Part shown: positions 1 to 64,000 of the stretch, piece by piece
How the letters are laid out: each line of letters opens with the position of its first letter
Numbering within the stretch: the stretch's first letter is position 1
Notes under the pieces: generated by a model
Seen by the model: only the letters and a program-made list of their open reading frames with translations
What the model was told of the DNA's origin: nothing
Database searches by the model: none
DNA from: Steroidobacteraceae bacterium
Lineage (GTDB): Bacteria; Pseudomonadota; Gammaproteobacteria; Steroidobacterales; Steroidobacteraceae
DNA: 64,000 nucleotides
Reading direction: 5' to 3'
Assembly (NCBI GenBank): GCA_035481975.1
Contig: DATHRC010000008.1
Span: 15,877 to 79,876, forward strand
Made by a program: the position numbers and the translations under genes

Positions 1-1519
1 TGGTGCTCGCCACGCCGTCCCCGAACTTCAGGTTGTAGGGGGCGCGCTCGCCGAGCAGGCGCGCGTACATCTCCCCGTGTATCAGCTCGCGCAGCTGCCG
101 GCCCGACAGCTGCGCGCCCCGAAAGGCAAACGGCTCATCGGCGTGCGCGCCGAAGTGCGCCAGCCCCATGGTCAGCTCATCGTGGTTCTGCAGCGCGTGG
201 ATCAGCCGGGCCGGATCGATGCTGTAGGTGCGCATGAGCTTGAACACCAGGCGCAGCAGCTCGGCATCGCCGGTCAGCAGCGCCTCATCATAGGCGGGCC
301 GCGTCACGAAGTCGTAGGACAGATCCGGACCGCCCCCGCGCGCCATCTCGCGGATGACGTCGAAGGGCAGGGCGAGCTCCTCGAAGGTGAATCCGCCCAG
401 CTTGCGCACCATGTCGGCGATCAGTTGATTCGCCGTCAGCGACAGGGGATGGCCTTCCGACCACACACGTCCGCTCGCCTCGCGCTCGATCCCGAGCAGC
501 CCGTTGGCATCGAGCCGCAGCATCCCATCGCCGAGCACGCCGAGCTCGTGCAGCGCATCGCCGATCACCAGCCGCTCGGCCGCGAAGGTCGGATCGAGCC
601 AGTTGAGAGTCGGCTGACCCTGCTTGAAGTAGTGCAGATACACCCAGCGGCGCTGCACCCCATCGACCCCGCGGACCACGTCGGTGGCGCTCCAGTCGGT
701 GTCCTTCACGCCCGGCTCGTAGAAGATCGACGAGGACAGGCGTCCGACGATGTAGCCCTTAGCCTGCAGAGCGTCCACGGTTGCGGGACTGAGATTGACG
801 GCATCGCGTCCGGCGGGTACCGGCGGCAACAGACCCCAGTCGGCAGGCGCGATCTGCACCATGTGGTAGAGCCCGGGATAGTCGGCGTACGCCCGCTCGG
901 CGAGGCGGAAGTCGGCGCCCTTGCCGGTGTGCCCCGGGATGACGTCACCGATGACGATCGCTCCATGCTCGTGCGCGGCCGCAACGAGATCGCGGTACTG
1001 CGCCTGCGTGCCGAAGGCCGGATCGATCTCGAAGCTGATGCGATCGAAATTGCCGTCGACGGAGGGCGTATAGGCGAGGTCCTGCACGCCGCCCGAGCGC
1101 TTCATCGGACCGGTGTGTATGCCCTGGATGCCGATCGCCTGGAAGCAGCGCCACAGCCGCTCATCCGCCAGCGTGGCGAGGACCGAGCTGCCGGGAGCGG
1201 CGGCGATGGTCGAGGCAGGGTAGGCGGTGAACCACACCGAAGCGCGCGACACCGCGGCACGCGGCTGCGGCTTGCCGTAAGGGTGCTGCCACTGGATGGC
1301 GTTGCCCGAATAGTGCGTCGCCAGCTGCTGCGCCTGGTGCAGCATCGAGCGCTCTTCGAGCCAGTGAACATAGGCGCTGGCGTCGGCGGAGTCCGGCTGT
1401 GCGGCGGCACCTGCGGCCGCCTGCGGCGGGGGCGGTGGTGGTGGCTGTGGCGTTCCCTGGCCGGAGGCCGCCGCAGCGGCACAAAGAAGGCCAGCGACAC
1501 AGCTCAGGAGGCGCTTCAT
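1..1519 (-). CDS. alpha-amylase-family (GH13-like) glycosidase, exported; partial, because the 3' end runs off the left edge of the window
   Basis: This gene is absent from the ORF track because it is open to the window edge. Hand translation of the minus strand from ATG 1519..1517 gives [37 protein letters not shown]...[14 protein letters not shown]...[13 protein letters not shown]. Further in frame I read [19 protein letters not shown] (around 900-958) and [14 protein letters not shown] (around 480-538), which resemble GH13 conserved regions I and II. The start codon overlaps the GH31 stop (ATGA at 1516-1519). Only parts were hand-translated. Confidence 0.75.
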
Positions 1520-4290
1520 CGCCATGTGACCTCGATCCGCTCGCGGATGGATCGCGGCGGCAGCGCCAGGATCGCCATCGCCTGCGCGGCATCCCACGTC
1601 GGGGGTGTGGCGCTCCTGCCGTCGACGGATATCGAGGCGGGCTCAGCCGCAGCGTGGATGTGCAGCTCGTACGAGCGCTGCGGCAGCTGCCCGGAATACG
1701 AGCCGGTCGCCGGCCCGATGACCAGGTGATGCGTGCCGTTGCCGGTGGTGTGGGTCAGCGGAGTCACGGCGTATTCACCTTTACCATAGGCGAGCGAGAT
1801 TCCGTCGTCCTCGTAGAGATCGAAGCGGCCTGCGCCGCCGCCATACACATTGATGATGAGCGGGTCGGGCGGGCGCGCATCGCTGGATTGGCGGACGCGC
1901 TGCTCGGGAATCAGCGCGCCGTCGCGCACGAACACCGGGGTCTCATCCACCGCATAGTGGGCGGTGAAGGTGCCGCCGCCGTGGAAGCGCTTGCCGCTGA
2001 AGAAGTCCAGCCACTCGCCCGGCGGAAGATAGATGGTCTGATCGCCGCTCGCATCGACGACCGGCGCGACCAGCAGCTCCTCGCCGAACAAATACTCATG
2101 CGAGTGACGGTACGCCTCCTCGAGTTGCGGGTAGCGCAGGTACAGCGGACGCAGAATCGGCAGGGACTCGCGGTGCGCCTGCCAGCTGTAGGTATAAAGG
2201 TAGGGCAGCAGTTGCATGCGCAGCGTGAAGTACTTGCGCATCAGGGCGATGCCCGCCTCGCCGTAGTTCCAGGGCATGCGCACGTTGCCCTCGCGCGGGT
2301 TTTCATGGGCACTGTGCATGCGCAGGATCGGACTGAAGGTGCCGAACTCGATCCAGCGCGCGTACAGGTCGAAATCGATCTTCGCCCCGTGGAAGCCGCC
2401 GATGTCGTGGCTGATGTAGGGCATCAGCACGTTGCCGCCGCGCGCGGTAAAGGCCACCTCGTAGGCGAGCACCGGCCACTGCGAGTAGGTGTCGCCGGTG
2501 AAGAAGGCCGGATAACGCTCGCTGCCCCAGTCGCCGTAGCGCCCGAGGATGAAGCCGCGCTTGCCGGTTGCCTGCTGGGTGTAATCGAAGAATACCTTGT
2601 TGGTCCAGAGCTGCTCGTTGAGTCCGGGCATGTCGACGGCACCGCTGCCGCCATCGACCCACCAGAAATCCACCCCGGCGCGCAGCAGCGGTCCGTGCAG
2701 GTCGCGCATGAAAATTTCCGCCTGCTGCTGATTCGACAGATCGAAGTAGATGCGCCGTGTTGGCTCGACGTCGCGGATCGCCACCGGGCCAAGCAGCAGG
2801 CCGCCGTCGGTTTCGCCGCCCTCGCCGTGGGCCGCTTCCACGCGCAACACCAGCAGATTCTGTCTGCCCGGCACCACATAGGGGGTGATCTCGGCGTAGG
2901 TCAGCCGCTGCGGCCAATGAATCCTGCTGTGGGTCGCCTCGGTGCCATTGACGAACAGGCGGTAGTTCTGCCGGACCTCGCCCAGATACAGATAGAGTTT
3001 CGGCGGCAGCTGCGCCGGCAGCCGCACCGTGGCCCGGTACCAGCCGGGACCGTGGTACCCCGGGTAACCCTGCTCTTGCCAGGAGCGACCGATGCGGATC
3101 GGCTTCCAGCGCGCGCCGGCGGGGTGCCCGGGCACATACCAGCGCTCGCCCAGGCCCGCAGCGTGCGGATCGGCGGCGAATTGCCACAGCTGCGACAGAT
3201 CGAGGTCGAAGGAGGGGTGCGCAGGAAGCGCCCGGCCGAGGTCGGTCAGCACCTGCGGGGCGTGGCTGTCGCTCGGCGAGAGGATGCTCTCGTCGGTGTT
3301 GATGTAGCCCGGGTGATCGTTGAGGCTCAGTCTGATTCCCTGCTGTTGCAGCCACTGCGAGAACTCGTGCGGACGCGGGATGAGCGGGCTCCAGTCGTAG
3401 CCGCCGTCCCAGCCGTAGTTGTGCCAGGCGAAATCGAGTATCAGGGTGTCGAACGGTATCAGCTCGCGGCGCAGCCGCGAGAGCTCATCCTGCAGGTACT
3501 GCTGGTTGTAGTGTTGGAAGTCCGGCTGCTGCGACGCCCACGAGCCGGGGAAGTATTCGAAATTGAGGTCGGTCACCATGGGACCGAAGGCATATTGCGG
3601 CAGCATGGGAATCGGGCCGCACAGCTCGGCGTATTGGCGCAATACCTTGCCGTAGTCGGCCTGGTAGACGAACAGATACCAGTCCTGCGCCGCCGGCGGC
3701 GCCCGCGGCACTATCCAGGTGCGCTGCGCGTTCCACAGCGGCGTTTGACTGTCATCGATGAATGCATAGCCGGCGCGGCTCAGCAATCCGGGCTTGGCCT
3801 CGGGGAGCTTGAAGTCGATACCCGGAATGATGTCGTTGACCGGCGTCTCGACATCGCTGCGCCCGGCCGGCAGATTGTCCGCACTCAGGTTGTCGAGCGA
3901 ATAGGGCAGGCCGCCGAGATTCTGCGGATCCTTCTGCCCCGGATGCCAGGTGCGCATGCCACCGGCGGCATCCTTCCAGCTGACTTCGAGATTGCCGGCG
4001 GCAAACTCTCCGGACTGCAGGCGGTAGCGCAGCGTCATCTCATCCGTGGCGGCCACCAGCCAGCCGTCCTGCCGCGTGGCACGCACGACGACCTTCGGCC
4101 AGTCCCGCTTCAGCACCACGGCCGTGGGCGCATCCACGAAGCGGCCGGTGGGCGAGTACTCCAGGCGCACCAGTGACGGCGTCAGGAACTCGAAGCGCGC
4201 ATGGCCGGCGACGAGGGTCGGGTCGCTTTGCGTCCGGGTACAGGAAACGAACAGCGTTGCGGCGAGCGCGACGAAAAGACAGCGCGTCAT
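1516..4290 (-). CDS. glycoside hydrolase family 31 (alpha-glucosidase/alpha-xylosidase type), probable lipoprotein
   Basis: 924-aa ORF. The N-terminus [17 protein letters not shown] looks like a lipoprotein signal. GH31-like motifs FWWVDGGSG and SHDIGGFHG are present, followed by a GH31 C-terminal beta-sandwich region. It abuts the GH65 stop (4291) and overlaps the GH13 start. Confidence 0.9.
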
Positions 4291-6564
4291 CTAAAGCACC
4301 TTGCGTGACAGCCGCACCGCGCCGCTGGCGTCGCGGTCGATGCGGATATCCAGACGCTGGCCGCGGAAAGTCAGGTTGTGCAGAGTCAGTGACTTCCAGC
4401 CGGGCGGCAGCACCGGCGGATAGGCGGCGATCAGGCCCGGCTCGCGGATGCGCAGCCCGCTGAAGCCGTACACCAGGCTCTGCACGTATCCCCCGGAACC
4501 GGTGAGGAAGTAGCCGACGTTGTTGTCGGCCGTCTCGGTGCGCACGTTGAACGGCGGCTTCAGCGTGCCGCCGCTGAAATTGCCGGAGAACCAGGCGGCG
4601 GCATCCGCGCCGCTGCCGATGCTATCGGCGGCGGCCACCCGCGGCACGATGTTCATGCTGCCGCCGGCGACCCGCGCCAGCGCAGCCGGACGGATCGCGT
4701 AATCGTAGTCGTGACGGCGTAGCTGCATGCCCATCTCCAGATCGAGCGAGGGCAGGAACAACAGCGCCAGCGGACCGCCGCCAAAGTCCTCGGCGTGATC
4801 GGCCACGGCAGGATCGAAGGCGAGATGATGCTCCCCGCCGGGCGACAGGGGCACGTACAGCAAGCGGGCAATCCGGCTCCAGAGCGGATCGGGGCGCTCA
4901 CCGAGAAGGTGCGCGGCGGCGGCGGCGGCACTCAGCGCGCGGGCGGCCGACACGTTGGTGAAAGTGTCGTTGGGAATGTCGGTATGCGACTCGGCCACTG
5001 AATTGACGTGCAGGATCCCGTAGCGCCCGGTGTGCGCATCGTAGCTGGCGCGGCTCGCCCAGAAGCGCGCGACCTCGCGAATCACCGGCCAGCCGTGCGA
5101 TCGCAGCCAGTCGCGGTCGCGCGTGGCCAGATAGTATTGCCATTGCGCGATCGCCACGTCGGCGTTCACGTGGATCTCGGTTTCTCCGAGCACGTAAGCG
5201 GAATGCGGCGTCTGCTCGCTGCCGTTCTCGGGGTCCGACTCCCACGGGTACATGGCGCCCTCGAAGCCGTGCTGGCGCGCGCGTTGCCGTGCGGCTTCGA
5301 GGGTGCGTGCCCGAAAGTCCACCAGCGGCCGCGCGCGCTCGGGGTGCAGCAGCAGCAGCGCCGGGAATATCCAGGTATCGCTGTCCCAGAAGACGTGATT
5401 GGCGTAGCCGGGCGTGAGCGAACAGGCACCGGACCCCCACGCCGTACCCGCGCTCGAGTTCGCCAGCAGGTAGTAAAGCTCGGAGTGCGCCACCCGCTGT
5501 GCCTGCGGATCGCCCTCGATCAGAATGTCTGACTGCCACAGTGCATCCCACGCCGCACGGTGCTCGGTGAGCAGCGCTTCGAAGCCGCGCTCGCGCGCTT
5601 GCCGGGCGAGGATCAGATCCTCGCGGGCATCGCCGCCCCACCCGGCGCGTGACAGCGCGACGTACTTGGTGAAGACATAGCTATGACCCCGCTGCACCTT
5701 CAGGCTGACATCGAACGCCAGGCGGTAGGGGTCGCGGTGCAGCGTGACGCTATCGGGCGCGATCCCCGGCGGCAGAGAGACCGCGGCCGCCATGGCCATC
5801 GCCAGGCCCTGCTGCGCCTGGCCGTCGAGCCACAGCGAGAGCGAGCCGCTGTCGCCGTCGCTCGCGCGTATTCCCGTGTAGCCCGGGTACCAGACGGCCT
5901 CACGGTCGGGCGTGGCCGGCGGCCGCGGCTCGAGCGACAGCCCCTGGGCTGCGACCGCCTCCTCCATTTCCGGGCCAGTCATCTGCGCGAGCGCAAAGCG
6001 CGGCGCGTGCGGGGCCCACAGGGTGAGCGCAAACGACAACTGCACCACGCCGTCGTAGTCGGGCGTGATCTTCAGACGACTGGCGGCGAGGTGCGGGGAT
6101 GCCTGACTGACCAGCGTCAGGAGCTCCACCGCGCTTTCCCGATCGTGATCGCGATAGCGATAGCGGGTGCTCAACGTGCCGTCGTGCAGGTCGAGGGTCT
6201 GCCGATAGTCGCTGAAGTGCCGCTCGCGGAGCGCCGCGCGGTTCAGCCAGGTGCCGCCGGCGCCGGGCGCCGCGGGGTTGAAATCGATTTCCGTCCACCC
6301 GGGTACCGCCGCCGGCCGGGACATATCGCCCGCCGTGTAGTCCATGAAGGCCACGAGGTAGCTGCGCGCGACTTCCGTGCCGCGCGGGGTACTGAAGGTC
6401 GAGACATAGCCGTTGCCCAGATACGCGGGGAAATAGCCGGGCAGATCGGCAAGCCCCGCGCTCAGGCGAAAGCTCGCGTCGGTTTCGGCGCGCGCACCGC
6501 CCGCGGCGAGCAGCAGCAGCCCCTGCAGTCCCAGGCACACGACGCCGGCGGCGCGCACCGTCAT
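4291..6564 (-). CDS. glycoside hydrolase family 65 protein with signal peptide
   Basis: The ORF track gives 4291..6921. I moved the start to ATG 6564..6562 (MTVRAAGVVCLGLQGLLLLAAGGARA, a signal peptide), which overlaps the upstream stop as ATGA. GH65-type central (alpha/alpha)6 motifs are present: HVFWDSDTWIFPALLLLHP and GAMYPWESDPENGSEQTP. The upstream 119 codons are Arg/Ala-rich and lie inside the preceding gene. Confidence 0.88.
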   Translation of the reverse strand: MTVRAAGVVCLGLQGLLLLAAGGARAETDASFRLSAGLADLPGYFPAYLGNGYVSTFSTPRGTEVARSYLVAFMDYTAGDMSRPAAVPGWTEIDFNPAAPGAGGTWLNRAALRERHFSDYRQTLDLHDGTLSTRYRYRDHDRESAVELLTLVSQASPHLAASRLKITPDYDGVVQLSFALTLWAPHAPRFALAQMTGPEMEEAVAAQGLSLEPRPPATPDREAVWYPGYTGIRASDGDSGSLSLWLDGQAQQGLAMAMAAAVSLPPGIAPDSVTLHRDPYRLAFDVSLKVQRGHSYVFTKYVALSRAGWGGDAREDLILARQARERGFEALLTEHRAAWDALWQSDILIEGDPQAQRVAHSELYYLLANSSAGTAWGSGACSLTPGYANHVFWDSDTWIFPALLLLHPERARPLVDFRARTLEAARQRARQHGFEGAMYPWESDPENGSEQTPHSAYVLGETEIHVNADVAIAQWQYYLATRDRDWLRSHGWPVIREVARFWASRASYDAHTGRYGILHVNSVAESHTDIPNDTFTNVSAARALSAAAAAAHLLGERPDPLWSRIARLLYVPLSPGGEHHLAFDPAVADHAEDFGGGPLALLFLPSLDLEMGMQLRRHDYDYAIRPAALARVAGGSMNIVPRVAAADSIGSGADAAAWFSGNFSGGTLKPPFNVRTETADNNVGYFLTGSGGYVQSLVYGFSGLRIREPGLIAAYPPVLPPGWKSLTLHNLTFRGQRLDIRIDRDASGAVRLSRKVL

Positions 6565-8690
6565 CGGGCGTCGCTCGGCCACGGCACGGTGCGTAGCGCC
6601 GCGGGTCGCGCCCGCGGCAGCGGCGCCGCGCTCAGGCCGGCCGGCGCCGGCCGCACGGCGAGGTATACCGTGCTCCAGAGCTGCGCGGCGTTGGATTCGT
6701 CGGCGTCGGCGGCGGCGGCCCCGAACGGCGCCGCCTGGTAGTGGCCCGCCACGAACGTCCACGACCACAGCTCCGAATTTCTCAAGGGCCGCGTCGCATC
6801 GATCGCCGACCACAGAATCCGCTGCGCCCGCAGCAGCTGCGCGCGCACGCTGGCAGGCAGATCGCTGCGTCGCAGTTGCCGCTCCAACCCGGCGGCGAAC
6901 AGCGCCTGCTGCCACGACCACACCACGGTGCCGTGATAGGCGTTGCGGTTGAATTGCGCCTGCAACGCGGGCGCGCAGAACGCGGGATTGGCGACCAGCA
7001 TGCCGGCAGCGGTCATCAGCCCGGCGGGAAACGGGCGCAGCAGCACCGTGAGCGCGCGCTCGAGCTGCTGCGCATCCAGCTCCGCGAACAGCAATGCAAA
7101 TCCCTCATCCGAGTGCATCACCGCGATCGGTGCGCCGGAAGCGGCGAGCGCGAGCGCGTGAAAGCGCAGTGCGCCATCGCCCAGCGCGGCAAGCGCCGGC
7201 TGCGGCGCGATCGCCTGCGAGGCGGCGTAGGACTCGATGGCGCTCAACGCCACCGTGCGGGGTATGTCGACGTCGAACAAGGGTGGCGCCCGGGTGCGCC
7301 AGGTGCTCGCCAGCTGCGCGGCGCCGCCAAACAGCGTGCGGTCGTCCGGCGTCAGATAGGGCAACAGCAGTCCGCTGTCATTGAGCTGTGCCGCCGCGGC
7401 GAGCGCCGCCGGGATCAGTACGGCGTTCACATCGTACGGATAGCGCCCGCCCCCGAGGCCGCTCTCGCTGTCGCGCCAGTCGCCCACGTTGAACCCCGGC
7501 TTCAGGCCGATGAGGTGCTGCGTGTCGGGCGCGCGCCCAAACGCCGCAGCGCTCTGCAGCACGAAGCGCAGGTTCTCCACCAGCGCGGCGCCGCGCGGAT
7601 CGCGGCGCTCGCCGGGGCCGCCGACCGGCGCGGCGAGAAACGCGGCGGCGCGCCCCCGCGCACGTTCATCATCGATCAGCCAGGCGCTGAGCACCGGGGC
7701 GAGCAGATAGTCGCCGTCGATCATCTTGTAGTCGTACACCGGCGCGGCGGAGCGCGAGCCGTCGCGCTCTAGGTGATCGAGCACCGCGCGCTCGCCGACG
7801 TCCTCTTCGTGCGCAACCTCTCCCTGCGGCGACAGCCGTGCGAGCACCGAGGCCAGTGCCGCTTCCACGGTGAGCGGGCTGAGAACGGGCATCAGCAGGC
7901 GCACGGACATGAGCGTATCGCGCCCGAAGTAGGTGTCGAAGCGCCAGGAGCCGGCGAGCAGCTTCTCGCGGTAGGCGAGGAAGGTCAGCGTGTCGCGCGC
8001 GGCGGCGTCGGCGCGCGCGGCGCCGTTCAGCAGCTCGCGGCCGGAGAGCGGCGTGAGCGGAGTCTCGCCGGTGAGCCCGGTGATCCGCAGGCCGATCCGG
8101 CGGTCGGCGCCGGCGCGAAGGTGCCCGTCATGCAATTGACCGTGGGTGACCTCGAGCACCAGTCGGTAGCCGGCGGCCCCGTCCAGGCGGTTGCGGGACC
8201 AGGTGAGGGTATTGCCGCGCACCACCGGGGTCGCTGCGACGCTGCCCGGCACGCTGCCGCGCTGCTCGTAGTCGCGCAGCAGGCGAGTACTGGAGAGCAC
8301 CGCCTCGCGCAGTTGCAGCTCGCGAGCCGCGATCGTGGCTTGCGCCGCGATGCCGTAGAGGCTGCGGCCGCTGCCGTCGAGCGCATGAATCGCACGCGGT
8401 GGTGCGGCGAGCGTCCAGCGCGCTGGGTGCGTTTGATGCACGAACCACACGCCCACGCCGCTGTCACCGGCGGGAAAGGCGATCAGTATGCGCGGGTCGT
8501 CGCCGGAGCGAAGCAGCAGATGCGCAGCGACCTGGCCCTGCCGCACCAGGCGGTTGATGTTGAGGCCTTCCTGAACCTGGAAATCGAGGCGGGGCTGCAC
8601 CGCCCGTGGCGCGCCGGCCGGCACGAGACACAGCAACCACGCGCCAATGACGATGGCCGGGACAGATTGCATCGCGGCCCTTGTGTTCAC
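6561..8690 (-). CDS. exported (alpha/alpha)6-barrel-like glycosidase of uncertain family (GDE_C/GH63/GH15-clan-like)
   Basis: 709-aa ORF with a signal peptide (MQSVPAIVIGAWLLCLVPAGA). Motifs FDTYFGRDTLMS, GDWRDS, RYPYDVNAVL and YHGTVVWSWQQ resemble the FGRDT and YHNGxVWP signatures of amylo-alpha-1,6-glucosidase-like barrels. It is the first gene of the hydrolase operon. An alternative start exists at Met7 (8672). Confidence 0.7.
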   Translation of the reverse strand: MNTRAAMQSVPAIVIGAWLLCLVPAGAPRAVQPRLDFQVQEGLNINRLVRQGQVAAHLLLRSGDDPRILIAFPAGDSGVGVWFVHQTHPARWTLAAPPRAIHALDGSGRSLYGIAAQATIAARELQLREAVLSSTRLLRDYEQRGSVPGSVAATPVVRGNTLTWSRNRLDGAAGYRLVLEVTHGQLHDGHLRAGADRRIGLRITGLTGETPLTPLSGRELLNGAARADAAARDTLTFLAYREKLLAGSWRFDTYFGRDTLMSVRLLMPVLSPLTVEAALASVLARLSPQGEVAHEEDVGERAVLDHLERDGSRSAAPVYDYKMIDGDYLLAPVLSAWLIDDERARGRAAAFLAAPVGGPGERRDPRGAALVENLRFVLQSAAAFGRAPDTQHLIGLKPGFNVGDWRDSESGLGGGRYPYDVNAVLIPAALAAAAQLNDSGLLLPYLTPDDRTLFGGAAQLASTWRTRAPPLFDVDIPRTVALSAIESYAASQAIAPQPALAALGDGALRFHALALAASGAPIAVMHSDEGFALLFAELDAQQLERALTVLLRPFPAGLMTAAGMLVANPAFCAPALQAQFNRNAYHGTVVWSWQQALFAAGLERQLRRSDLPASVRAQLLRAQRILWSAIDATRPLRNSELWSWTFVAGHYQAAPFGAAAADADESNAAQLWSTVYLAVRPAPAGLSAAPLPRARPAALRTVPWPSDAR

Positions 8691-8750
8691 GCACCGCTAT
8701 CCTGCGCGGAAACTATACAGAACGGGGCGGGATTTGGGCACAATCGCCCG

Positions 8751-10589
8751 ATGCCGTCGGATCACCGCAGGCAGCTCTCGCGGCGTGAGTTCGCGCGCCT
8801 GGCGGCGGCGACGGCGGTGGCTGCGGGAGCTCGGCCGCTCGTCGCCGACGCGGTCCGCGGCGCAGCGCCAGCCGCACTCGCGGAGTTCGGCTACGGCGAC
8901 ATCGCCGTCGACAGCCGCCTGCATCAGGCCCAGCTGCAGAACACCCACGAGGTGCTCATGGAGCTGAGCGAGGACAGCCTGCTGAAGCCGTTTCGGCAGA
9001 TGGTGGGGCAGGCCGCGCCGGGCGCTGACCTCGGCGGCTGGTACAACTACGATGCGGATTACAACTGGCGCACCGACGATGCGGGATTTGCGCCGGGGGC
9101 AACCTTCGGCCAGTGGATCTCGGCGCTCGCCCGCTATCACGCCATCAGCGGATCGCCGGCTGCGCGCGACAAGGTGCTGCGCCTCAACCGGCTATATGGC
9201 CTCACCATCGGCGGCGGCTTTTACGATAAGAACCGCTTCCCGGCGTACTGCTACGACAAGCTGGTGCTGGGACTGATCGATTCGCACCAGTTCGCCGCCG
9301 ACCGGCAGGCGCTGGCGCTGCTCGATCGCACCACCGCGGTGGCGGTGCCGCATCTGCCAGCGCACGCCGTCGATCGCGAACTGGCTTGGCGACCCGGCAA
9401 GGATCAATCGTTTCGCTGGGACGAGTCGTACACCAATCCCGAGAATCTGCTGCTGGCTTACCGCCGCGGTGCCGGGCGTCGCTATCGCCAGCTGGCGTTG
9501 CGGTTCCTCGATGACGCGAACTGGTTCGATCCGCTGGCGCGCGGCGACAATGTCCTCGCCGGCAAGCACGCTTACAGCTACGTGAACTCGCTGAGCTCGG
9601 CGATGCAGGCCTACCTCACGCTCGGCAGCGACAAGCATTTGCGCGCCGCCACCCAGGCGTTCGGCATGCTGGCGGCGCAAAGTTACCCGACCGGCGGTTG
9701 GGGGCCGGACGAGAAGCTGGTGGCGCCGGATGACGGCCGCCTGTACGCGAGTCTCACTGCGACGCACAACAGCTTCGAGACCCCGTGCGGCGCCTATGCG
9801 CACTTCAAGCTGACGCGCTACCTGCTGCGCGTCACGCGCGACGCGCGCTACGGCGACAGCATGGAACGCATGATGTACAACACCGTGCTGGGGGCCAGGC
9901 CGCTGCGTGCCGACGGCCGTGCCTTCTACTACGCCGACTACAATTCTTCCGGGCGCAAGAGCTACTCGAACCACCGCTTCCCGTGCTGCTCGGGCACCTT
10001 GCCGCAGGTCGCGGCGGATTACGGCATCAACGCCTACCTGCGTGATACGCGCGGCGTTTATGTCAATCTGTACCTGCCTTCGACCGTCACCTGGACGCAG
10101 CGCGCCGCACGCTGCGCGTTGCGCCAAAGCGGCGACTACCCGTTTGCGGACTCAGTCGCGATCCGCGTCGGCGCGTCGCAGCCGCAGGAGTTCGCGCTGC
10201 ACCTGCGTATTCCGGCATGGGCGGACGCTGCGCGTATCGCGGTGAACGGGCAGCGCTGGAGTGGCGCGACCGAGCCCGGGAGCTTCGCGGTCATTACCCG
10301 CCGCTGGCGCGAGGATGACCGGGTGGAGCTGGAGTTGCCGCGCCGCATGCAGCTCGAGGCGATCGACCGCCAGCATGCGCAGACGGTGGCGCTGTTGTGC
10401 GGTCCGCTGGTGCTGTTCGCCCTCACTGCCGGCGGCGAGCTGCCGCGGCCGCGACGCGCCGAGCTGCTGGCGGCGCGGCAGGTGGGACAGCGCTGGGAGG
10501 CGAGCGTTGCCGGCGCACCGCTGACCTTTCTGCCTTACACGGCGATCGACGCGGAACCGTACACGACCTTCCTGGCGCTCGCGGGCTGA
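8751..10589 (+). CDS. GH127/DUF1680-family glycoside hydrolase (beta-L-arabinofuranosidase-like) with Tat signal
   Basis: The ORF track gives 7773..10589. I moved the start to ATG 8751 (in frame, verified), which gives MPSDHRRQLSRREFARLAAATAVAAGA with a twin-arginine motif. The rest matches the DUF1680 pattern (WYNYDADYNW, FYDKNRFPAYCYDKL, a Cys-rich HRFPCCSGT zinc-site-like motif). The upstream part of the ORF is antisense to the preceding gene. Confidence 0.85.
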   Translation: MPSDHRRQLSRREFARLAAATAVAAGARPLVADAVRGAAPAALAEFGYGDIAVDSRLHQAQLQNTHEVLMELSEDSLLKPFRQMVGQAAPGADLGGWYNYDADYNWRTDDAGFAPGATFGQWISALARYHAISGSPAARDKVLRLNRLYGLTIGGGFYDKNRFPAYCYDKLVLGLIDSHQFAADRQALALLDRTTAVAVPHLPAHAVDRELAWRPGKDQSFRWDESYTNPENLLLAYRRGAGRRYRQLALRFLDDANWFDPLARGDNVLAGKHAYSYVNSLSSAMQAYLTLGSDKHLRAATQAFGMLAAQSYPTGGWGPDEKLVAPDDGRLYASLTATHNSFETPCGAYAHFKLTRYLLRVTRDARYGDSMERMMYNTVLGARPLRADGRAFYYADYNSSGRKSYSNHRFPCCSGTLPQVAADYGINAYLRDTRGVYVNLYLPSTVTWTQRAARCALRQSGDYPFADSVAIRVGASQPQEFALHLRIPAWADAARIAVNGQRWSGATEPGSFAVITRRWREDDRVELELPRRMQLEAIDRQHAQTVALLCGPLVLFALTAGGELPRPRRAELLAARQVGQRWEASVAGAPLTFLPYTAIDAEPYTTFLALAG

Positions 10590-10598
10590 GCCCGCGCA

Positions 10599-11312
10599 TC
10601 ACTCCCGCAGCCGCGCGCGCAGCTGCGCGATCTCTGCGGCCGACAGTCCGATCTGCGCAAGATAGGCGCGCACGCCGCCCGCCGCCTCGAGGAAGCTCAG
10701 CATGTTGTGCGCACCTTGTTCCGGGCAGCGCAGCGCCTCGATGATGCGGGCCCGGTCGGCCTCGGGATAGCGCGCGAGATAGCCCGCGCGCAGATTGTCG
10801 CCACTCACCGCGTAGTCGGTGGCGATGGCCGCCGGGGTGGCGTCCGCCAGCGCCAGCAGCAGCGCGGCAATCAGCCCGGTGCGATCCTTGCCGGCGACGC
10901 AGTGGAACAGCAGCGGCTGCGGCGGGCTCGCGGCGATGAAACTGAGCACGTGATGCAGCTCGAAGCGCACGTGCTCGAGCACGGCGCACTTCCACAGCTC
11001 CTTCGCCGGATCGCGGCTGCGCAGCTGCCACTCCTCCTCGGTGTGCGTCAGCAGCGAGATGCGCTGGTAGTGCACCTGGGGCAGCGCGGCCGGCACCGGG
11101 CTCGGCTGCCGCGCCGCCTCCTGCGGCCAGCGCAGGTCGACGATGGTGCGTACGCCATAGTCGGCGAGCGCGCGCAGACCCGCGTCGTTCAGCTGCGCGA
11201 GGTCATCGGCGCGCAGCAGCGAGCGCCAGCGCGTCTGCCCGCCATCGGTGGTCGGGTAGCCGCCAAGATCACGGGCATTCAGCAGCGCCGGAAAGTTCAC
11301 TGCCCGGTCCAT
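10599..11312 (-). CDS. protein-tyrosine/dual-specificity phosphatase (Y_phosphatase3-like)
   Basis: The internal start gives MDRAVNFPALLNARDLGGYP. The CX5R active-site loop is present as FHCVAGKDRTG. The coordinate was taken from the ORF-track frame (237 aa plus stop). My position count in the printed sequence was off by 1 nt, so the start is +/-1. Confidence 0.85.
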   Translation of the reverse strand: MDRAVNFPALLNARDLGGYPTTDGGQTRWRSLLRADDLAQLNDAGLRALADYGVRTIVDLRWPQEAARQPSPVPAALPQVHYQRISLLTHTEEEWQLRSRDPAKELWKCAVLEHVRFELHHVLSFIAASPPQPLLFHCVAGKDRTGLIAALLLALADATPAAIATDYAVSGDNLRAGYLARYPEADRARIIEALRCPEQGAHNMLSFLEAAGGVRAYLAQIGLSAAEIAQLRARLRE

Positions 11313-11326
11313 AGGCTCGCCGCGGA

Positions 11327-12253
11327 TCAGGACTGCTTCTCGCGCTGTTGACTGAGGGCTACGCCCCCGAGGATCAGTGCGCCGGCGAGCGCCATGGTCA
11401 CGGTGAGCGGCTCGCCCAGCAGCAGCCAGGCCCAGATCACGCCGAACAGCGGAATCAGGTAGGTGACCGTCGAGGCGCGCGCCGCGCCCACCCGCGTGAT
11501 CAGCCGGTAATAGAACACGAACGCGATGCCCGTGCACAGCACACCGAGGAGCAGCGCGCTCGCCCACGAGAGCGGCGCAATCGCACGGTGGGGCCAGGTG
11601 TAGAGCGCGAGCGGTGCCAGCAGCAGCGCGCCGCAGGTGAGGTTGGCCGCGGCCACCGCCGCTGCCGGATAGCCGGTCAGATAGCGGCGCATGAGATTGA
11701 TGCCGAAGCCGTACGACAGCGCCGCGGCGGTGCCGGCGAGCGCTGCGGCGCCGACGCTCGCGCCGGCCGTCCTGCCGCTGGCGAGAATGGCGACGCCGAC
11801 GAAGCCGGCGGCGAGGCCCACCACACGGCGCGCACCAATGCGATCACCATAGAAGAGGAATGCGACCAGCGCCGTGAACACCACCGTCATGGCGTTGGTG
11901 ATCGCACCGATGCCGGCCGGGGCGCGCTCGGCTCCCCAGGCGAACAGCACGAACGGCACCACGGAGTTCACCACGGCGATGCCGAGGATGCGCAGCCACA
12001 CGCGTGCGCTGAACTGCGCGCGCGCCCGCCACAGGAACGGCATCAGCGTGAGCGCGCCGAGCGCGAGGCGCGCCTCCACCAGCGGCACCGGCCCGAAGTC
12101 CGCGGCCGCCACGCGCATGAACAGGAACGAGCCGCCCCAGATCGCCCCGAGCAGTGTCAGCTCGAACAGCGTGCGCCCGCGGGCGGGGGCTGCGGGCGCC
12201 GCCGCAGTCAGTGCGGGCGTGGCCTCAGCGGAGCTGCATTCGGATGCGGGCAT
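11327..12253 (-). CDS. DMT-superfamily (EamA-like) transporter
   Basis: 308 aa with about 10 hydrophobic helices in two EamA-like halves (GAIWGGSFLFMR..., TVTYLIPLFGVIWAWLLLGEPL). There is a 14-nt gap to the downstream phosphatase. Confidence 0.85.
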   Translation of the reverse strand: MPASECSSAEATPALTAAAPAAPARGRTLFELTLLGAIWGGSFLFMRVAAADFGPVPLVEARLALGALTLMPFLWRARAQFSARVWLRILGIAVVNSVVPFVLFAWGAERAPAGIGAITNAMTVVFTALVAFLFYGDRIGARRVVGLAAGFVGVAILASGRTAGASVGAAALAGTAAALSYGFGINLMRRYLTGYPAAAVAAANLTCGALLLAPLALYTWPHRAIAPLSWASALLLGVLCTGIAFVFYYRLITRVGAARASTVTYLIPLFGVIWAWLLLGEPLTVTMALAGALILGGVALSQQREKQS

Positions 12254-12309
12254 GGGGCACTAGTATATGTGACGCGCATGCGCTGCGACGCGCCGGCACC
12301 GGCGCGTGT

Positions 12310-13461
12310 TCAACCGAGCGCCTGCTGCAGATCTTCCATGAGATCTTCGCTGGCTTCGATTCCCACCGACAGGCGCAGCAGCCCGTCGCTGATGCCGAGC
12401 CGCAGCCGCTCATCGCGCGACAGTCCGGCGTGCGAGGTGGTCGCGGGCCGTGTCAGCAGCGTGTGTACGCCGCCGAGGCTCGGTGCGACGATGGCGAGGC
12501 GCACGCGCGCGGCGAACTGCTCGGCCTGCGCCGCGCCGCCCTGCAGCTCGAAGCTCAGCACGCCGCCGCAGCCACCGAACAGCGCCCGGGCGCGCGCATG
12601 CCGCGGGTGCGACTCGAGCCCCGGGTAGTTGACGCGCCTGACCTTTGGGTGCGCCGCGAGCATGCGTGCGAGGCGCAGTGCGCTGTCATTCTGATAGCGC
12701 ACGCGCAGCGCCAGGGTCTTCAGTCCGCGCTTGAGCAGGAACGCGGCATGCGGATCGAGGCAGCCGCCGAGGTGATTGGCGCGCTGGCGGATGCGCTCGA
12801 TGAGGTCGGCACCACCCGCCACCGCCCCGGCGACGATGTCCGAGTGACCGTTGAGGTACTTGGTGGCGCTGTGCAGGGTGAGGTCGAAGCCGCGCGTCAG
12901 CGGGCGGAAATTGACCGGCGTGGCGAGCGTGTTGTCGATGATCGCCAGCAGCCCGTGGGTACGGGCGAACTGCGCCACGGCATCGAGATCCGCCACCTCG
13001 AGCAACGGGTTGGTCATGGCTTCGACGTAGATGGCGCGCGTAGTGGGCCGCAGCTGCGCCGCCCAGCTGTCCGGCCGGTCGCCGTCGACGAAGTCATGCG
13101 CGACGCCGAAGCGGGCGAGCTCGCCGGTCACGAGATCGTGAGTTCCTCCGTACAGGCAGTTCTGCGCCAGCAGGTGATCGCCGGGCGCCAGCACGGTAAG
13201 CAGCGTGGTGGAGATTGCCGCCATGCCGCTGGCGGTGACCAGCGCAGCCTGCGCCCCCTCGAGGGCGGCGATCTTGGCATGCAGCGCGAGGTGTCCGGGG
13301 GTGTTGTTGGTGCGCAGGTAGCGCACGTCGTGGTAGCTCTTCTCGCCGGCGTACTCGTAGGTGGCCGACTGGAATATCGGCATCTCCACGGCGCCGGCGA
13401 TGCGCGGCAGCGGCTCGCCGGCGTGTACCAGCTGGGTGTCGATGTGACGGTAGGCTGTCAT
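12310..13461 (-). CDS. PLP-dependent trans-sulfuration enzyme (cystathionine gamma-synthase / beta-lyase / Met gamma-lyase family)
   Basis: 383 aa. The N-terminus reads TQLVHAGE...PIFQSATYEY. The PLP-lysine motif SATKYLNGHSD is present, and the C-terminus reads SLGGVHTLLTRPATTSHAGL. Confidence 0.9.
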   Translation of the reverse strand: MTAYRHIDTQLVHAGEPLPRIAGAVEMPIFQSATYEYAGEKSYHDVRYLRTNNTPGHLALHAKIAALEGAQAALVTASGMAAISTTLLTVLAPGDHLLAQNCLYGGTHDLVTGELARFGVAHDFVDGDRPDSWAAQLRPTTRAIYVEAMTNPLLEVADLDAVAQFARTHGLLAIIDNTLATPVNFRPLTRGFDLTLHSATKYLNGHSDIVAGAVAGGADLIERIRQRANHLGGCLDPHAAFLLKRGLKTLALRVRYQNDSALRLARMLAAHPKVRRVNYPGLESHPRHARARALFGGCGGVLSFELQGGAAQAEQFAARVRLAIVAPSLGGVHTLLTRPATTSHAGLSRDERLRLGISDGLLRLSVGIEASEDLMEDLQQALG

Positions 13462-13605
13462 GGCGGCTCCACGGGGTGCGCGGCTAGTGCGGATACGCTA
13501 ACGTGTCCGCATGCCTTCAGGGAGAGACACTCGCCCGCCGCGGCACTGCACTGTGTCGCCGCGCGGCCAGTACGTCGGTGGCGGTGGCCGCCGCCGGGGT
13601 CGCGA

Positions 13606-14367
13606 ATGATACGCGCCACCGAGCGCTTTTCCAGCCGCGTCGAGGACTACGCGCGCTGCCGCCCGGGCTATCCCGGAAGCGCCATCGATCTGCTCGCCGC
13701 GAGCTGCGGGCTATCCGCGGTGGCGGTGGTCGCGGACCTCGGCTCGGGCACCGGAATCCTGACGGAGCTGCTGCTGGCACGCGGCGCGCAGGTGTTCGCC
13801 GTCGAGCCCAACGCTGCCATGCGCACGGCCGCGGAAGCGCGGCTCGGCGCGCAGGCGCGCTTTCACAGCGTTGCCGGCAGCGCGGAGGCGACCACGCTGC
13901 CCGAGGCCAGCATCGATCTGCTGGTCGCCGGGCAGGCGTTTCACTGGTTCGACGTCCAGGCGGCGCGCCGCGAAGCGCTGCGCATCGTGCGGCCCGGCGG
14001 CTTTGGCGCACTGCTGTGGAACGAGCGCCCGGTGCAGGCGGATGACTTCCTCGCCGACTACGAGGCCCTGCTGCTGCGGCATGCCGCGGAGTACGCCGCC
14101 ATCAGCGCCAGCCGCGCCGACGAGCGCAGCATGCGCGAGTTCTTCGGCGGAACGATGCAGTTTGTCAGCTTCCCCAATCAGCAGCACCTCGACTTCGCGG
14201 GCCTCAAGGGAAGGCTCATGTCCTCCTCCTACGCGCCCGAGCCCGGTCACCCGGAGCACGAACCGATGATCGCCGGGCTGCAGGAGGTGTTCCGCCGCCA
14301 CGCACGGCACGGCGAGGTGGTGTTCCGCTACCGCACGCTGGTGTACTTCGGACCGCTGCGCCCCTGA
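13606..14367 (+). CDS. class I SAM-dependent methyltransferase
   Basis: The ORF track gives 12154..14367. I moved the start to ATG 13606 (in frame, verified), giving MIRATERFSSRVEDYARCRPGYP. SAM motif I is present as VADLGSGTGILTELL, together with LVAGQAFHWFD. The upstream portion is antisense to the PLP enzyme. Confidence 0.85.
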   Translation: MIRATERFSSRVEDYARCRPGYPGSAIDLLAASCGLSAVAVVADLGSGTGILTELLLARGAQVFAVEPNAAMRTAAEARLGAQARFHSVAGSAEATTLPEASIDLLVAGQAFHWFDVQAARREALRIVRPGGFGALLWNERPVQADDFLADYEALLLRHAAEYAAISASRADERSMREFFGGTMQFVSFPNQQHLDFAGLKGRLMSSSYAPEPGHPEHEPMIAGLQEVFRRHARHGEVVFRYRTLVYFGPLRP

Positions 14368-14372
14368 GGCCC

Positions 14373-16433
14373 CTACCAGACGGGAACCCGGTCGGCCGGA
14401 GCGAGATAGAGCTTGTGGCCCGGCTTGACGGCCAAGGCGTCGTACCACGGGTCGAGGTTGCGCACGGTGTCGGTGCGGTACTCGGCCGGTGCGTGCCCGT
14501 CGGTGACCAGCTGCTGGCGCAGCGCCGCCTCGCGGATCTTTTCCTGCCAGCTCTGCGCGTAGCTCAGGAAGAAAAGTTGCTCACCGCTGAAGCCCTGCGC
14601 CCGCGGCGCCTGGCCACCCTTGAGGGTCAGTCGCCAGGCATCGTAGGCGACCGACAGTCCCGCCACGTCGGCGATGTTCTCGCTGAGGGTCTGCTTGCCG
14701 TTGACGCGCACGTCCGGAAACGGGTGGTAGGCGTCGAACTGCGCGGCGAGGCGCTCCCCGGCAGCCTCGAAATGCGCGAAGTCCTCCTGGGTCCACCAGT
14801 TCTTCAGCCGGCCGGTGGCGTCGAAGAGCGCGCCCTGGTCATCGAAACTGTGGCTGATCTCGTGCCCGATCGTCGCCCCGATGGCACCGTAATCGTAGAC
14901 CGGGTCGCGGTCCGGATCGAAGTAAGGCGGCTGCAGAATTGCCGCCGGGAAGTTGAGCGCGTTCATCGCCGGCAGGTTGACGGCATTCACCAGCTGCGGA
15001 TTCATGACCCACTCGCCTCTGTCGACCGGGCGGCCGAGCTTGGCGAGGTTGCGCCGGTACTCGAAGAGCCGGGCGCGCTGCGAGTTGCCGAAGGCATCGC
15101 CGCGCACCACTTCGAGCGCCGAATAATCACGCCAGTGATCCGGGTAACCGACGCCCACCTTGAGCGTGGCAAGCTTCGCTTTGGCTTTCTCGCGCGTGGC
15201 CGGGCTCATCCACGCCAGCCGGTCGATGCGGGTGGCGAACGCCGCCACGAGGTTGCGCGCCAGGCCTTGCGCGCGGGCCTTCTCGGCCGGCGGGAAATAA
15301 TGCGCCACGTACAGCTTGCCGACCGCCTCGCCGAGCGCGTCGTTGGTCTCGATGACCGCGCGCTTCCAGCGCACCCGCAGCTGCGGTGTGCCCGACAGCA
15401 CCCGCCCGTGGAAGGCGAAATGCTCCGCCACGAAGGCGTTCGGCAGGTAGGCGCAATGGGCCTCCACGTAGTGAAAGCGCAGGTAATCCTTCCAGGTCTC
15501 GAGCGGCACGCTGGCGGTGAGCGCCGACAGGCCCTGCACCGCACTCGGCTGCCACACAATGAGCTCGCTCACCTGCGCCAGTCCTGCGGCGCCGAAGAAC
15601 TGCGTCCAGTCGAGGCCGGGAGCGCGCCGAGCGAACTCTGCCGCCGGCCAGTGATTGTCACCCTTGAGGACGTCCTCCGACTGCGCGCGCGTCGCGTGCG
15701 CCTCGGCGATACGCTGCTCGAGGGCGAAGATGCGGGCGGCCTTCGCGGGCGCGTCCGGCAGCTGCGCGAGGTTGAGCACCGCGACGACGTGCGCCTGGTA
15801 GCGCTTGCGGATCTCGGCCATCTTCGCCGACGGATCGAGGTAGTAGTCGCGATCGGGCATCACCAGCCCGCCCTGCAGCAGAAACGGAACATAGCGCGTC
15901 GGCTCGTCGAGGTCCTGCGCCACCCACAGCCCGAAGAGGTTCTCGGTATGCAGCTCGGTGGCATTGAGAATATCGACATCGGCGCGCAGCGTCTCGCCGA
16001 GCGCGCGCGCGAGCGCCGCGCGATCGGCGATGGCATCGATGCGCCGCAGGCCCGCTTCCAGCGGCTTGCCGCCGAGGCGCTCGATGGTGGCCTCGTCCAT
16101 GAAGCTGTCGTAGTAATCGGCGATCTTGCGCGCCTCGGTGCCGGGGCGCGAGGTGGCGGCGGCGACGCGGATCAGATCCGCGGTGCGCTGCGCGGTGAGC
16201 TCGGCGAGGATGTCGCCGCTCCCCCAGGAGCTGCGATCGGGCGGGATCCGGGTTCTTTTCAGCCACGCTCCGTTGGCGTAGGCGAAGAAGTCATCGCCCG
16301 CGGCGACCGTGTGGTCGATGGCCGACAGGTCCAGTCCGTGTTCCGCGGCCGGCGCGGCGGCCGCGGCGCTGAAGATGACGGCCGCGAGCACCGCCAGCGC
16401 GGCAGCGGCAGACGTTCGTGAGCTGCGAAGCAT
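14373..16433 (-). CDS. M13-family zinc metallopeptidase (PepO / endothelin-converting-enzyme-like), exported
   Basis: 686 aa with a signal peptide. The zincin motif appears as GHEISHSFD, with a downstream ENIADVAGL motif and NAVNLPAMNALNFPAAILQPPYFD. Confidence 0.9.
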   Translation of the reverse strand: MLRSSRTSAAAALAVLAAVIFSAAAAAPAAEHGLDLSAIDHTVAAGDDFFAYANGAWLKRTRIPPDRSSWGSGDILAELTAQRTADLIRVAAATSRPGTEARKIADYYDSFMDEATIERLGGKPLEAGLRRIDAIADRAALARALGETLRADVDILNATELHTENLFGLWVAQDLDEPTRYVPFLLQGGLVMPDRDYYLDPSAKMAEIRKRYQAHVVAVLNLAQLPDAPAKAARIFALEQRIAEAHATRAQSEDVLKGDNHWPAAEFARRAPGLDWTQFFGAAGLAQVSELIVWQPSAVQGLSALTASVPLETWKDYLRFHYVEAHCAYLPNAFVAEHFAFHGRVLSGTPQLRVRWKRAVIETNDALGEAVGKLYVAHYFPPAEKARAQGLARNLVAAFATRIDRLAWMSPATREKAKAKLATLKVGVGYPDHWRDYSALEVVRGDAFGNSQRARLFEYRRNLAKLGRPVDRGEWVMNPQLVNAVNLPAMNALNFPAAILQPPYFDPDRDPVYDYGAIGATIGHEISHSFDDQGALFDATGRLKNWWTQEDFAHFEAAGERLAAQFDAYHPFPDVRVNGKQTLSENIADVAGLSVAYDAWRLTLKGGQAPRAQGFSGEQLFFLSYAQSWQEKIREAALRQQLVTDGHAPAEYRTDTVRNLDPWYDALAVKPGHKLYLAPADRVPVW

Positions 16434-16541
16434 GGGGTGACTTTCCGGAGGATCGCGGCCGGCCGATGGTGGCGGGCCGGGCAGTCTACACGAGCGGCCG
16501 GTGTTGAATCCCGCCGCCCGCCCCGGGAATACTCACGCCCG

Positions 16542-17423
16542 ATGCACCCGCTCCGCCGCCTCGCCGCCGCGCTGCTGTTGGCCGGCTGCGCGCGGCTCGC
16601 CGCTGCCTGGGGTCCCCAGGGGCACCGCACGGTCGGCGCCATCGCCGATCGCCTGCTGACGCCGCCGGCGCGCGCCGCGGTGCTGCAGCTGCTCAGCGGC
16701 GACCTGGACAAGTTCGGCCACGCTTCCGGTCGCAGTACGCTCGCGGCGGTGTCGGACTGGGCGGACGAGATCCGTGGCACGCCCGCCGACCAGCCGCGCT
16801 GGCACTACGACGACATACCGGTATGCGGCCGCGCGCCGCGCGACAGCTACTGCGCCGGGGCCCAATGCAACAGCGCACAGCTCGAGCAGCAGACCGCGCT
16901 GCTGCGCGACGCCCGCGCGCCGCTGCGCGAGCGCAACGAAGCGCTGAAGTGGCTGGTGCACCTGGTGGCCGACATTCACCAGCCGCTGCACGCCGCGGAT
17001 AACCACGATCACGGTGGCAACGACGTGCCGGTCGTGCTCGCCGGGGTGCGTACGCGCGGACGCGAGAGCCTGCACCGTGCGTGGGACAATGAGCTGGTGA
17101 AGCTCGCACTGCAGGCGCGCAACCGGCAGCAGCCGCCGGCCAACATCGCAGCGCTGGCGCTGGAGGCGCGCAGCCTCGCCGCGGACGCCGGCCAGGGGTC
17201 GCCCGACAGCTGGGCTTTCGAATCCAACAACCTGGCCCGCAACGTCGCGTACACTTACCCGGGCTTTGCCTGCAACATCGTGCCCCAGGGGATCGTGGTG
17301 CTGGACGCGGCCTACCAACAGCAGGCCGCAGCGATCGTGCGCGAGCGACTGCTGCTGGCAGGCGCAAGGCTCGCGGCCGTTGTGAACGAGACGCTGGCGC
17401 CAGCACGGTCCGCCGGGCGTTAG
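16542..17423 (+). CDS. S1/P1-family nuclease, exported
   Basis: The start was moved to ATG 16542 (verified), giving MHPLRRLAAALLLAGCARLAAAWGPQGHRTVG. The mature N-terminal WG..GH motif is typical of S1/P1 nucleases. RWHYDDIP, DIHQPLHA and DHGGN are also present. Confidence 0.85.
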   Translation: MHPLRRLAAALLLAGCARLAAAWGPQGHRTVGAIADRLLTPPARAAVLQLLSGDLDKFGHASGRSTLAAVSDWADEIRGTPADQPRWHYDDIPVCGRAPRDSYCAGAQCNSAQLEQQTALLRDARAPLRERNEALKWLVHLVADIHQPLHAADNHDHGGNDVPVVLAGVRTRGRESLHRAWDNELVKLALQARNRQQPPANIAALALEARSLAADAGQGSPDSWAFESNNLARNVAYTYPGFACNIVPQGIVVLDAAYQQQAAAIVRERLLLAGARLAAVVNETLAPARSAGR

Positions 17424-17432
17424 GAGATCGCA

Positions 17433-17900
17433 ATGAGCATGCGTGCGCTGGCCAGCGGATTTGTGACACTGATCGCCGGCACGCTCCTCGGCGGGCAGCT
17501 GCAGGCGGCCACGCCCTGGAGCGAGACTCTCACTCAACAGGCGCTGAATTCCGGCTTCCTGACACGATTGCCGGCACCGGTGTCGGTGGCCTTCGGCTTG
17601 GCCAAGGGGGACGAAGGCACCGAGGTGAGGCAGCTGCTGCTCAAGGCCGGACATCGCGTCCGGACATTCAACGTGAGCGTGGCCAATCACGGCGATGTGG
17701 TGGTTTTCAACGTCAACGCGCAAACCGGGGCGACCGTAGCCTATCTCGTAACGCCCGATGGCCGCCTGCGCAAGGCCGTGTCATACCAGGCCGGCGGCAC
17801 AGCCGAAGCACTGACTGCGGCGGACGCGCAGGCAGGTCTGGCGCGCGAGGCGCGCTTTTGGGCGGCCCGCGCCCGCCAGGGGTCTGCGCCGTCACCATGA
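17433..17900 (+). CDS. hypothetical exported protein (155 aa)
   Basis: An AGGAG Shine-Dalgarno lies 7 nt upstream of ATG 17433. A signal peptide is present (LIAGTLLGGQLQAA). The gene starts 9 nt after the nuclease stop. I recognised no family motif. Confidence 0.6.
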   Translation: MSMRALASGFVTLIAGTLLGGQLQAATPWSETLTQQALNSGFLTRLPAPVSVAFGLAKGDEGTEVRQLLLKAGHRVRTFNVSVANHGDVVVFNVNAQTGATVAYLVTPDGRLRKAVSYQAGGTAEALTAADAQAGLAREARFWAARARQGSAPSP

Positions 17901-18018
17901 CGGTTTGCGCTTGACCGGCAGCGTTGCCTGCCCGAACAGGCCCCCGGAGAGCCGTTGACGGACCCGCGCAGCAGCCCGTGCTAAATTAACCCTACCGTAA
18001 CATTGTGGAGGGTGAGCC

Positions 18019-19302
18019 GTGAACGCCTGCGAGCAGAGTGTGACCTCCGCTGCGGAGCACAGCCCCGCCGCCGCACCGACGCCGGTGTCGGCGGAGCTGC
18101 GGCCGCAGACGCTCGCACCCGACCGCGGCTTCGATCACTGGCTGCTGTCGCGGTTGCACGCGGCGCTCGGGTCCCCGCCGCTGGAGCTGGCCGTGCGCAA
18201 CGGCGCACGCGTGGGCACCGCCGCCGCGGTCGCGAAGGTGACTTTCGCAACCCGCGGTACGCTGCTGTCGGTCCTGTGGGATCCGGCGATGCGCTTCGGC
18301 GACGCCTACAGCGACGGCCGGGTGACGGTCGATGGGGATCTGGTCGAGATGCTGGAGAGCGTCTACCGCGCCGGCCAAACTTCCGGGCCGCCGTCGCTGC
18401 TGCGCCGTTGCATCACGGCGCTGCATCGGCCGCACCGCAACACGCCCGCCGGATCGCGCGACAACATCCATCGTCATTACGACATCGGCAACGAGTTCTA
18501 CGCGCTGTGGCTCGGCCGCACGATGGCATACACCTGCGCCTATTACCCGACGCCGGCGGTGAGCCTCGACGCGGCGCAGGTCGCCAAGATGGATCACGTC
18601 TGCCGCAAGCTGCGGCTGCAGCCCGGGGAGAGCGTGGTGGAGGCCGGGTGCGGCTGGGGTACGCTGGCGCTGCACATGGCGCGCCACTACGGCGTGCGCG
18701 TGCGTGCCTTCAACATCTCGCACCAGCAGATCGCCTGGGCGCGCGAGCAGGCCGCGCGCGCCGGTGTCGGCGGCCGTGTCGAGTATGTCGAGGACGACTA
18801 TCGCAACATCACCGGCCACTACGACGCCTTCGTCTCGGTCGGCATGCTCGAGCACGTCGGGCTCGCCAATTACCCGACCCTCGGGCACGTGGCGCAGCGC
18901 TGCCTCGGTGGGCGCGGCCGCGGCCTGATTCATTCGATCGGCCGCAACTGGCCGGCACGGCTGCAGCCGTGGATCGAGAAGCGCATCTTCCCGGGCGCCT
19001 ATCCGCCCGCGCTCGGGGAGATGATGCGTATCTTCGAGCCGTGGGACCTGTCGGTGCTCGATGTCGAGAATCTGCGCCTGCACTACGCGCTGACGCTGCG
19101 CCACTGGCTGGCGTTGTTCGAGGGCGCGCGCGAGCGGGTGCGCGACATGTTCGATGAGAAGTTCGTGCGCATGTGGCGGCTGTATCTGGCCGGCTCGGTG
19201 GCCGGCTTCACCACCGGCACGTTGCAGCTGTTCCAGATCGTCTTCGCTCCCGGCACGAGCAACGACATCCCCTTGACGCGCGCCCACCTGTACAGCCGCT
19301 GA
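18019..19302 (+). CDS. cfa: cyclopropane-fatty-acyl-phospholipid synthase family methyltransferase
   Basis: 427 aa with a GTG start. Motifs are HYDIGNEFYALWLGRTMAYTCAYY, the SAM motif VVEAGCGWGTLALHMA and LRLHYALTLRHW, as in Cfa and mycolic-acid-methyltransferase-like enzymes. Confidence 0.9.
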   Translation: MNACEQSVTSAAEHSPAAAPTPVSAELRPQTLAPDRGFDHWLLSRLHAALGSPPLELAVRNGARVGTAAAVAKVTFATRGTLLSVLWDPAMRFGDAYSDGRVTVDGDLVEMLESVYRAGQTSGPPSLLRRCITALHRPHRNTPAGSRDNIHRHYDIGNEFYALWLGRTMAYTCAYYPTPAVSLDAAQVAKMDHVCRKLRLQPGESVVEAGCGWGTLALHMARHYGVRVRAFNISHQQIAWAREQAARAGVGGRVEYVEDDYRNITGHYDAFVSVGMLEHVGLANYPTLGHVAQRCLGGRGRGLIHSIGRNWPARLQPWIEKRIFPGAYPPALGEMMRIFEPWDLSVLDVENLRLHYALTLRHWLALFEGARERVRDMFDEKFVRMWRLYLAGSVAGFTTGTLQLFQIVFAPGTSNDIPLTRAHLYSR

Positions 19303-19317
19303 GCACGCCGCCGCTCC

Positions 19318-20319
19318 ATGCGCACCTGTGATGTGCTCATCGTCGGCGGCGGCCCGGCCGGCTCGACCGCCGCCTGGCAGCTGCGCCTTGCCGGCGCCGA
19401 CGTGCTGGTGCTCGATCGTGAGCGCTTTCCGCGCCTCAAGCTATGCGCCGGCTGGATCACGCCGGAGGTGGTGCGTGAGTTAGAGCTGGACCTGGCGAGC
19501 TACCCGCACCGCCTGCTGACCTTTCCGCGTCTGCGGGTGCACGTCGGACGGCTGCACCTGCCGGTGGCGTGCGTGCAGCATTCGATCCGCCGCGTGGAGT
19601 GGGACGCCTGGCTGCTGGAGCGCTCCGGCGCTGAAGTGGTGCAGCACAACGTGCGCCACATCGTCCCCGACGGTGACGGTTACCTCATCGACGACGCCTT
19701 CCGCTGCCGCTTTCTTGTCGGCGCCGGGGGCACGCGCTGCCCGGTCTATCGGGAGCTGTTCCGCGAGCTCAATCCGCGCGCCAGCGAGCTGCAGATCGTC
19801 ACCCTCGAGCAGGAGATCCGCTACGACTGGCAGGACTCCGACTGTCACCTGTGGTTCTTCGATCATGGACTGCCCGGCTACTCGTGGTACGTGCCCAAGG
19901 AGCGGGGCTGGCTCAACGTCGGCCTGGGTGGCATCGCCGAGCGGATGAAGAAAGGTGGCCAGGATCTGCGCGCCCATTGGGCGCACCTCGCCGCGCAGCT
20001 CGAGCGCGGCCTCGCCCCGGGGGCGCACTACGATCCGGGCGGCTACAGCTACTACCTGCGCGGGCGGGTCGAGGTCGTGCGGCGCGGCAACGCGTTCATC
20101 ACCGGGGATGCGGCTGGGCTGGCCACGCGCGATCTGGGCGAGGGGATCGGGCCGGCGGTGCGCAGCGGCCTGCGTGCGGCGCGCGCCATCGTGGCGGGCG
20201 AGCCCTACGGGCTCGAGGACGTCACCGGCCTGTCCGTCAGCAGCATCGCGCGCAGCATGCTCGACCGCCTGGTGCATGCCGGCGCACTGTCGGCCCGGCA
20301 GCGGCGCGCGCCGCAGTGA
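19318..20319 (+). CDS. FAD-dependent oxidoreductase (geranylgeranyl-reductase-family-like)
   Basis: 333 aa. The dinucleotide-binding motif is DVLIVGGGPAGSTAAWQL. VGAGGTRCPV and GDAAGLATRDLGEGI are also present. There is a 15-nt gap after cfa. Confidence 0.85.
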   Translation: MRTCDVLIVGGGPAGSTAAWQLRLAGADVLVLDRERFPRLKLCAGWITPEVVRELELDLASYPHRLLTFPRLRVHVGRLHLPVACVQHSIRRVEWDAWLLERSGAEVVQHNVRHIVPDGDGYLIDDAFRCRFLVGAGGTRCPVYRELFRELNPRASELQIVTLEQEIRYDWQDSDCHLWFFDHGLPGYSWYVPKERGWLNVGLGGIAERMKKGGQDLRAHWAHLAAQLERGLAPGAHYDPGGYSYYLRGRVEVVRRGNAFITGDAAGLATRDLGEGIGPAVRSGLRAARAIVAGEPYGLEDVTGLSVSSIARSMLDRLVHAGALSARQRRAPQ

Positions 20320-20328
20320 GGAGCGCAC

Positions 20329-20718
20329 ATGGCCTACGTTACCGTCATCAATGAGCATCAGCACGTGCAGCAGATCGTCTCGGGGCATCACCATCTCACG
20401 GCGGACGAGGCGCTCGCCGCCGGCGGCAGCGATGCCGGCTTCGCGCCGCGCGAGCTGCTGCTCGCGAGCCTCGGCGCCGATACCGCGGTCGCGCTGCGCA
20501 AGCATGCGATGCACCACGACTGGACGCTCGGCAAGATCACCGTGGGCGTGCGCTGGTCGCGCGACAGCGCCGGCCAGGATCACATCGAGCGGCGCTTGTC
20601 CTTCAGCAAGGCGTTGACGGCGGAGCAGAAGTCGGCGCTGCTGGAGGCGGCGGCGGCGGCACCGGTCGCGCGCGTGCTCACCGCCGGCATTCGCATCCAG
20701 TCGACCGTGGTGGATTGA
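20329..20718 (+). CDS. OsmC-family protein
   Basis: 129 aa in a compact alpha/beta OsmC-like pattern (FAPRELLLASLGADTAVAL...). It lies 9 nt after the oxidoreductase. The family call is by eye only. Confidence 0.7.
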   Translation: MAYVTVINEHQHVQQIVSGHHHLTADEALAAGGSDAGFAPRELLLASLGADTAVALRKHAMHHDWTLGKITVGVRWSRDSAGQDHIERRLSFSKALTAEQKSALLEAAAAAPVARVLTAGIRIQSTVVD

Positions 20719-20740
20719 GCGGGCGCGCGTCACGCGCAAA

Positions 20741-20763
20741 GCCGCTGCTTCGCAAACAGCGGC
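20741..20763. terminator. candidate hairpin between the convergent OsmC and response-regulator genes
   Basis: The sequence is GCCGCTG-cttcgcaaa-CAGCGGC, a 7-bp stem with a 9-nt loop. There is no U-tract. Confidence 0.3.
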
Positions 20764-20802
20764 CGCGGGATGTCGCGGCAGGGCCAGCGCGTTCGGCGGT
20801 GT

Positions 20803-21432
20803 CTAAGCCTGCGTGACGCCGCGGCGGATGGCGTAGCGCACCAGGCCGGCGGTGTCGTGGATGTCGAGCTTGCGCATGAGCTTCGAGCGGTGCGATTCGA
20901 CGGTCTTGGCGCTGATCCCGAGCCGCGCGGCGATCGCCTTGGTGGAAGCGCCCTCGGCGATCAGCTGCAGCACCTGGCGCTCGCGCACCGACAGCCCATT
21001 GGCGCGCGGGCGCTCCGAGCTGTAGGCCTCGGCGACCGCGCTCGCCACACCGGGGCTCAGGTACACCTCGCCGCGGCATACCCCTTCGATGGCGCGCACC
21101 AGGTCGCGTGCGGCCTGGTTCTTCAGCACATAGCCCTTCGCTCCGCAGCGCAGGGCCTCGGCGACATACAGCGGCTCGTCGTGCTGGGTGAGCACGACCA
21201 GGCGCACGTGGGGACAGGTCTGGGCGAGCTCGAGCGCCGCGTTCAGGCCGTTGAACTGCGGCATGCCGATGTCCATCACCGCGACATCGGGATTCTCGCT
21301 GCGCACCAGGCGCACCGCCTCGCGGCCATCGGCGGCTTCGCCGACCACGAGGAAACCGGCCTTCTCGAGCAGCGAGCGCAGTGCCTGGCGCACGAGCACG
21401 TGGTCGTCGGCCAATACCAGGCGGATGCTCAT
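20803..21432 (-). CDS. NarL/FixJ-family response regulator (REC + LuxR-type HTH), no adjacent kinase
   Basis: The start was moved to ATG 21432 (verified), giving MSIRLVLADDHVLVRQ. The receiver Asp lies in the context VAVMDIGMP. The HTH region reads LSVRERQVLQLIAEGASTKAIAARLGISAKTVESHRSKLMRKL. Confidence 0.9.
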   Translation of the reverse strand: MSIRLVLADDHVLVRQALRSLLEKAGFLVVGEAADGREAVRLVRSENPDVAVMDIGMPQFNGLNAALELAQTCPHVRLVVLTQHDEPLYVAEALRCGAKGYVLKNQAARDLVRAIEGVCRGEVYLSPGVASAVAEAYSSERPRANGLSVRERQVLQLIAEGASTKAIAARLGISAKTVESHRSKLMRKLDIHDTAGLVRYAIRRGVTQA

Positions 21433-21782
21433 TGCGGCACCCCGCCGATGGCAACTGTCGCGTTCATCGCACTCCTGCGCACGCCGTCGCGGATAGGGGG
21501 GAAGGATGCACTGCCGGCAGACCCGGCGCAAAGGCGCAGCACCACAGTGCGGCGCCTCGTCGGGCGGTGGACATTGCCTGGCATCCTTCGGGCAACGCCC
21601 GTGTCGCAGCGGCCAGCGCCCTCAGGGCGGGGACGAGTGCGCGGCGTCGTGCCGCCTGGAATTACATAATACGCCCTTGTACGCGCAGCCGCACACGCCC
21701 ACTGTCGGCGCCCGACGCTTGCTTTTGCGGGCGTAGCGCGCGCGCGGCGTCAGCCGGGAACGTTATCTCACTTTGACCATTG

Positions 21783-21812
21783 TTGACTTGCGCTCCGCGG
21801 GCGGCGTACGTT
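21783..21812 (+). promoter_or_regulatory. possible sigma70-type promoter upstream of the peptidase gene
   Basis: TTGACT (21783-21788), an 18-nt spacer, then TACGTT (21807-21812), about 110 nt upstream of ATG 21925. This is pattern match only. Confidence 0.25.
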
Positions 21813-21924
21813 CCACCCCTAACGAAGAAGCCACGCCCGCGCGTGAGGGATGATGCGCCGGCCGCAGCGTGCGCCTCGTCATCGCGACACGGACAGAACA
21901 ACGCAAGAACAGGGAAAGGGAGCC

Positions 21925-24900
21925 ATGAATCCTGCAACTGTGCTCAAGGCCGTCGTCACGGCCGCCGTCACCGTCATTCTTTCCGCCAGCACCCTGTCCG
22001 CCGCGACGGCCGCGGCGCCGGCACTGAAGCGAAACGTCATCGTCATCCTGCGCGATCAGATGCCGATGCTGCCCGCAGTGCGCGGGCAGCGCGAGGCGCG
22101 CGCCGGGGCGCTGGCCTCGGCCCAAGCGCCGATCGTTTCCCACCTGCAGGCCTCCGGCGCAGCGCGCATCCGTGGCTTCGCGCTGATCAACGCGGTGGCG
22201 GCCAACGTCACGGCCGATGAGGAGCAGGCACTCGCCGCGCACCCGCTGGTGCAGGCGGTGGTGCCGGAGCGGGTGATCAAGCTGCCGCGTGCGGCGAATG
22301 CCCGCGCGGCGTTCGCCGGCGGCAACAGCGGCGCGGTCGCCGGCGGCGGCGCCGACGCCCGGCTGTGCAACACGCTCGAGCCCGAGGCGCTGCAGCTCAC
22401 CAACACCGCCTTCCTCGATCCGAGCGTGCCGCAGGCGCAGCGCGTGCGTGACGGCAACGGCGAATTCGTCACCGGCAAGGGTGTCAAGGTCGCCTGGATC
22501 GCCGACGGGCTCGACCCGACCATCCAGGGGTTCATCCACACCGACGGCACGCCGGTGTTCATCGACTACCAGAATTTCTCCGGCGATCCGGCCGGCACGC
22601 CCACCGGCAGCGGCGAGGCTTTCGGCGATGCGAGCTCCATCGCGGCGAACGACACGCCCAACGGCAAGGTGCTCAGCTTCGACATCAGCCAGTACGTCGA
22701 CAAAGCGCTCGGGACGCTGCCGCCCGGTGCATGCAACATCCGCATCCGCGGCATGGCCCCGGGCGCCTCGGTCGTGGGCCTTAAGGCCTTCTCGGCGCTC
22801 GGCGTCACCACCAACACCGCGATCGCTCAGGCGATCGAGTACGCCGTGGTCCATGACGATGTGGACGTGATCAACGAGTCCTTCGGCGGTAACCCGTTCC
22901 CGGACAACGACAACGATCCGATCGCGCTCGCCGACCAGGCCGCGGTACGCGGCGGCGTGGTGGTCGTGGTGAGCACCGGTGACGCCGGCTTCAACGGCAC
23001 CATGGGCACCCCGTCCACCGATCCCTTGGTGATCTCCTCCGGTGCCACCACGCAGCTACGGCTGTACCGGCAGGTGGGCTATGGAGCGGCGTTCTTTGCC
23101 AGCAACGGCTGGCTGAGCAACAACCTCTCGGCATTCAGCTCCGGCGGCTTCAGCATGAGCGGGCCGCGCGTGCCCGACACCGTCGCCCCGGGCGATGTCG
23201 GCTGGGCGCTGTGCGCACCGCTCGCCGAAACGGCGCTGTTCACCGAATGCGACGCGCCGCTGGGGGGCGAGGCGAAGCCGCCCGCCATCCAGATCTTCGG
23301 TGGCACCAGCGAGTCCTCACCGCTTACCGCCGGTGAAGCGGCGCTCATCATCCAGGCCTATCGCAGCACGCACCACGGCCACGATCCCTCGCCCGCGCTC
23401 GTCAAAGAGATCATCATGAGCACGGCGACCGACCTCGGCGCGCCGCCCAGCGAGCAGGGGGCGGGACTGATCAACGCGCTCGCCGCGGTCAACGCGGCGC
23501 TGTCGGTGCGGGATCAGAACGGCGGGGCGGGGCCGAGCGGCAACAGCCTGCTGAACAACCCGACCAACGTCAGCATCACCGATCTGCCGCGCGCACCGGA
23601 GAGTGTGACGGTGGCGATCACCAACACCGGCAGCGTGAAGCAGCTGCTCGAGCCCGAACTGCAGGTACTCGGGCCGCCGATCGCCGGCGCGACCACCACG
23701 GTGACGCTGGCGAAAAGCGACCCGATCTTCCCGAGTCCCGCCGGGCTGCCGCGCAACTACGTACTGCAGCACTTCACCGTACCTGAGGGTGCAGAGCACC
23801 TGGATGCGGCGATCGCCTGGCAGGTGAACCCGTTCACGGGTCCGGCGGTCACTGTCGATCTCGGCCTCATCGATCCGTCCGGCAAGGATGCGGGCTATAC
23901 CATTCCGCAGGGGGCCTCGAGCGCCTACGGGCATTTCGACGTCAACCACCCGGCAGCGGGGACGTGGACCGCGGTCATCTGGACGTCGGCCGTGAGCGAT
24001 AGTTACTACGGGCCGGTGGTATTCAGCTGGACCGCCGAGCGCTACGTGAAGTTCGGCTCGGTGTCGCCGGCGAGCTTCGAGCTGGCGCCGGGCGCGACGC
24101 AGTGGATCACGGCGCGCTTCAGCATGCCGGCGCAGCCGGGGGATGAGGCGGTCGCGATTCGCTTCGCCGGCAATGCGTCGCACGCGGAAGTTCCGATTGT
24201 GCTGCGCGCGCTGGTGCCGACCGGGCCGAACGGCGGCTTCTTCAATGGCACGCTGACCGGCGGCAACGGCCGCGGCTCGACCGGGCCGACGCAGACCTTT
24301 GCCTTCGACGTGCCGCCCGGGGTCAAGAACATGAGTCTGTCCGTGCAGGACTCCGACAGCTTCTGGCTGCTGGAGGGTCTGCTGGTGGCGCCCGATGGCA
24401 TGCAGCTGTCGGTCGAGCCGAACTTCGATGCGAACGAAAATCCCACGGTCACCATGCAGCTGAATCGTGCCCAGCCGGCGCCCGGTCGCTGGCGCTTCAT
24501 CCTGCTGCAGAATCTGTTCGCCTCGGGCAACGAGACGAGCCTGCCGTTCACCGCGCAGATCAACTTCAACGCGGCGCAGGTGAATGCCACAGGCCTGCCG
24601 CAGAATCCACATACCAAGCTGTCAGTGGCTGCCGGAGCGGTGAGCGTGCCGATCACGATCACCAACACCGGCGGGCTGGCGCAGGCATATTTCGCGGATG
24701 CGCGGCTCGAGGGCGCCCTGACGACGCTCACGTTCGGGACCTTCCCGGTATGCGGTGGACCACCCCCACTGACGCAGCTGCCGTATGCCTGCTTCGGTAC
24801 GTTCCTGCCGACGCAGGTGAAGAGCGCCCAGTTCATCGCGCAGGCGGGAGCGCCGATCACCATGGATGCGGCCGGCGACACGGGTTACCTGGTCGGCGTC

Positions 24901-25326
24901 ACCGGCGCACCGGATCTCACCGCGCGCTCGGTCGGGCCGAATACGGTGGTCGCTTCCATCACCGAGTCCGAAGTGCCGTGGGGCGAGTGGGAGATGTTTC
25001 CGACGCTGATCGGTCCTTACGGGCCCGCGGGCGCACCGACGACCCCGGTGAGCACCAGCGTGGCGCTGGAGCTGAAGCCCTTCGACGCGACGGTCACGTC
25101 CGACCACGGCGACCTCTGGTCCGATGTGACCTTCGGCACCAGCACGTTCAATCCGCTGGTGCTGGGCCCGGGTGCGACCGGCACGATCAACGTGACCATC
25201 ACGCCGAGCGCCTCGCAGGTCGGCACGACCGTGCACGGGATCATCTACGTCGATACGTTCAACGCGGTCGTTCAGACCGGCGATGAGGTGGTGGGCATTC
25301 CGTACAGCTACACCGTCACGCGCTGA
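21925..25326 (+). CDS. clan SB (S8/S53) serine peptidase with sedolisin-like active-site motifs, an I9-like propeptide and a ~620-aa beta-rich C-terminal extension
   Basis: The start was moved to ATG 21925 (verified; GGGAAAGGGAG lies upstream). A signal peptide and a propeptide-like region are present. Motifs are VAWIADGLD, SGEAFGD (Glu codon at 22615-22617), VSTGDAG and GGTSESSPLTAGEAALI (Ser codon at 23308-23310). No HGTH motif is present. Confidence 0.85.
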   Translation: MNPATVLKAVVTAAVTVILSASTLSAATAAAPALKRNVIVILRDQMPMLPAVRGQREARAGALASAQAPIVSHLQASGAARIRGFALINAVAANVTADEEQALAAHPLVQAVVPERVIKLPRAANARAAFAGGNSGAVAGGGADARLCNTLEPEALQLTNTAFLDPSVPQAQRVRDGNGEFVTGKGVKVAWIADGLDPTIQGFIHTDGTPVFIDYQNFSGDPAGTPTGSGEAFGDASSIAANDTPNGKVLSFDISQYVDKALGTLPPGACNIRIRGMAPGASVVGLKAFSALGVTTNTAIAQAIEYAVVHDDVDVINESFGGNPFPDNDNDPIALADQAAVRGGVVVVVSTGDAGFNGTMGTPSTDPLVISSGATTQLRLYRQVGYGAAFFASNGWLSNNLSAFSSGGFSMSGPRVPDTVAPGDVGWALCAPLAETALFTECDAPLGGEAKPPAIQIFGGTSESSPLTAGEAALIIQAYRSTHHGHDPSPALVKEIIMSTATDLGAPPSEQGAGLINALAAVNAALSVRDQNGGAGPSGNSLLNNPTNVSITDLPRAPESVTVAITNTGSVKQLLEPELQVLGPPIAGATTTVTLAKSDPIFPSPAGLPRNYVLQHFTVPEGAEHLDAAIAWQVNPFTGPAVTVDLGLIDPSGKDAGYTIPQGASSAYGHFDVNHPAAGTWTAVIWTSAVSDSYYGPVVFSWTAERYVKFGSVSPASFELAPGATQWITARFSMPAQPGDEAVAIRFAGNASHAEVPIVLRALVPTGPNGGFFNGTLTGGNGRGSTGPTQTFAFDVPPGVKNMSLSVQDSDSFWLLEGLLVAPDGMQLSVEPNFDANENPTVTMQLNRAQPAPGRWRFILLQNLFASGNETSLPFTAQINFNAAQVNATGLPQNPHTKLSVAAGAVSVPITITNTGGLAQAYFADARLEGALTTLTFGTFPVCGGPPPLTQLPYACFGTFLPTQVKSAQFIAQAGAPITMDAAGDTGYLVGVTGAPDLTARSVGPNTVVASITESEVPWGEWEMFPTLIGPYGPAGAPTTPVSTSVALELKPFDATVTSDHGDLWSDVTFGTSTFNPLVLGPGATGTINVTITPSASQVGTTVHGIIYVDTFNAVVQTGDEVVGIPYSYTVTR

Positions 25327-25340
25327 AGCGGGAACCTGCA

Positions 25341-25368
25341 GCGCCCGGCCGCATGAGCGGCCGGGCGC
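25341..25368. terminator. GC-rich bidirectional hairpin between the convergent peptidase and adhesin genes
   Basis: GCGCCCGGCCGC-atga-GCGGCCGGGCGC is a perfect 12-bp stem with a 4-nt loop. It lies 15 nt after the peptidase stop and 32 nt after the minus-strand stop at 25400. There is no U-tract on either strand. Confidence 0.6.
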
Positions 25369-25399
25369 TACCGCGGCGCGAATACGATCGGCGGCGCGC

Positions 25400-27979
25400 T
25401 CAGCTGCCGATCCTGACCTGGTAAGTGACGGTGAGCGCCCCGCCCGAGCGAAGCGAGCCGCCGAAGCTCCATTGCACCGCGCCGGTGCCGCCCGCCGCAG
25501 GCTGGGTGGTCACGCTGCAGCTGCTCACGCCCGCGGGCAGTGTGCCCGGGCAGGCCGCCGACACGAAGGTAGTAAAGGCGGGCGTCGCATCGCTGATCAC
25601 GAGTGTCGACACGGTCTGCGCACCGGTGTTGGTGGCGGTGAGGGTGTACTGCAGCGTGTCGCCAGGATTGGCATTCACGGCAGTTGCCGCGCCACCGCCC
25701 TGAGTGAGGTTGCTGACCAGCTTGACGAGCGACAGCGTGCCGGTCGCGCCGACCGTGGTCAGGTCGCTGGCGCTCACCGTGGCCGCGAGCGCCGGGCTGG
25801 CATTGCTGTACTGGCATGCGGCGCTGACGGTGACGGCGCTCTGCGCCCCGGCCGCGGCGCCGGCGGGCACCTGCACCTTGACGATCAGGCAGACCTTCTG
25901 ACCGGCCGTGACCGCGATGGGCGCGCTGATCTGCGGATCGCTGCCGCTGAGCGTGCCGCTGCAGCTCAAATCCTGGTAGAGCACCGCGGTCCACGGCGGC
26001 GCGGCCGGCGCACTGCTGGCGGCGATCGCGAAGCTCACCTGCCCGGCGCTGCCGGCAATGAAGGTGTGGGCGTACTGCACGGTCGCGCCCGGCTGCGCCT
26101 GCTGCGCGCCGTTGGGGGCGAGACTGTTGGGCGGCACCAGCCCGAAGCTCACCCCGGTATAAGCCTGGCCGGCCACCGGTGTGAAACTCACGCTCGGACG
26201 TGAGTAACTGCCGCCGCTGGTTCCGGCACTGCCGCCGGTGGCGAGATAGCCGCTCGGGGCGAGCGGGGTGACGGTGAGCGTGCCGCTGGCGGTGGCCGGT
26301 ATCCACAGCGTATAGGTGCCCGCCGCCGGCGTGCGCATCGCGGTGGTGACCGCCCCGCTGCCCTGCACCAGCACGCTGCCGATGCCGGCTTCCGCGCCGT
26401 CCTGCACGCCGTTGTTGGCGATACCCGCGCCGGCGCCGGTGTCGGCAAACACCACGCCGCTCACGCTGCTGCCGTCGTACAGGCCGAAATTCTGCGGCGG
26501 CGGCGGTTCGCTCGGCACCACGTTGAGCTGGATGACGCCGCTCGGGTTCTGCGTGCCGAGCCAGCCGGCGGGGCGCGCAGCGATGATGTCGGTGAGCGTG
26601 CTATCCGCATTGAGGATGAGGCAATAGCTGCCGGCGGCGATCGGCGCGAAGCTGTACGCACCGCTTGCGGCGTTCACGGCGGCGGCCGCCGTGGCCGGGC
26701 TCTGACACGCCCCGCCGGTGAAAGGCGCGAGCTTGACGAACAGGCCGCTCACGCCGGTGCCGCTCTCGCCGCCGTCCAGGGTGCCATTGTGGTTGGCGTC
26801 GTTGTAGACCGTGCCGGCGATGGTCTGCGGCGGCGGCGTCAGGGTCAATGTGCAGGTGATGGCGTCCCCGGTCTGGGGCGTCAGCGTGAAGCTGGTGCCG
26901 GCGCCATGCGGCAGCACCGTGTTGGTGCCGCCGAAGGCCGACGCTCCCGGGCCGCTGTTGGTGCAGCTCATGCTGCCGGTGTACGCCGACAGCGCCGAGA
27001 AGCTGCCGGCCGCCATGGCGGCGCTCAGCGTGATGCTGTTGGTGCCGATGACGGAAGTTGCCCCGGTGCCGACGTTGCCGGCCCCGCTGGTGGTGGCCGC
27101 CTTGATGGTGGCCGCGGGGCTGGTGTAGGCGATGCTGGCGGTGAACTGGTCGGAGGCGCTGATGCGTCCGTTGATCACCAGGTTGAAGGTGAGCGGCGGC
27201 AGCGAGAGGGCGAACAACGCCGCCTCGTTACCCGAAAAGGCCGTCGAGACCTGTGTGGGGTTCGCTGTTCCGAGCACCACCGAGCCGTTGTAGTTGCCAT
27301 CTGTCGTCGTCGGCGCGCTTTCGAGCACGATGCCAGTACCGGTGCCCGACAAAGTCACGGCGCCGCCATTAAAGGAGGCGTAGTAGGTGACGTTGTCTAT
27401 CAGGCTCCAGCTCGAGGTGCTCGTATAGGTGATGGTCTCCGGCGCATTGGTATTCTCGCCGTCCGCGCTGTAGAGGACGAAGGTGCGCGCGTTGCCGGAG
27501 GCGTCCTTGACGGTGAGACCCGACAGCGTGGTGGTGCCGGTACCCGTCTGGTTGAGCCAATAGAATATCGGCTTGCCGGTGATGCCGTTGTAGGCGCCGT
27601 GTCCGAAGGCACCGCCGCCGCTCCACGAAGGCTCGGCGACCACGGCCATGCCGCTCGTGATCTGGGCGCTCAGGTTGAAGGTGCCGGCGCCGTTCGGCAG
27701 CGTGAAGGTGAGCGGCTGCGCTGCCACCGAGCCGGTGTTGAAGCTGGTGAAATCGAGCCACCACAGGCTCTGTGCGAACGTGCCGGTGCCGCTGCTCGCG
27801 TAGGAGCCGCCGGCGGCCAGCACCGGCGCGGCGCTCACCGCGAGCACCGCGGCGAGGAGCGCGGCGCGCAGCGGGCCTGCGCCGCGCAGCGGGCGTGCGC
27901 CACGCGGGAGGCGTGCGGCCCGGGACGGCGCTGCGCGCTGCCGCGGAACCCTGAGCGTGAAGGCGCCGCAATTCTTCAT
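25400..27979 (-). CDS. 859-aa exported adhesin-like protein: non-repeat head, two SdrD-B/Cna-B-like domains, two DUF11-type domains
   Basis: The start was moved to ATG 27979..27977 (verified); it overlaps the upstream stop as ATGA. A long Arg-rich n-region precedes LLAAVLAVSAAPVLA. SdrD-B-like motifs are GTVYNDANHNGTLDGGESG and GVVFADTGAGAGIANNGVQDGAEAG. The C-terminal DUF11-like motif is PGDTLQYTLTATNTGAQTVSTLVISDATP...LTVTYQVRIGS. Confidence 0.8.
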   Translation of the reverse strand: MKNCGAFTLRVPRQRAAPSRAARLPRGARPLRGAGPLRAALLAAVLAVSAAPVLAAGGSYASSGTGTFAQSLWWLDFTSFNTGSVAAQPLTFTLPNGAGTFNLSAQITSGMAVVAEPSWSGGGAFGHGAYNGITGKPIFYWLNQTGTGTTTLSGLTVKDASGNARTFVLYSADGENTNAPETITYTSTSSWSLIDNVTYYASFNGGAVTLSGTGTGIVLESAPTTTDGNYNGSVVLGTANPTQVSTAFSGNEAALFALSLPPLTFNLVINGRISASDQFTASIAYTSPAATIKAATTSGAGNVGTGATSVIGTNSITLSAAMAAGSFSALSAYTGSMSCTNSGPGASAFGGTNTVLPHGAGTSFTLTPQTGDAITCTLTLTPPPQTIAGTVYNDANHNGTLDGGESGTGVSGLFVKLAPFTGGACQSPATAAAAVNAASGAYSFAPIAAGSYCLILNADSTLTDIIAARPAGWLGTQNPSGVIQLNVVPSEPPPPQNFGLYDGSSVSGVVFADTGAGAGIANNGVQDGAEAGIGSVLVQGSGAVTTAMRTPAAGTYTLWIPATASGTLTVTPLAPSGYLATGGSAGTSGGSYSRPSVSFTPVAGQAYTGVSFGLVPPNSLAPNGAQQAQPGATVQYAHTFIAGSAGQVSFAIAASSAPAAPPWTAVLYQDLSCSGTLSGSDPQISAPIAVTAGQKVCLIVKVQVPAGAAAGAQSAVTVSAACQYSNASPALAATVSASDLTTVGATGTLSLVKLVSNLTQGGGAATAVNANPGDTLQYTLTATNTGAQTVSTLVISDATPAFTTFVSAACPGTLPAGVSSCSVTTQPAAGGTGAVQWSFGGSLRSGGALTVTYQVRIGS
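27866..27919 (-). repeat. three tandem 18-nt (6-codon) repeats inside the pre-signal n-region of the adhesin-like gene
   Basis: GCGCAGCGGGCCTGCGCC (27866-27883) and GCGCAGCGGGCGTGCGCC (27884-27901) differ at one position. A degenerate third copy lies at 27902-27919. On the coding strand they encode AARLPR-GARPLR-GAGPLR. Confidence 0.7.
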
Positions 27980-30900
27980 GGGGCACGCGCAGCGAAGTTG
28001 CCGTGCCCGGCGCTGTCGCGCGCCGCGACCGGCGCGCCGCCGAGCAGGCTCTCGTCGAACTTTAAGTTCAGCCGCAGATAGACGCCGCGCTGCGTGTACG
28101 CTTCGCCGGAAAGATCGGGCGCCGAAAAGCCCTGCACGTTGTAGCCGAGCGAGACCCACAGGTTCTTCCACACCAGGTAACCGACCACCGGTCCCAGTGC
28201 GTACTGACGGTCGCCGTCACCCCACAGCGCATAGCCCTGCAGACCGGCGTCCCAGCGGGGATTGAGATCCCAGGTGGAGCGCGCCCCGCCGAGCTGGGTG
28301 AGCGTGGTGCCGGCGAACCCGTCGGTCCAGTCGATGGCGCGCTTGGCCGCATAGCGCGCGGCGATCTCCCAGCCGCGCGTCGGCTGGATGTTGAGGTTGC
28401 CGGCGACGATCCATGCCATCTCGTCGAGGTTAAGGCCCGGGCCGAGCGTGGTGTCGTAGTCGCGCAGGTACTCGATCTGGCCGAGCGCGTTCCAGACATC
28501 GCTGTTCACCGGGCGGTAGGCGAACCCCGACTGCACGCGCGCCAGCTCGCGACCCTGCGGGCCCTGCGCCCCTTGCAGTCCGTCCGCCTCCTGGTTGAGG
28601 TCGGTCTGCTTCGTATACAGCGCGCGCTCGAGCAGCGTCCAGGACGCATCGAGCTTGTGGGCAACACCAGCGGTCAACAGCCAGGTGTGCGAGCTGTCGG
28701 AGGTCTCCCACTGCGCCTGGGAGGAGGCCTTCCAGTCGTGTGCGGCGGTGTAGTTCGCGCCGAGCGTGATCGCGCTCGCTGCGTCACTGATCACCCCGCC
28801 GAGGGGCACGACGCGCTGCGCACTGGCCGACAGCCCGATACCGTCCTCGAGCTTCCACTGCTGGCGCAGGCCGATCGCCGCTTCGCTGCTGCGCCCGTCG
28901 ATGCCGTCGCCGACGCGGTACTCATCGAACAGCTGCGTGTTGTCGGGGAGCGTGGTGCTCAGGCCCGCCACCGTGGTGTACTGCTGCACCTGCGGATCGA
29001 GCGAGTAGGGGCCGTTGAGGCTGTTGATGAAGTCGTGCTGTGCGTACAGGTGCGTCGTGGCATTCAGCGCGTAGGTGCCGCCGACGCCGTATTCCTCGCC
29101 TTCGCCGGCGACGGCCTTCTCGGCGAGCGCGAAGGCTTCGGCACCCTTGACGTCCGGAACCGGCACGGTGACCTTGACGAGCGCGGCGGTGTAACCGGCC
29201 TGCGCGTTGTCCGTGCCCGGCGGCAGCACCGGGGGCACCGGTGTCGCCGGTGCGATCATGCCAGGCAGGGCAGGGGCGGACAGTGCCGCGGCCGCATTGG
29301 CGTCGCTGTGCAGCACGCCGACCTCCACCTTCGCCTTGCCGCGCAGGGTGTGCTCGAGCTTCACGTCCGCCCCGGTCTGCTCGGCTCCGGTGACACTGTC
29401 GGAGGTCCTCAGGCCTTCCGCGACGATCCGGTCGGCCGCGTCCAGGCGGTAAGCTCCTTTGAGGCCGTACTGGGCTTCGCCGGCCTGTTGCAGGCTGTTC
29501 GGGTTGTAGAAATCCGCATCGGTGTGCGTGCCCCACAGGTGCATCTGCAGCTTCGTGTCCTCGTGCTGCACGTCGAGGCGCTCGCCGAGGCCGTCGCCCT
29601 GCACGTCGCTTGCGCTGCGGGCCACTTCGGCGATCGCCGTGGTATGGGCGTCGAGCTTTTCGGTGAGGTTGACGCCTTCCAGCGTAAGCTCGTTGCCGGG
29701 GTCGGCATCGTGGATCGCGGTGGCGCCGAGGGTGAGCCCCGGGGTCACCTGCAGGCGCGCATCCGCGCCTTCCACCCAGTGCTTCGGGCCGCCGTCATCG
29801 ATCGAGTAGCTGACGTGGACGTAGACCGGGTTGAGGTTGGCATCGACGCTCGGCACCGGATTGGTGAGCAGCAGCAGCCCGGTGTACGGCTCGATGGCGT
29901 AGTCGGTGAACGGCGTCAGCGGGGTGTCGCTCAGGATGACTGACGGCTGATTGCGGTCGCGCGTGATGATGTCGACCTGCTGGCTGTTAGTGACGCCGCG
30001 CAGGTCGAGCTGGAACGGACCGGAGGTGCCGTTGGCGCGGAACTCGACGATGCTCTGGGTGCTGCTGGTGTCGCTGGCAAAGCCATCGACGGTGACGCTG
30101 CCGAGCTGCCAGTGCGCCTTGGCGCCGTTCAGGGCGCGCGCGTACTGGGTCAGCTGGCGGGCCGGGTTGTCGCTTTGCGTGGTGTAGTCGCCATACAGCG
30201 CGTAATTGGTGCCGTTCTGCACCATGACGTACAGCTTGCCGGTGGACTGCGCGTCGAAGCCGCGCGCCGCGGAGTCGCCGTACACCGGATAGAACTGGTC
30301 GGGCTGGATGTCGCGGAACAGCGTGGTGTCGGAGGGCTTGTCCGAGTCGTACGCGAGTGTCAGCAGCGTCGAGCCCAGGACCTTGCCCTTGAGGAACAGC
30401 GCGGTGCGCGCCGCGGCATCGTCCTTGCCGCTGTCGAAGCTGCTGGAGACATTGGCGATCTCATTCTCGAACACGTCGGTGCTCTGGGCCGGCTGCAGCG
30501 CCGACGGATTGAGATTGCGCAGGTTGAGGGAAGCGGACACGAGTCCCACGCCGAGCAGCGGCCGCAGGTTGGGCGTGAAATCGAGCGTGGTGGCGGCCTT
30601 CACCGCGCCGCTGCCGACCGCGATGTCGGTCTTGCCCGGCTGCGCCGGCGGCAGCAGCAGCAGCTGCGCCGCGCCGCCGCTGACGAACACCTGGCTGCCG
30701 TCCGCCTTCGCCACGTGCTCATCGGCGGGGATCTGCCAGCGGCCGAGACTGGTGGACAGCGTGAGCAGGGTGCGCGCGGCCACCGGCAGGCCGTCGGCAT
30801 CGCGCAGCAGCACCTTGACGGGTACCGCCGTGGCTGCGTCCGCCACCGCCGCGGCAGGCGCCTCGAGAATGATGCGCGCCAGCGCGCCCGGAGCGAGCAC

Positions 30901-33765
30901 GCTGATGGCGGCGCTGCCGCGCACAACGCCGAAGTCATCGAGGGCGCGCAGGCGCAGCTCATTCCTGCCGGGGGTGAGATCGACGCCGACGTACTCCCAG
31001 GCCAGCACGCCGGTTCTCTCCAGGCTGCTCTTCTGGCCGACGCGACTGTCAGCGAGGGTGTTGCCGTTGACGGTGAGCTCCAGATGCGTGCCGAGCGGCC
31101 CCTTCACCTGCACGCGCGTCTGCGCGATCGGCAGCACGTCGCCATCCTTCAGGTTGACGAAGCCCACCTCGGGTGAGAGCTGCGGCAGCGCCTTCTCCAG
31201 CGCCTCGGTGCGCAGCTGCGTCTGCAGGGCGCGGAAATCGGCGTAATTGCTGTCGTCGGCTACCGGCGGCGCCGGCGCCTGCTGCTCGAGCAGCTGCGCC
31301 GCACTGGTGGTGAGCTGCTGCGGCAGTCCCTGCGCCTGCGGCGCGTACGGGCCGCCGGGATCGGCCACCGCGCCGAGCGGCGCGGCCGCTCCCGCAAAGG
31401 GTGAGATGCCGGGCATGCCGGAGGCGAGCGGTGCCTGCGGCAGCAGCGTGTTGCTGCCGGTCGTGGTATCGGGCGCACCCGGCAGACGGATGACCCCACT
31501 CGCCGGCAGCGTGCGCTGGTCGACGCTGGTGGTGGTCGCATTCGGCGACAACAGGCTCGAGGCCGCCTGCAGGATCTCCGAGGGCGTGATCAGGGCCTGG
31601 CGCCGCGCGTTGATCTGCGCATTGAGGTCGGCGCTGCAGCCGGCGAGCGCGAAGTCGGTCTTGTGCAGCTCGCCGTTGGTGAGGTCGACGAAGGCGCTGC
31701 CACCATCGAAGGCATTGCGGTTATTGAGCACCTCGAGGCGCGTGCCCGCCGGCAGCGTGGTGAGATCGACCTTGGCCACGTGCATGCGCGGGGTGAGACC
31801 GTACAGGCTGTACTTGCCGTCTTCGTCGCTCACCACGTAGGTGCCGTCCTCCAGGTAGATGCGCACGCCGGGGATTCCGGGCTCGCCCGGATCCTGGATG
31901 CCGTTGGCGTTGCAGTCGGCGAACACCTTGCCGATGAGGTAGGCGTCGCTGGAGAACACCCCGCCGGTGATCTGCACGGTAACGCTGGCGCGATTCGACG
32001 CGAGGTGGCCGCTCAGCGCCTGCGCCAGGTTGGTGCCGCTGCCGCCCTGCGCACCGGCGCCGATGCGCACCCGGTAGCTGAGGGTCAGCTGGGCCGCCTT
32101 CGGCAGGGCGCCGAGCGCAAATTCCAGCGCCGGTCCGGCCCCGCCGGCCGGATCGGCGAGATGCGCACCATTCAGGCGGGCGCTGCCGTGCACGTAGGAG
32201 AAGCCCGCCGGCAGCTCATCGCTCACCACGCTCGCCGGCAACGCCGCGCCGGTGTTGTTATTCACCTGCACGCTGTAGTCGACGAAGTCGCCGAGCTGCG
32301 CGCTGAGCTTGTCGGCAGTCTTCTGGATCAGCAGGCCACCGGCTGCGCCGCCCGGATCGAGCGGCACGTCGAAGTGCACCGCCTGGTTCTGTGCGCCGGC
32401 GATGACAAAATTCCTGCCGTAGGAGCCTTGCGGATTGAGCACGCGGCCCGCGGGCTGCTGGGCCGGCGGCAGCGTCGAGGGAAACAGGTAACCGGCCGGC
32501 GGCGTGACAACCAGCCGGTAGGTACTCGGGGCCACGACCGGGAAAGCATAGCCGCCGGAGGCGGCGGTGACCACGGTCGCCGGCGCCGGGGTCGTGCCGT
32601 CGGACTGGAACACGCGCGCCGGCCCGCCGGCGTTACCGCCGTTGCCGGCGCCAGTGACGTCGATGAGCTCGACGCTCGTGGCCGCCACCGCATGGTTGCT
32701 GTGACTGTCGTACACCACGCCCGACGGATCGATGAGCAGCGTGGTGCTGGCCGACACCGCGCCGCCGGCGCAATGCGTCACGGTCGCGGTGACCACGTCG
32801 TTCGGCAGCACCTCGAGCACCCCGTCGCCCGCTACCACCGCATGCGTCGCCGCGTTCGCCGTGGGCACGTTCGGCTGGATGCGGAACACGCCGGTGTTGG
32901 CTGCGGTCTCCACGGCGTTGAAGGTGTCGACGTCCCCGGTCAGGCGGCTGGTGATCGTGACCGGCACGGTCAGTGCCTGCGCGGGATTGTTGTTGCAGAC
33001 GGCGGCATTCACCTGCACGAACAGCGGACTGCCGAGCGCGCCCGAGGCGCTGGCGGTGACGTAACTGCCGCTGGTGTAGTAGCCGATGGCCGGGGCGATC
33101 ACCGGCAGAGTGATGATCAGGGTGTTGCTCGGCGTGCTCTGGGCGGCACCACCGGCGCTGGCGGCCCAGCCGGCCACGGCCAGCGCGCTGATGGCGGTGC
33201 TGGCGTTGGCATTGACGCTGACGTTGAGCTGGCCGGCGAGCGTGGCGCCCGACGGCAGCGTCGCCACGGCGAAGGCCGCCGCGTCGATGACGGCGCCGCC
33301 GGGCGGCGCCGTGGCCCAGCTGTTGGCGGCGGTCCCCTGCAGGTGATAGAGCGTTTGCGCGCCCGCGGTCAGCGCGTGCGCACTGACGAAGCTGGTGTTG
33401 GCCGGTGTCTGGAAGGACAGCAGCACCAGGCTGGTGGGTGCGCCGTTCACGGTGAGCGCGATCGGCTGGGCCGCCGCGCCGCCCTGGTTCTCGGCGTTCG
33501 CGGTCAGCACCAGCACCGCCCCGGGGGTGCTGGAGCTGCTCGCTGAGCTCAGCGTCACGACCATCAGGGGCGTCGTGCCGGTGACGACCGTGGCGCTCAC
33601 CGTGTTGGAGCCAAAGCCGATCTGCTGCGCCGTGGCGTTGGTGTACAGGCCCGCGGCGGTGTTGCTGATGACGGTGCCCGCAGGCGGCGGCGCCGCCTGG
33701 CCCAGCGCCCACGGGATCAGCGGCAATCCGACGAGCAGCAGGTAGCGAAGCAGGCGGTGAAACAT
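27976..33765 (-). CDS. 1929-aa exported fusion protein: DUF11 / Cna-B-like / SdrD-B-like passenger, low-complexity linker, Ig-like domains and a ~870-aa beta-rich C-terminal outer-membrane-like module
   Basis: The start was moved to ATG 33765 (verified), giving MFHRLLRYLLLVGLPLIPWALGQA followed by APPPAGTVISN. Motifs are IDPSGVVYDS (Cna-B-like), LLIQKTADK...FVDYSVQVNNNTG (DUF11) and GKVFADCNANGIQDPGEPGIPGV (SdrD-B-like). The C-terminal part has alternating-hydrophobic beta patterns and ends GVYLRLNLKF plus a 26-aa tail. Confidence 0.8.
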   Translation of the reverse strand: MFHRLLRYLLLVGLPLIPWALGQAAPPPAGTVISNTAAGLYTNATAQQIGFGSNTVSATVVTGTTPLMVVTLSSASSSSTPGAVLVLTANAENQGGAAAQPIALTVNGAPTSLVLLSFQTPANTSFVSAHALTAGAQTLYHLQGTAANSWATAPPGGAVIDAAAFAVATLPSGATLAGQLNVSVNANASTAISALAVAGWAASAGGAAQSTPSNTLIITLPVIAPAIGYYTSGSYVTASASGALGSPLFVQVNAAVCNNNPAQALTVPVTITSRLTGDVDTFNAVETAANTGVFRIQPNVPTANAATHAVVAGDGVLEVLPNDVVTATVTHCAGGAVSASTTLLIDPSGVVYDSHSNHAVAATSVELIDVTGAGNGGNAGGPARVFQSDGTTPAPATVVTAASGGYAFPVVAPSTYRLVVTPPAGYLFPSTLPPAQQPAGRVLNPQGSYGRNFVIAGAQNQAVHFDVPLDPGGAAGGLLIQKTADKLSAQLGDFVDYSVQVNNNTGAALPASVVSDELPAGFSYVHGSARLNGAHLADPAGGAGPALEFALGALPKAAQLTLSYRVRIGAGAQGGSGTNLAQALSGHLASNRASVTVQITGGVFSSDAYLIGKVFADCNANGIQDPGEPGIPGVRIYLEDGTYVVSDEDGKYSLYGLTPRMHVAKVDLTTLPAGTRLEVLNNRNAFDGGSAFVDLTNGELHKTDFALAGCSADLNAQINARRQALITPSEILQAASSLLSPNATTTSVDQRTLPASGVIRLPGAPDTTTGSNTLLPQAPLASGMPGISPFAGAAAPLGAVADPGGPYAPQAQGLPQQLTTSAAQLLEQQAPAPPVADDSNYADFRALQTQLRTEALEKALPQLSPEVGFVNLKDGDVLPIAQTRVQVKGPLGTHLELTVNGNTLADSRVGQKSSLERTGVLAWEYVGVDLTPGRNELRLRALDDFGVVRGSAAISVLAPGALARIILEAPAAAVADAATAVPVKVLLRDADGLPVAARTLLTLSTSLGRWQIPADEHVAKADGSQVFVSGGAAQLLLLPPAQPGKTDIAVGSGAVKAATTLDFTPNLRPLLGVGLVSASLNLRNLNPSALQPAQSTDVFENEIANVSSSFDSGKDDAAARTALFLKGKVLGSTLLTLAYDSDKPSDTTLFRDIQPDQFYPVYGDSAARGFDAQSTGKLYVMVQNGTNYALYGDYTTQSDNPARQLTQYARALNGAKAHWQLGSVTVDGFASDTSSTQSIVEFRANGTSGPFQLDLRGVTNSQQVDIITRDRNQPSVILSDTPLTPFTDYAIEPYTGLLLLTNPVPSVDANLNPVYVHVSYSIDDGGPKHWVEGADARLQVTPGLTLGATAIHDADPGNELTLEGVNLTEKLDAHTTAIAEVARSASDVQGDGLGERLDVQHEDTKLQMHLWGTHTDADFYNPNSLQQAGEAQYGLKGAYRLDAADRIVAEGLRTSDSVTGAEQTGADVKLEHTLRGKAKVEVGVLHSDANAAAALSAPALPGMIAPATPVPPVLPPGTDNAQAGYTAALVKVTVPVPDVKGAEAFALAEKAVAGEGEEYGVGGTYALNATTHLYAQHDFINSLNGPYSLDPQVQQYTTVAGLSTTLPDNTQLFDEYRVGDGIDGRSSEAAIGLRQQWKLEDGIGLSASAQRVVPLGGVISDAASAITLGANYTAAHDWKASSQAQWETSDSSHTWLLTAGVAHKLDASWTLLERALYTKQTDLNQEADGLQGAQGPQGRELARVQSGFAYRPVNSDVWNALGQIEYLRDYDTTLGPGLNLDEMAWIVAGNLNIQPTRGWEIAARYAAKRAIDWTDGFAGTTLTQLGGARSTWDLNPRWDAGLQGYALWGDGDRQYALGPVVGYLVWKNLWVSLGYNVQGFSAPDLSGEAYTQRGVYLRLNLKFDESLLGGAPVAARDSAGHGNFAARAP

Positions 33766-33826
33766 TGGGGTGGGCGCGGCGCTGCGGTGACTTCTGGGCT
33801 TGGCGAGCGAGCGACCATCCCGCAGC

Positions 33827-33854
33827 GACGGGGGAGGCGGGCGCCTCCCCCGTC
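33827..33854 (-). promoter_or_regulatory. strong intra-operon stem-loop immediately after the 883-aa repeat-protein gene
   Basis: GACGGGGGAGGCG-gg-CGCCTCCCCCGTC has 13 complementary positions (realistically an 11-bp stem and a 6-nt loop). It begins 6 nt downstream of the stop at 33861-33863 and lies about 60 nt upstream of ATG 33765. There is no U-tract. Confidence 0.55.
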
Positions 33855-33860
33855 CCTGCC

Positions 33861-36512
33861 TCAGTGGTTCACCGCCACGCCGAAGGTGATGACCGCCGAC
33901 TGCCCGGGTGTCAGAGTGCCGACATTGGCGCTGAAGGAGCCGGTGCCGCCCACCGCCGGCGCGCCACCCGCGATACTGCCGACGGTCGTGGCTGGCGCGG
34001 TGCTCAAGGTGGTGAAGGTGGGGGTGGCGTCCGATACCACCACCGCGGTGGCGTTGCTCGAGCCGCTGTTGGTGACGGTGATCTGGTAGTCCACGCACTG
34101 CGCCGGTTTGGCGCTGATGGTGGTGGCGGCGTACACGGTGCCACCCGTCGGGCCGGTGCAGCCGGCATCGAGCGCCTGCAGCTTGAGCAGCGTCAGGTTA
34201 CCGGCGACCACCGTGGTGGTGTCGACGGCCACGGCGGGCGCCGGAGCGGCGGACACGTAGCTGCCGTTGGTGGTGGTGGCCGTGTTGGTGGTGGTATCGA
34301 CCGCCCCCACCGTGGCGGCGGCCGGTGCGATCACCTTGACGAAGATGGTGATCGACTGACCGGGGGCGAGGCCCGCGCCGAGACCGGTGACCGTGTTGAG
34401 ATTGCCGGTGATCTGCGGGTCGTTCGCATCCAGGCTGCTGCCGCCATCGGCGTCGTAGTAGAGCTGCGAGGTCCAGCCGGCCTGGTTGTTGGCGCTGGTG
34501 AAGGCAATGGTGCTCACCGTGCCGTTGCCCTCGACGACGTTGCCGTTGTTGGTGAGCGTCTGGGTGTAGACGAAGGAACCTCCCGCCGCGACCTGTCCAG
34601 AGTGGTTGGGCGTGAAGGTGAGCGAGCGCGTCGCGTTGACCGTCACCGCGTCAAAAATGGTGTCGGTCGCCGCGGAATTGGGCGACAGCGCGCGGAAGTA
34701 CAGGTTGTTGCTGCTGGCGGCGAAACCGGCCGGCACGGTCACGACCGCGCACACCACCACGTTGCTGAGCGAGGCCACGGTGCCGGTGTTGGTGATCGTG
34801 GCGCCGGTGGTGGAGCAGTTGCCCGCGCCACCGTCGGCCTTGAAGGTCACTGTCCAGCCGGCCGGCAACGTCTGGCTGGAGAAGTTCGCCACGGTGCTGG
34901 CCGCCAGGTTGTAGTTGTCGGGCGAGGGGCCGCGGTTGTTGGCCACCAGGATGAAGGTGGTGCTGCTGCCCGGGGCGGTGGTGTTGGTGATCACCGGGGA
35001 GCCTTCCGGCCCCGGACCCTGGCCCGGCGCCGGCGAGCCGGCGTTGTAGGGGCTGTTGTTGGTCACGTCGACCGCATTGGAGGAGATCGCGCTCAGCGTG
35101 TCGGTCGCGGTCGCGGTCACCGCCGCGTTGAACACGGAAGCGGCGCTCTTCTGCACGGTGAACGGCGCACCGGTGTTGGTGGCGTTCGCCGGCAGGTTGG
35201 CCTTGACGATGACGTTGTAGGTGGCGCCCGCCGCCAGCGGCCCGGTATCGGCAATGCCGTCGCCGTTGGTGTCGGTGAGCGGCGTGACGCCGTCGCTCTT
35301 GAACAGCTGGAAGGTGGTGCCGGCGGGGAAAGTGTTGGTGCCGACGGTGATATTGAAGGTGTCGGTACCGTTACCGGTGTTGGTCACCGTATTGGTGAAG
35401 CTCACCGCCGAGCCCGGCGCCGCCGGTCCCGCCACCGTCTGGCCGGTGAAGGTCAGCGCCACCGTCTGCCGCACCGTGAACGGCACGGTGTTGGTGCTGC
35501 CGCTGACGTTGGTGCCGCCGCCGTTGCTGTAGATGTAGGTCGCGGTATTGTTCAGGACGCCGGCGGCGGTGGCCGCAGCGACGTTCACCTGGAAAGTCAC
35601 CGTGCCGGACTGCCCGGCGGTCACCTGGGCGAGCGTCGCCGTGAAGGTGTTGCTGGCGGCGGTGTAGCTGGAGGTGATGGTATTGGGCGCAGTACCGCTG
35701 GTGCCCCCGGTATCCGACAGCGCCGTGGCTCCCGTGACGCTCCAGCGCCCGGAGCCGGCCACATAGGTGAGGCCGGTGGGGATCGCATCGGTGAGCGCTA
35801 CGCTGGTGGCGGTGCTGTTGCCGGTGTTGGTGTAGCTCAGCGTATAGGTATAGGGACCGGAGGGGGCATTGCCGCTGGCCGCGCTCACCGCCTTGGTGAT
35901 GACCACCGCGGCGTTGTTGGTGACCGTGGTGACGTCGGTGTTGCTGCCGCTCTTGGTGTTGTCGAACACGCTGGTGGCGGTGACGGTGACCGTATTGGTC
36001 TGTCCGGCGGTCGCCGTGCCCGGCAGGGTGGCGGCGACCACGAAGCGGAAGGTCGCCCCGGAGTTGACCGCGCCGCTCGAGGTGAGCGGTGAGCCGGTCG
36101 GCTGACCACTGCCGTTGTCGGCATAGATCTGCACGCTGCTCATGGTGAAAGCGCCGGCATTGGCCGTCGTCAGATTGAACGTGTCGACGCCGTTGCCGCT
36201 ATTGGTGAGGGTGTGCGGGTAATAGACCACGCTGCCCGCGGTGGCATTCTGCGCACCGTTCTGGGTGAGCGTGAGGCTCGCCACCTGCTGCACGGTGGTC
36301 TGCACCACGTTGGAGGTGACGGTGTGCGACACCCCGGAGGTATCGGTGTAGGTGGCCGACGCCTGGTTGCTGATGGACGTGCCCGCCGGCGGCGGGACCG
36401 CCTGCACGCTGCCGACGGCGGCGATGGCGAGTACCGCGGCGACCAGGACGCTCGCAGCACGACGCAGCCGGCTGGTTGCAGCTGCGGACGGATATTGTTT
36501 GAATGCAGTCAA
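33861..36512 (-). CDS. 883-aa exported protein made of multiple DUF11-type (conserved-repeat, Ig-like) domains
   Basis: It has a TTG start at 36512, with GGAG 8 nt upstream on the coding strand. The signal peptide is ...VLVAAVLAIAAVGSVQA, followed by VPPPAGTSISN. The motif recurs as xYxxTLTNxGNxxDTF / TNTGNSTATSVALTDAIPTGLTYV / TVTNSGSSNATAVVVSDATP. Composition is Thr/Gly/Ala/Asn-rich. Confidence 0.8.
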   Translation of the reverse strand: MTAFKQYPSAAATSRLRRAASVLVAAVLAIAAVGSVQAVPPPAGTSISNQASATYTDTSGVSHTVTSNVVQTTVQQVASLTLTQNGAQNATAGSVVYYPHTLTNSGNGVDTFNLTTANAGAFTMSSVQIYADNGSGQPTGSPLTSSGAVNSGATFRFVVAATLPGTATAGQTNTVTVTATSVFDNTKSGSNTDVTTVTNNAAVVITKAVSAASGNAPSGPYTYTLSYTNTGNSTATSVALTDAIPTGLTYVAGSGRWSVTGATALSDTGGTSGTAPNTITSSYTAASNTFTATLAQVTAGQSGTVTFQVNVAAATAAGVLNNTATYIYSNGGGTNVSGSTNTVPFTVRQTVALTFTGQTVAGPAAPGSAVSFTNTVTNTGNGTDTFNITVGTNTFPAGTTFQLFKSDGVTPLTDTNGDGIADTGPLAAGATYNVIVKANLPANATNTGAPFTVQKSAASVFNAAVTATATDTLSAISSNAVDVTNNSPYNAGSPAPGQGPGPEGSPVITNTTAPGSSTTFILVANNRGPSPDNYNLAASTVANFSSQTLPAGWTVTFKADGGAGNCSTTGATITNTGTVASLSNVVVCAVVTVPAGFAASSNNLYFRALSPNSAATDTIFDAVTVNATRSLTFTPNHSGQVAAGGSFVYTQTLTNNGNVVEGNGTVSTIAFTSANNQAGWTSQLYYDADGGSSLDANDPQITGNLNTVTGLGAGLAPGQSITIFVKVIAPAAATVGAVDTTTNTATTTNGSYVSAAPAPAVAVDTTTVVAGNLTLLKLQALDAGCTGPTGGTVYAATTISAKPAQCVDYQITVTNSGSSNATAVVVSDATPTFTTLSTAPATTVGSIAGGAPAVGGTGSFSANVGTLTPGQSAVITFGVAVNH

Positions 36513-36565
36513 GATGTAACTCCGTGAAACTTAAGCTGTTGATGTCGTACGTGAGGCGCGCGGCA

Positions 36566-37090
36566 TCAGCCCGCAGGCGTGCCGGCGGCCGCGGCGGCGA
36601 CCGCCGGGGCGGCGGTGTTGACGCGTACGCGCGCGCTCACCTCGCGGCTTGCGCCCGCGGCGAGGATGCCGAGGTTCCAGCGCAGCGCGCGGTAGTCCTC
36701 CAGCGGCACCGCCGCGAGGCGCTCCCTGCCGTCGGCCTGGCGCACGCGCCGCAGCAGCGGCAGCGGCGCGAAGGTCGTGCCATCGGTGCTCGCCAGAGCG
36801 TCCGGGGGCAGCTGCGAGCCGTCGAGCAGCGTCGTGCCCGCCGGGATGGGCAGACTGGCGACCAGCCCCTGCACCGCCGCGGCGGAGTGATTCGTGTAGG
36901 TGACGCGGTACTCGAGTACGTCGCCTGGTTTGCTGGCCTGCACCGGATGCAATACGGACTTGCCGTCGACGGTCTCGACCTTCTCCACCTGCAACTGCGA
37001 GCTGACGAGTGCGGACTGCGCCCAGGCGACCCCTGCCAGAGCCAGACACGCGAACCAGACCGGCCAATGCCGCGGCGATATAAAACGCAT
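36566..37090 (-). CDS. 174-aa exported single-DUF11-domain protein, first gene of the operon
   Basis: ATG 37090 was verified, with GAAGG 6 nt upstream. The signal peptide is WFACLALAGVAWA. The DUF11-like core reads PGDVLEYRVTYTNHSAAAVQGLVASLPIPAGTTLL...WNLGILAAGASREVSARVRV. The protein ends in an Ala-rich tail. Confidence 0.75.
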   Translation of the reverse strand: MRFISPRHWPVWFACLALAGVAWAQSALVSSQLQVEKVETVDGKSVLHPVQASKPGDVLEYRVTYTNHSAAAVQGLVASLPIPAGTTLLDGSQLPPDALASTDGTTFAPLPLLRRVRQADGRERLAAVPLEDYRALRWNLGILAAGASREVSARVRVNTAAPAVAAAAAGTPAG

Positions 37091-37156
37091 ACTTACCTTC
37101 TTTGTTGAACCAACTTGAGGGAACCACTAAGGGTTTTCCCTATAGGAGTATTGGAG

Positions 37157-37196
37157 CCGATTGACAGAACGTGGCCGGCAACCGATTTCACAGAAC
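37157..37196. repeat. imperfect direct repeat upstream of the DUF11 operon (candidate operator)
   Basis: CCGATT-GACAGAAC (37157-37170) and CCGATTTCACAGAAC (37182-37196) repeat with a 25-nt period, 67-106 nt upstream of ATG 37090. They sit in a locally AT-richer stretch. Confidence 0.4.
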
Positions 37197-37247
37197 AGCG
37201 GGCACCGCCGCGGACCGCGTTCACAATTCGCCCGCCCGCGCGGGCAA

Positions 37248-37267
37248 AGTGCGACCTGCGTCGCACT
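37248..37267 (-). terminator. candidate hairpin downstream of the GNAT gene
   Basis: AGTGCGAC-ctgc-GTCGCACT is an 8-bp stem with a 4-nt loop, about 125 nt after the stop at 37391. It is preceded by the palindrome GCCCGCGCGGGC. There is no U-tract. Confidence 0.3.
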
Positions 37268-37390
37268 CGGCGCGGCTCGGGCTACCTCAATCGAGAGATG
37301 ACATCCAACACGTGCCGGCTCGGCAAGGCCGATGTCAGTTAGATTGCAGCGTCCGCAGCGGGGAGATGGCGCGGGCGTCTTGACGCTTCT

Positions 37391-37825
37391 TCAGCGTTCG
37401 TAACGTATGAACGAGGTGCGGCGCGCGAGCGTGTCATACAGCGCGCGCCCGGCGGCATTGAATTCCTGGGTGAGCCAGTAGACGCCGGCGGCCTGGGCCT
37501 GGTCGGCCGCGGCGTACACCGCGTGAATCAGGGCGCGCCCGATGCCGCCGCCGCGGGCCTGGGGATCGACGAACAGATCCTCGAGGTAGCACATCGGCTG
37601 CAATGACCAGCTCGATGGATGAAACAGGTAATGCGCGAAGCCGACGAGCGTCCCCTGCCGCTCCGCCACCAGTCCGTGCGGCTGCACGCCCGGCTCGATG
37701 AGCCGGGCAAACGTGCGGTCGGTCACCGCGGCGGGCAGATGCTGGCGGTAGAAGCGCAGATAGCCGTCCCAGAGCGGCTGCCATTGATCACGGTCATCGG
37801 CCCGCAGATTTCTGATCTCATGCAT
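37391..37825 (-). CDS. GNAT-family N-acetyltransferase
   Basis: 144 aa. The acetyl-CoA-binding motif A-like segment reads LEDLFVDPQARGGGIGRALI. Confidence 0.85.
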   Translation of the reverse strand: MHEIRNLRADDRDQWQPLWDGYLRFYRQHLPAAVTDRTFARLIEPGVQPHGLVAERQGTLVGFAHYLFHPSSWSLQPMCYLEDLFVDPQARGGGIGRALIHAVYAAADQAQAAGVYWLTQEFNAAGRALYDTLARRTSFIRYER

Positions 37826-37840
37826 CGCGTGCCGCCCTTG

Positions 37841-38035
37841 TCAGCGAAACGGCGCGGCGCGATGACTCTCGGCGAGCACCTGGTCGAGGGCGCGCCGCAG
37901 CAGCACCTGCATCGAGCAGCCGCTGCGGTGACTCACGGACTTCAGCAGCCAGTACTTGCGCGGTGGCAGATACAGAGTCACCGCGACCTGCCGGCCCTTC
38001 ATGTGACGATTCGAGGTCCGCTGCTTGACGAACAT
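37841..38035 (-). CDS. small ribbon-helix-helix (CopG/Arc-like) protein
   Basis: The ORF track starts at 38062. I prefer ATG 38035 (verified) because a purine-rich GGAAGGGGGG lies 5-6 nt upstream. A beta-strand followed by two helices is suggested by VAVTLYLPPRKYWLLKSVSHRSGCSMQVLLRRALDQVL. There is a 15-nt gap to the GNAT gene. Confidence 0.6.
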   Translation of the reverse strand: MFVKQRTSNRHMKGRQVAVTLYLPPRKYWLLKSVSHRSGCSMQVLLRRALDQVLAESHRAAPFR

Positions 38036-38153
38036 CGAAGCCCCCCTTCCTGTCTCCTGCACCCTGCGACCTCCCGCGGCGGCCGCGCCGTGCGAGCGTG
38101 CCGGGCTACGCGACCGCTACCGCGGCAATTTACCGCAAGCGCAGCGCCGGCGC

Positions 38154-39590
38154 TTACGTTGTCGGGCCGCGGCGGCGCCCCTGCCAATAGAACGCCAGTC
38201 CCACCGCGGTGAGCGTGGCGGAGCCGCCGACCACTTTCAGCGCGATGAGCGCCGGGTTGGCGCTGTGCGTCGGCGGAATCATGGCCACCCCCACGCCGAG
38301 CAGCGTGACGCTGACGCCGCAGGCGGCTACCGCGACGCACACCCACGGACCGCCCGGCACGCGCACCGGGGGCTGCGGCATTCCCGCCGAGCGCGCCCGC
38401 AGCACCGGCAGCGCGGCGAACATATAGATGAGCGGCACCAGGCCGAGGATGATCGACATGTCGATGAGCACGAGGAAGGCCTCGTGGATGGCAGAACCGG
38501 AGACCGCAGTGAGGAGGATCAGCGTGGTGACCGTGCCCTGGACCAGCAGGGCCACGTACGGCGAGCGGTAGCGCGGGTGCACCGCCCCCAGGGCGCTTGG
38601 CAGGTACCGATCGAGACCAAACAGGAACGGCAGCCGCGCGGTGCCCGCCACCCAGGCTCCGAGTGTGCCGGCCTGCGACAGCGCCACCAGCGCCGCCGCC
38701 ACGGCGCCGAAAGCCGGCACGCCGATCCGCGCGCCGACGGTGGCGAGGGCCTGGGGGATGCCGCTGATGACGTTGATCTCATGGGCCGGCAGGGCGACGA
38801 GCAGCGCAGCCGTTCCGGCAATGTAAAGGAGCGGCACCACGAGGCAGGCGATGAGCACCGCACGCGCGATCGAACGGCGGGGGTCCTTGATCTCCCCGCC
38901 CAGGATCGGACCGAGCTCGAGCCCGACATAAGCCAGCGCCATGGCGGAGAAGCTCGCGAGCGTGGGCAGCGAGTGCAGGTCGGGGAGCAGCGCCATACGG
39001 CCGAAGGCGGTGGCACTGCCGGAAGTTCGCCAGGCGAGCCCCCCGGCGCCGAGGATCAGCGCGCCGGCGATCCAGGTGGCGAAACCACCGACGTTCTGCA
39101 GCCACTTGGCGCGACTCAGCCCCAGGATGTTGAGGAGCGTCGCGAACCACAGCACGCCGAGACACACCGCGCCGTTATAAAGCGGGCTGTCCGCCAGCGC
39201 GAGCCACGGCCCGCCGCGAACGAAGAGTATCGCCGCGGCGATGAACAGCAGCAGCGACGGGAAGAACACCAGATTGCTGACCCAGTAGGACCAGCCGACG
39301 ATGAAGGCGTGCAGCTCGCCGAAGGCCGCACGCGACCAGATGTAGATGCCGCCTTCGCCCGGCAGGCGCGAGCTCAGCTCGAGCACCGTGAGCGCCGACG
39401 GCAGGAAGAAGGTGAGCATGCCGAAGAGCCACAGGGTGAGGCTCGCAGGTCCGATCTGGGCGGCGATCGACAGCCAGCGAAATGAGATGATCGCCGCGAC
39501 GTTGAGCAGCACCAGGTCGAGCAGACCGAGGCTGCGTTGCAGCCGCGGTCCGGCGTCGCGGTCCGAGGTCACGGCGACGCATGCTAGCAT
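38154..39590 (-). CDS. APC-superfamily amino-acid/polyamine permease
   Basis: 478 aa with about 12 TM helices. The N-terminal signature reads LGLLDLVLLNVAAIISFRWL...GEGGIYIWSRAAFG. Confidence 0.85.
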   Translation of the reverse strand: MLACVAVTSDRDAGPRLQRSLGLLDLVLLNVAAIISFRWLSIAAQIGPASLTLWLFGMLTFFLPSALTVLELSSRLPGEGGIYIWSRAAFGELHAFIVGWSYWVSNLVFFPSLLLFIAAAILFVRGGPWLALADSPLYNGAVCLGVLWFATLLNILGLSRAKWLQNVGGFATWIAGALILGAGGLAWRTSGSATAFGRMALLPDLHSLPTLASFSAMALAYVGLELGPILGGEIKDPRRSIARAVLIACLVVPLLYIAGTAALLVALPAHEINVISGIPQALATVGARIGVPAFGAVAAALVALSQAGTLGAWVAGTARLPFLFGLDRYLPSALGAVHPRYRSPYVALLVQGTVTTLILLTAVSGSAIHEAFLVLIDMSIILGLVPLIYMFAALPVLRARSAGMPQPPVRVPGGPWVCVAVAACGVSVTLLGVGVAMIPPTHSANPALIALKVVGGSATLTAVGLAFYWQGRRRGPTT

Positions 39591-39634
39591 GCGCGCCGCA
39601 ACAGATAATTCCAGGTCCGCCGGCGCATCTCTAC

Positions 39635-41281
39635 ATGGAGGTTTTCGATTACATCATCGTCGGCGCGGGCACCGCCGGCTGCGTACTCGCCAGCCGGCTG
39701 GTGGCGAGCGGCCGGCGCCGCGTGCTGCTGCTCGAGGCGGGCGGCTCCGACCGCAGGTTGTGGATCCGCGTGCCGATCGGCTACGGCCGCACCTTCAGCG
39801 ATCCGCGTGTCAACTGGATGTACGCGACCGAGCCCGAGCCGGCGTTGCTCGGACGGCGCGTGTTCTGGCCGCGCGGCAAGGTGCTCGGCGGCTCCGGCTC
39901 GATCAACGGCATGGTGTACGTGCGCGGCTTGCCGCACGACTTCGATGACTGGCAGGCGCTCGGCAATCCGGGCTGGGGATACCGCGAGGTGCTGCCGTAT
40001 TTCCGCAGGCTCGAGGATTACCCCGGGGCGCCGGACGAGTACCACGCGCGCGGCGGCCCGATCTCCATCACTGATGTGTCAGGGGCAGCGCATCCGTTGT
40101 GTCGCACCTTCATCGACAGCTGCATGCGCCTCGGCTACCCGCAGCTTGCAGATCTCAACGGTGCGCGCACCGAGGGCGTGAGCATCTATCAGATCACCAC
40201 GCGCAACGGGCTACGCGCCTCGACCGCGACCGGTTATCTGCGGCCGGCACTGCGCCAGCGTAACCTGACGCTGCGGCTGCGGGCGCAGGCGCTGCGGATC
40301 CTGTTCCACAGCCAGCGCGCGATCGGCATCGCCTATCGGCAGCGCGCGCATACCCACCAGGCGCGCGCCAGCCAGGGGGTGATCTTAAGCCTGGGTGCGG
40401 TCAACTCACCGCAGCTGCTGCAGCTCTCCGGGGTGGGCGACACCGGGCTGCTGCGCCGCCATGGCATCGAGGTGGTCGCGCACCATCCCCAGGTAGGTTT
40501 GAATCTGCAGGATCATCTGGACTTCTCCTACGGGTATCGCGCCAGGGTGCCGACCCTGAACGACGAGATCCACCCCTGGCGCGGCAAGCTCACGGCGGCG
40601 GTGCGTTATGCGCTGACGCGTGGCGGCCCGTTGTCCATGAGCATCAATCAGAGCGGCGGCTTCATCCGCAGCGACGCGGACCGCCCGCGGCCGAACATGC
40701 AGCTGTACTTCAGCCCGTTGAGCTACCCGGCGGCGCGCTGGCCCGTGCGCCGGCTGCTGCAACCGGACCCGTTCTCCGGCTTGGTGCTGTCGTTCAATCC
40801 CTGCCGGCCCACCAGTCGCGGGCGCATCGAGATCCGCAGCGCCGACCCGCTCGCCGCGCCGCTGATTTTCGCCAATTACCTGAGCACCGAGCACGACCTG
40901 GCGGAAGCGCTCGCCGGGGTGCGGCGGCTGCGCAGCATCGCCGCCACCGCGCCGCTCGCCGACGTCATTGCGGCGCAGCTCGAGCCGGCAGCGACCGGCA
41001 GCAGCGATGCGGCGCTGCTGCAGGAGTTTCGGACGCGCGCCACCACCTGCTTTCATCCGGTGGGCAGCTGCCGCATGGGGCCGGATGCGGCCGCAGCCGT
41101 GGTGGACGCGCGGCTGCGGGTGCACGGCCTGAGCGCGCTGTGGGTCGTCGATGCCTCGATCTTTCCGACCGTGACCTCGGGCAATACCAACACGCCGACC
41201 ATCATGGTCGCCGAGAAGGCAGCCGAGATGATCCGGGAAGAGGAGGGCGATGGGGTCAGCTGGGCCCGGCAGCCCGGATGA
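39635..41281 (+). CDS. GMC-family FAD-dependent oxidoreductase (choline-dehydrogenase-like)
   Basis: The start was moved to ATG 39635 (verified), giving MEVFDYIIVGAGTAGCVLASRL. GGSGSINGMVY and the C-terminal HPVGSCRMG and PTVTSGNTNTPTIMVAEK motifs are present. Confidence 0.9.
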   Translation: MEVFDYIIVGAGTAGCVLASRLVASGRRRVLLLEAGGSDRRLWIRVPIGYGRTFSDPRVNWMYATEPEPALLGRRVFWPRGKVLGGSGSINGMVYVRGLPHDFDDWQALGNPGWGYREVLPYFRRLEDYPGAPDEYHARGGPISITDVSGAAHPLCRTFIDSCMRLGYPQLADLNGARTEGVSIYQITTRNGLRASTATGYLRPALRQRNLTLRLRAQALRILFHSQRAIGIAYRQRAHTHQARASQGVILSLGAVNSPQLLQLSGVGDTGLLRRHGIEVVAHHPQVGLNLQDHLDFSYGYRARVPTLNDEIHPWRGKLTAAVRYALTRGGPLSMSINQSGGFIRSDADRPRPNMQLYFSPLSYPAARWPVRRLLQPDPFSGLVLSFNPCRPTSRGRIEIRSADPLAAPLIFANYLSTEHDLAEALAGVRRLRSIAATAPLADVIAAQLEPAATGSSDAALLQEFRTRATTCFHPVGSCRMGPDAAAAVVDARLRVHGLSALWVVDASIFPTVTSGNTNTPTIMVAEKAAEMIREEEGDGVSWARQPG

Positions 41282-42059
41282 TGAGCAACAGCCCTGCGCC
41301 GACGACGACGGCGCCAATGGCTCGCGCCACGCGCTCTCCGGCCGGAGCGAGACGCTCGACGGTAATGGCGGCCGTCACGGCGGCCATCGCGCGCAGGTCC
41401 ATGACCCCGACGGCGAGCAGGATCGCCGTGAGGCCGCCACAGCAGTAGCTGCAGTGCAGGCCGAGGCGCACGCCGTGTCGCCATGCCGTGCCGCCGTCCG
41501 CGGGCAATGTACGGCCGCACCCCGGTGCCTCCCGGCAGCAGGCCAGGTGATATGCCTTCCACGCGGTGAACTGCAGTGCGCCGGCGACGAGCACGACCAC
41601 ACCGACTGCGAGCGGCACGGCGCGCGCCAGCGCCGGCCGCTGCATCTCGACAGCTGCCAGCGCGACGCCCAGCGGAAAGGTAGCCATGCCGAACACGGTC
41701 CACACCAGGGCGTACCCCACGCCCACCCGCGCGGTCAGCCGGCCGAGGCGCGCCGCGCCGCTGCCGCCGACGGCCTGGCGGTAGCGCCACAGCATGGGCA
41801 CCAGGGACGGCAGCATCATCGCGGCCATCATCGCCAGCCACATGCCGAGGAAGGACGCCGCGGCGCCGGGCCACGTCTGTCCGGGCATCCGCATCCACGC
41901 CATCGACATCGTCCAGCCGCCGGGCATCGGCATCTCGCCCATTCCCGACATGGACGCGCTCCAGACGAACGTCACCGCGGCGCTGGCGGCGAACAGCAGC
42001 GCCGCGACGCCGAAGAAGGCTTGCTGAGAAGGCCGCCGGGAAATCATGCCGGAAATCAT
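41256..42059 (-). CDS. DUF2182-family predicted metal-binding membrane protein
   Basis: 267 aa. A Met-rich segment (MSGMGEMPMPGGWTMSMAWMRMPG), several TM helices and Cys clusters (ACCREAPGC, HCSYCCG) are present. It has a 26-nt convergent overlap with the GMC gene's 3' end. Confidence 0.75.
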   Translation of the reverse strand: MISGMISRRPSQQAFFGVAALLFAASAAVTFVWSASMSGMGEMPMPGGWTMSMAWMRMPGQTWPGAAASFLGMWLAMMAAMMLPSLVPMLWRYRQAVGGSGAARLGRLTARVGVGYALVWTVFGMATFPLGVALAAVEMQRPALARAVPLAVGVVVLVAGALQFTAWKAYHLACCREAPGCGRTLPADGGTAWRHGVRLGLHCSYCCGGLTAILLAVGVMDLRAMAAVTAAITVERLAPAGERVARAIGAVVVGAGLLLIIRAAGPS

Positions 42060-42295
42060 GCGGGATTCCTCTCGCTTTGCCGCCCGCGGCTCTGGCCTTC
42101 GGGTGTCAGGTGACGCGCGGCCTGAAGTTTCACGATCAGCACACTGAGCGAGAGCAGGATCTCGTTGCAGGCGCGAGCTTCCGATGTGGCGCGTTCCGGT
42201 CGGGAGCTGTCACCGAGCTGGTCACCCAGAAAGGCAATGAGCGCCCGCAGCTGCGCAATCGATGTGTCCAACAGCTCCCCGGCTGTAATCATCAT
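42056..42295 (-). CDS. hypothetical 79-aa helical protein
   Basis: It fills the gap between the DUF899 and DUF2182 genes. GC3-rich codon usage is consistent with real coding. The stop overlaps the DUF2182 start by 4 nt. No motif was recognised. Confidence 0.4.
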   Translation of the reverse strand: MMITAGELLDTSIAQLRALIAFLGDQLGDSSRPERATSEARACNEILLSLSVLIVKLQAARHLTPEGQSRGRQSERNPA

Positions 42296-42307
42296 CGCCG
42301 ACCCCTT

Positions 42308-43090
42308 TCAACCGCCCGCCCGAATGGGCTCGCGCTGCTGGTACTCGTCGTGGCGGCGCCACCACACGCCCGTCTCGTTGCGTCCCCGGGGGGCGCGGTC
42401 GAGCCACGGGTACATGCCCCACAGGGCGTCCAGTCCGCGCGCATAGGTGGAATAGGTGTGATAGAGGAGGCCGTCTTCGAGCACGAACGCGCTCATGCCC
42501 GGTCTTTCGCGCGTGAACGTGGCCACATCGGTGCCGGTCATGGCCGCGATCTCGGCGACAGGCCCCTCGCCGCGTTTCGTCGTCTGCGGCGCCTCGCGCC
42601 GGTAGTTGTATTCGACCCCCGCGCGCTGTTGCGCCTCGGTGAGCGAGACGTTGAAATCGAAGTTGAAGTCCGCGCCGAGCGAAGACGCCCAGGGGAAGCT
42701 CCAGCCCATCCGCCGCTGGTACGCCTGCAGTTTCGCGAGCGGCGCCCGCGACACCGCCGCAAAGGCGACGTCGTGGTTCGCCAGGTGAACGATGAAGCCG
42801 TCGAACCCGTCTGCGATCGACGAGCAGGACGGACACCCCGCCGTGTACTCGGGCCCGAACATGAAATGATAGACGAGCAGCTGCGAGCGCCCGCGGAAAA
42901 GATCTGCCAGCGAGGCGTTTCCCGCGTCGGTCTCGAATCGATACGGCTTGTCGATCCGGACCCACGGCAGCTCCTGCCGCCGCCGCGCCAGCTCGTCGCT
43001 GCGGCGCGTGAGCTCCTTCTCGGCCTTGAGCAGCTCGAGCCGCGCGCTCAGCCACTGCTCACGGGTCCCGGTCCTGTGTGTCGTCGCCAT
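42308..43090 (-). CDS. DUF899-family thioredoxin-fold protein
   Basis: 260 aa. The N-terminal part reads REQWLSARLELLKAEKELTR; QLLVYHFMFGPEYTAGCPSCS and LEDGLLYHTYSTYARG follow later. Confidence 0.85.
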   Translation of the reverse strand: MATTHRTGTREQWLSARLELLKAEKELTRRSDELARRRQELPWVRIDKPYRFETDAGNASLADLFRGRSQLLVYHFMFGPEYTAGCPSCSSIADGFDGFIVHLANHDVAFAAVSRAPLAKLQAYQRRMGWSFPWASSLGADFNFDFNVSLTEAQQRAGVEYNYRREAPQTTKRGEGPVAEIAAMTGTDVATFTRERPGMSAFVLEDGLLYHTYSTYARGLDALWGMYPWLDRAPRGRNETGVWWRRHDEYQQREPIRAGG

Positions 43091-43200
43091 CGTCCTGCTC
43101 CTTAAGTCGCTGCCGTTGCCGATACGGCGGGTGGCCTGGTGGTCGTAAGATTAGGGCCGGGCAGCGAAACGGCGGGAGTGACAAGTGTGGCGGGATTCCG

Positions 43201-44418
43201 ATGGACTCGCTGATCACGGCCGCGGCGCGGGCGCTCGCGGCGGGTGATCCCCTCGGCGCACTGAAGCGGGTCGCCCTGCGCGATGACGCGCCGGCGCTCG
43301 CGCTGCGCGGCATCGCGATGGCGCAGCTCGGCGACCTTGCCCGGGCGCGGACTCTGCTACGCCGTGCGGCGCGCGCCTTTGGTCCGAAAGAGGCCGTGGC
43401 GCGCGCGCGGTGTGTCGTCGCCGAGGCCGAGATCGCACTCGTCTCGCGCGATCTGGCGTGGCCGGCGAAGGCGCTCGAGGCGGCGCGCACGACGCTCGAA
43501 GCGCACGGCGACCGGGTGAACGCCGCGCACGCGCGCTATCTCGAGGCCCGGCGCCTGCTCCTGATCGGGCGCCTCGACGAGGCCGAGCGCACGCTTGCCG
43601 CGCTCGACGCGGCGCCGTTGCCACCTGCGTCGCGAGCCGCCCACGAGCTGGTCGTGGCCGGGATCGCGTTGCGACGCCTGCAGACCCGAGCGGCGCGCGC
43701 TGCGCTCGAGCGCGCCGGGCACGCCGCGCACCTCGCGGCAATCCCGGCGCTGACGGCGGAGGTCGCAAGCGCGACCCTGGTCCTCAGCACGCCCGCGGCG
43801 CGCCTGATTGCGCGCGGCGAGGAGCGGCTGCTGCGGCTCGAGGAGGTCGAGGCGTTGCTGGCCTCGGGGGCGCTGGTGGTGGACGCGTGCCGTCACGTGC
43901 TGCGCGACGCACGCACGGTGATCTCGCTCGCAAGCCGTCCGGTGCTGTTCGCGCTCGCGCGCGCGCTGGCCGAGGCGTGGCCGGCAGATGTGGCGCGCGA
44001 CGCGCTGGTCGCGCGGGCATTCCGGGCGAAGCGTGCCGATGAATCGTACCGTGCGCGCCTGCGTGTCGAGCTGGGACGGCTGCGCAAGGTGCTGCGGACA
44101 CTGGCCGGCGTGAGCGCGACGCCGCGAGGGTTTGCGCTCTTGCCGCGTCGCGCCCGCGAGGTCGCGGTGCTGGCGCCGCCGGTCGAAGAGGAGCATGCGG
44201 CGCTGCTCGCGTTCCTCGCCGACGGTGAGTCGTGGTCGAGCTCGGCCCTGGCGCTGGCGCTTGGCGGCAGCCAGCGCAACGTGCAGCGTGCCCTCGACGC
44301 GCTGGCGGCGGCATGCAAGGTGCAGTCGTTGGGTCGCGGGCGGGCGCGTCGTTGGCTGACCCCGCCCGTGCCCGGATTCCCGACGACTTTGTTACTCCCC
44401 GCCCCACTCCCCGAGTGA
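43201..44418 (+). CDS. hypothetical helical-repeat protein with C-terminal winged-helix-like region
   Basis: The start was moved to ATG 43201 (verified). The protein is an Ala/Leu/Arg-rich helical (TPR-like) array. The C-terminus SSALALALGGSQRNVQRALDALAAACKVQSLGRGRARRW looks like a wHTH. Confidence 0.6.
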   Translation: MDSLITAAARALAAGDPLGALKRVALRDDAPALALRGIAMAQLGDLARARTLLRRAARAFGPKEAVARARCVVAEAEIALVSRDLAWPAKALEAARTTLEAHGDRVNAAHARYLEARRLLLIGRLDEAERTLAALDAAPLPPASRAAHELVVAGIALRRLQTRAARAALERAGHAAHLAAIPALTAEVASATLVLSTPAARLIARGEERLLRLEEVEALLASGALVVDACRHVLRDARTVISLASRPVLFALARALAEAWPADVARDALVARAFRAKRADESYRARLRVELGRLRKVLRTLAGVSATPRGFALLPRRAREVAVLAPPVEEEHAALLAFLADGESWSSSALALALGGSQRNVQRALDALAAACKVQSLGRGRARRWLTPPVPGFPTTLLLPAPLPE

Positions 44419-44431
44419 CTAGGATGGCAGC

Positions 44432-45091
44432 ATGAAACGATCAGCGGCCAAGATTCTGCGTGAGTATGGACCCTTTCCGGGTGTCGACCGCATTGGTGGG
44501 GTCACCTATGACGGTCAGCAGGTGTGGATGGCTGCCGGCGACAAACTGCAGGCCTTCGATCCGGCGAGCGGCAAGACGCTGCGCTCGATTGATGTCGCCG
44601 CGCACGCCGGCACGGCCTTCGACGGTCAGCATCTGTTTCAGATCGCCGAGGATCGCATCCACAAGATCGATCCCCACAGCGGCCGTGTGCTCGCCACGAT
44701 CCCGGCGCCCGGCGGCGGCGGCGACTCGGGACTCGCGTGGGCCGAAGGGTCGCTGTGGGTGGGACAGTATCGCGAGCGCAAGATTCATCAGATCGATCCG
44801 CAGACCGGGGCGATTCTTCGCACCCTCGAGTCCAACCGCTTCGTCACCGGGGTCACCTGGCTCGACGGCGAGCTGTGGCATGCCACCTGGGAGGGGGACG
44901 AGAGCGATCTGCGCCGCATCGATCCGCAAACGGGCGAGGTGCTGGAGAGCCTCGAGATGCCGCCCGGAGTCGGCGTGTCGGGGCTCGAGTCCGATGGCGG
45001 CGAGCAGTTCTTCTGCGGAGGAGGCAACAGCGGCAAGGTGCGAGCCGTCCGCCGGCCCAGGCGAGCCTCCGCGACCGGCGCCAGCAAGTAA
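44432..45091 (+). CDS. beta-propeller repeat protein (glutamine-cyclotransferase-like fold family)
   Basis: 219 aa. The motif hhxIDPxTGxhh recurs four times (AFDPASGKTL, KIDPHSGRVL, QIDPQTGAIL, RIDPQTGEVL). There is a 13-nt gap after the preceding gene. Confidence 0.6.
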   Translation: MKRSAAKILREYGPFPGVDRIGGVTYDGQQVWMAAGDKLQAFDPASGKTLRSIDVAAHAGTAFDGQHLFQIAEDRIHKIDPHSGRVLATIPAPGGGGDSGLAWAEGSLWVGQYRERKIHQIDPQTGAILRTLESNRFVTGVTWLDGELWHATWEGDESDLRRIDPQTGEVLESLEMPPGVGVSGLESDGGEQFFCGGGNSGKVRAVRRPRRASATGASK

Positions 45092-45182
45092 TCGCGGCGC
45101 ACGCGCCGACTTTCACGGTGCGACGGCGATGTTGCCATGCGTTGCACCGCGGCGCCCAGGCGGAATGCGACGGAGCGCGCGG

Positions 45183-47759
45183 CTACTTCCTCGGGCCGAA
45201 GGCGTAGGAGAATCGCAGGCCGATGGTGCGCGGACGGATCACCGTGTTCGACTTGACGAACAGCGAATAGAAGGAGAACGGGTAGCCCTGCGAGTTGCTG
45301 AGGTTCTCGCCGTAGAGCTGCGCCGTCCAGGCATCCTTGCTGACACCCAGCGCGGCGTTGTAGGTGGTGTAGCCCGGGTCATAGAAGGCGACCGACTGGC
45401 CCTGCAACGTCTTGGTGAGGTGATCGGTGGTGGCGTAGGAGCCGCCCTGGCGGTTGACGCCGGCCTGCAGGAACCCCTGGTAGTCGTAGAACGGAAACTC
45501 GTAGCGCGCGCGCAGGTTGCCCTGGAAGGGCGGGGAGTTCGCGAGCGGCGAGCCCAGGTCGCCGAAGGGATTGACGATATTGATCGGCTGGCCGGTCGTG
45601 GGGTTGACCAGGGACAGGGTCTTTACCACCTCGGTGCTGTTCCATGATGCCGAGCCGGTGAGCGTCAGACCCTCGGTGACGCGCGCGATGAAGGAGGTCT
45701 CTCCCCCGCGCACCCGATAGTTGGGGCCATTGGTGGTGAAGGTGAGATTGCCGGTCACGCCCGGATCGAAGATGGTGAGCTGTGTCCGGGTCCAGTCTTC
45801 CTGGTACACCGCGCCGTTCCATTGCAGACGGTGATCGAACCACTCGGTTTTCCAGCCGAGCTCGTTGTTGGTCAGCTCGTCGGGTCCGTAAGCGAGCGGC
45901 GGGGTGAACAGCCCGAAGAGCGGCGAGGTGGGCGCGATCACCGACGCCGCGCGGTTGAACCCGCCCGGCCGGAAGCCCTGTGACCAGGTGTAGTAGAGCA
46001 GGGCGTCGCGGGTGACGTGCCAGCTCAAGTTGGCGCGGCTCCTGAAGCCGGTATAGGTCTTGTCGAGATTTTCCGCATCCAGATTGGTGCCATTCGATTC
46101 CGGTATGCCGCAGGGACTGGGCGGCACGTTGCCGTCGAACGGCCCGTAGATCTCGCAGCCGAAGCTGCCGACATTCGAGCCGCTCTCGAAGTTCTCGATG
46201 TGGTAATAGCGCGTGCCGACGGTCAGGGTCAGCGTCTTCGGCAGCAGGTCAAAGTCCACCGAGGTAAAGGCCGCGCGCTGCTTGTAGCCGCGGTCGATGT
46301 CGTTGAAGAACACGTCCCCGGGCAGGCGCACGCGGGGATTGTTGGCGGTCACCCCGGGCGGCGGGGCGATGGGCACGAAATGCGGGCTGGTGCCGTAGTG
46401 CCAGTCGGCCTGCTCGTCGATCTCATACTTTTCGTAGAACAGCCCGGCGAGCGCGCGCAGGCGCCAGTCATCGGGCGTGCTCAGGCGCACCTCGTGGCTC
46501 TGGTGGGTGTTGGTCTGATAATCCGTCCAGAAGACGTTCGGCGAGTAGCAGAAGCCCGCCGATCCCGCCGTCGGCACCTTGTTCTTGAACGGGTAGCCGG
46601 GATAGTCGCACTGGTAGTAGCCGGCGTACTTGCCGCGGGAGTAGGCGGTGTAGTCGCTCACCTGGTTGGTGAGGCGGTCGAGGTAAGCGCCGGCGTAGAC
46701 GAATTGCAGGGCGGAGATGCGCCCGTTGATGGTGAGCGCGGTGTTCTCGAATTTGTCGCGGTCGTCGGTGGGGTTATATTGCTGCACCGACAGCGGCGGC
46801 AACGGTGTGCCAAGGCCGTCGTACTGCTCCTCCCAGAATACGCCCTGGGCGTCCATGTCCTGGTAGCTCTGCGCCAGCAGCACATTCCAGTCGTCGTCGA
46901 TCTTCCACAGCAGGGAAGCGCGTATACCCTGGTAGGTGACCGGATTGAACGCGTTGCTGATATAGGCGGAGTTGTTGATCGCGCCGCTGTTCGGCGGCAC
47001 GGCGCCGCCGAAGTAGTTCACCGACACCAGGTCGGACGTCGAGCGCGCGAAGGTGCCGGGGATGTTGTTGATGTAGCCGCCGCGCCGCTCATCGTAGATG
47101 ACCACGCGGGCGGCGAGGGTATCGGCGATCAGCGGTACATTCAGCGTGGCATCGAGGTTGCTGCTCGGATCGCCGTGCGCGGTGGTGCCGTAGCCGGCAT
47201 TGACCGTGCCGGTGGTGACGTCGAGCTTGGGCTTGTTGGTGATGTAACGCACCACGCCGGCTTCGGCGCCCGCGCCAAACAGCGTCCCCTGGGGTCCTTC
47301 GAGGATCTCGATGCGCTCCATGTCCGCGGCATAGATGTCGAGGTTGCGTCCGGGCAGCTGCCCGGACTGCTCGTCGAGATAGATGGCGACGTTCGGGAAG
47401 CTGCCGAGACTGCCCGAGCCCTGCTCGCCGCTCTGGCCGGTGGAGAGCCCGCGCATGTAGATCTCGCCCTGGCCCGGGCCGTTGCCGCCCCAGGTGACGT
47501 TCGGCAGATACTTGACGAAGTCATCGAGGGTGGTGACGTTGAGCTGCGCGATCGTCTCGGAGGTGAGCGCCTGCAGGGTGATCGGCACGTCCTGCGAGCT
47601 TTCCGCGCGGCGCTGCGCGGTGACGATGACTTCGCTGATTCCGGTGCCCGGCTCGCTGGCGGCGGCCGGAGCATCGCTCCTTTGCGCAAACGCCGGTGCG
47701 GCGGCGTGCGCCGCCAGGATGCCCGCCACCGCGCAGGAAATCCGGTAGTTCCTCTTCAT
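45183..47759 (-). CDS. TonB-dependent receptor
   Basis: 858 aa with a signal peptide. The plug region reads EVIVTAQRRAESSQDVPITLQALT, followed by IEILEGPQGTLFGAGAEAGVVRYITNKP. A long beta-barrel ends ...IGLRFSYAF. Confidence 0.9.
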   Translation of the reverse strand: MKRNYRISCAVAGILAAHAAAPAFAQRSDAPAAASEPGTGISEVIVTAQRRAESSQDVPITLQALTSETIAQLNVTTLDDFVKYLPNVTWGGNGPGQGEIYMRGLSTGQSGEQGSGSLGSFPNVAIYLDEQSGQLPGRNLDIYAADMERIEILEGPQGTLFGAGAEAGVVRYITNKPKLDVTTGTVNAGYGTTAHGDPSSNLDATLNVPLIADTLAARVVIYDERRGGYINNIPGTFARSTSDLVSVNYFGGAVPPNSGAINNSAYISNAFNPVTYQGIRASLLWKIDDDWNVLLAQSYQDMDAQGVFWEEQYDGLGTPLPPLSVQQYNPTDDRDKFENTALTINGRISALQFVYAGAYLDRLTNQVSDYTAYSRGKYAGYYQCDYPGYPFKNKVPTAGSAGFCYSPNVFWTDYQTNTHQSHEVRLSTPDDWRLRALAGLFYEKYEIDEQADWHYGTSPHFVPIAPPPGVTANNPRVRLPGDVFFNDIDRGYKQRAAFTSVDFDLLPKTLTLTVGTRYYHIENFESGSNVGSFGCEIYGPFDGNVPPSPCGIPESNGTNLDAENLDKTYTGFRSRANLSWHVTRDALLYYTWSQGFRPGGFNRAASVIAPTSPLFGLFTPPLAYGPDELTNNELGWKTEWFDHRLQWNGAVYQEDWTRTQLTIFDPGVTGNLTFTTNGPNYRVRGGETSFIARVTEGLTLTGSASWNSTEVVKTLSLVNPTTGQPINIVNPFGDLGSPLANSPPFQGNLRARYEFPFYDYQGFLQAGVNRQGGSYATTDHLTKTLQGQSVAFYDPGYTTYNAALGVSKDAWTAQLYGENLSNSQGYPFSFYSLFVKSNTVIRPRTIGLRFSYAFGPRK

Positions 47760-47793
47760 CCGCCCCCCTGCAGTGTCGTTGTCGAGGTGCCGC

Positions 47794-49308
47794 CTACGGG
47801 CCGGCCGCTTTATAAGCTGTCCAGATGGTCTTCAGGTCCGCATATTTCTCGATCGCATGCGCCGAGCGGTCGCGGCCGAAGCCCGACTGCTTGAAGCCAC
47901 CGAACGGGGTCGCGATCGAGGAGCGATCGAAGCTGTTCACCCACACGGTGCCGGCGCGCAGTCCCGCCGACAGGCGGTGCGCGGCGTTGATGTCGTGGGT
48001 CCACACCGCCGCCGCCAGGCCGTAGATGCTGTCGTTGGCGAGAATGAGCGCTTCGGCCTCGCTGCTGCACGGCATGACCGCCAGCACCGGTCCGAAGATC
48101 TCTTCGCGCGCCACGCGCATCTGCGGCTGCACCGCGTCGAGAATGGTCGCCTGCACGTAGTAACCGCCGGTCTCGGCGAGCGCCTGCCGGCCGCCGAGTG
48201 CCAGCTGCGCACCCTCCGCCACGCCGCTGTCGATGTAGCCGAGCACGCTGCGCATGTGGCCCTCATCGATCAGCGCTCCCATCTGCGTCGCCGGATCCAG
48301 CGGATGCCCGAGGCGGATGCCGGCGGTGACGCGGCGGATGGCGTCCAGCAGCCGCTCGCGCACGCTCGCCGCCACGATGACGCGCGAGCCGGCGTTACAG
48401 GTCTCGCCGGCGTTGTAATAGATGCCCCAGGCGATCGCCTCGGCCGCCGCGTCGAGGTCGGCATCCGCGAGCACCACGTGCGGGCTCTTGCCGCCGCACT
48501 CGAGCGAGACGCGCTTCAGGTTCGACTCCCCGGCGTAGCGCAGCATCAGCTTGCCCACCTCGGTCGAGCCGGTGAAGCTCACCATGTCGACGTCAGCGTG
48601 CAGCGCCAGCGGCTTGCCGGCCTCCGCGCCGAATCCCGGAACGACGTTCAGGACGCCCGGCGGCAGTCCCGCTTCCAGCGCAAGCTCGCCGAGGCGGATG
48701 GCGGTGAGCGGCGACTGCTCGGCGGGCTTCAGCACCACGGAGTTGCCGACGAGGAGTGCCGGAGCGATCTTCCAGCTGGTCACGATCAGCGGGTAGTTCC
48801 ACGGCACGATCGCCGCGACCACGCCGAGGGGCTCGCGGCGGATCAACGCCAGGTCATCAGGCCCGGTGGGTGCGATCTCGTCGTAGAGCTTGTCGGCGTA
48901 CTCGGCGTAGTAGGCGATGCAATCGGCGGCCTTCGGCACGTCGACGCCGAGCGAATCGCGGATCGGCTTGCCGACATCGAGTGTCTCGAGCATCGCCAGA
49001 TGCTCGAGATCGGCGCGGATCGCGTCCGCGAAGCGCAGCAGCACGCGCTTGCGCTCCTGCGGTGAGGTGCGGCGCCAGTGGCCCGCCTCGAACGCCGCGC
49101 GCGCGGCGGCGACTGCCGCCGCGACGTCCGCCTGCTCGCAGCGGGCGACGTGCGCGATCACGCGGCCATCGATCGGGCTCTTTTTCTCGAAGGTCCGGCC
49201 GCTGCGGGCGGCAACCCGTTGGCCATTGATCAGCGCGCGTCCTTCGGGACGCAAGGGCGCCGCGAGGCGCTCCCAATCGCTGCGGCTGCGGGCCGGAATC
49301 GCATTCAT
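47794..49308 (-). CDS. NAD(P)-dependent aldehyde dehydrogenase
   Basis: The start was moved to ATG 49308 (verified). Motifs are VPWNYPL, FTGSTEVGK and the catalytic Cys context VSLECGGKSP. Confidence 0.9.
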   Translation of the reverse strand: MNAIPARSRSDWERLAAPLRPEGRALINGQRVAARSGRTFEKKSPIDGRVIAHVARCEQADVAAAVAAARAAFEAGHWRRTSPQERKRVLLRFADAIRADLEHLAMLETLDVGKPIRDSLGVDVPKAADCIAYYAEYADKLYDEIAPTGPDDLALIRREPLGVVAAIVPWNYPLIVTSWKIAPALLVGNSVVLKPAEQSPLTAIRLGELALEAGLPPGVLNVVPGFGAEAGKPLALHADVDMVSFTGSTEVGKLMLRYAGESNLKRVSLECGGKSPHVVLADADLDAAAEAIAWGIYYNAGETCNAGSRVIVAASVRERLLDAIRRVTAGIRLGHPLDPATQMGALIDEGHMRSVLGYIDSGVAEGAQLALGGRQALAETGGYYVQATILDAVQPQMRVAREEIFGPVLAVMPCSSEAEALILANDSIYGLAAAVWTHDINAAHRLSAGLRAGTVWVNSFDRSSIATPFGGFKQSGFGRDRSAHAIEKYADLKTIWTAYKAAGP

Positions 49309-49467
49309 GATCGGTCGGGCTCCCAGGCACACAGGCGCCAGACGCAATGAGGCTATCACAAGGTACGTTGGTGCGGGAACGGCCTGGGCGGACTCCTCAG
49401 GAAGTTGCCCTGCGGCGGGGGCTCTCAGCGGCGGCAGCGCTGGCGGCGCGCAGCGCCCGCTCGCCGC

Positions 49468-50196
49468 TCAGCGGTCGAGCTCCGGGTAATGCCGGAACAG
49501 ATCCTCGTTGTTGAAGGCGACGTGGCGGTCCGAGGCGAGGTAGCGCGCGATGCGCGGCCGCGCGAACACGGCGTCGTGCAGTGCGCACAGGCGCGGCCGG
49601 CGGCGCAGCGCCTTGCCGCTGTGGGAGGGGAAGGCATAGCGCAGACCGTCGACAAGGTGGGCCACGGAGAGATCCACATAACCCAGGCGCGCACCGACCA
49701 TCCAGGGTCCACGGGCGCGATTAAACTCGAGCACGCGCTCGAAGTAGCCGAGAAATTTCGGCAGCCGCACCGCGAGGAAATCGCTGGTGCGCCGGCGCGC
49801 CGCGGCCTTCTGCTCCTCGTAGGCATAGCCGTCGCCGAGCGGATGATGGGTGTGGAAGATCTCCTGGTAGAGATCGAGGAGAGTGAGCTGCAGCTGGTGC
49901 GCCCAGAGTCTGCCCGCCTCATCAGCCGGCGCCAGCTGCAGTCGGCTGCCGAGGAACAGCAGGATGTTCGGCGTCTGTGCAATCAGCTGCCGTCCGGCTT
50001 TGAGGACCGGAGGGGCGAAGGGCGGACGCGTCACGCCCCGGGCCGCGAGTACCTCGAGGAGGGCCGGCACCCCGCCGCCGCGCCGCTGCGGCAGGGTGGC
50101 GACATCCACATAGCGGGCGCCGCCCTCCTCGAGCGCGAGGCGGATGAATTCGCCGCGTCCCTGAATTCCCGGCCAGTAATAGAGCTGGTAGATCAT
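49468..50196 (-). CDS. glutathione S-transferase family protein
   Basis: 242 aa. The N-terminal thioredoxin-like part (MIYQLYYWPGIQGRGEFIRLALEE) is followed by a helical C-terminal domain. Confidence 0.8.
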   Translation of the reverse strand: MIYQLYYWPGIQGRGEFIRLALEEGGARYVDVATLPQRRGGGVPALLEVLAARGVTRPPFAPPVLKAGRQLIAQTPNILLFLGSRLQLAPADEAGRLWAHQLQLTLLDLYQEIFHTHHPLGDGYAYEEQKAAARRRTSDFLAVRLPKFLGYFERVLEFNRARGPWMVGARLGYVDLSVAHLVDGLRYAFPSHSGKALRRRPRLCALHDAVFARPRIARYLASDRHVAFNNEDLFRHYPELDR

Positions 50197-50407
50197 AAGG
50201 CTCTCGCGTCCGTCGCTACGGCTTCAAGGGGCAGACTAATCATTGCCGCGACGGCCGCCAACAAGCGCAAAAAACGTGACGCCGTTGGGGATTGCGCGCC
50301 CGCCTGGCCGCGGCCCCCGCGGGGACGCTCGAGAAGCGTGACGGCGTACAGGACAGCTGCGCCCTGCGTTTGACCATAATGCGTCAAGGACCGGCCCCAC
50401 CACACTC

Positions 50408-51841
50408 ATGCCCAACGCATCCGCGACCGCAAGACTGCGTGCGCTTCCGGCGGTCCTGACGCTGGTCGCCGGACGCACCTCGCCTGATCAGCCCGGCACC
50501 GGGCCCGACAACTGGAGCGAGGGGCCGCCGTTCGCCGACGTCCAGCAGCTCATCCAGTCGGGAGTCGCTGCCGATGCGGTGATCCTCTACCCGAGCGATG
50601 CACATCAGGCGGTGAGCTGGCTGCAGGCGCTGCGCCGCGCGCCGCTGCTGGCGCTCGCGCCGATATTTCTCAACCGCTCCTGCGGCGAAGCCGTCGATGC
50701 CCTGAGTGACGGTGTGGCGGCAACTCTGGCGGCCGCAGCTTCGCGAGCTACCCTCATTGCCGGGCGCGCCCAGGCGCTCGGCCGCCGGCAGACGGCGGAG
50801 GGCGATGAGCGGCTGCTCGCGTTCCTCTATCTTCGTCCCGAGCGGGTGCTCACACCCGTGGCCGACTGGCGCGACGAGCGCATCTATCGCTATCCGCTCG
50901 CAGATGTCCTCGGCCACAACGGCGAGGATGGCTTCCTGCTGCTCGACGGGCTGCGACGGCGGGGACTGCTCGAGACGGCCGAGCTGATCGAGCGCGTGCA
51001 CACCTGTCCGGAGTGTTCCGCGGGACAGTTGCTGTTCATCGAGACGTGCCCGCAATGCGGCAGCATCGACACGGCCGTACAGAATTTTCTGCATTGCTAC
51101 GCGTGCGGCAACGTCGCCACCCAGGAAGAGTATCTGCGGGCGGACGGACTGAGCTGTCCGAAGTGCTCGGCGCGGCTGCGTCACATCGGCGTCGACTACG
51201 ATCGCGCCCTGGAGACCCAGGCCTGCAACGCCTGCCGCGCGCGCTTCACCGAACCGAGCGTGAAGGCACGCTGCCTGCGCTGCAGCCAGCTGTCCGCGAC
51301 CGATGAGCTCACCGAGCGCAGCTACTACGGCATGCGCCTGTCGGCGGCGGGCGAGCTGGCCGCGCGCACCGGGCAGATCGGCGACTTCTTCAGGCTCATT
51401 GATGAGTTCAGCCAGGCCCACCCGACCTACTTCACCGGCAACCTCGAGTGGCTGCTGAGTCTCTCCCGACGCCATCCCGAGCTGCAGTTCGGCCTGATCT
51501 GCCTGAAGTTCGCCAACGTCCGGCTGCTCGCGGCACGGCTGCCCCACGGGCGGGTGGCGCAGATGTTCGATGCGCTGGCGCAGCGCCTGCGGGCGCTGGT
51601 GCGCGTCACCGATCTGTTCATGCGCAACGCCGATGAATACTGCTGGCTGCTGCTGCCGCAGACTTCCCCCGAAGGCATCGCCACGGTGATGGAGCGCATC
51701 GCCGCGCTGCGCGATGCGGCGACCCCGGAGGAGGGGCTGCGCATCGAGATCACGACCGCCGCCTTCAGCTCGCTGGACGCGAGCGAGGAGATCACCGATG
51801 CCCGGGTGCTGATGGGCACGCTGCGCAGCCGGGTCGACTGA
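50408..51841 (+). CDS. regulator-like protein: N-terminal receiver-like region, six-CxxC zinc-ribbon module (TackOD1-like), C-terminal degenerate GGDEF-like domain with retained RxxD
   Basis: 477 aa. The CxxC pairs are CPEC, CPQC, CYAC, CPKC, CNAC and CLRC at residues 200-292 (nt 51005-51283). The GGDEF-like fold then reads LICLKFANVRLL...RVTDLFMRNADEYCWLLLP (nt 51599-51640), with ADEYC in place of GG[DE]EF. The stop overlaps the GT2 start (TGATG). Confidence 0.75.
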   Translation: MPNASATARLRALPAVLTLVAGRTSPDQPGTGPDNWSEGPPFADVQQLIQSGVAADAVILYPSDAHQAVSWLQALRRAPLLALAPIFLNRSCGEAVDALSDGVAATLAAAASRATLIAGRAQALGRRQTAEGDERLLAFLYLRPERVLTPVADWRDERIYRYPLADVLGHNGEDGFLLLDGLRRRGLLETAELIERVHTCPECSAGQLLFIETCPQCGSIDTAVQNFLHCYACGNVATQEEYLRADGLSCPKCSARLRHIGVDYDRALETQACNACRARFTEPSVKARCLRCSQLSATDELTERSYYGMRLSAAGELAARTGQIGDFFRLIDEFSQAHPTYFTGNLEWLLSLSRRHPELQFGLICLKFANVRLLAARLPHGRVAQMFDALAQRLRALVRVTDLFMRNADEYCWLLLPQTSPEGIATVMERIAALRDAATPEEGLRIEITTAAFSSLDASEEITDARVLMGTLRSRVD

Positions 51842-53181
51842 TGGACGTGCTGCTCACATTCGGTGATGCCGCGCTGACCTTGCGGCAGCTGCTGGAGACG
51901 GCGTGGTACTCCGACTGGACGAGCGTTGCGCTCAAGTTCTTTCCCTTCGTGCTGCTGTTCGAGCTGCCGCTGCAGCTGCTGGTGATGCTGGGGGCGGTGC
52001 GCCACTACCTCGAGGCCCGCGGCGCGCGCCAGCCGTTGAACTTCAATCCGCGGGTGTCGTGCATCATCACCTGTTACTCCGAAGGCGCCGACGTGCGGCA
52101 CACCGTGCGCACGCTCACCGAACAGCTCTATGACGGCCAGATCGAGATGCTGGCGGTGGTGGACGGCGCGGTGCAGAACCGCGAGACCCTCGCGGCGCTG
52201 CGCGCGCTGCAGGCCTACGTCGACACGCGCCGCGACCGCCGGCTGGAGATCGTTCCCAAGCTGCAGCGCGGTGGGCGCGTCTCGAGCCTGAACCAGGGGC
52301 TCGCGCTCGCCAGCGGTCAGGTCGTCATGGCGCTCGACGGTGACACCTCTTTCGACAACGACATGGTGCGCCACGCCGTGCGGCACTTCGCCGACCGGAA
52401 CGTCGTCGCGGTGGCGGGGAATCTGCGGGTGCGCAATGCCTTCAGCACGCTGGTCACCCGGCTGCAGGCGCTGGAGTACGCGCTGTCGATTCACCTGAGC
52501 CGTGCGGGTCTCGATGCCTTCAATATCGTCAACAACGTCTCCGGCGCCTTCGGCGTCTTCCGGCGCGATTTCCTGCGGCAGATCGGCGGCTGGGACAGCG
52601 GCACCGCCGAGGACCTCGATCTCACGCTGCGCATCAAGAAATATTTCGCGCGTTACCCGGGGCTGCGGATCCGCTTCGAGCCGCGCGCCATCGGACATAC
52701 GGATGCACCCACCACGCTGCGGCAATTCCTGCGGCAGCGCCTGCGCTGGGACGGCGACCTGTCCTACCTGTACCTGCGCAAGCACGTCCACCACCTGCGC
52801 CCGGGTCTGCTCGGCATGCGCAATTTCCTGGCGTTCATCTGGACCGGCCTGCTATTCCAGCTGGTGACGCCGTTCGTGGTGCTGAGCTACACCCTCTACG
52901 TGTTCTGCGTCTATCCGCCCGGAGTGGTGCTGGGCGTGCTGGCGTTCGTGTACCTGTTCTATCTGGTGCTCGTCGCCCTCATGTACGCGGAGTACTGGCT
53001 GCTCTACTCGGAGCGCAAGCGCCAGGACCTGCGCCTCGCCGTCCTGCTGCCGGTCTTTCCGCTATTCACCTTCGTCATGCGCTGCTGGAACGCCATCGCC
53101 ACCTTGAGTGAGCTGCTGACGAAGTCGCACCTCGAGTCGGCGATGGCGCCCTCCTGGGTGCTCAAGCGCACGAAGTTCTGA
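51841..53181 (+). CDS. family-2 processive glycosyltransferase (PgaC/NodC/cellulose-synthase-like membrane-embedded synthase)
   Basis: 446 aa. N-terminal and C-terminal TM helices are present. The catalytic motifs are CIITCYSEG, ALDGDT (DxD), GAFGVFRR, GTAEDLDL (TED) and QRLRWDGD (QxxRW). Confidence 0.9.
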   Translation: MDVLLTFGDAALTLRQLLETAWYSDWTSVALKFFPFVLLFELPLQLLVMLGAVRHYLEARGARQPLNFNPRVSCIITCYSEGADVRHTVRTLTEQLYDGQIEMLAVVDGAVQNRETLAALRALQAYVDTRRDRRLEIVPKLQRGGRVSSLNQGLALASGQVVMALDGDTSFDNDMVRHAVRHFADRNVVAVAGNLRVRNAFSTLVTRLQALEYALSIHLSRAGLDAFNIVNNVSGAFGVFRRDFLRQIGGWDSGTAEDLDLTLRIKKYFARYPGLRIRFEPRAIGHTDAPTTLRQFLRQRLRWDGDLSYLYLRKHVHHLRPGLLGMRNFLAFIWTGLLFQLVTPFVVLSYTLYVFCVYPPGVVLGVLAFVYLFYLVLVALMYAEYWLLYSERKRQDLRLAVLLPVFPLFTFVMRCWNAIATLSELLTKSHLESAMAPSWVLKRTKF

Positions 53182-53183
53182 AC

Positions 53184-55376
53184 ATGGCGATAAGCGCACG
53201 CATTCTGCCCCGGCTCGCCGCGGCCTGCTGCCTGTGGCCGGTGGCGGCGCTCGCGCTGCCGCCGCTCGAGCAACTGGAAACGCGCCTGGAGCTTTCGCCC
53301 GCCGCGCAGCTCGCCGAGCGGTCCTACGAGTCCAGCCGCGATACGCTCGGCGCCGGTCGGATCGGGCTCGGCGTGAGCGCCTTCGGCAACTTAGGCTACG
53401 AGCACAATCACGACATCATCGACCCGCAGCATTCCTGGACCTACACCCAGGGGCTGGTCGGCGGCGGCCTGTCCATGCCGCTGCTCGGCAGCCGCCTGCA
53501 GCTCGAGCAAAACTTGAGCGAGCAGCAGGTGCAGCTCGCGCTCCTCGACGCGCGCCGGCAGCTGCAGCGGCGCGAGCTGCTGGCGCGCCTGCGCAAGGCG
53601 TACGCCGACTACTGGCAGGCGCAGCGCCTGGAACTCCTCGCGCAGAGTTACCTGCAGGAAGAGCCCGGCTTCGAGCACGTGGCGGAGCTGCGCACCCGCG
53701 CCGGGCTGCTGCTGGATGCGGATCGCATCGAGCTGCTCAGCGGCTTTTCGCTGGCACGGCGCGATGAGGCGGCCGGCGGCGCGGACCGCGAGGTGGCGCT
53801 TGGGCTGATGCGCGAGCTCACCGGGCAGGATCTGGACGGCGGCATCGCCGTGCGGCCGCTGGTCTCGGCGGAGTGCGTCGGCACGGCGTCCCCGGACGAT
53901 GACTGGGCGGACACCGATCCGGAGCTCACCGGACTACAGCAGGTCATCGCGCTGCGCGAAGCCAGCCCCCGTGACAGCGCGCTCTATCCCGTGCAGTCGA
54001 GCGTTCAGCTCGGCTACTCCTCCCTCGAGGACTGGCCGACCGGGCAGCACGGGGCATCGGCGGTCCTGAGCTGGACGTTCCAGGTGCCGCTCGAATACGG
54101 CACGCAGCGCCGGCTCCTCGCCCGCGCCGCGTCTGCGCAGGTGGCCCACGCCCGCCTCGAGTACGAGATGCGACGCCAGGAGCTGCACCAGCAGCGCAGC
54201 GAGCTCGTCGGGCGCGCCCAGGTGCTGCGCCAGTCCACCGAATTCGCTGCCACGCGGCTCGCCGCCGCCGATGCCGCCGTGCAGGAGCGTGGCCTGCGGG
54301 CGGCGAGGCTCGGTGGCGATGTCGCCGAGCAACTGCAGCGCGCACGCCTGCAGCGCTACAACGCGGCCAAGGCACTCGCAGAAGCCGACAAGGCGCTGGT
54401 GTACTGGTATGCCGACTGGGCACGCTTCGAGACGGCACCGTGTGAGTCGGCGCCGAATGCCTTCCGGCAGCGGCTGCCCGAGGGCATCGCTGCCGGGCGG
54501 CCGCTGCTGCTGCCGGTGGCGAGCGTGCCGGGCACCGCGGCTGCGATGCCGGCCGCCGCGGCCGCCGCGCCTGCCGAGCTGCGCGCCGATCGCGCACTGT
54601 ATCTGTGGCACTCGGCGGACTGGCTCGCGAGTGCATCTTCTTCTTCCGGCGAGAGCAAATTCACCGAGCTGCATGCCGCCGGCATCAAGCGGCTGCTGAT
54701 CTCGCTCGATGCCGCGCAGATGCGCCGCGCCATCGCCCGCCCGGCGCTGCTGGTGAAAGCGGTGCGCAGCACCCACGAGCACGGCTTCAGTGTCGAGCTG
54801 CTGCTAGGTGACCCGGGCTGGATCCGCCCGGCGCAGCGCGGCCGGCTGCTGGCCATCATTGCCGGTCTCAAATCCGTACCGTTCGACGGGGTGCATCTCG
54901 ACCTCGAGCCCGCGCAGCTCGATCCGGCGCCGGAGAAGCTGCCGCAGCTCCTCGCCGAGCTGACGCGCACCCTGGCCGCGGTGAGCCGGGCGAGTCCCTG
55001 GCCGGTCGCGCTCAGCACCCATCCGCGCGATCTCGCCGTGGAGCTGCCCGGCGAGGGCAGCTTCGCGCAGGCGCTGCGCCGGCTGCGGATCTCAACCACC
55101 CTGATGGTCTATGTGGCCAATCCCGAGCGTGCGGTGGCGATCGCGCAGCCGCTGCTCGAGCGTTATCCGCAGCTGTCGTTCAGCGTCGCGCTGAGCCTGG
55201 AGCGCTCGCTCGGCCGCGACGAGAGCCTGTGGCCGTATCCCGAAGAGGAGCGCCGCGAGCGCCTCGAGCGGGTGGAGAGTGAGCTCACCGCCGCCAACTT
55301 CCGCGGACTCACCCTGCAGCTCGAGGACGCCTGGGGTGACGCGGCCGGGCTTCCCAGGCTCGCCACCGGAGAGTGA
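53184..55376 (+). CDS. TolC/OEP-family outer-membrane channel (~430 aa) fused to a ~265-aa C-terminal TIM-barrel-like (glycoside-hydrolase-like) domain
   Basis: 730 aa with a signal peptide. It has two OEP-type repeats with long helices (QLALLDARRQLQRRELLARLRKAYADYWQAQ...; ...AQVAHARLEYEMRRQELHQQRSELVGRAQ). An Ala/Pro linker follows. From about nt 54580 the domain reads IKRLLISLD...FSVELLLGDPGW...FDGVHLDLEP. Confidence 0.75.
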   Translation: MAISARILPRLAAACCLWPVAALALPPLEQLETRLELSPAAQLAERSYESSRDTLGAGRIGLGVSAFGNLGYEHNHDIIDPQHSWTYTQGLVGGGLSMPLLGSRLQLEQNLSEQQVQLALLDARRQLQRRELLARLRKAYADYWQAQRLELLAQSYLQEEPGFEHVAELRTRAGLLLDADRIELLSGFSLARRDEAAGGADREVALGLMRELTGQDLDGGIAVRPLVSAECVGTASPDDDWADTDPELTGLQQVIALREASPRDSALYPVQSSVQLGYSSLEDWPTGQHGASAVLSWTFQVPLEYGTQRRLLARAASAQVAHARLEYEMRRQELHQQRSELVGRAQVLRQSTEFAATRLAAADAAVQERGLRAARLGGDVAEQLQRARLQRYNAAKALAEADKALVYWYADWARFETAPCESAPNAFRQRLPEGIAAGRPLLLPVASVPGTAAAMPAAAAAAPAELRADRALYLWHSADWLASASSSSGESKFTELHAAGIKRLLISLDAAQMRRAIARPALLVKAVRSTHEHGFSVELLLGDPGWIRPAQRGRLLAIIAGLKSVPFDGVHLDLEPAQLDPAPEKLPQLLAELTRTLAAVSRASPWPVALSTHPRDLAVELPGEGSFAQALRRLRISTTLMVYVANPERAVAIAQPLLERYPQLSFSVALSLERSLGRDESLWPYPEEERRERLERVESELTAANFRGLTLQLEDAWGDAAGLPRLATGE

Positions 55377-56443
55377 CCATGCAGGTGCAATTCAAGTCCA
55401 AACCGCGCGCACCCGACGAGTTGGGGGGAGTGAAGATTCTCTATGCCAAGGCGCGCGGCAAGGGGCACAGGCTCGCCTGGTATCTGATCCTGCTGGTGGT
55501 GCTGTCGCCGATCTTCGTGCTCCTGAGCGGAGTGGTGGGCTCCTGGCTCACCCTGACGGCCAACGGCACGGTGTCGCTCGAGCAGCACGAGGTGCGCGCG
55601 GTGCGCGCCGCACGCATCAGTCGCCTCACCGTCGCCGTCGGCGACCGGGTCGAGGCCGGCGCGACGCTCGCCGAGCTCGACAGCCTCGATCTCGATGCGG
55701 CCGCGGCCCACAACGCCGTCGAGCGGCAGGCGGCCGCGCAGGCGCAGCGCGGCGCCTACGCCCAGCAGCAAGCGGCGCTTGATGAACTGCGGCTCAAGGA
55801 GCGGTACGTGCGCTATCAGCGGCAGCGCCGCGACGAGATTGCCGCGCTGGTCGATGAGGGCGCGGCGACGGTCGCCGAGCTCGATACGGCCGAAACTGCG
55901 GTCACGGAGGCCGAGGTGGAGCTGGTGCAGTTGCGGGCGACGGCGGCGCGGATGCCGGCGGCGAGCACCGCCGAGGTCGATCACGAGCTGCTCGAGCGCC
56001 AGCAAGACTCTATGATCCTGACGGCGCCCTTCGGCGGTCGCGTCCTCGAGCTCGGCGCGCGCCAGGGCGAGTACGTCGCTCCCGGCGAGCCCGTGGTCGT
56101 GCTGGCGCGCACCGACACAGCGCGGGTGCTCGCCTATGCGTCGCCGAAGTTCGGCACGCAGCTCAAGGTCGGCATGCAGGCGACCATCCGTTTCCCGGAC
56201 GGCACGCGCATCCGCGCGCTCATCGCCGAGCCGCCGCCACTCACCCAGCGCATGCCGGCGGACCTCGTGGACCAGTTCGGACTGCGGCCGATGACGGTCG
56301 TGCTGAACCTCTTGCCCCAGGAGCGCCTGAGTGAAACCCAGCGTGTCCAGGGCCTGCCCGTAACCGTGCGCTTCCACTACGCGTGGGAGTCCTCAGGCAT
56401 CGGCGGTTTCGTCGGCGGCTTGCTGGGGGATCTGAGCCGCTAG
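55373..56443 (+). CDS. HlyD-family periplasmic adaptor (membrane-fusion protein)
   Basis: GTG 55373 overlaps the upstream stop (GTGA). An alternative in-frame ATG lies at 55379 (MQVQFKS). An N-terminal TM helix (LAWYLILLVVLSPIFVLLSGVV) is followed by a lipoyl-like region (RLTVAVGDRVEAGATLAELD), a coiled coil and a beta-barrel region (ILTAPFGGRVLEL). Confidence 0.85.
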   Translation: MTMQVQFKSKPRAPDELGGVKILYAKARGKGHRLAWYLILLVVLSPIFVLLSGVVGSWLTLTANGTVSLEQHEVRAVRAARISRLTVAVGDRVEAGATLAELDSLDLDAAAAHNAVERQAAAQAQRGAYAQQQAALDELRLKERYVRYQRQRRDEIAALVDEGAATVAELDTAETAVTEAEVELVQLRATAARMPAASTAEVDHELLERQQDSMILTAPFGGRVLELGARQGEYVAPGEPVVVLARTDTARVLAYASPKFGTQLKVGMQATIRFPDGTRIRALIAEPPPLTQRMPADLVDQFGLRPMTVVLNLLPQERLSETQRVQGLPVTVRFHYAWESSGIGGFVGGLLGDLSR

Positions 56444-56499
56444 CGCACCTTGCTGACAGGCGCCGCCGCCGCCGGCGTTCACGATCGAGCGATGGCCCT

Positions 56500-57084
56500 T
56501 CAGGCCCAATCCGGTTCCTGCCCGGCCTTCCATTTGATGCTGCAGCCCACGCTCGGGGTTTGCTCCGCTGCCACGGCGCGGCCGCGCAGCAGTGCTTCGG
56601 CCGCCGCGGCCAGATCCGCACCGGTGACGGGAATGTTGTTCCCGGGGCTGCTGGCGTCGAACCGTCCGCGATAGGTGAGTCGCCGCTCGCGATCGAACAG
56701 AAAGAAATCCGGCGTGCAGATCGCCTCGTAGGCCTTCGCCACCTCCTGGGACTCGTCATAGAGGTACGGGAAAATGAAGCTGAAGCCCTTGTGCTGTGCG
56801 ATGCGGCGCATCTCGGGCGGCGCGTCCTCGGGATAGCTCGCGATGTCGTTCGGATTGATGGCGACCACCGCGAGCCCGCGCGAGCCGAAGTCGCGGGCGA
56901 AGGCGACGAATCCATCGAGGATGTGCTTGACGAACGGGCAGTGATTACAGAGGAAGGCGACCAGCAGCGCCGGCTGGCGGGCGAAGTCCTCGAGTGCAAC
57001 CGTGCTGCCGCTCACCGCATCCGGCAGCGCGAAGGGCGGGGCTTTGGTTCCCAGCGCCAGCATGCGCGAGTATTTGCGGGCCAT
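56500..57084 (-). CDS. thioredoxin-fold thiol-disulfide oxidoreductase (AhpC/TSA-like)
   Basis: 194 aa. The context ALLVAFLCNHCPFVKH contains a CxxC motif. Confidence 0.85.
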   Translation of the reverse strand: MARKYSRMLALGTKAPPFALPDAVSGSTVALEDFARQPALLVAFLCNHCPFVKHILDGFVAFARDFGSRGLAVVAINPNDIASYPEDAPPEMRRIAQHKGFSFIFPYLYDESQEVAKAYEAICTPDFFLFDRERRLTYRGRFDASSPGNNIPVTGADLAAAAEALLRGRAVAAEQTPSVGCSIKWKAGQEPDWA

Positions 57085-57101
57085 GTGTGCTCCCTTACGC
57101 T

Positions 57102-58130
57102 TCAGGGCGAGACCGGGTGGGCCGGCGGCAGCGGCAGACCTTTCGCGGCTGCTTCCGTGCGCAACAGATCCGGACGGTCGGAGATGATGCCATCGACGCC
57201 CATGTCGATCAGCCGGCGCATATCCTGGGGCTCGTTCACCGTCCAGACCACGACCGGGAGCCCGAGCTTGTGGGCCTCATCGACCGAGTGCTGATCGACG
57301 TCGCCGTAGAACGGCGACCAGATGTTGCCGCCAGCGGCCTTGACCATGCGCGGGACCGAGCCGCCGTACTTGCGCGGATCGAGACCTGCAGTCCATGGCG
57401 TGTCGGGATAGATGTTGGCTTCGGGTTGAGCCTGTTGTGTGAGGTACACGGTGGGTATACCGGGAGCCTGTTTCTGCACCAGCTTGAGCGTCCGCCAGTC
57501 GAACGACTCGATCATGACCCGGTCGCTGAAGTGCTCACGGCGCAGCAGTTCCAGCACCACCGCGACGAAGTGCTCCGGGTCGGGAGATTCCTCGGGATGG
57601 GTCGGGTCGATCTTGGTCTCGATGTTGAGGCGCACATGATGATCGCCCGAGCGGCGCACCAGCGCGAACACTTCCGCCAGCGTCGGTATGCGGGTGCCGG
57701 GCACGACGCGCTGCTCCGGAAAGCGGGCCGCGTAGTCGCTGCCGGGGCGGATCTGGCCGACGTCGTAGCTCTTGACCTCGGCCAACGTGAGCTTCACGTA
57801 TGGAGTGCCCGGCGGGTCGATGTAGCGACCGTCGGCAGCGCGCGCCAGATCCGGATTGAGCGTGCGCTCGTGCGACACCACCACTACGCCGTCGCGCGTG
57901 ACTCCCATGTCGAGCTCGAGCGTGTCGACTCCCATCGACAGGGCATTCGCGAAGGAGGGCAGGGTGTTCTCCGGACGCAGCGCCCGGCCGCCGCGGTGCG
58001 CCTCGAGGTCGAAGGGCGTCAGCCGGTGACCCGGCCCGCCCTCCGGGTCGGCGCCGGTGGCGTTTAAAGAGAGCAACAGGCTCGTCATGGCGAGCGCCAG
58101 GGGAATCGCTGTCCAGGCACGCACGCGCAC
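57102..58130 (-). CDS. glycerophosphodiester phosphodiesterase, exported
   Basis: 342 aa with a signal peptide. GDPD motifs are LEAHRGGRALRPENTL, LELDMGVTRDGVVVVSHE and WTVNEP. Confidence 0.9.
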   Translation of the reverse strand: MRVRAWTAIPLALAMTSLLLSLNATGADPEGGPGHRLTPFDLEAHRGGRALRPENTLPSFANALSMGVDTLELDMGVTRDGVVVVSHERTLNPDLARAADGRYIDPPGTPYVKLTLAEVKSYDVGQIRPGSDYAARFPEQRVVPGTRIPTLAEVFALVRRSGDHHVRLNIETKIDPTHPEESPDPEHFVAVVLELLRREHFSDRVMIESFDWRTLKLVQKQAPGIPTVYLTQQAQPEANIYPDTPWTAGLDPRKYGGSVPRMVKAAGGNIWSPFYGDVDQHSVDEAHKLGLPVVVWTVNEPQDMRRLIDMGVDGIISDRPDLLRTEAAAKGLPLPPAHPVSP

Positions 58131-58263
58131 CTCTTCGCCGTCGCCGGCCCATGTGGGGACGAGACACTAGCCCACGGACGAGAGTCTAGGGAAGGGCCGG
58201 GGGGTGCGGTGCGTTCCGGGGCCGGTCCGCCGGCCGGCGCCCGCGGGGGGCCGGTTTGAGGAA

Positions 58264-60186
58264 TCAGCCTTTCAGAACGGCGAGCTTGCTGTGGGTGCGC
58301 ACCGCATCGTCCGCATCGACGGTGTTGTCCTTGCGCACCATCTCGGCGAACTGCGCCGGTGCCACGGCCGGACTGAAATAAAAGCCCTGGTACTGGTCGC
58401 AGCCGAGCTCGGTCAGCAGCTGCAGCTGCTCCGGTGTCTCCACGCCCTCGGCAATGACCTTGAGGTGCAGGCTGTGCGCGAGGGAGATGATCGCCTGCAC
58501 GATCGAGGCGTCTTCCGGGCGGCGCGTCAGCTGGTCGATGAAGCAGCGGTCGATCTTCAGCTTGTCGATCGGGAAGCGGCGCAGATAGCTCATGCTGGAA
58601 TAGCCGGTGCCGAAGTCATCGACCGAGACCAGCACGCCCATGCGGCTGATCGCTTCCAGAATGTGCACTGATTCTTCCGCATCGCTCATGACCGCCGTCT
58701 CGGTGAGCTCGACCTCGAGCAGCTGCGGGTCGAGGCCCGATGCGTCCAGCGCGCGGCGGATCTGCTTCACCAGGTCGGTCAGGCGGAACTGCGAGGGCGC
58801 GAGGTTGACGGCGATCCGTAGCGGTCGCAACCCTTCGCGTTTCCAGGCCTGCGCCTGGCGGCAGGCTTCCGACAGCACCCACTCGCCGATGGCATCGAGC
58901 AGGCCGCACTCTTCAGCCAGAGGAATGAATTCCGCCGGCGGCAGCAGCCCGCGCTGCGGATGGCGCCAGCGGATCAGCGCCTCAGCGCTGTGGATGCGCC
59001 CGGTGGCGGTGTCGACCTTCGGCTGGTAGTGCAGCTCGAACTGCGCGTTGCGCAGCGCCTCGTGCAGCTCGCTTTCGAACTTTACCCGCTCCTGGGTGAT
59101 CGTGCCCATGCTCTCGGCATAGCACTGCACGTTGTTGCGGCCGCGCTCCTTGGCGTGGTACATGGCCGCGTCCGCGCGCGCCAGCAGCGTATCGATGCCC
59201 GCGCCGTCGCGCGGATAGAAGGCAATGCCGATGCTCGGCGAGATGTGCACGTCGATGCCGAGGAGCCGGATCGGGGCCTCCATGATCTTCAGCAGCCGCC
59301 CGCCCATCTCGAGCGCCTCGGCCTGGGTGGCGGGCCCGTCGAAGACGATCACGAACTCATCGCCGCCGAGCCGCGCGGTGGTATCGACGGCGCGCACCAC
59401 TCCCTTCAGGCGCGACGCCACCTCGCGCAGCAGATCATCGCCGGCGCGATGGCCGAGCGAGTCATTGACGACCTTGAAGCGGTCGAGGTCGAGCACCAGC
59501 ACCGCAAATTCATGCGCCTGGCGGTTCGCCTGGGCAATCGCCTGGGTGATGCGGTCATCGAGCAGCAGGCGGTTCGGCAGGCCGGTGAGTGAATCGTGCG
59601 AGGCCAGGTGCCGCAGCTGGCGGTTGGCCGCCTCGAGTCCGCGGGTCCGGTCGGTGACGGCCTGCTCGAGGCTCTCGACGTGGCTCTTGAGCGCGCGCGC
59701 GTTCTGCCACTTGCGGCTCAAGGCGCTGGCGGACTGCAGGATCTCAATCGGCTCGAACGGCTTCTTGATGACGATGAGCTTGTCCGAGCGCCCGAGTCGG
59801 GCCAGGAGCTCGAGCCAGTCGTAGTCGGTGTAGGCGGAGCAGACGACCACCTGGACATCGGGGTCGATTTTCCACAGGTTCTCGATCGTCTCGAGTCCGT
59901 CCCACCCCGGCGGCATGCGCATGTCCACGAAGGCGACCGAGTAAGGACGCCCCTCGACGAGCGCCCGGCGGGCGAGCTCCACGCCCTCCCGTCCCTGCAT
60001 GGCCGAGTCCACATCGAAGGTCGGGCGTGATACGGCCGACTGCACCTCGCCGAACAGTGCAGCTTCCGCCGCCGAGATCCGGGTATCGTCGCGGCCCGCG
60101 AGGATCTTGCGATAGTCCGCGTGGATCGCCGGATTATCGTCGATCATCAGCAGGCGGTGCGTGAGCAGCCTTGGCTCATCAGCCAT
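58264..60186 (-). CDS. response regulator with REC, GGDEF and EAL domains
   Basis: 640 aa. The REC domain reads LLMIDDNP...VAFVDMRMPPGWDG...KKPF. An intact RLGGDEFVIVF is present. EAL-domain motifs are EALIRW, DDFGTGYSS and EGVET. The start overlaps the kinase stop by 8 nt. Confidence 0.9.
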   Translation of the reverse strand: MADEPRLLTHRLLMIDDNPAIHADYRKILAGRDDTRISAAEAALFGEVQSAVSRPTFDVDSAMQGREGVELARRALVEGRPYSVAFVDMRMPPGWDGLETIENLWKIDPDVQVVVCSAYTDYDWLELLARLGRSDKLIVIKKPFEPIEILQSASALSRKWQNARALKSHVESLEQAVTDRTRGLEAANRQLRHLASHDSLTGLPNRLLLDDRITQAIAQANRQAHEFAVLVLDLDRFKVVNDSLGHRAGDDLLREVASRLKGVVRAVDTTARLGGDEFVIVFDGPATQAEALEMGGRLLKIMEAPIRLLGIDVHISPSIGIAFYPRDGAGIDTLLARADAAMYHAKERGRNNVQCYAESMGTITQERVKFESELHEALRNAQFELHYQPKVDTATGRIHSAEALIRWRHPQRGLLPPAEFIPLAEECGLLDAIGEWVLSEACRQAQAWKREGLRPLRIAVNLAPSQFRLTDLVKQIRRALDASGLDPQLLEVELTETAVMSDAEESVHILEAISRMGVLVSVDDFGTGYSSMSYLRRFPIDKLKIDRCFIDQLTRRPEDASIVQAIISLAHSLHLKVIAEGVETPEQLQLLTELGCDQYQGFYFSPAVAPAQFAEMVRKDNTVDADDAVRTHSKLAVLKG

Positions 60187-61885
60187 CGGACGGCTCCGTG
60201 TGCGTCAGGGGCAGCGTCAGGGTGAAGGTGGCCCCCTGGCCCGGCCCGGCACTCTCGCCCAGCAGCGAACCGCCCAGGTCCTTGGCCGCAAGCGCGCAGC
60301 TGTGCAGCCCAAAGCCGTGGCCATCCTTGCGCGTGGTGAAGCCGTGATTGAAGATTCGCTCCAGGTTTTCCTGCGGGATGCCGCAGCCGGTGTCGATGAC
60401 GGCGATCGACATCACCCCGTCCGCCGCGCCGACCCGCACCGTCACGCGCTTGACCGTGCCGGGGCCCTCGTCGCAGGCGTACTTGGCATTGCGGATGAGG
60501 TTGACCAGGATCTGCAGCACCTTGTGCTTGTCGACCTGGATCGGCGGCACTTCCTTGAAATCGCGTACCAGCACCACGCCGTGGCGGCTGAAGGCTCCCT
60601 CGTTCATCCGCAGGCTGTCCTCGACCAGTGTGCAGATATCGACGATGTCGGTGATGCCGCCACGCCGCGCGTAGCTCTGCTGCACCGAGACGATCTCCTT
60701 GATGTGCTCGACGTTGCTGCGCAGCGCCGTGAGCTCTTCGACCGCCGCCTCGCGCTCCGCGGAAAGCTCGCTGGCAAGCTCCTGGAGATAGGCCGGCAGC
60801 CGCCGCCCCTGCGCACCGCTGAGGAACGCGGCGAGGTTGTCGGCATGCTCGGAGAGCAGGCTGGCGACCCGCGCAAGTCCGGTGGATCTGGATTTCTTGA
60901 TGCGCTCGCTGATGAGGCTCGCCGACACGTTGACGCTGTTCAGGACATTGCCGACGTTGTGCAGCACGTTGGTCGCCACTTCCGCCATGCCCGCCTGGCG
61001 CGAAGCGAGCAGCAGCTGCTTGTGCACGCCCTCGAGCTCCTGCTCGGCGAGCCGCCGCTCGGTGATGTCCTGGACGACCACGACGGCGCCGAGCGACTCG
61101 CGGGCGGGCCCGACCAGACGCCGCGAGCTGGCCAGCACGGTGCGCATCGCGCGATCCGGTCGGACGATGATGAACTCCTCATCGCTCACCTCGGTGCCAG
61201 CCATGGCACGCGCCAGCGGACGCTGCTCACGCGACACCGGGGTGCTGCCGTCCGGGAGGAACACCTGGGAAGTGATGGGGTAGGGACTGCGCGTAGCGGA
61301 GCCGCGCGCCTCTTCGGCCGGGATGCCAAACAGCTCGATGGCGGCGCGGTTGTAATGCGTCACCTTGCCATTGATGTCGCAGGCGAGCAGCCCGAGCGGG
61401 AGCTCGGCGATCACGGTGGCGAGCAGCGTCTGGTTCTGCACCAGGGCGATCGCCATCTCCTTGCGCGCGGAGATGTCACGCAGGAACTCGACCGAGCACT
61501 CCGGCTCCTGCCCGCCGCCGCGCACCAGCGAGGTGGTCACCCGCACCCACAGCGCGCTGCCGTCCCTGCGCAGATAGCGCCGCTCGACGTCCAGATGAGG
61601 GATCTCGCCGCGCCACAGCCGCTCGAGGCCTAAGGTGGTGGACTCGAGATCCTCCGCCACCGTGAGGGTGGCGATCGATCTGCCGTCGAGCTCCGCGTTA
61701 CTGAAGCCGAGCATCGCGCAGAAGGCGCGGTTGCAGTGACGATAAGTGCCGTCGCGGTTGGCGAAGGCGATGCCGATGGGCGCGTGCTCGACGGTATTGC
61801 GGAAGAGTGTCTCGACATGCGCCGGCGCACCGCCGCTCTCAAGCAGCGCATGCAGCTGCGCAGCATTGATGCTGGCCGTGCTCAT
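60179..61885 (-). CDS. PAS-domain sensor histidine kinase (cytoplasmic; no TM segment seen)
   Basis: The start was moved to ATG 61885 (verified). Three PAS-like segments are visible by eye. The H-box region reads MAEVATNVLHNVGNVLNSV. The HATPase_c motifs are NLIRNAKYA, DTGCGIP and GHGFGLH. Confidence 0.85.
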   Translation of the reverse strand: MSTASINAAQLHALLESGGAPAHVETLFRNTVEHAPIGIAFANRDGTYRHCNRAFCAMLGFSNAELDGRSIATLTVAEDLESTTLGLERLWRGEIPHLDVERRYLRRDGSALWVRVTTSLVRGGGQEPECSVEFLRDISARKEMAIALVQNQTLLATVIAELPLGLLACDINGKVTHYNRAAIELFGIPAEEARGSATRSPYPITSQVFLPDGSTPVSREQRPLARAMAGTEVSDEEFIIVRPDRAMRTVLASSRRLVGPARESLGAVVVVQDITERRLAEQELEGVHKQLLLASRQAGMAEVATNVLHNVGNVLNSVNVSASLISERIKKSRSTGLARVASLLSEHADNLAAFLSGAQGRRLPAYLQELASELSAEREAAVEELTALRSNVEHIKEIVSVQQSYARRGGITDIVDICTLVEDSLRMNEGAFSRHGVVLVRDFKEVPPIQVDKHKVLQILVNLIRNAKYACDEGPGTVKRVTVRVGAADGVMSIAVIDTGCGIPQENLERIFNHGFTTRKDGHGFGLHSCALAAKDLGGSLLGESAGPGQGATFTLTLPLTHTEPSDG

Positions 61886-62178
61886 CGGACCCTGGGCGCG
61901 TCCGGGGGGGCAAGCCGCGACAAAAAAACGGTGCTCATCGGGGACACTTGCGCGCAGACCTCCGGTGCTCCAGCGCCACCGCAAGAAAACGGCTTAACTA
62001 CATAAGCTGGGGGGAAATTGCAGCACGGCGGGCGGGCGGGAACAGCGAACTGGGTCGCAGCCGCTGCGCCGCGCCGGCCTCACTCCGTGAAGCCGGTCCC
62101 GCTTTGCAAGATCAGCAGCCTGGGAATTCGCGGAGCGTCAACGCAATAGCCAAGCTGTCGGTGCGCCCATCGAGCCCA

Positions 62179-62721
62179 TTAGCGGAAGTACCAGGCCAGG
62201 GAGATCCCCGCATAGGTGATGCCGTCATTCGGGTGGTTGAGGCCACCGTTGGAGAAATGCTGGCCGGTGAGAGCGATCTCATACTGACGTCGACCGCCGA
62301 AGCTCAGACCGGTCCGCAGCAACTCGGTAAACTCGAAGTCGCCGCCGAGGTGACGCGTTCCGGCAATGGTGGTCTCCGTGAAACCGCTGAGGCCGAGCCC
62401 AAACTCGATAAATGGCGTAACGGCCGGCGTCGCGGTGCGCTGCCAGCGCAGCTTCGGCACGACCGCGAGCGCGTGCGTGGTGTTGTAATGCGAAGACGAG
62501 CGATGACCCTGGAATTCACTCACGCCCAGATCGAGGTGACTGGTGAGCGTCCAGCGGGCATATTGGTGCAGCGGTGCGCGACGGTCGAGCTGCACGGCGA
62601 TCGCATACAGGTCGGCACCCTGGCCGTAGCCGACGGTGACACGCACCGCATCCGCGTGCGCGGTCGCGGCGCAGGCCGCAGCGAGCAGCGCGCCGAGGAG
62701 TAACCGCCGCAGGCAGCCCAT
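62179..62721 (-). CDS. pagL: lipid A 3-O-deacylase-like outer-membrane acyloxyacyl hydrolase
   Basis: 180 aa with a signal peptide. It is a small 8-strand-barrel-sized protein with HFSNGGL (a His/Ser catalytic pair context) near the C-terminus, ending ...SLAWYFR. Confidence 0.75.
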   Translation of the reverse strand: MGCLRRLLLGALLAAACAATAHADAVRVTVGYGQGADLYAIAVQLDRRAPLHQYARWTLTSHLDLGVSEFQGHRSSSHYNTTHALAVVPKLRWQRTATPAVTPFIEFGLGLSGFTETTIAGTRHLGGDFEFTELLRTGLSFGGRRQYEIALTGQHFSNGGLNHPNDGITYAGISLAWYFR

Positions 62722-62898
62722 GACGCCAAGCCCTAGTTCGACGCACTGACACGAGTTGACTCAACGGCTGCCGTCAGATGAGCGCTTCCTTGCGATTGAA
62801 TTTCCACGGACGCAACTTTGATGATATGTCGTGCGGCAGTCGAGCGACACATCCCAACATGTCCGACTGTCACTGATTTAGTGTTAGGGGTATTCCCG

Positions 62899-63450
62899 AT
62901 GCGTAAAGTCGCCGTGATTGTTGGAAGTCTGTCGAGCAAATCGATCAACCGCAGTCTCGCTCGAGCTCTCGCAGCTCTGGCCACGCCGCGGCTCGAGTTC
63001 CACGAAGTGGATCTCAGCGATCTGCCGATGCTCAACAGTGAATTTCAGAACGAGCCGCCGCCGCCGGTGTGGCGCATGAAAAAGGAAATCGAAGCGGCCG
63101 ATGCGGTACTCATCGTCAGCCCCGAGAACAATCGCTCGGTACCGGCGGTGCTGAAGAACGCGATCGACTGGGGGTCGCGCCCCTGGGGCAAGAACTCCTG
63201 GGCCGACAAGCCCGGCGCGATCATCGGCGCCTCGACCGGCCAGATCGGTACGGCGGTGGCGCAACAGCACCTGCGCACCATTCTCTCGCCGCTCAAGGTG
63301 CTGCTCATGGGGCAGCCGGAAGCCTATATCCAGCTGAAGCCGGGCATGATCGATGATGCTTACCGCGTCAGCGACGAGGGTTTACGTAAGGTGCTGCAGA
63401 GCTATGTCGATGCCTTTATCCTGTGGATCGAGAGGAACCTGAGCCATTGA
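62899..63450 (+). CDS. NAD(P)H-dependent FMN reductase (ChrR/flavodoxin-like)
   Basis: The start was moved to ATG 62899 (verified), giving MRKVAVIVGSLSSKSINRSLA. SPENNRSVPAVLKNAIDWGSRP is also present. Confidence 0.85.
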   Translation: MRKVAVIVGSLSSKSINRSLARALAALATPRLEFHEVDLSDLPMLNSEFQNEPPPPVWRMKKEIEAADAVLIVSPENNRSVPAVLKNAIDWGSRPWGKNSWADKPGAIIGASTGQIGTAVAQQHLRTILSPLKVLLMGQPEAYIQLKPGMIDDAYRVSDEGLRKVLQSYVDAFILWIERNLSH

Positions 63451-63935
63451 GAATACCGACGCTCTTCATCGATCGCGACGGCACCCTGATCGAGGAGCCT
63501 GCCGACAACCAGGTCGACAGCCTGGCGAAGATCCGCTTCATGCCCGGGGTGTTTGCCGCCCTTACCGAGCTCGCGCAGCGCTACCGACTGGTCATGGTGA
63601 CCAACCAGAATGGGCTTGGCAGCCCGGGTTTCCCGTGGGCCGCGTTCAATGAAGCCCACGAGTTCGTGCTCGACGCGTTGCGCTCCCAGGGGATCCGCTT
63701 CGAGAAGGTGTTCGTCTGTCCGCATGGCGCGAGCGAGGGGTGCGGCTGCCGCAAGCCGCGCACCGGGCTGGTGGAGGCTTACCTGCGCGAGCAGCCGATC
63801 GAGCTGGTGGCGATGATCGGCGACCGGGACACGGACCTTGAGTTCGCGGCGAACCTCAGGACCCGCGGGCTGCGGGTGCGCATCGACGGTACTGCCGATG
63901 AGACGTGGCCCGCCGTGGTGCGGCAGCTCACGTGA
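63423..63935 (+). CDS. HAD-IIIA phosphatase, HisB-N-terminal-domain-like (histidinol-phosphatase / GmhB family)
   Basis: FIDRDGTLIEEPADNQVDS, LVMVTNQNGLG, the zinc-loop motif CPHGASEGCGCRKP and IGDRDTDLEFAAN are present, colinear with the E. coli HisB N-domain. The start is uncertain: GTG 63423, or TTG 63447 which overlaps the reductase stop. Confidence 0.8.
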   Translation: MDREEPEPLRIPTLFIDRDGTLIEEPADNQVDSLAKIRFMPGVFAALTELAQRYRLVMVTNQNGLGSPGFPWAAFNEAHEFVLDALRSQGIRFEKVFVCPHGASEGCGCRKPRTGLVEAYLREQPIELVAMIGDRDTDLEFAANLRTRGLRVRIDGTADETWPAVVRQLT

Positions 63936-64000
63936 TTTTGCGCATTCTCACGCTGAATAACATCAGCTCAAGCGGACTTTCCCGGTTTCCTGCCGAGCGT

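Follow-up and report, generated by a model that had tools for sequence, protein, structure and literature searches.

A conserved four-gene operon with split CLIPPER domains and a predicted giant beta-barrel module as a candidate surface-fibre system of Gram-negative bacteria

Gene content and conservation of the operon

The window analysed here is a stretch of 64,000 nucleotides from a Steroidobacteraceae MAG (contig DATHRC010000008.1). An earlier sequence-only reading had described four co-directional open reading frames on its minus strand, and all four (g1 to g4) are present at the positions it gave. The locus comprises:

37091-37390, minus strand: upstream intergenic region, presumed promoter/leader, a 300-nt non-coding gap between a GNAT gene (37391-37825) and g1
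36566-37090, minus strand: g1, 174 aa, exported, a single truncated CLIPPER-like Ig domain
33861-36512, minus strand: g2, 883 aa, exported, multi-Ig, with an N-terminal donor and a C-terminal acceptor
27976-33765, minus strand: g3, 1929 aa, with signal peptide, donor strand, Ig-like passenger, Pro/Ala/Gln-rich linker, Ig-like domains and a predicted giant barrel
25400-27979, minus strand: g4, 859 aa, exported, with a lineage-specific head, SpaA_3, SdrD_B and an acceptor, without donor strand

All four proteins start with a Sec-type signal peptide, in agreement with the export claimed for them. The ATG of g1 is preceded by the ribosome-binding site AAGAAGG, and g2 starts with TTG 7 nt after GGAG; a search for a sigma-70 consensus upstream of g1 found none. 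The ATGA overlap behind the translational coupling proposed for g3 and g4 is present. The NCBI products of 174, 1929 and 859 aa from the Steroidobacteraceae MAG are identical (HSY04767/65/64), and the operon genes are annotated there as hypothetical or SdrD-B-like only. No published description of this system was found in the literature.

Neither the operon nor its conserved flanks contain an enzyme, ATPase, chaperone, sortase or recognized secretion component that Pfam, NCBIfam and a neighbourhood survey could detect. The sequence-only reading had likewise recognised no enzyme or ATPase, and no PapD-like chaperone, sortase, T1SS/T2SS/T5SS component or TpsB. It had named conserved synteny as a check, and the order g1-g2-g3-g4 is indeed kept in at least seven phyla, with g1 as the first gene in nearly all loci. 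The operon was found in hundreds of environmental Gram-negative species. The neighbourhood survey revealed no further conserved partner gene near it, as expected for the self-contained cluster that had been suggested.

Truncated and complementary CLIPPER domains

The CLIPPER domain 9IFR has a crystallographically proven isopeptide triad (PMC12617251). An intact domain of this type in g3 covers positions 2-113 of the 114 in the Pfam DUF11 profile; in the alignment to 9IFR, its Lys482 pairs with Lys715, its Asn579 with Asn806 and its Asp516 with the conserved Asp of that domain. The Lys-Asp-Asn triad is kept in 69/69 homologous internal domains. The C-terminal DUF11/CLIPPER domains of g1, g2 and g4 end just before the strand with the isopeptide Asn. 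Their DUF11 matches reach no further than profile positions 84-91 of 114, where the protein ends, and across phyla these C-termini are conserved up to the final residue. The missing strands correspond to a near-invariant …AGTxIxNxAxAxY…SN… motif, which is found right after the signal peptide at the mature N-termini of g2 and g3. The relevant features are:

36285-36398, minus strand: g2 donor segment, mature residues 39-76, VPPPAGTSISN49QASATYTD…TSNVVQTTVQQV
33864-34217, minus strand: g2 acceptor domain, residues 766-883, a CLIPPER domain without its last two strands, Lys777 and Asp828 kept
33580-33693, minus strand: g3 donor segment, mature residues 25-62, APPPAGTVISN35TAAGLYTN…GSNTVSATV
31978-32334, minus strand: g3 intact CLIPPER/DUF11 domain, residues 478-596, with the complete Lys482-Asp516-Asn579 triad
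25403-25747, minus strand: g4 acceptor domain, residues 745-859, a truncated CLIPPER domain, Lys753 and Asp797 kept

The g2 donor begins straight after the VQA|V signal-peptidase site, and the core I-x-N-x-A-x-A-x-Y is present in all complete g2 homologs across phyla. In a profile alignment this segment matches the last two strands of the intact CLIPPER domain, Asn on Asn, and the donor Asn was present in every complete g2 homolog inspected. At the other end of g2, the DUF11 match runs up to the last residue of the protein, reached at profile position 85 of 114, within the conserved end …PGQSAVxTFGVxIN(P/Q)*. The acceptor Lys is kept in 37/37 non-gap sequences and the Asp in 42/42, and every complete g2 homolog has both donor and acceptor. 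We therefore regard g2, on sequence grounds, as the candidate shaft and as the sole subunit that would be able to polymerize. The sequence-only reading had assigned many DUF11 repeats to g2. The family assignment stands, but Pfam detects DUF11 in two significant stretches only, plus DUF7619; the earlier wording overstates what can be detected, because the other Ig-like domains of g2 are too divergent to score.

The g3 donor belongs to the same motif class as that of g2. A donor HMM built from g2 matched 52 g2 and 33 g3 open reading frames, in each case directly behind the signal peptide (i-E<1e-3 for the g3 set); of the 1,951 frames searched, none that was g4-like, g1 or unrelated gave a match. 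About a quarter to a third of the g3 homologs carry only a degenerate donor motif, and two of them (L007 and L022) have Ser at the position of the donor Asn, so some junctions, at least, would be non-covalent. The N-terminal motif could alternatively be read as a targeting signal.

The two parts were also compared in joined form. A profile of the g2 acceptor followed by the g2 donor matches the intact internal CLIPPER domain from one end to the other (hhalign, 98.2% probability over 128 columns), Asn on Asn. Appending the donor to the g2 acceptor extends the Pfam DUF11 match from position 85 to position 100, with a small gain of 3.7-4.9 bits, while a shuffled donor gave −0.3 bits. Single-sequence AF2 of the fused acceptor and donor reached a pLDDT of only 43, a model that carries no information on the joint.

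In g4, which carries an acceptor only, the following additional features were identified:

27191-27814, minus strand: g4 head, about residues 56-263, no known family
26837-27190, minus strand: g4 SpaA_3 prealbumin-like (CnaB-type) domain, residues 264-381, PF20674 E=6.6e-24

The claimed arrangement of a non-repeat head followed by SdrD-B-like and DUF11 domains holds for g4. The head has no match in Pfam, NCBIfam or the PDB and is conserved in close relatives only, and Pfam finds SpaA_3 (264-381), SdrD_B and DUF11 (767-857). This DUF11 match spans profile positions 10-84 of 114, and 2 residues separate its end from the stop. Among the g4-like homologs, Lys is kept in 45/47 and Asp in 46/47. These genes encode 855-2685 aa with variable heads and always have the acceptor domain at the end, and g4 is thus a candidate tip adhesin as judged from sequence.

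For g1, the signal peptide of the sequence-only reading was recovered; its single DUF11 domain gives a weak Pfam match only (21.7 bits, which is under the gathering cutoff, over profile positions 13-91 of 114). With hhalign, g1 aligns to the intact CLIPPER domain (97% probability, columns 17-103 of 137) and stops at the truncation point common to g2 and g4. The position equivalent to the Lys is K29/R17 among its homologs, and that of the Asp is T/S/N/V/I in 50/53 and other residues in 3. By its residues g1 is thus an acceptor groove only, without the catalytic Asp, and it might act as a non-covalent cap or as a periplasmic donor-strand chaperone.

About 45 loci, belonging to Pseudomonadota, Verrucomicrobiota, Acidobacteriota, Nitrospirota, Abditibacteriota and Desulfobacterota, follow the same grammar, with both donor and acceptor on g2, a donor and the barrel on g3, and only an acceptor on the g4-like protein. 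Donors and acceptors are both absent from three loci without g2 and g4 (L001, L004 and L064). At the level of sequence, these comparisons establish the truncation and complementation grammar and the conservation of the triad. That complementary halves of one split CLIPPER domain reside on different subunits suggests a concrete assembly mechanism, which the sequence-only reading did not contain.

The predicted barrel module of g3

Behind its intact CLIPPER domain, g3 continues with:

31744-31929, minus strand: SdrD_B domain, residues 613-674, PF17210 E=7e-14, with a PDB match to SdrD
31186-31533, minus strand: Pro/Ala/Gln-rich low-complexity linker, about residues 745-860, assigned by composition
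30601-31173, minus strand: putative Ig-like domains before the barrel, about residues 865-1055
27979-30600, minus strand: predicted giant beta-barrel module, residues 1056-1929, from AF2 and family searches

The Pfam matches to DUF11 and SdrD_B bear out the passenger proposed for g3. The region of about residues 865-1055 gave no Pfam match in the window protein; homologs have weak Invasin_D3 (12/32) and Big_1 (9/32) matches upstream of the barrel, and this region belongs to the stand-alone barrel proteins. Such proteins occur in some genomes, where the barrel module is its own gene, translationally coupled to a giant adhesin, which links the function of the barrel to cargo with Ig repeats. The position of the g3 linker is where Hydrogenophaga-type loci have the protein divided over two genes. 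In L001 and L004 the end of a 2806-aa adhesin is homologous to g3 335-731, and the adhesin is followed by an independent barrel protein of 1046-1142 aa, which carries a signal peptide itself.

The C-terminal part of g3 had been described as a beta-rich module of roughly 870 aa. AF2 with 32 homologs gave a model (mean pLDDT 74, pTM 0.63) with ∼40 beta-strands over ∼800 aa, and the predicted fold of the module is a very large beta-barrel with some 35-40 strands; strand count and closure were read from the DSSP string with moderate confidence. Residues ∼1056-1929 have no Pfam, NCBIfam or PDB relative, and the family profile found nothing in the PDB at E≤10. Family members show faint porin-type Pfam matches only; Usher, PapD, Autotransporter, POTRA/ShlB and IAT_beta were not found in any of 32 members, even at E≤0.1. 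Foldseek returned only generic large barrels (TM 0.17-0.26), with the 30-strand SlpA barrel at the top (TM 0.26) and PapC and FimD at ranks 24 and 44. Usher, autotransporter, TpsB, secretin and LptD were ruled out as the identity of the barrel by these profile and fold searches, and no characterized secretion or pilus family could be assigned to the module or to the other genes. Such an assignment had been named as a refutation by the sequence-only reading, whose interpretation is supported in this respect as it is by the synteny. The barrel family has 4,642 representatives at 50% identity and occurs in at least 581 species genomes. We consider g3 a candidate outer-membrane anchor and translocator based on these predictions.

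Proposed assembly and comparison with known systems

We propose that the operon encodes a self-contained, outer-membrane-anchored surface fibre joined by split-CLIPPER donor strands, a reading that we hold, by a modest balance, to be probable. All four proteins would leave the cytoplasm by Sec. The base would be g3, its C-terminal barrel inserted by BAM and its passenger (about 720 aa) passing through its own barrel in an autotransporter-like topology, with the passenger outside, the Pro/Ala-rich linker in the lumen and two Ig-like domains in the periplasm. The shaft would consist of g2, in one or many copies per fibre, and g4 would form the distal tip with its variable head. Joining would be head-to-tail by donor-strand complementation of the split CLIPPER (DUF11, CnaA-like) domain, in which the first ∼38 mature residues of g2 or g3 donate the last two strands to the C-terminal domain of g2 or g4. 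With the first-strand Lys and the catalytic Asp retained on the acceptor and the invariant Asn supplied by the donor, insertion would probably lead to a spontaneous intermolecular Lys-Asn isopeptide bond. This would lock each junction covalently and make every step irreversible, with no need for ATP, sortase or a PapD-type chaperone. Reversible binding of donor strands by g1 could make it a periplasmic anti-polymerization chaperone or a non-covalent cap. Physical complementation, the covalent bond, export by the barrel and surface exposure are what we infer from the sequences.

The operon might also be a dedicated export system without inter-subunit assembly, which we regard as unlikely. The barrel would then be a two-partner-like transporter, the N-terminal motif of g2 and g3 a targeting signal recognized by the barrel or the periplasmic Ig domains, and g1, g2 and g4 independent monomeric fibrillar adhesins or matrix proteins. 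TpsA proteins as a rule have conserved N-terminal targeting domains. Moreover, the Hydrogenophaga-type barrel is separate and coupled to one giant adhesin, and since these loci lack donor and acceptor features the barrel can serve cargo without strand complementation. However, g1 and the g4-like proteins are equally conserved and would have no signal, and the motif represents, residue for residue and including the isopeptide Asn, the two strands missing from the C-terminal domains, whose conservation to the last residue is unexplained by targeting. A rather improbable alternative is an inward-facing envelope scaffold with the barrel in the outer membrane, where a periplasmic Ig chain (g3 passenger, g2, g4 and g1) would either form a lattice or tether the outer membrane to peptidoglycan, much as Deinococcus SlpA tethers this membrane by its N-terminal stalk. 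Periplasmic assembly requires no translocation step, SlpA is the best Foldseek match (at a TM of only 0.26), and in 11 loci a gene for an OmpA-like peptidoglycan-binding lipoprotein follows the barrel gene. Yet g1-g4 of the window have no peptidoglycan-binding domain (SLH, OmpA or LysM), ∼25 Ig domains (roughly 100 nm) are too long for the periplasm, and the hypervariable heads of the g4-like proteins are typical for exposed adhesins. Isopeptide-stabilized CLIPPER, SdrD_B and SpaA domains also typify extracellular stalks (PMC12617251).

We give very little credence to a highly diverged known pathway, in which g1 would be the chaperone and g3 the usher of a chaperone-usher pilus, or the operon would encode a type V system (autotransporter, inverse autotransporter or TPS). 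The gene order and logic resemble fim/pap operons, an N-terminal passenger with a C-terminal barrel is the type Va architecture, and PapC and FimD are in the Foldseek list, but TM values of 0.17-0.26 are those of any large barrel. The profile searches described above found none of these families, the ∼800 aa of near-continuous strands compare with 12 strands in type Va/Ve, 16 in TpsB and 24 in ushers, and g1 is a single truncated Ig domain as opposed to the two-lobed PapD fold.

The proposed split-CLIPPER fibre shares its domain family and the Lys-Asp-Asn triad with monomeric CLIPPER/DUF11 fibrillar adhesins (such as Acinetobacter silvestris B9T28_05395, 9IFR), which also form tandem Ig-like isopeptide stalks on Gram-negative surfaces (PMC12617251). 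Their bonds are intramolecular in one giant chain with an OmpA-like or other anchor, whereas the terminal domain here is split between polypeptides; the CLIPPER survey mentions neither split domains nor the barrel family (PMC12617251). The archaeal threads of Sulfolobus acidocaldarius (Saci_0406) combine N-terminal, head-to-tail donor-strand complementation with an apparent spontaneous intermolecular isopeptide bond and a conserved extreme mature N-terminus. They differ by an unrelated fold and sequence, one subunit type, no outer membrane or barrel, and a bond from the alpha-amino group of Asp24 to Asn57 between subunits n and n+2 (PMC9715654).

As in type Va/Vb systems, passenger and barrel form one chain in g3 (two coupled genes in Hydrogenophaga-type loci), and the linker is proposed to run through the barrel lumen. 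Here, however, about 35-40 strands are predicted as opposed to 12 or 16, PF03797, POTRA and TPS domains are lacking, and the passenger would be extended by further subunits. Like the proposed fibre, the sortase-assembled pili of Gram-positive bacteria (SpaA, RrgB and Spy0128) have CnaA/CnaB-type isopeptide domains (g4 also has a SpaA_3 domain), subunits covalently joined via a Lys side chain and a tip/shaft/base layout. The present organism is diderm, with a predicted outer-membrane barrel as anchor in place of peptidoglycan and a proposed autocatalytic Lys-Asn bond in trans in place of the sortase-made Thr-Lys bond. Sortase and LPXTG sorting signals are absent from g1-g4, and one LPASG in the g3 linker is probably due to chance.

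The parallel with chaperone-usher pili drawn by the sequence-only reading holds for the logic (a tip adhesin last, an outer-membrane barrel and Ig-like subunits) but not for homology, as the barrel is larger than an usher and unrelated. The proposed fibre would share with these pili (Fim and Pap; PF00577 and PapD-like) Sec-exported incomplete Ig-like subunits completed by the N-terminal strand of the next subunit, a tip adhesin without donor strand, an outer-membrane barrel at the base, a self-contained operon and ATP-independent assembly. No component is homologous to g1-g4. The acceptor here is a C-terminal CLIPPER domain minus two strands and there a pilin minus strand G, the junction here is probably covalent and there is no two-domain chaperone. 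The much larger barrel is fused to the basal subunit, so that the base itself would be both fibre subunit and anchor.

SpyTag/SpyCatcher is an engineered split CnaB2 domain that forms its bond spontaneously between a Lys of the catcher and an Asp of the tag. There too, a peptide contributing a single reactive residue inserts as a beta-strand in a truncated isopeptide domain, which holds the partner residue and the catalytic acid. The proposed fibre would use a CnaA-like CLIPPER fold whose acceptor holds Lys and Asp and whose donor contributes Asn, and has apparently evolved; if the proposal is true, nature would have arrived at its own equivalent of SpyTag/SpyCatcher as a principle of assembly.

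The operon and its surroundings

The sequence-only reading had proposed four co-directional genes on the minus strand, here called g1 to g4 in transcription order, and open reading frames (ORFs) were found at exactly these coordinates. They are listed with their Pfam and NCBIfam matches:

36566-37090, minus strand: g1, weak DUF11
33861-36512, minus strand: g2, DUF11 (two significant stretches) and DUF7619
27976-33765, minus strand: g3, DUF11 (residues 478–596) and SdrD_B (613–674)
25400-27979, minus strand: g4, SpaA_3 (264–381), SdrD_B and DUF11 (767–857)

The domain calls made from the sequence were thus recovered, except that the "many DUF11 repeats" ascribed to g2 were overstated. All four translations open with a Sec-type signal peptide. 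The ribosome-binding site of g1 is AAGAAGG, g2 starts with TTG 7 nt past GGAG, and the proposed translational coupling of g3 and g4 is seen as an ATGA overlap. No match to the g4 head was obtained in PDB sequence and profile searches. The exact proteins have already been deposited from a Steroidobacteraceae MAG (HSY04764-HSY04767), named either "hypothetical" or "SdrD B-like domain-containing".

The operon is surrounded by housekeeping-type genes unrelated to it (an S8 subtilase in convergent orientation, a GNAT, an amino-acid permease and a GMC oxidoreductase), and a promoter and terminator scan gave no signal above background. The S8 subtilase (21850-25326, plus strand, 1,158 aa) is exported and ends 74 nt from g4. 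A part in subunit maturation, by analogy with type V pili, was rejected because the gene is not kept beside the operon in other genomes; it is therefore probably unrelated, although it may still act in processing in this organism. Three successive ORFs of 287, 342, and 446 aa (41250-44418, plus strand), without Pfam matches at E ≤ 0.001, sit upstream of the gene for a TonB-dependent receptor (45183-47759, minus strand). Long ORFs in 69% GC DNA can be spurious.

The predicted barrel module of g3 and its distribution

The C-terminal module of g3 (residues 1056–1929) had been described as an outer-membrane module of usher size. Its length is indeed usher-like, but it is neither an usher nor another characterised transporter. 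The module has no Pfam or NCBIfam match, and a database search with it retrieved 317 relatives (E ≤ 0.001), none with more than a generic name. The AF2 model (32 homologues; mean pLDDT 74, pTM 0.63; residues 120 to 850 of the model mostly scored 75–95) contains ≈40 consecutive β-strands of 8–17 residues each over ≈800 aa, and the module is therefore predicted to be a very large β-barrel.

According to Foldseek against the PDB, the likeness of the model to known structures is no more than that of large barrels in general (SlpA, TonB-dependent transporters, LptD, MtrB, PapC, and SprA; TM 0.13–0.26), with rmsd >16 Å for LptD, SprA, SlpA, MtrB, and the TonB-dependent transporters. The scores for PapC/FimD (TM 0.19–0.21) are no better than those for other large barrels. 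No sequence relationship of the family to LptD, SprA, SlpA, MtrB or TonB-dependent transporters was found, and a barrel-family profile searched against the PDB, PapC and FimD included, gave nothing at E ≤ 10. Pfam matches over 32 family members were limited to faint porin-type ones and weak Invasin_D3/Big_1 in the Ig-like region ahead of the barrel, with Usher, Autotransporter, POTRA/ShlB, and secretin absent. Neither profile nor fold searches assigned the module, or any other gene of the operon, to a characterised secretion or pilus family, in line with the sequence-only reading.

An exhaustive HMM search expanded the barrel family to 4,642 representatives at 50% identity, 2,532 of them at E ≤ 1e-30. 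Most are 1,900–2,400 aa long with a C-terminal barrel, while some are stand-alone proteins of ≈1,000–1,150 aa. A few representatives of ≈2,300–2,400 aa (P0129, P0185, P0227, P0228, P0229, P0235, P0236, and P0255) have the barrel in the middle of the protein (≈1050–1950) and ≈400 residues beyond it; these may represent fusions of g3 with g4, or gene predictions that run through the ATGA junction.

When one genome per species was scanned, the barrel was found in at least 581 species, including Beta- and Gammaproteobacteria, Verrucomicrobiota, Acidobacteriota, Nitrospirota, Gemmatimonadota, Abditibacteriota, and Geobacteraceae. Its closest relative is from a Steroidobacteraceae MAG (89% identity). 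Several carriers are in culture (Polaromonas glacialis R3-9, Polaromonas sp. CF318, Ramlibacter pallidus HM2, R. cellulosilyticus USB13, Curvibacter cyanobacteriorum HBC61, and Oleiharenicola lentus), so that the hypothesis developed below is directly testable. A MAG labelled "Synechococcus sp. UW140" (locus L013, CALRQR020000010.1) has operon proteins scoring near-identically against the window to those of Polaromonas sp. CF318 (L011), and its operon is most likely a binning contaminant, not a cyanobacterial copy.

Homologs of g1, g2, and g3 follow each other in the same order and on the same strand, with a g4-like gene next, in almost every locus with sufficient flank, so the four-gene order is conserved. 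Clustering of flanking ORFs over 84 loci showed recurrence for the g4-like gene (55 loci) and an OmpA-like lipoprotein (11 loci), but for no other gene. No chaperone, ATPase, sortase, protease or regulator was recurrent among these ORFs, in agreement with the proposal of a self-contained cluster.

A second operon type was found in Hydrogenophaga and relatives (L001 1584-14223, L004 1584-14498, and L064 900-12691). Here the barrel is a protein by itself (1,046–1,193 aa, with a separate signal peptide), and its gene is translationally coupled to that of an adhesin of ≈2,700–2,800 aa (DUF7933/CLIPPER/SdrD_B), which argues that the barrel is functionally tied to Ig-repeat cargo. In L001 and L004 the gene for the OmpA-like lipoprotein comes after the barrel gene. 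As the C-terminal end of the adhesin is homologous to g3 residues ≈335–731, g3 is a passenger-barrel fusion, joined at the Pro/Ala/Gln-rich linker. These loci have neither of the donor and acceptor features described below, and resemble either the ancestor of the system before the split or a reduced form of it.

A split CLIPPER domain

The DUF11 matches of g1, g2, and g4 end at profile positions 84–91 of 114, which is also the end of each protein. The DUF11 domain of g3 residues 478–596 is intact (full-length match to PF01345/TIGR01451) and continues past its "…YRVRIG" strand with "AGAQGGSGTN579LAQAL…ASNRASVTV". At the equivalent point g4 terminates with "…YQVRIGS*" and g2 with "…FGVAVNH*". 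We refer to these C-terminal domains, in which the last two strands of the DUF11-type Ig-like isopeptide (CLIPPER) domain are missing, as acceptors (g2 residues 766–883 and g4 residues 745–859). The putative donors of the missing strands (g2 residues 39–76 and g3 residues 25–62) lie right behind the signal-peptidase site, where mature g2 starts with VPPPAGTSISN49QASATYTD…TSNVVQTTVQQV and mature g3 with APPPAGTVISN35TAAGLYTN…GSNTVSATV.

Both ends of g2 are almost invariant in homologs from all phyla (N-terminal block AP[PA]AG[TS]xIGNQA[ST]ATYxD…SN and C-terminal end …PGQSAVxTFGVxIN[PQ]*), at an overall identity of 35–50%, and IGNQASATY is present also in the g2 sequences that a regular-expression search passed over. 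Most g3 homologs have a similar donor-type N-terminus, a minority have degenerate donors, and donors of the g2 and g3 types differ systematically. A donor HMM searched against 1,951 ORFs matched 52 g2 and 33 g3 ORFs, always just behind the signal peptide, and no g4-like, g1 or unrelated ORF. The resulting grammar is constant across phyla: donor and acceptor occur together in g2, a donor is combined with the barrel in g3, and the g4-like proteins (855–2,685 aa, with variable heads) carry only an acceptor. Locus L051 contains two additional small ORFs downstream of the g4-like gene (18930-20858; 441 and 191 aa). Both end in a truncated domain of the acceptor type, so that a choice of several tips or caps may be available in some loci.

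The two halves can be joined in silico. A profile of the g2 C-terminal domain followed by the g2 N-terminal 38 residues (42 loci) aligned end-to-end with the intact internal domain (hhalign probability 98.2%, 128 columns), with the donor Asn on the Asn of the intact domain and the "SN…V" strand on the following strand. In Pfam scans of acceptor-donor chimeras the match reached position 100 of 114 and gained 3.7 to 4.9 bits, compared with −0.3 for a shuffled donor, an effect in the expected direction but too small to decide the matter alone. AF2 of the fused g2 chimera without alignment gave a pLDDT of 43, too low to be informative.

Lys482 and Asn579 of g3 align with Lys715 and Asn806 of PDB 9IFR, a CLIPPER domain with a demonstrated isopeptide bond (PMC12617251), and Asp516 with its conserved Asp. 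The Lys-Asp-Asn triad is conserved in 69/69 intact internal domains of the g3 type, and a bond is predicted here from sequence. In the acceptors, Lys is found in all 37 non-gap g2 sequences and 45 of the 47 g4-like ones, and Asp in 42/42 and 46/47, respectively. g1 aligns to the same truncated domain, but its homologs have T, S, N, V or I at the Asp position (50/53) and K or R at the Lys position. In two g3 homologs (L007 6347-12610 and L022 6488-12604) the donor Asn is replaced by Ser (GTVITSTATATY), and their g3-g2 junction would therefore be non-covalent or use other chemistry.

Proposed assembly and comparison with known systems

The unassigned barrel, the conserved gene order and the split-domain grammar support and sharpen the earlier proposal of an undescribed surface-fibre system. 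We read the operon as a widespread, uncharacterised and self-contained fibre operon with an apparently unusual assembly principle. By its donor and acceptor content, g4 could be placed at the distal end only, g2 would join g4 and, in principle, further copies of g2, and g3 would end the chain only at the base, with its barrel as outer-membrane anchor. Each junction would be a donor-strand complementation completing the CLIPPER fold, with Asn contributed by the donor, and Lys plus the catalytic Asp by the acceptor. As these residues make up the autocatalytic set of the domain, an intermolecular isopeptide bond should form; this would make assembly irreversible and provide a ratchet for a periplasmic, ATP-free system. 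The very wide barrel might be a requirement for passing Ig domains that are already folded and cross-linked. The proposed topology is autotransporter-like, with the passenger outside, the linker in the lumen and the Ig domains periplasmic ahead of the barrel. g1, encoded first and apparently a catalytically dead acceptor, is best explained as a reversible donor-strand binder, acting either as a chaperone against premature polymerisation or as a cap.

We slightly favour this mechanism of fibre assembly as a whole, while the chance of a covalent lock seems to be just under even. A broader picture is offered more tentatively. The operons might represent a widespread, unrecognised class of diderm fibres, in which an N-terminal tag strand enters the truncated CLIPPER domain of a neighbour and is locked by a spontaneous Lys-Asn bond. 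New single-chain barrels of ≈35–40 strands, among the largest known, would export and anchor the fibre, the covalent step would be an energy-independent secretion ratchet, and g1 a catalytically dead decoy chaperoning the tags in the periplasm.

If true, the short list of pathways by which Gram-negative bacteria are known to assemble pili and adhesins would gain a new member, perhaps together with a new family of outer-membrane translocons, and covalent sortase-free pilus polymerisation would be shown for diderms. The route by which the very common DUF11/CLIPPER repeat proteins of environmental Proteobacteria, Verrucomicrobiota, Acidobacteriota, and others arrive at the surface and are retained there would also be accounted for. 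As protein-ligation tags of natural origin, the split domains would form an orthogonal family ready for use, a natural SpyTag/SpyCatcher, and the barrel would be a new test case for the folding of very large barrels by BAM.

The absence of a sortase, a T5SS/TpsB component and a PapD-like chaperone, already noted in the sequence-only reading, agrees with our searches. Sortase pili and CLIPPER fibrillar adhesins are made of the same building blocks, but there is no sortase in the operon or its flanks and no C-terminal LPXTG sorting signal, and the bond would form in trans. The sole LP.[TSA]G motif, LPASG (window 31505-31519, g3 residues 753–757), lies inside the Pro/Ala-rich linker; it was rejected as a sortase signal, being internal and unique with no sortase nearby, and is probably a chance occurrence. 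In the 2025 survey of CLIPPER domains the bonds are intramolecular and the adhesins monomeric, and neither split CLIPPER domains nor the barrel family is mentioned (PMC12617251). A full-text literature search that covered only a minority of subscription-journal papers turned up no account of this operon, of the barrel family or of split CLIPPER domains. The only known precedent for subunits joined both by donor-strand complementation and by an isopeptide bond between them is the archaeal threads (PMC9715654), whose fold is unrelated, whose chemistry differs and which occur without an outer membrane.

The FimA/Mfa type V pili of Bacteroidota are built from lipoprotein precursors by protease-triggered strand exchange, whereas the lipobox is absent here and the operon proteins have no Pfam matches to P_gingi_FimA/Mfa. 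The type V secretion barrels are 12-strand autotransporters (PF03797), 16-strand Omp85-type TpsB with POTRA, or IAT_beta. Neither g3 nor the 32 family members had Pfam matches to PF03797, TpsB/POTRA or IAT_beta, and the g3 barrel differs with its ≈800 aa and ≈40 predicted strands compared to 12 or 16. Passenger and barrel in one chain (g3) or in two coupled genes (L001 and L004) are type V-like, a resemblance of architecture only.

Chaperone-usher pili are closest in their logic. The usher (PF00577) is a 24-strand barrel with a plug and N- and C-terminal domains, and neither g3 nor the 32 family members matched it at E ≤ 0.1. A PapD-like two-domain chaperone (PF00345/PF02753) is not encoded in the operon or by its neighbours, and the 84 loci have no conserved extra gene. 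The system therefore differs in the lack of homology, in the missing chaperone and in the fusion of the barrel to the basal subunit. Yet its sequence grammar would fit a mechanism analogous to the N-terminal donor-strand complementation of these pili, carried out by another domain family.

Follow-up and report, generated by a model that had tools for sequence, protein, structure and literature searches.

A 64,000-nt stretch of Steroidobacteraceae DNA (GCA_035481975.1 DATHRC010000008.1:15877-79876), referred to here as the window, carries a minus-strand gene (gene 3) whose product joins an adhesin-type passenger to a large C-terminal beta-rich module. The question raised by this locus is what the module is, and whether it serves its own passenger only or also the products of the neighboring genes. 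The reading frame (34098..27976) runs for 2040 codons without a stop; the first Met with a signal peptide (MFHRLLRYLLLVGLPLIPWALGQA) after it lies at nt 33765, and the 111 codons 5' of this Met overlap the end of gene 2. This start supports the length of 1929 aa claimed in an earlier note on the same DNA, and all of the gene 3 peptides quoted there were located in the translation: LDFTPNLRP... begins at residue 1061 (nt 30585), GLKGAYRLDAADRIVAEGLRTSD, WLLTAGVAHKLDASWTLLERALYTKQTD, and WDAGLQGY...NVQGF lie inside the C-terminal module, and LLRDADGLPVAARTLLTLSTSLGRW lies inside the second Ig-like domain. From its N-terminus, the protein consists of isopeptide-type Ig domains followed by a P/A/Q-rich linker, then of two Ig-like domains, and finally of an 843-aa module (Table 1). 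In Pfam, the N-terminal half gave CarboxypepD_reg-like, DUF11/CLIPPER (residues 478-596), and SdrD_B (613-674) matches, and the last ~870 aa were without a match. Since passenger, Ig-like domains, and barrel occur in one ORF at approximately 75 of 80 related genome loci, this architecture is not an assembly artefact.

Table 1. Positions of the four genes and of the domains discussed in the text, numbered from the first nucleotide of the window.
Feature	Position (nt)	Strand	Description
Gene 1	36566..37090	minus	174-aa secreted protein; one truncated CLIPPER/DUF11 domain
Gene 2	33861..36512	minus	883-aa secreted multi-CLIPPER/DUF7619 protein; proposed shaft subunit
Gene 2 N-terminal extension	36291..36398	minus	residues 39-74, VPPPAGTSISNQASATYTDTSGVSHTVTSNVVQTTV; isopeptide Asn N49
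Gene 2 C-terminal truncated CLIPPER	33864..34199	minus	residues 772-883; Lys777 and Asp828 kept
Gene 3 (barrel-bearing protein)	27976..33765	minus	1929 aa; proposed base subunit
Gene 3 N-terminal extension	33580..33693	minus	residues 25-62, AAPPPAGTVISNTAAGLYTNATAQQIGFGSNTVSATVV; putative donor strand pair, Asn35
Passenger module adjoining linker	31606..32718	minus	CarboxypepD_reg/CnaB-like domain, complete CLIPPER, and SdrD_B (Pfam)
P/A/Q-rich linker	31180..31590	minus	residues 726-862; disorder only probable
Two Ig-like beta-sandwich domains	30586..31176	minus	residues 864-1060
Giant OM beta-barrel module (predicted)	28057..30585	minus	residues 1061-1903; ~40 long strands; ends GVYLRLNLKF
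C-terminal tail (DESLLGG...)	27979..28056	minus	26 aa; predicted periplasmic
Gene 4	25400..27979	minus	859-aa secreted protein; SpaA_3, SdrD_B, C-terminal truncated CLIPPER; proposed tip
Gene 4 C-terminal truncated CLIPPER	25403..25741	minus	residues 747-859; Lys753 and Asp797 kept

Gene 3 is the third member of a conserved four-gene operon, and its large, unnamed family comprises 2917 representatives at 50% identity; the loci found number at least 584 and are spread over many phyla of Gram-negative bacteria. Among 80 loci with enough flanking sequence (Proteobacteria, Acidobacteriota, Verrucomicrobiota, Nitrospirota, Abditibacteriota, Balneolaceae, and Desulfuromonadota), essentially all carried genes 1, 2, 3, and, in most cases, 4 on one strand. 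No further conserved flanking genes and no conserved secretion genes were found near the operon at these 80 loci, and no sortase was detected there or in the region of the window. Gene 1, which matches TIGR01451, has orthologues 5' of gene 2 at 57 of 82 loci; gene 2 orthologues were recovered from 60 loci, and the ATG of gene 4 overlaps the stop codon of gene 3 (ATGA). Sec signal peptides are shown or predicted on all four proteins.

Two AF2 runs (pLDDT, 79.8 and 80.6; pTM, 0.66 and 0.75) recovered the identical 44 strand elements, with ~40 long amphipathic elements over 833 residues and a small four-strand subdomain within the module at about residues 1244-1312. Averaged over 89 homologues, with strands taken from DSSP of the AF2 model, the two faces of most of the 44 strands differed in hydrophobicity by 2-5 Kyte-Doolittle units, in agreement with the alternating hydrophobic and polar pattern described previously. 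All 50 PDB matches listed by Foldseek were OM barrels (SlpA, LptD, TonB-dependent transporters, and SprA; probability 1.0), so that this match list and the good confidence of the prediction favor a membrane barrel, as had been proposed, over a soluble sandwich or solenoid. For the last 843 residues, the prediction is a single, very large OM beta-barrel with some 36-40 strands, the C-terminus of which faces the periplasm. With its ~40 strand elements, the module is much too big for an autotransporter barrel, as the earlier note had claimed, and in the models it probably also exceeds the 24-strand barrel of an usher and the 26-strand barrel of LptD. The count of 39-40 or more strand elements fixes neither parity nor the side of the N-terminus, which remains undetermined because the parity is. 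Strand count, closure, lumen, plug, and the position of the Ig-like domains were not read from coordinates; only DSSP strings were used.

It is also conceivable, if unlikely, that the module is not one barrel of ~40 strands; two barrels, or a barrel of 22-30 strands with a large plug or periplasmic domain formed by the conserved N-terminal ~250 residues, in a layout like that of an usher or a TonB-dependent transporter, would be the alternatives. Wall-lining strands cannot be identified from DSSP strings alone, and residues 1085-1312 contain both the motifs of highest conservation and two stretches modeled with low confidence; however, the N-terminal strands are likewise long, hairpin-linked, and mostly amphipathic, and 833 residues at ~21 per strand correspond to 38-40 strands. 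Multi-barrel chains have been predicted elsewhere (10.1101/2021.02.17.431615), but the pTM of 0.75 describes one coherent body, and small barrels, TonB-dependent transporters, and ushers superpose poorly on it (target-normalised TM of 0.26 or less).

None of the families in Pfam, NCBIfam, or the PDB sequence set fitted the module, and superposition with all known barrels was poor (TM of 0.22 or less). Autotransporter, usher, LptD, BamA/TamA, FadL, and intimin families were all without a sequence match, which sustains the suggestion that no known family is involved; usher, autotransporter, and intimin barrels were also absent among the 50 fold matches listed. A classical autotransporter (T5aSS) was rejected because PF03797 was unmatched at E values up to 1 and AF2 gave ~40 strands, and an inverse autotransporter (T5eSS) because IAT_beta (PF11924) was unmatched and the barrel lies C-terminal to the Ig-like domains. 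For a fimbrial usher, PF00577, PapC_N, and PapC_C were unmatched in Pfam in gene 3 and 8 homologues, and ushers were missing from the PDB-sequence profile search as well as from the 50 fold matches listed; no PapD-like chaperone gene was present, the operon genes carrying CLIPPER, SpaA_3, and SdrD_B domains only. LptD (PF04453), whose barrel follows an LptA-like jellyroll and is partnered by LptE, had no Pfam or NCBIfam match and a Foldseek TM of 0.25 or less. The SprA/Sov model TIGR04189 scored 8.4 bits (E = 0.24) against a 200-bit cut-off, with a query-normalised Foldseek TM of 0.16-0.21 for SprA. A SlpA/OmpM-type connector lacked an SLH match in Pfam and, although it was the best fold match, reached a TM of only 0.20-0.22.

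The C-terminus carries the beta-signal followed by a 26-aa tail that had been pointed out: GVYLRLNLKF occupies residues 1894-1903, exactly 26 residues follow, and ...LRLRxKF-DExLF and then a variable tail form a family-wide conserved motif, relatives keeping the start of the tail (DExL[FL]) and varying in the remainder. In some relatives, the tail is prolonged by an OmpA peptidoglycan-binding domain (PF00691), and in some the next gene encodes an OmpA-family protein. The barrel module contains no Cys. Homologues returned BBP2, Porin_4, OMP_b-brl, OmpA_membrane, and KdgM matches in Pfam, most of them sub-threshold and a small number slightly over the cut-off. Judged from sequence and models, gene 3 meets the definition of the general OM beta-barrel class, with a signal peptide, amphipathic strands, the ...LRLRxKF end, a C-terminus predicted to be periplasmic, in line with the OmpA fusions of relatives, and fold matches that, as far as listed, are all OM barrels.

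Classical autotransporters have an alpha-helical linker that threads the barrel pore; in gene 3, the segment N-terminal to the barrel consists of the P/A/Q-rich linker and two beta-sandwich domains. The latter, modeled by AF2 with pLDDT above 90 and with 6 and 9 strands, matched invasin and other Ig-domain proteins in Foldseek, and homologues gave weak Big_1/Invasin_D3 matches; the Ig-like domains that had been inferred before the barrel are thereby supported. The Pro/Ala/Gln-rich linker was likewise recognized correctly: it contains 18% Ala, 13% Pro, and 9% Gln, compared with 15%, 6%, and 5% in the whole protein, and it is probably disordered; the first AF2 model begins at residue 860 and so excludes it. 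A gap of 70-120 aa occupies this position at all loci, its sequence being kept among close relatives only, and in Hydrogenophaga the gene is split here. Before the linker, residues 478-596 cover DUF11 (PF01345) profile positions 2-113 of 114 in Pfam and contain the triad K482, D516, and N579, each residue of which is kept in 73 of 73 sequences. In the CLIPPER crystal structure 9IFR (PMC12617251), the residue aligned with K482 is the Lys of the isopeptide bond. By the joint criterion of a full profile and a Lys/Asp/Asn triad, with Lys on the first and Asn on the penultimate strand, this segment qualifies, at the level of sequence, as a CLIPPER isopeptide domain. The same conserved passenger module also forms the end of a separate 2822-aa adhesin in Hydrogenophaga.

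The neighbors of gene 3 end in incomplete versions of this domain. At the C-termini of genes 1, 2, and 4, the Pfam DUF11 match ends at profile position 84-85 of 114. The gene 2 chain terminates directly past the strand ...AVITFGVAVNH, and its last domain covers profile positions 12-85 and, in hhalign, columns 5-100 of the 134 of the complete-domain alignment (97.4% probability); Lys is kept in 49/49 and Asp in 56/56 sequences, and orthologues have the same end point across phyla. Gene 4 terminates at ...TVTYQVRIGS, with its last domain on profile positions 10-84 and columns 6-100 (98.7% probability) and with Lys in 36/39 and Asp in 47/47 sequences. In gene 1, where the match ends at position 85, the Lys position is occupied by K in 30 and R in 15 sequences, and Thr prevails at the Asp position, where just 6 of 55 sequences have D.

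Segments resembling the missing strands were found at the mature N-termini of genes 2 and 3. The gene 2 extension corresponded in hhalign to the last two strands of CLIPPER (columns 101-134); it is the best-conserved stretch of gene 2 (column identity of 0.78 and 0.70 vs ~0.55 elsewhere), with its Asn kept in 53/53 orthologues. The gene 3 extension, which starts straight after the signal peptide, was placed on columns 105-134 by global alignment and on 109-128 by local alignment and follows the pattern GTxIxNxAxA...SNxVxxxV in orthologues, with Asn in 43 and Ala in 48 of 48. For each extension, the observed score was reached by 1 of 150 column shuffles, and the local-mode P was 0.003. When an extension was appended to a truncated domain, the Pfam match reached position 100 and gained 1.6-8 bits; a reversed extension gained 0.5 bits. 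Because the segments are short, this profile evidence is modest though significant, with low hhalign "probability" and a Pfam gain of 2-8 bits. Neither gene 1 nor gene 4 has such an extension: gene 1 lacks an N-terminal donor strand and gene 4 a donor extension. There is strong sequence evidence that the mature N-termini of genes 2 and 3 would supply the two strands missing from the end domains of genes 2 and 4. The earlier suggestion that the gene 3 protein could be both the anchor or pore and part of the fiber gains specific support from the strand pair at its N-terminus, the role as a pore being inferred only. Since the Asn is missing from 5 of 48 gene 3 extensions, the joint that this protein would make could not be covalent in every case.

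On the whole, we lean, by a little more than an even chance, toward the reading that gene 3 encodes the membrane-embedded base of an undescribed Gram-negative surface-fiber system specified by the four-gene operon; the literature search brought up no counterpart. The fiber would be joined head to tail by strand complementation, with gene 4, an acceptor only, as its tip, gene 2, both donor and acceptor, as the repeated shaft forming the polymer, and gene 3, a donor only, as its barrel-anchored base. It is inferred that an isopeptide bond between Lys and Asn, formed spontaneously from one subunit to the next, probably locks every joint. Gene 1, which is an acceptor but has lost the catalytic residues, would bind donor strands without a covalent link and might serve in the periplasm as cap or chaperone, or else be a second kind of tip. 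The barrel would be the OM anchor of the fiber, additionally tethered to peptidoglycan through the OmpA domain in some relatives. It is probably also the export channel, given that the neighborhood has no other conserved component for export; this absence is the sole basis for proposing that genes 2 and 4 are exported through it. Folded Ig domains, and last the passenger of gene 3 itself, would then cross to the surface via the barrel, whose lumen would be occupied by the ~135-aa linker or by the two Ig-like domains. The evidence across the family consists of sequence and prediction, and there are no experimental data for any member.

The channel is the part disputed if the barrel only anchors, as a tether between OM protein and peptidoglycan (SlpA, OmpM/OmpA-like) or as a porin, and the subunits are exported otherwise, by a type II system or BAM-assisted release, past a lumen that is plugged or serves solutes. 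We consider this improbable without dismissing it. In its favor, the top fold match is to Deinococcus SlpA, which links OM and cell wall and has 30 strands, but the TM to SlpA was just 0.2 and no SLH domain is present. OmpA fusions or adjoining OmpA genes in relatives would fit a tether, and a plug could be formed by the ~250 conserved residues that open the module, small subdomain included; however, ~40 strands are needlessly large for an anchor (OmpA has 8), and the lack of secretion genes conserved near the operon at the 80 loci speaks against a separate route. If the strand number is even, both ends are periplasmic and the fused passenger must still cross the membrane.

Less probable again is a giant "autotransporter-like" adhesin complete in itself, whose barrel serves its own passenger only, with genes 1, 2, and 4 as independent adhesins or matrix proteins and both the N-terminal motif and the short end domains as ordinary CLIPPER boundaries. 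The order of passenger, linker, and C-terminal barrel matches type Va logic, and Hydrogenophaga-type loci, which lack genes 1, 2, and 4, encode a stand-alone barrel protein without a donor strand beside the single adhesin. Because that barrel stands alone without a donor strand, barrel function is independent of the split-domain polymer. The four-gene synteny, however, spans phyla, and three proteins stop at the same truncated domain position. The evidence for complementation is statistical rather than structural, but the "orphan" strand pair found at two mature N-termini is the best-conserved part of gene 2, and the catalytic triad is divided precisely between the partners; degenerate boundaries are not expected to be so conserved. 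That the gene 2 donor strand folds into its own C-terminal domain to give closed monomers is very improbable: donor and acceptor share one chain, and type 1 pilus FimA forms self-complemented monomers (PMC6615685), but the ends of gene 2 lie ~700 residues of tandem Ig domains apart, and acceptor-only genes 1 and 4 with a donor-only gene 3 make sense solely for pairing between proteins.

The proposed fiber resembles chaperone-usher pili (Fim/Pap) in its Sec-exported subunits, whose Ig fold is incomplete until the following subunit contributes its N-terminal extension, in an OM beta-barrel platform without need of a periplasmic ATP source, and in an operon of major subunit, small accessory protein, barrel protein, and tip adhesin. 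In contrast to those systems, neither the usher (FimD/PapC) nor the PapD (FimC) family gives a sequence match or a good fold match; the barrel has ~40 strands against the 24 of an usher and shares its chain with the last fiber subunit; the subunits are multi-domain and CnaA/CnaB-type, with an isopeptide triad at the joint; and the small accessory protein accepts strands instead of donating them. Sortase pili (SpaA/RrgB type) share the CnaA/CnaB-type isopeptide domains (SpaA_3, SdrD_B, and CLIPPER), the plan of tip, shaft, and base, and covalent Lys-mediated subunit links, which are only proposed here. However, the operon has no sortase gene and, because the C-termini of genes 1, 2, and 4 are a truncated domain, no LPXTG-type sorting region; its link would be autocatalytic in a split domain, its anchor an OM barrel rather than the cell wall, and its hosts are diderm. 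N-terminal donor strands that enter the sheet of the next subunit and are fixed there by spontaneous intermolecular isopeptide bonds have been described for Clostridium perfringens BsaA of the TasA family (10.1101/2024.11.04.621531) and for the archaeal threads of Sulfolobus (PMC9715654). Those systems differ in fold (TasA-like or thread vs CLIPPER), in triad (N-E-K vs K-D-N), and in their monoderm or archaeal hosts, and they have no dedicated membrane barrel or fused base subunit.

As in type V secretion, a surface passenger and an OM barrel share one polypeptide that uses Sec and presumably BAM, and, as in intimin, Ig-like domains adjoin the barrel. Type V barrels, however, have 12 strands and match PF03797 or PF11924, neither of which matches gene 3, whose barrel is about three times larger, C-terminal with the Ig-like domains N-terminal to it, and encoded in a multi-subunit operon. 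Large single-chain OM barrels include SprA/Sov (36 strands; the T9SS translocon), Deinococcus SlpA (30), and LptD (26). SprA demonstrates that folded proteins can go through a barrel of this kind, and SlpA, with an SLH domain, a coiled-coil stalk, and trimers, that a giant barrel can be coupled to cell-wall tethering. The gene 3 barrel shares fold class and size range with these three, its best fold matches, but it has neither an SLH domain nor an LptD jellyroll, is not accompanied by T9SS genes or cargo C-terminal domains, and differs in taxonomic range. In SpyTag/SpyCatcher, SnoopTag/SnoopCatcher, and isopeptag, which are laboratory constructs engineered from Gram-positive CnaB or RrgA domains, a strand with one reactive residue ligates spontaneously to a truncated domain with the other two. 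The split proposed here would differ in being natural, in using the CnaA-like CLIPPER domain, and in serving polymerisation; a gene 3 stalk whose tip locks into the proteins of its neighbors would resemble a natural SpyTag/SpyCatcher.

The length of 1929 aa that the earlier note assigned to the product of gene 3, the barrel gene of the operon, agrees with a start at position 33765, and the peptides that it quoted were all found where it had placed them, as were the P/A/Q-rich stretch (residues 726-862), the GVYLRLNLKF strand and the tail of 26 residues that follows it. Pfam and NCBIfam searches identified a CarboxypepD_reg-like segment, a complete DUF11/CLIPPER domain (PF01345, a CnaA-like isopeptide domain; residues 478-596) and an SdrD_B domain (residues 613-674) in gene 3. 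The linker of ~135 aa is conserved among loci in length but not in sequence. No Pfam or NCBIfam family matched the last ~870 residues, and a single-sequence phmmer search of all PDB sequences with the last 874 aa returned no match. Searching the PDB chains with an 89-member family profile gave only marginal matches (E of 0.016 or weaker), among them a Vibrio porin (E = 0.03).

Coordinates of the operon genes and the genes upstream of them
Feature	Position (nt)	Strand	Remark
Gene 1	37090..36566	-	~170-aa protein
Gene 2	36512..33861	-	~900-aa protein
Gene 3 ORF	34098 to 27976	-	first Met with typical signal peptide at 33765
Gene 4	27979..25400	-	further large protein, usual but not universal in the loci
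GNAT acetyltransferase	37391-37825	-	upstream of operon, housekeeping-type
Amino-acid permease	38154-39590	-	upstream of operon, housekeeping-type
GMC oxidoreductase	39581-41281	+	upstream of operon, housekeeping-type

The C-terminal module was modelled in two AlphaFold2 runs, one with residues 860-1929 aligned with 88 homologues (mean pLDDT 79.8, pTM 0.66) and the other with the barrel alone and 106 homologues (pLDDT 80.6, pTM 0.75). Two Ig-like sandwiches were predicted at residues 864-1060 (pLDDT > 90), and both runs alike placed 44 strand elements in residues 1071-1903. Forty of the 44 were 7-17 residues long and were linked by short hairpins, and four short strands (at about residues 1263-1300) formed a small subdomain of the barrel module. 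When averaged over the family, most strands of the module had one clearly hydrophobic face and one polar face. A Foldseek comparison of the barrel-only model with the PDB returned, among the matches listed, solely outer membrane (OM) barrels at a probability of 1.0, including Deinococcus SlpA, LptD, TonB-dependent transporters and the T9SS translocon SprA. No superposable template was found with Foldseek for either the full or the barrel-only model (TM-score of 0.22 or less), and the TM-scores were no higher when the Ig-like domains were left out. Thus, the fold class of the module is clear, but no known barrel fits it. Several porin/OMP families were also matched when eight of the homologues, rather than the whole alignment, were scanned against Pfam; most of these matches were below the threshold and a few were just above the cut-off. 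A soluble sandwich or solenoid, which the earlier note had set against its barrel claim, is at odds with the matches listed for the barrel-only model, and we are highly confident that the C-terminal module of gene 3 is an OM beta-barrel.

At about 21 residues per strand, the 833 residues of the module correspond to 38-40 strands, and we have good confidence that they form one barrel of 30 or more; the exact strand count, the closure and the position of a possible plug are unverified. The largest single-chain barrel known experimentally is SprA, with 36 strands (10.64898/2026.03.07.710327). Those defining features of classical and inverse autotransporters, ushers, LptD, SprA and SlpA that could be assessed were not shown by gene 3. 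The interpretation of gene 3 in the earlier note is supported and extended by our analysis.

Conservation in the barrel module was highest in the motif LFRDIQPDxFYPVYGDS (30330-30267; residues 1146-1166), in which P, Y, P, Y, G and D are invariant. The motif had a pLDDT of < 50 in both AlphaFold2 runs (model residues 285-313 and 91-112, respectively). Since it is conserved yet was not placed in the models, it is a candidate for a partner, gate or plug site.

At the end of the barrel, the family has an invariant last strand and DExLF, followed by a variable tail. In KF-DExLF (28057-28045 and in the homologues), the residues directly after the terminal beta-signal strand are invariant, with F and E at 100%; it is unusual for a beta-signal to be internal, not terminal, and to carry a conserved acidic cap. 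In some relatives (family proteins P0188, P0218 and P0210), one or more OmpA peptidoglycan-binding domains (PF00691) were fused after the barrel, and in Hydrogenophaga-type loci an OmpA-family gene comes next instead of the fusion (locus L002, 13091-14176). These fusions and neighbours indicate that the C-terminus of the barrel is periplasmic, as in ordinary OM proteins, and are independent evidence on the topology and on a tether to the cell wall.

An exhaustive search yielded 2917 representatives of the barrel family at 50% identity, 1253 of them at E <= 1e-30, and at least 584 family loci were found in GTDB species representatives. Most members were 1.9-2.4 kaa long with the barrel at the C-terminus, and none carried an informative name; the nearest relative of gene 3 (87% identity) was from a Steroidobacteraceae MAG. 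The same-strand order of gene 1, gene 2, gene 3 and, usually, gene 4 recurred among the 80 loci compared, and the taxa represented were Proteobacteria, Acidobacteriota, Verrucomicrobiota, Nitrospirota, Abditibacteriota, Balneolaceae and Desulfuromonadota. No other conserved neighbour (chaperone, sortase, ATPase or secretion gene) was found in the 80 loci. The stop codon of gene 3 and the ATG of gene 4 overlap as ccATGA (27976-27979), which suggests translational coupling. The adjacency of the three housekeeping-type genes to the operon was not conserved elsewhere, and a promoter and terminator scan was uninformative.

An ORF for an S8 subtilase (1158 aa; 21850-25326, plus strand) lies tail-to-tail with gene 4. 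An ORF of this kind occupied the same position in the two closest relatives (L003 and L019) but not in the other ~75 loci, and for this reason the subtilase, considered as a processing enzyme, was rejected as a core part of the system. The subtilase is probably outside the conserved system and could be a lineage-specific processing enzyme.

The products of genes 1, 2 and 4 carry a C-terminal CLIPPER domain for which the Pfam match ends at position 84-85 of 114, where the polypeptide also ends. This end point is shared by orthologues in all phyla (...TFGVxIN in gene 2 and ...VxFxVKV in gene 4). The mature N-termini of gene 2 (VPPPAGTSISNQASATYTD...TSNVVQTTV) and gene 3 (AAPPPAGTVISNTAAGLY...GSNTVSATVV), which we refer to as extensions, have in common a GTxIxNxAxA...SNxVxxxV motif that is conserved across phyla and that is the most conserved stretch of the gene 2 protein. 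In a profile-profile alignment, 73 complete CLIPPER domains, taken from inside the gene 3 orthologues, served as the reference (134 columns). The truncated C-terminal domains were assigned to columns 5-100 of 134 with a probability of 97-99%, and both extensions to columns 101/105-134, exactly what the truncated domains miss. For each extension, the observed score was reached by 1 of 150 column shuffles, and local alignments chose the same columns (P = 0.003 each). When an extension was joined to a truncated domain, the Pfam match reached position 100 with a gain of 1.6-8 bits; the reversed extension, used as a control, gained 0.5 bits. We have fair confidence that the operon products complement one another by strand donation.

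The Lys, Asp and Asn of the isopeptide triad were invariant in the complete CLIPPER domains (73 of 73 each), and their Lys lines up with the isopeptide Lys in the CLIPPER crystal structure 9IFR (PMC12617251). Lys and Asp were found in the terminal domains of gene 2 (49/49 and 56/56, respectively) and gene 4 (36/39 and 47/47), and the isopeptide Asn was located in the extensions of gene 2 (53/53) and gene 3 (43/48). In gene 1, the Asp was present in just 6 of 55 sequences and Arg replaced the Lys in 15 of 55. CLIPPER was named in a 2025 survey, which described intramolecular bonds only. A covalent lock at the joints between the operon products is an evenly balanced proposition.

Domain anatomy, split triad, synteny and OM barrel were either demonstrated or predicted; the remainder of the mechanism that we propose is inferred. 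Gene 4 would form the tip, with an acceptor only and a distinct N-terminal region; gene 2 would form the shaft, a head-to-tail polymer in which each subunit is both donor and acceptor; and gene 3, a donor only, would be the end of the fibre and fasten it to the barrel that gene 3 itself carries. At each joint, the CLIPPER fold would be completed and, provided that the Asn is there, locked by a Lys-Asn isopeptide bond that forms spontaneously. Reversible binding of donor strands may be the part of gene 1, which would serve in the periplasm as a cap or chaperone, or else as a minimal tip, and the ~135-aa linker could provide the slack that lets the gene 3 passenger follow the fibre outward. Because the operon has no other export function and its barrel is of a size that, in SprA, is known to let folded proteins through, the barrel would be the likely conduit; the export of subunits through it is an inference that we put forward only as possible. 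The wider reading is doubtful: a widespread but unrecognised diderm pilus or secretion pathway with split-CLIPPER Lys-Asn joints, export of folded multi-domain subunits through a barrel of >36 strands and a 'self-terminating usher', that is, a barrel that, as the final subunit of the fibre, would donate its own N-terminal strand, end the assembly and anchor the covalent fibre to the OM and cell wall. In such a pathway, the gene 3 barrel would be the largest single-chain beta-barrel known, and the split CLIPPER domains would act as a natural Tag/Catcher pair whose intermolecular Lys-Asn isopeptide bond forms autocatalytically.

The closest known system in its working is the chaperone-usher pilus, with an OM platform at which donor strands complement the subunits and an operon of comparable logic, and sortase pili are alike in their isopeptide Ig domains and tip-shaft-base layout; however, the operon system is not homologous to the machinery of either. 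Engineered Tag/Catcher pairs have comparable isopeptide-locked joints. Such joints also occur in BsaA and archaeal threads (10.1101/2024.11.04.621531; PMC9715654). No description of the four-gene operon or the barrel family was found in the literature searched.

If true, our proposal would add a Gram-negative surface-fibre route beside chaperone-usher, type IV, type V, curli and T5SS adhesins, with covalent polymerisation in the absence of a sortase, and would set a size record for single-chain membrane barrels; how BAM could fold a protein of this kind would then have to be asked. New Tag/Catcher reagents, orthogonal to others, could also be obtained from the natural split-CLIPPER pair. The operon system is frequent among Burkholderiales of soil and freshwater (Variovorax, Polaromonas and Ramlibacter), Steroidobacteraceae, Acidobacteriota and Verrucomicrobiota, and this distribution suggests that it may be relevant to biofilm formation, aggregation, and attachment to roots or particles. 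The whole account of gene 3 and its operon is computational; some hosts, such as Variovorax paradoxus NBRC 15149 and Polaromonas glacialis, are in culture, which makes the hypothesis open to direct testing.

A gene fission variant that lacks genes 1, 2 and 4 was found in Hydrogenophaga sp. XSHU_21 (locus L002, 1536-13078). Its adhesin (2822 aa; DUF7933, CLIPPER and SdrD_B domains) ends in the CarboxypepD_reg-CLIPPER-SdrD_B module of the gene 3 passenger and overlaps (ATGA) the start of a separate 1025-aa protein with an Ig-like domain and the barrel. No donor strand was found in this stand-alone barrel protein. The arrangement shows that the passenger module and the barrel functionally belong together even when they are not fused, and that the split-domain polymer is not a requirement for the barrel.

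The gene 4 equivalents of many relatives (L032, L034, L043, L052, L056 and others) were far larger (1400-2800 aa) and were located 5-9 kb downstream of the barrel gene; their C-terminus was still the same truncated CLIPPER domain. From the size and distance of these equivalents, the tip proteins appear to be highly variable.

Follow-up and report, generated by a model that had tools for sequence, protein, structure and literature searches.

The locus examined here raises the question of what role is played by a 477-residue protein whose gene runs directly into that of a GT2 membrane synthase. The gene lies in a window of 64,000 nucleotides (the whole stretch of DNA that was analysed) from a Steroidobacteraceae bacterium, and the first-pass annotation, made from the sequence alone, had read its product as a likely c-di-GMP receptor for the synthase. 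We found that each element of that reading was upheld, and that homology to MxdA of Shewanella oneidensis now adds to it; the binding of c-di-GMP itself is a prediction. The features on which the argument rests are collected in Table 1.

Table 1. Features of the regulator gene and its operon (window coordinates; aa, residues of the encoded protein)
Feature	Coordinates	Strand	Basis or remark
MxdA-like protein gene	50408..51841	+	477 aa, ATG start; ORF list
MxdA-like protein parts: receiver-like N-domain, TackOD1, degenerate GGDEF	50408..51841	+	Pfam architecture and AF2 model
N-terminal alpha/beta domain, aa ~12-125	50441..50782	+	strands and helices alternate in AF2 model; receiver-like, no conserved phospho-acceptor Asp
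TackOD1 domain, aa 128-310 (helical segment, then zinc-ribbon core)	50789..51337	+	PF18551, E=7.5e-63
Six CxxC pairs and H229, aa 200-292	51005..51283	+	enough for three predicted Zn sites
Degenerate GGDEF domain, aa 341-477	51428..51838	+	PF00990, PDB profile match, Foldseek
RxxD I-site motif, R399-V-T-D402	51602..51613	+	nine and six residues ahead of position 408
ADEYC replacing GG[DE]EF, aa 408-412	51629..51643	+	alignment to solved cyclases
R430, putative third I-site residue	51695..51697	+	PleD R390 equivalent by ungapped spacing (D402+28)
TGATG stop/start overlap, regulator-GT2	51839..51843	+	TGA 51839-51841, ATG 51841-51843, one base shared
MxdB-like GT2 membrane synthase, 446 aa	51841..53181	+	Glyco_trans_2_3 and Glycos_transf_2
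730-aa secreted TolC-like fusion protein	53184..55376	+	OEP (PF02321), two stretches; signal-peptide-like N-terminus
MxdC-like periplasmic adaptor, HlyD/membrane-fusion family, 356 aa	55373..56443	+	HlyD_D23 and HlyD_3

Domain architecture of the regulator

The central part of the protein matches the TackOD1 family almost from end to end (profile positions 5-187 of 188 in Pfam), far more closely than chance would allow, and this HMM check bears out the assignment that had been suggested from the cysteine pattern. The six CxxC pairs were found exactly where the first-pass annotation had listed them (CPEC 200, CPQC 214, CYAC 230, CPKC 250, CNAC 273 and CLRC 289). Among 525 relatives, C200, C203, C214, C217, H229, C230 and C233 are 98-100% conserved, as are C250, C253, C273, C276, C289 and C292; these 12 cysteines and one histidine can, by prediction, hold three zinc ions. 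The conserved TackOD1 pattern is five CxxC plus HxxC (Galperin et al. 2018; PMC5847659), with which the window protein agrees: it shows both the HMM match and the set of roughly 11 cysteines in CxxC/HxxC motifs by which membership is recognised. The domain takes its definition from archaeal response regulators, among them REC-wHTH-TackOD1 forms, in which it is the output domain, and its function was given as unknown (PMC5847659).

In the AlphaFold2 (AF2) model of the whole protein (pLDDT 87.5), the TackOD1 region is mostly above 90, with helices at 133-142, 163-168 and 175-184 and then a long beta-hairpin ahead of the first CxxC. A Foldseek search with the 1-315 model gave no structural match for TackOD1 in the PDB below E=0.03, and a profile search of the PDB gave no sequence match. 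Because Foldseek returned nothing significant for this model, we take TackOD1 to be without a solved structural relative at this sensitivity.

The same search brought up receiver domains (DrrB, PleD REC and PhoB) as the best matches for the region that precedes TackOD1, all of them non-significant (E 0.03-0.2, prob 0.7-0.84). A Pfam search of the N-terminal 130 residues of six family members, at E up to 10, found no family, PF00072 included, and the position at which the phospho-acceptor aspartate would stand, at the end of strand 57-61, is occupied by Y61 in a column that is variable in the family. The domain lacks the features of a response-regulator receiver (PF00072) and is receiver-like at most. 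In the longer relatives P0220 and P0304, the N-terminal extensions held no recognisable domain. The first-pass annotation was silent on this domain, and also on the MxdA identity described below. Inspection of the 477-residue sequence for TM segments found none, and the protein is soluble and cytoplasmic; a Pfam search of its full length gave no HTH family and no GAF match.

A degenerate GGDEF domain that keeps its I-site

The C-terminal region scored just above the Pfam threshold for GGDEF domains, reaching 26.1 bits where the gathering cutoff is 23.8, with aa 341-438 lying on profile positions 14-110 of 161. The family profile matched GGDEF domains in the PDB at E about 3e-6. With the C-terminal AF2 model, the top Foldseek matches were all solved GGDEF domains (E 1e-7 to 1e-5), with TM (target) values of about 0.6-0.7 over about 142 columns. 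The domain is thus modelled with a GGDEF fold, in agreement with the alignment made by eye in the first-pass annotation.

That annotation had also described the catalytic motif as destroyed, and both the alignment to solved cyclases and the free variation in the family confirm this. In the PDB profile search, the family profile 'RttDlfmReddehC' aligns with 'RDTDKFGRWGGEEF' of a solved cyclase, and because this alignment places them together, we assign ADEYC to the GGEEF position; the string RVTDLFMRNADEYC is present in the 477-residue protein. Among the 525 relatives, the five motif positions are unconserved, the commonest residue accounting for 14-56%, and the beta-1 'DxD' metal/substrate region of cyclases aligns with LKF. 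Neither the GG[DE]EF motif nor the beta-1 acidic metal ligands of active cyclases are found in the protein, whose GGDEF domain is predicted to be catalytically dead.

The PleD I-site consists of R359, D362 and R390 (PMC7288161). In the window protein the RxxD motif is kept at the canonical spacing and is nearly invariant, with R399 conserved in 98% and D402 in 99% of the 525 relatives. Its presence had been recognised before, but with numbering off by one: the RVTD motif spans 399-402, not 398-401, and the mutants proposed as R398A/D401A should read R399A/D402A. Position 430 aligns with the arginine of 'GERVR' and 'CERLR' in solved cyclases; arginine stands there in 73% of the relatives and lysine in 23%, which makes the position basic in 96%. 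The RxxD spacing, the downstream basic residue and the loss of catalysis are together those of GGDEF I-site receptors of the PelD, PssE, YdaK and PopA type, among which this domain would belong. The positions of D402 and R406 are structurally conserved in ordinary GGDEF domains as well, so part of the conservation may be structural.

The operon and its conservation

The TGATG overlap of the regulator and GT2 genes stood up to inspection, as did the identification of the next gene as a GT2, which matches two Pfam families (Table 1). The synthase has one N-terminal and several C-terminal TM segments and carries DGD166, AED256-258 and QRLRW299; by these motifs it is predicted to be a processive GT2 related to PgaC/IcaA. 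It is 49% identical to MxdB (E=3e-141) and 44-81% identical across 80 related loci. The narrower assignment as a PgaC/IcaA poly-beta-1,6-GlcNAc synthase was rejected, the score being 154.1 bits against an NCBIfam equivalog cutoff of 422.3.

The third gene encodes an OEP domain (aa ~1-440) followed by a conserved C-terminal domain (aa ~441-730). For the latter, Pfam gave no family, alone or across 15 members, and the sole PDB profile match was weak, reaching a putative GH97 at E=0.04 in the region of an LDLEP motif whose D and E are invariant; for these reasons we do not claim a glycoside hydrolase. The fusion gene is present in most related loci and absent from the operons of Shewanella, Vibrio and Aeromonas. 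The adaptor gene starts with GTG and overlaps the fusion gene by 4 nt; its product has an N-terminal TM anchor and is 26% identical to MxdC over the full length (E=2e-33). The intergenic region 5' of the regulator gene measures 211 bp (50197-50407), and consensus scans for a promoter and a terminator at the operon ends found none.

The order regulator-GT2-(OEP)-adaptor is kept in about 78 of the 80 loci, which span Gamma- and Betaproteobacteria, Desulfobacterota, Myxococcota, Campylobacterales, Fibrobacteres, Sedimentisphaerales and Armatimonadota. In most of these loci the regulator and GT2 genes overlap or lie within 10 nt of each other, and the recurrence of the stop/start overlap across phyla suggests the stoichiometric co-production of a subunit. 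The family as a whole comprises 978 clusters at 50% identity with E ≤ 1e-30. In bacterial assemblies taken at one genome per species, it accounts for at least 578 loci; its members come from many phyla, with Pseudomonas, Vibrio, Aeromonas and Nitrosomonas among the genera represented. The only ORF in which the regulator and GT2 are fused (P0073) was set aside as evidence of a physical link: towards its end the GT2 part suddenly diverges, which suggests assembly frameshifts.

Relationship to MxdA of Shewanella oneidensis

MxdA is the product of the first gene of mxdABCD, the biofilm exopolysaccharide operon of S. oneidensis MR-1. It was reached through a representative search, AT-rich gamma-like representatives, cluster look-ups, a new profile and a final cluster look-up: MxdA (SO_4180, AAN57153.1) belongs to a 90% cluster found with the family profile. 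A profile built from Marinobacter and Pseudomonas members had no Shewanella among its best 120 matches, and two scans of metagenomes with published mxd-promoter primer sequences gave no match.

By BLASTP, MxdA and the window protein are 32% identical over 420 aa (E=1e-63). MxdA is slightly shorter (462 vs 477 aa) and has the same architecture, with TackOD1 at E=4.7e-71 and a weak GGDEF match; it shares the RVTD motif unchanged and every zinc ligand, and its GGDEF motif is likewise destroyed, TRDGL standing in its place. The string 'NVDEF', considered as the degenerate motif of MxdA, was rejected in that role: it is absent at the GGDEF position of every relative, and the NVDEF of MxdA aligns with the beta-1 region (window N370-V371). 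MxdA differs from the window protein in having N at the R406 position, K at R430 and L at W413, and these three residues are replaced in the Vibrio/Shewanella clade. The host of the window operon, for its part, is an uncultured high-GC gammaproteobacterium with close relatives labelled Steroidobacteraceae.

The mxdA and mxdB genes overlap by 4 nt, and a membrane-fusion protein gene is also in their operon. In the window, the 730-residue TolC-like fusion, which the Shewanella, Vibrio and Aeromonas operons lack, is inserted between the GT2 and the adaptor, and no MxdD homologue was found. Because of this missing MxdD and the extra OEP-fusion gene, the two operons differ in composition, as a long and a short form, and the window operon does not have the four-gene mxdABCD make-up. 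The full-length homology and domain order of the regulator, the MxdB-type GT2 next to it and the MxdC-type adaptor place it in the MxdA family, and we conclude that it is a predicted orthologue of S. oneidensis MxdA. As a functional annotation this is supported, with homology rather than experiment behind it.

Published work on MxdA strengthens the receptor reading. In the available portions of the reports, MxdA is said to bind c-di-GMP and to act as an effector of the mxd exopolysaccharide operon, and it is described as the probable trigger of the Mxd machinery, activation being qualified by 'probably' even in Shewanella; these portions report no direct MxdA-MxdB contact. Its influence on c-di-GMP levels is stated to be only indirect, and it is treated as an effector. 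It is reported to interact with the cyclase PdgA and with CheY3, whose binding correlates with biofilm complementation, and strains mutated in mxdA or mxdB no longer aggregate or form biofilm. Since the pair pUT18-mxdA and pKT25-mxdA served as a positive two-hybrid control, MxdA appears to associate with itself.

Predicted mechanism and alternative explanations

Together, these results make it probable that the gene product, as the orthologue of MxdA, is the subunit that senses c-di-GMP in an Mxd-type, synthase-dependent system for exopolysaccharide secretion. c-di-GMP would bind the inhibitory-site triad R399/D402/R430, as the conservation of these residues and the reported binding by MxdA suggest. 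The liganded regulator would then switch on the co-translated GT2, for which the coupling of the genes and the precedents of PelD, PssE and YdaK argue, and the families present in the operon indicate that the HlyD-like adaptor, together with the TolC-like outer-membrane protein, would carry the polymer out. Docking or oligomerisation is the most likely role of the zinc-ribbon and receiver-like domains, which would offer surfaces to the synthase and to partners such as cyclases or CheY-like regulators, in line with two-hybrid data on MxdA.

A c-di-GMP-responsive transcription factor, contacting DNA with the helices and zinc ribbons of TackOD1 and controlling its own operon instead of the synthase protein, is an unlikely alternative reading, although the association of TackOD1 with archaeal regulators, REC-wHTH-TackOD1 forms included (PMC5847659), lends it some plausibility. 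The helical segment could be a DNA-binding module; its three helices and the long beta-hairpin resemble a winged helix in the AF2 model. The 211-bp intergenic region lies 5' of the gene, one homologue (L037) has no GT2 neighbour and adjoins phoB/phoR, and the UniRef name of another member (P0518) is 'Putative Zn-ribbon and HTH transcriptional regulator'. However, the Foldseek matches to the 1-315 model included neither DNA-binding nor winged-helix structures, nothing falling below E=0.03, and no HTH Pfam family was detected. The stop/start overlap with the GT2 gene is near-universal across phyla, and the published partners of MxdA are proteins (CheY3, PdgA and MxdA itself).

The two remaining alternatives concern the GGDEF domain. 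The protein might be a structural or assembly subunit whose GGDEF remnant no longer binds nucleotide, with RxxD kept for folding or as an interface and with regulation passing through the receiver-like domain and CheY-like partners. The general conservation of D402 and R406 in GGDEF domains, the replacement of R406, W413 and R430 in the Vibrio/Shewanella clade and the correlation of MxdA-CheY3 binding with biofilm complementation would all fit; yet the I-site-specific R399 is 98% conserved, position 430 stays basic in 96% of relatives, a PelD triad of exactly this kind suffices for micromolar binding, and MxdA is itself reported, in the available portion of the literature, to bind the ligand. 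We consider such a subunit quite unlikely. It is very improbable that the protein has diguanylate cyclase activity, even of a conditional kind, and supplies c-di-GMP locally to the synthase. NCBI and JGI do name relatives 'diguanylate cyclase' or 'GGDEF domain-containing protein', the Pfam match does exceed its threshold, if only just, and some imperfect motifs, such as AGDEF, are active in the available part of one report (PMC3974145). Against this stand the ADEYC sequence in place of GGEEF, at five positions that are unconstrained in 525 relatives, the alignment of the beta-1 'DxD' region with LKF, the restriction of the match to profile positions 14-110 of 161, and the statement in papers, which handle MxdA as an effector, that its effect on c-di-GMP levels is only indirect.

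Significance

To our knowledge, Shewanella is the only setting in which the Mxd system has been investigated, and there it has been viewed as a biofilm operon particular to the species. Less known is that TackOD1 belongs to MxdA, and that most operons carry the extra TolC-like fusion gene. MxdA is a TackOD1 zinc-ribbon protein with a nearly invariant I-site triad, and its family offers a first functional context for TackOD1. The four-gene operons point to culturable hosts, strains of Pseudomonas putida and P. brassicacearum among them, for studying receptor-synthase coupling and the polymer. For the window alone, the outcome counts as sound functional annotation and not as a discovery.

A more detailed picture is possible but doubtful: TackOD1 would dock the c-di-GMP-loaded GGDEF remnant onto the GT2, or oligomerise the regulator; the long mxd operon would form a self-contained GT2-adaptor-TolC-like machine; and the N-terminal domain would be a landing pad for CheY-type proteins. 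If true, this would be a fourth mechanistically distinct coupling of c-di-GMP to polysaccharide, beside BcsA PilZ, PelD-PelF and PgaC-PgaD. It would also mean that the outer-membrane channel of the long mxd operon carries its own polymer-processing domain, and that chemotaxis output is linked to matrix production well beyond Shewanella.

Comparison with known systems

[quoted passage not shown] PelD is membrane-anchored, has a GAF domain and acts with the cytosolic GT4 enzyme PelF. The window protein, in contrast, has no TM segment and no GAF match, combines receiver-like and TackOD1 domains, and has a membrane GT2 as its partner; its neighbours are GT2, OEP and HlyD genes rather than pel genes, and no sequence relationship to PelD was seen beyond the GGDEF fold. 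The PelD-type solution proposed in the first-pass annotation thus survives as receptor logic, but PelD is an analogue and not a relative in architecture.

PssE of Listeria monocytogenes and YdaK of Bacillus subtilis are membrane-anchored receptors. The available portions of their reports present both as degenerate-GGDEF I-site receptors in GT2 EPS operons (PMC4125290, PMC5422440), a logic that the window operon appears to have in common with them: an I-site receptor beside a GT2, with polymer output dependent on c-di-GMP. Unlike the window operon, these Gram-positive systems lack both TackOD1 and a receiver-like domain, and they include neither outer-membrane nor adaptor genes.

Cyclases of the PleD type have the GGDEF fold, with RxxD nine and six residues ahead of the motif and the third arginine 28 after the aspartate, as in the window protein. 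The latter differs in having lost the catalytic and substrate-binding residues, and its I-site would act by switching a partner on, not by inhibiting catalysis. Archaeal REC-TackOD1 response regulators have the same Pfam domain and Cys/His pattern and an N-terminal receiver; they are without GGDEF and lie in type IV pilus loci (PMC5847659). The N-terminal domain of the window protein is without a recognisable phospho-acceptor.

At the level of the operon, there is a likeness to tripartite GT2/membrane-fusion/TolC exporters. In the accessible parts of the reports, a processive GT2, an HlyD-type adaptor and a TolC-like channel work under c-di-GMP control in rhizobial BgsBA, which makes mixed-linkage glucan, and in cyanobacterial cellulose production (PMC13438883, PMC12430437, PMC5567048). 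In BgsA, as described in the part of that report available, the c-di-GMP site lies in the synthase's own C-terminus (PMC5567048), whereas in the window operon the predicted site is on a separate protein. The window operon also differs from the BgsBA and cellulose exporters in that its outer-membrane channel is encoded within it, fused to an extra domain.

Domain architecture of the regulator

The first-pass annotation had claimed that the regulator contains six CxxC pairs and an RxxD inhibitory site (I-site) within a degenerate GGDEF domain. All six pairs are present in the translated ORF, at residues 200, 214, 230, 250, 273 and 289. We also found the sequence RVTDLFMRNADEYC, in which the I-site motif reads RVTD; its correct position is residues 399-402, one higher than originally numbered. 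Pfam searches recovered both expected domains: TackOD1 (PF18551; residues 128-310, E=7.5e-63) and GGDEF (PF00990; residues 341-438, aligned to profile positions 14-110 of 161), the latter with a score of 26.1 bits that barely exceeds the gathering score of 23.8. Because it contains no hydrophobic segment, we consider the protein soluble. The motifs and domains of this ORF, and its TGATG overlap with the following gene, are not attributable to chance.

The definition of TackOD1 comes from archaeal response regulators, where it is an output domain with five CxxC motifs and one HxxC; the same paper termed its function obscure (PMC5847659). Neither Foldseek, using a separate structure model of residues 1-315 (pLDDT 88.9), nor a comparison of the family profile with PDB sequences identified a relative of TackOD1 in the PDB. 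The region preceding it matched no Pfam family in six family members, and was predicted to consist of alternating strands and helices. Foldseek returned no significant match for the 1-315 model; the best of the weak matches were response-regulator receiver domains (DrrB, PleD, PhoB and KdpE; E 0.03-0.5, probability up to 0.84). Where the third strand ends, the family alignment shows no conserved acidic residue. We describe the N-terminal domain, with low confidence, as receiver-like and non-phosphorylatable.

Features of the regulator operon
Feature	Position	Strand	Description
Regulator gene	50408..51841	+	ORF, 477 aa
Receiver-like N-terminal domain (putative)	50441-50782 (aa ~12-125)	+	Fold only, weak Foldseek matches
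GT2 membrane synthase	51841-53181	+	One N-terminal and several C-terminal TM segments; DGD, AED and QRLRW motifs
730-aa secreted protein	53184-55376	+	TolC-like outer-membrane efflux (OEP) domain and C-terminal domain of about 290 aa
C-terminal domain of the 730-aa protein	about 54504-55373	+	Conserved, about 290 aa, fused to complete TolC-like OEP domain
HlyD-type adaptor with N-terminal anchor	55373-56443	+	HMM match, TM prediction

The GGDEF domain has lost its catalytic motif and retains the I-site

An AlphaFold2 model built on the family alignment (mean pLDDT 87.5, pTM 0.77) had only solved GGDEF domains as its top Foldseek matches (E 1e-7 to 1e-5; target TM-score about 0.6-0.7 over about 142 columns, 10-20% identity). 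Similarly, a profile of 83 relatives, compared with all PDB sequences, significantly matched GGDEF domains only (E about 3e-6), with 'RttDlfmReddehC' of the profile aligned to 'RDTDKFGRWGGEEF' of a solved cyclase. The GGDEF-like fold proposed for the C-terminus is thus borne out by both approaches. As had also been proposed, ADEYC (408-412) occupies the GGEEF position of the solved cyclase. In the profile alignment, 'LKF' stands opposite the beta-1 acidic residues of cyclases. R399 precedes position 408 by nine residues and D402 by six, as quoted for the I-site of PleD (PMC2170427). The PleD allosteric site comprises three residues of the same chain, R359, D362 and R390 (PMC7288161); R430 follows D402 by 28 residues, the same distance as R390 after D362.

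Among 78 full-length relatives from genomes of many phyla, D402 is invariant, and R399, R406 and R430 are retained in 77, 75 and 74, respectively. Extending the comparison to 525 relatives, we found R399 conserved in 98%, D402 in 99% and the thirteen candidate zinc ligands (12 Cys plus H229) in 98-100%; 73% have Arg and 23% Lys at position 430. For each of the five positions of the GGDEF motif, the most frequent residue accounts for only 14-56%. Selection therefore acts on I-site and metal sites, not on catalysis. Within the GGDEF remnant, constraint falls on the I-site triad, a point that seems little appreciated in the available literature. We conclude that the C-terminus forms a GGDEF domain that has lost its catalytic site and kept its inhibitory site; profile matches, fold and conservation all uphold this reading, made originally from sequence alone.

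The Vibrio/Aliivibrio/Shewanella/Aeromonas clade, which has a short-form operon, carries Q or N in place of R406, L in place of W413 and K in place of R430, and retains RxxD; the I-site periphery seems to co-vary with operon form.

Operon organization and distribution

The TGA stop of the regulator (51839-51841) shares one base with the ATG of the GT2 gene (51841-51843), confirming the proposed TGATG coupling. The three genes 3' of the regulator are joined by overlaps or a 2-nt gap. The GT2 is PgaC/IcaA-like, although its score of 154 bits is below the cutoff of 422. On the opposite strand, the operon is flanked by a GST gene upstream and an AhpC/TSA protein gene downstream, which look functionally unrelated to it. 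The upstream flank is variable: in a strain with a 100% identical regulator (L081, 1-1819), a 1385-aa hybrid GAF/HisKA/HATPase/REC/GGDEF/EAL gene for a c-di-GMP-turnover protein lies beyond the GST gene, where the window (45183-49359) instead carries an aldehyde dehydrogenase and a TonB-dependent receptor.

The C-terminal domain of the OEP fusion matches no Pfam family. It contains an LDLEP motif with invariant D and E, around which the only lead is a weak PDB profile match (E=0.04) to a 'putative GH97'. Most related loci carry the fusion gene; the operons of Shewanella, Vibrio and Aeromonas lack it. An outer-membrane channel bearing a possible polymer-processing domain would be unusual.

A bacterial scan with one genome per species yielded at least 578 loci encoding relatives, and when 1.84 billion cluster representatives were searched exhaustively by HMM, 978 clusters had E ≤ 1e-30. 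In the best 80 of these loci, the order regulator-GT2-OEP fusion-adaptor is retained wherever the contig is long enough, except at L037, with no GT2 nearby, and L059, which is rearranged. Hosts of these 80 include Steroidobacteraceae, Pseudomonas, Marinobacter, Thioalkalivibrio, Nitrosomonas, Comamonadaceae, Desulfobacterota, Anaeromyxobacter, Campylobacterales, Fibrobacteres, Sedimentisphaerales and Armatimonadota. Within these operons, conservation is highest for the GT2 (44-81% identity), and in most loci the regulator stop overlaps the start of the GT2 or is separated from it by no more than about 10 nt. The wide spread of the family and of this long-form operon seems little appreciated in the available literature.

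The L037 homologue (7923-9314; TackOD1 E=1.5e-62, GGDEF 32.8 bits) is followed by no GT2; its neighbours are an iron-type ABC transporter on one side and phoB/phoR/pst genes on the other. It could work in trans or serve a different function. A metagenomic protein, P0073 (762 aa), joins regulator and GT2 in a single ORF (Pfam TackOD1 and GT2 families); its regulator C-terminus and GT2 end both depart abruptly from the sequences of relatives, pointing to frameshifts in the assembly instead of a genuine fusion.

The regulator belongs to the MxdA family

In the Shewanella oneidensis biofilm exopolysaccharide operon mxdABCD, as described in the literature, MxdA is a degenerate GGDEF protein that binds c-di-GMP and MxdB is a GT2; MxdC has been likened to an efflux-pump component, and MxdD is a hypothetical protein. 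MxdA, whose two-hybrid partners are itself, the cyclase PdgA and CheY3, 'probably' triggers the Mxd machinery, and mxdA and mxdB mutants lose aggregation (PMC3691769, PMC3409153, PMC7666153, PMC11395469). CheY3 is a chemotaxis regulator, and the N-terminal receiver-like domain is a candidate docking site for CheY or a cyclase.

Our family profile retrieved MxdA (AAN57153.1, 462 aa) as a member of a 90% cluster. Pfam assigns it TackOD1 (E=4.7e-71) and GGDEF (22.5 bits), and it is 32% identical to the regulator over 420 residues (E=1e-63), with an identical RVTD. The window GT2 and adaptor are likewise orthologous to MxdB (49% identical, E=3e-141) and MxdC (26% over full MxdC length, E=2e-33), and mxdA and mxdB overlap by 4 nt on the S. 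oneidensis chromosome. Shewanella lacks a counterpart of the 730-aa OEP fusion, whereas the window lacks one of MxdD. The window operon is therefore a long-form mxd operon; this form is commoner among the loci examined than the short three-gene form, which also occurs in Vibrio parahaemolyticus and Aeromonas veronii. Sequence, architecture and context place the regulator in the MxdA family; its operon composition differs.

MxdA (mxdA at L084, 8001-9389) contains the string NVDEF at about aa 352-356, which has been described as its degenerate GGDEF motif. In our alignments this string falls on the beta-1 'DxDxF' region, at window N370-V371; the true GGDEF-equivalent of MxdA is TRDGL, five residues past RVTD. 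Databases label MxdA a TackOD1 protein, which the literature seems scarcely to note; the sole paper that we found discussing TackOD1 (PMC5847659) does not mention MxdA.

A model for the regulator and its alternatives

We propose that c-di-GMP binds the regulator at R399/D402/R430 and would thereby activate the GT2 post-translationally, with TackOD1 and the receiver-like domain providing putative interaction surfaces. The polymer would exit via the adaptor and TolC-like channel, as in other GT2-adaptor-TolC systems. We consider this account of an MxdA-type, c-di-GMP-binding regulator of a GT2 likely as a whole.

That TackOD1 acts in a transcription factor is unlikely: a helical segment and hairpin in its model, its archaeal roots as an output domain, a single database name and the orphan L037 homologue are consistent with such a role, but the 1-315 model matched no DNA-binding fold in Foldseek, and the subunit-like gene coupling fits it less well. 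[quoted passage not shown] Many database records imply an active diguanylate cyclase, which we regard as very unlikely. Numerous relatives in Pseudomonas, V. parahaemolyticus, Aliivibrio fischeri and Aeromonas are named 'diguanylate cyclase', and a few 'histidine kinase'; because the catalytic motif is unconserved, such names are probably wrong, and well-studied species therefore hold an unrecognised mxd-like operon.

The proposed c-di-GMP receptor would resemble PelD, PssE and YdaK, which likewise use the I-site of a degenerate GGDEF domain as a receptor and are encoded within polysaccharide operons. The earlier description of a PelD-type solution thus applies to the proposed receptor logic, but not to family membership: unlike the PelD family, the regulator has no TM anchor, GAF domain or pel neighbours, and therefore stands outside it.
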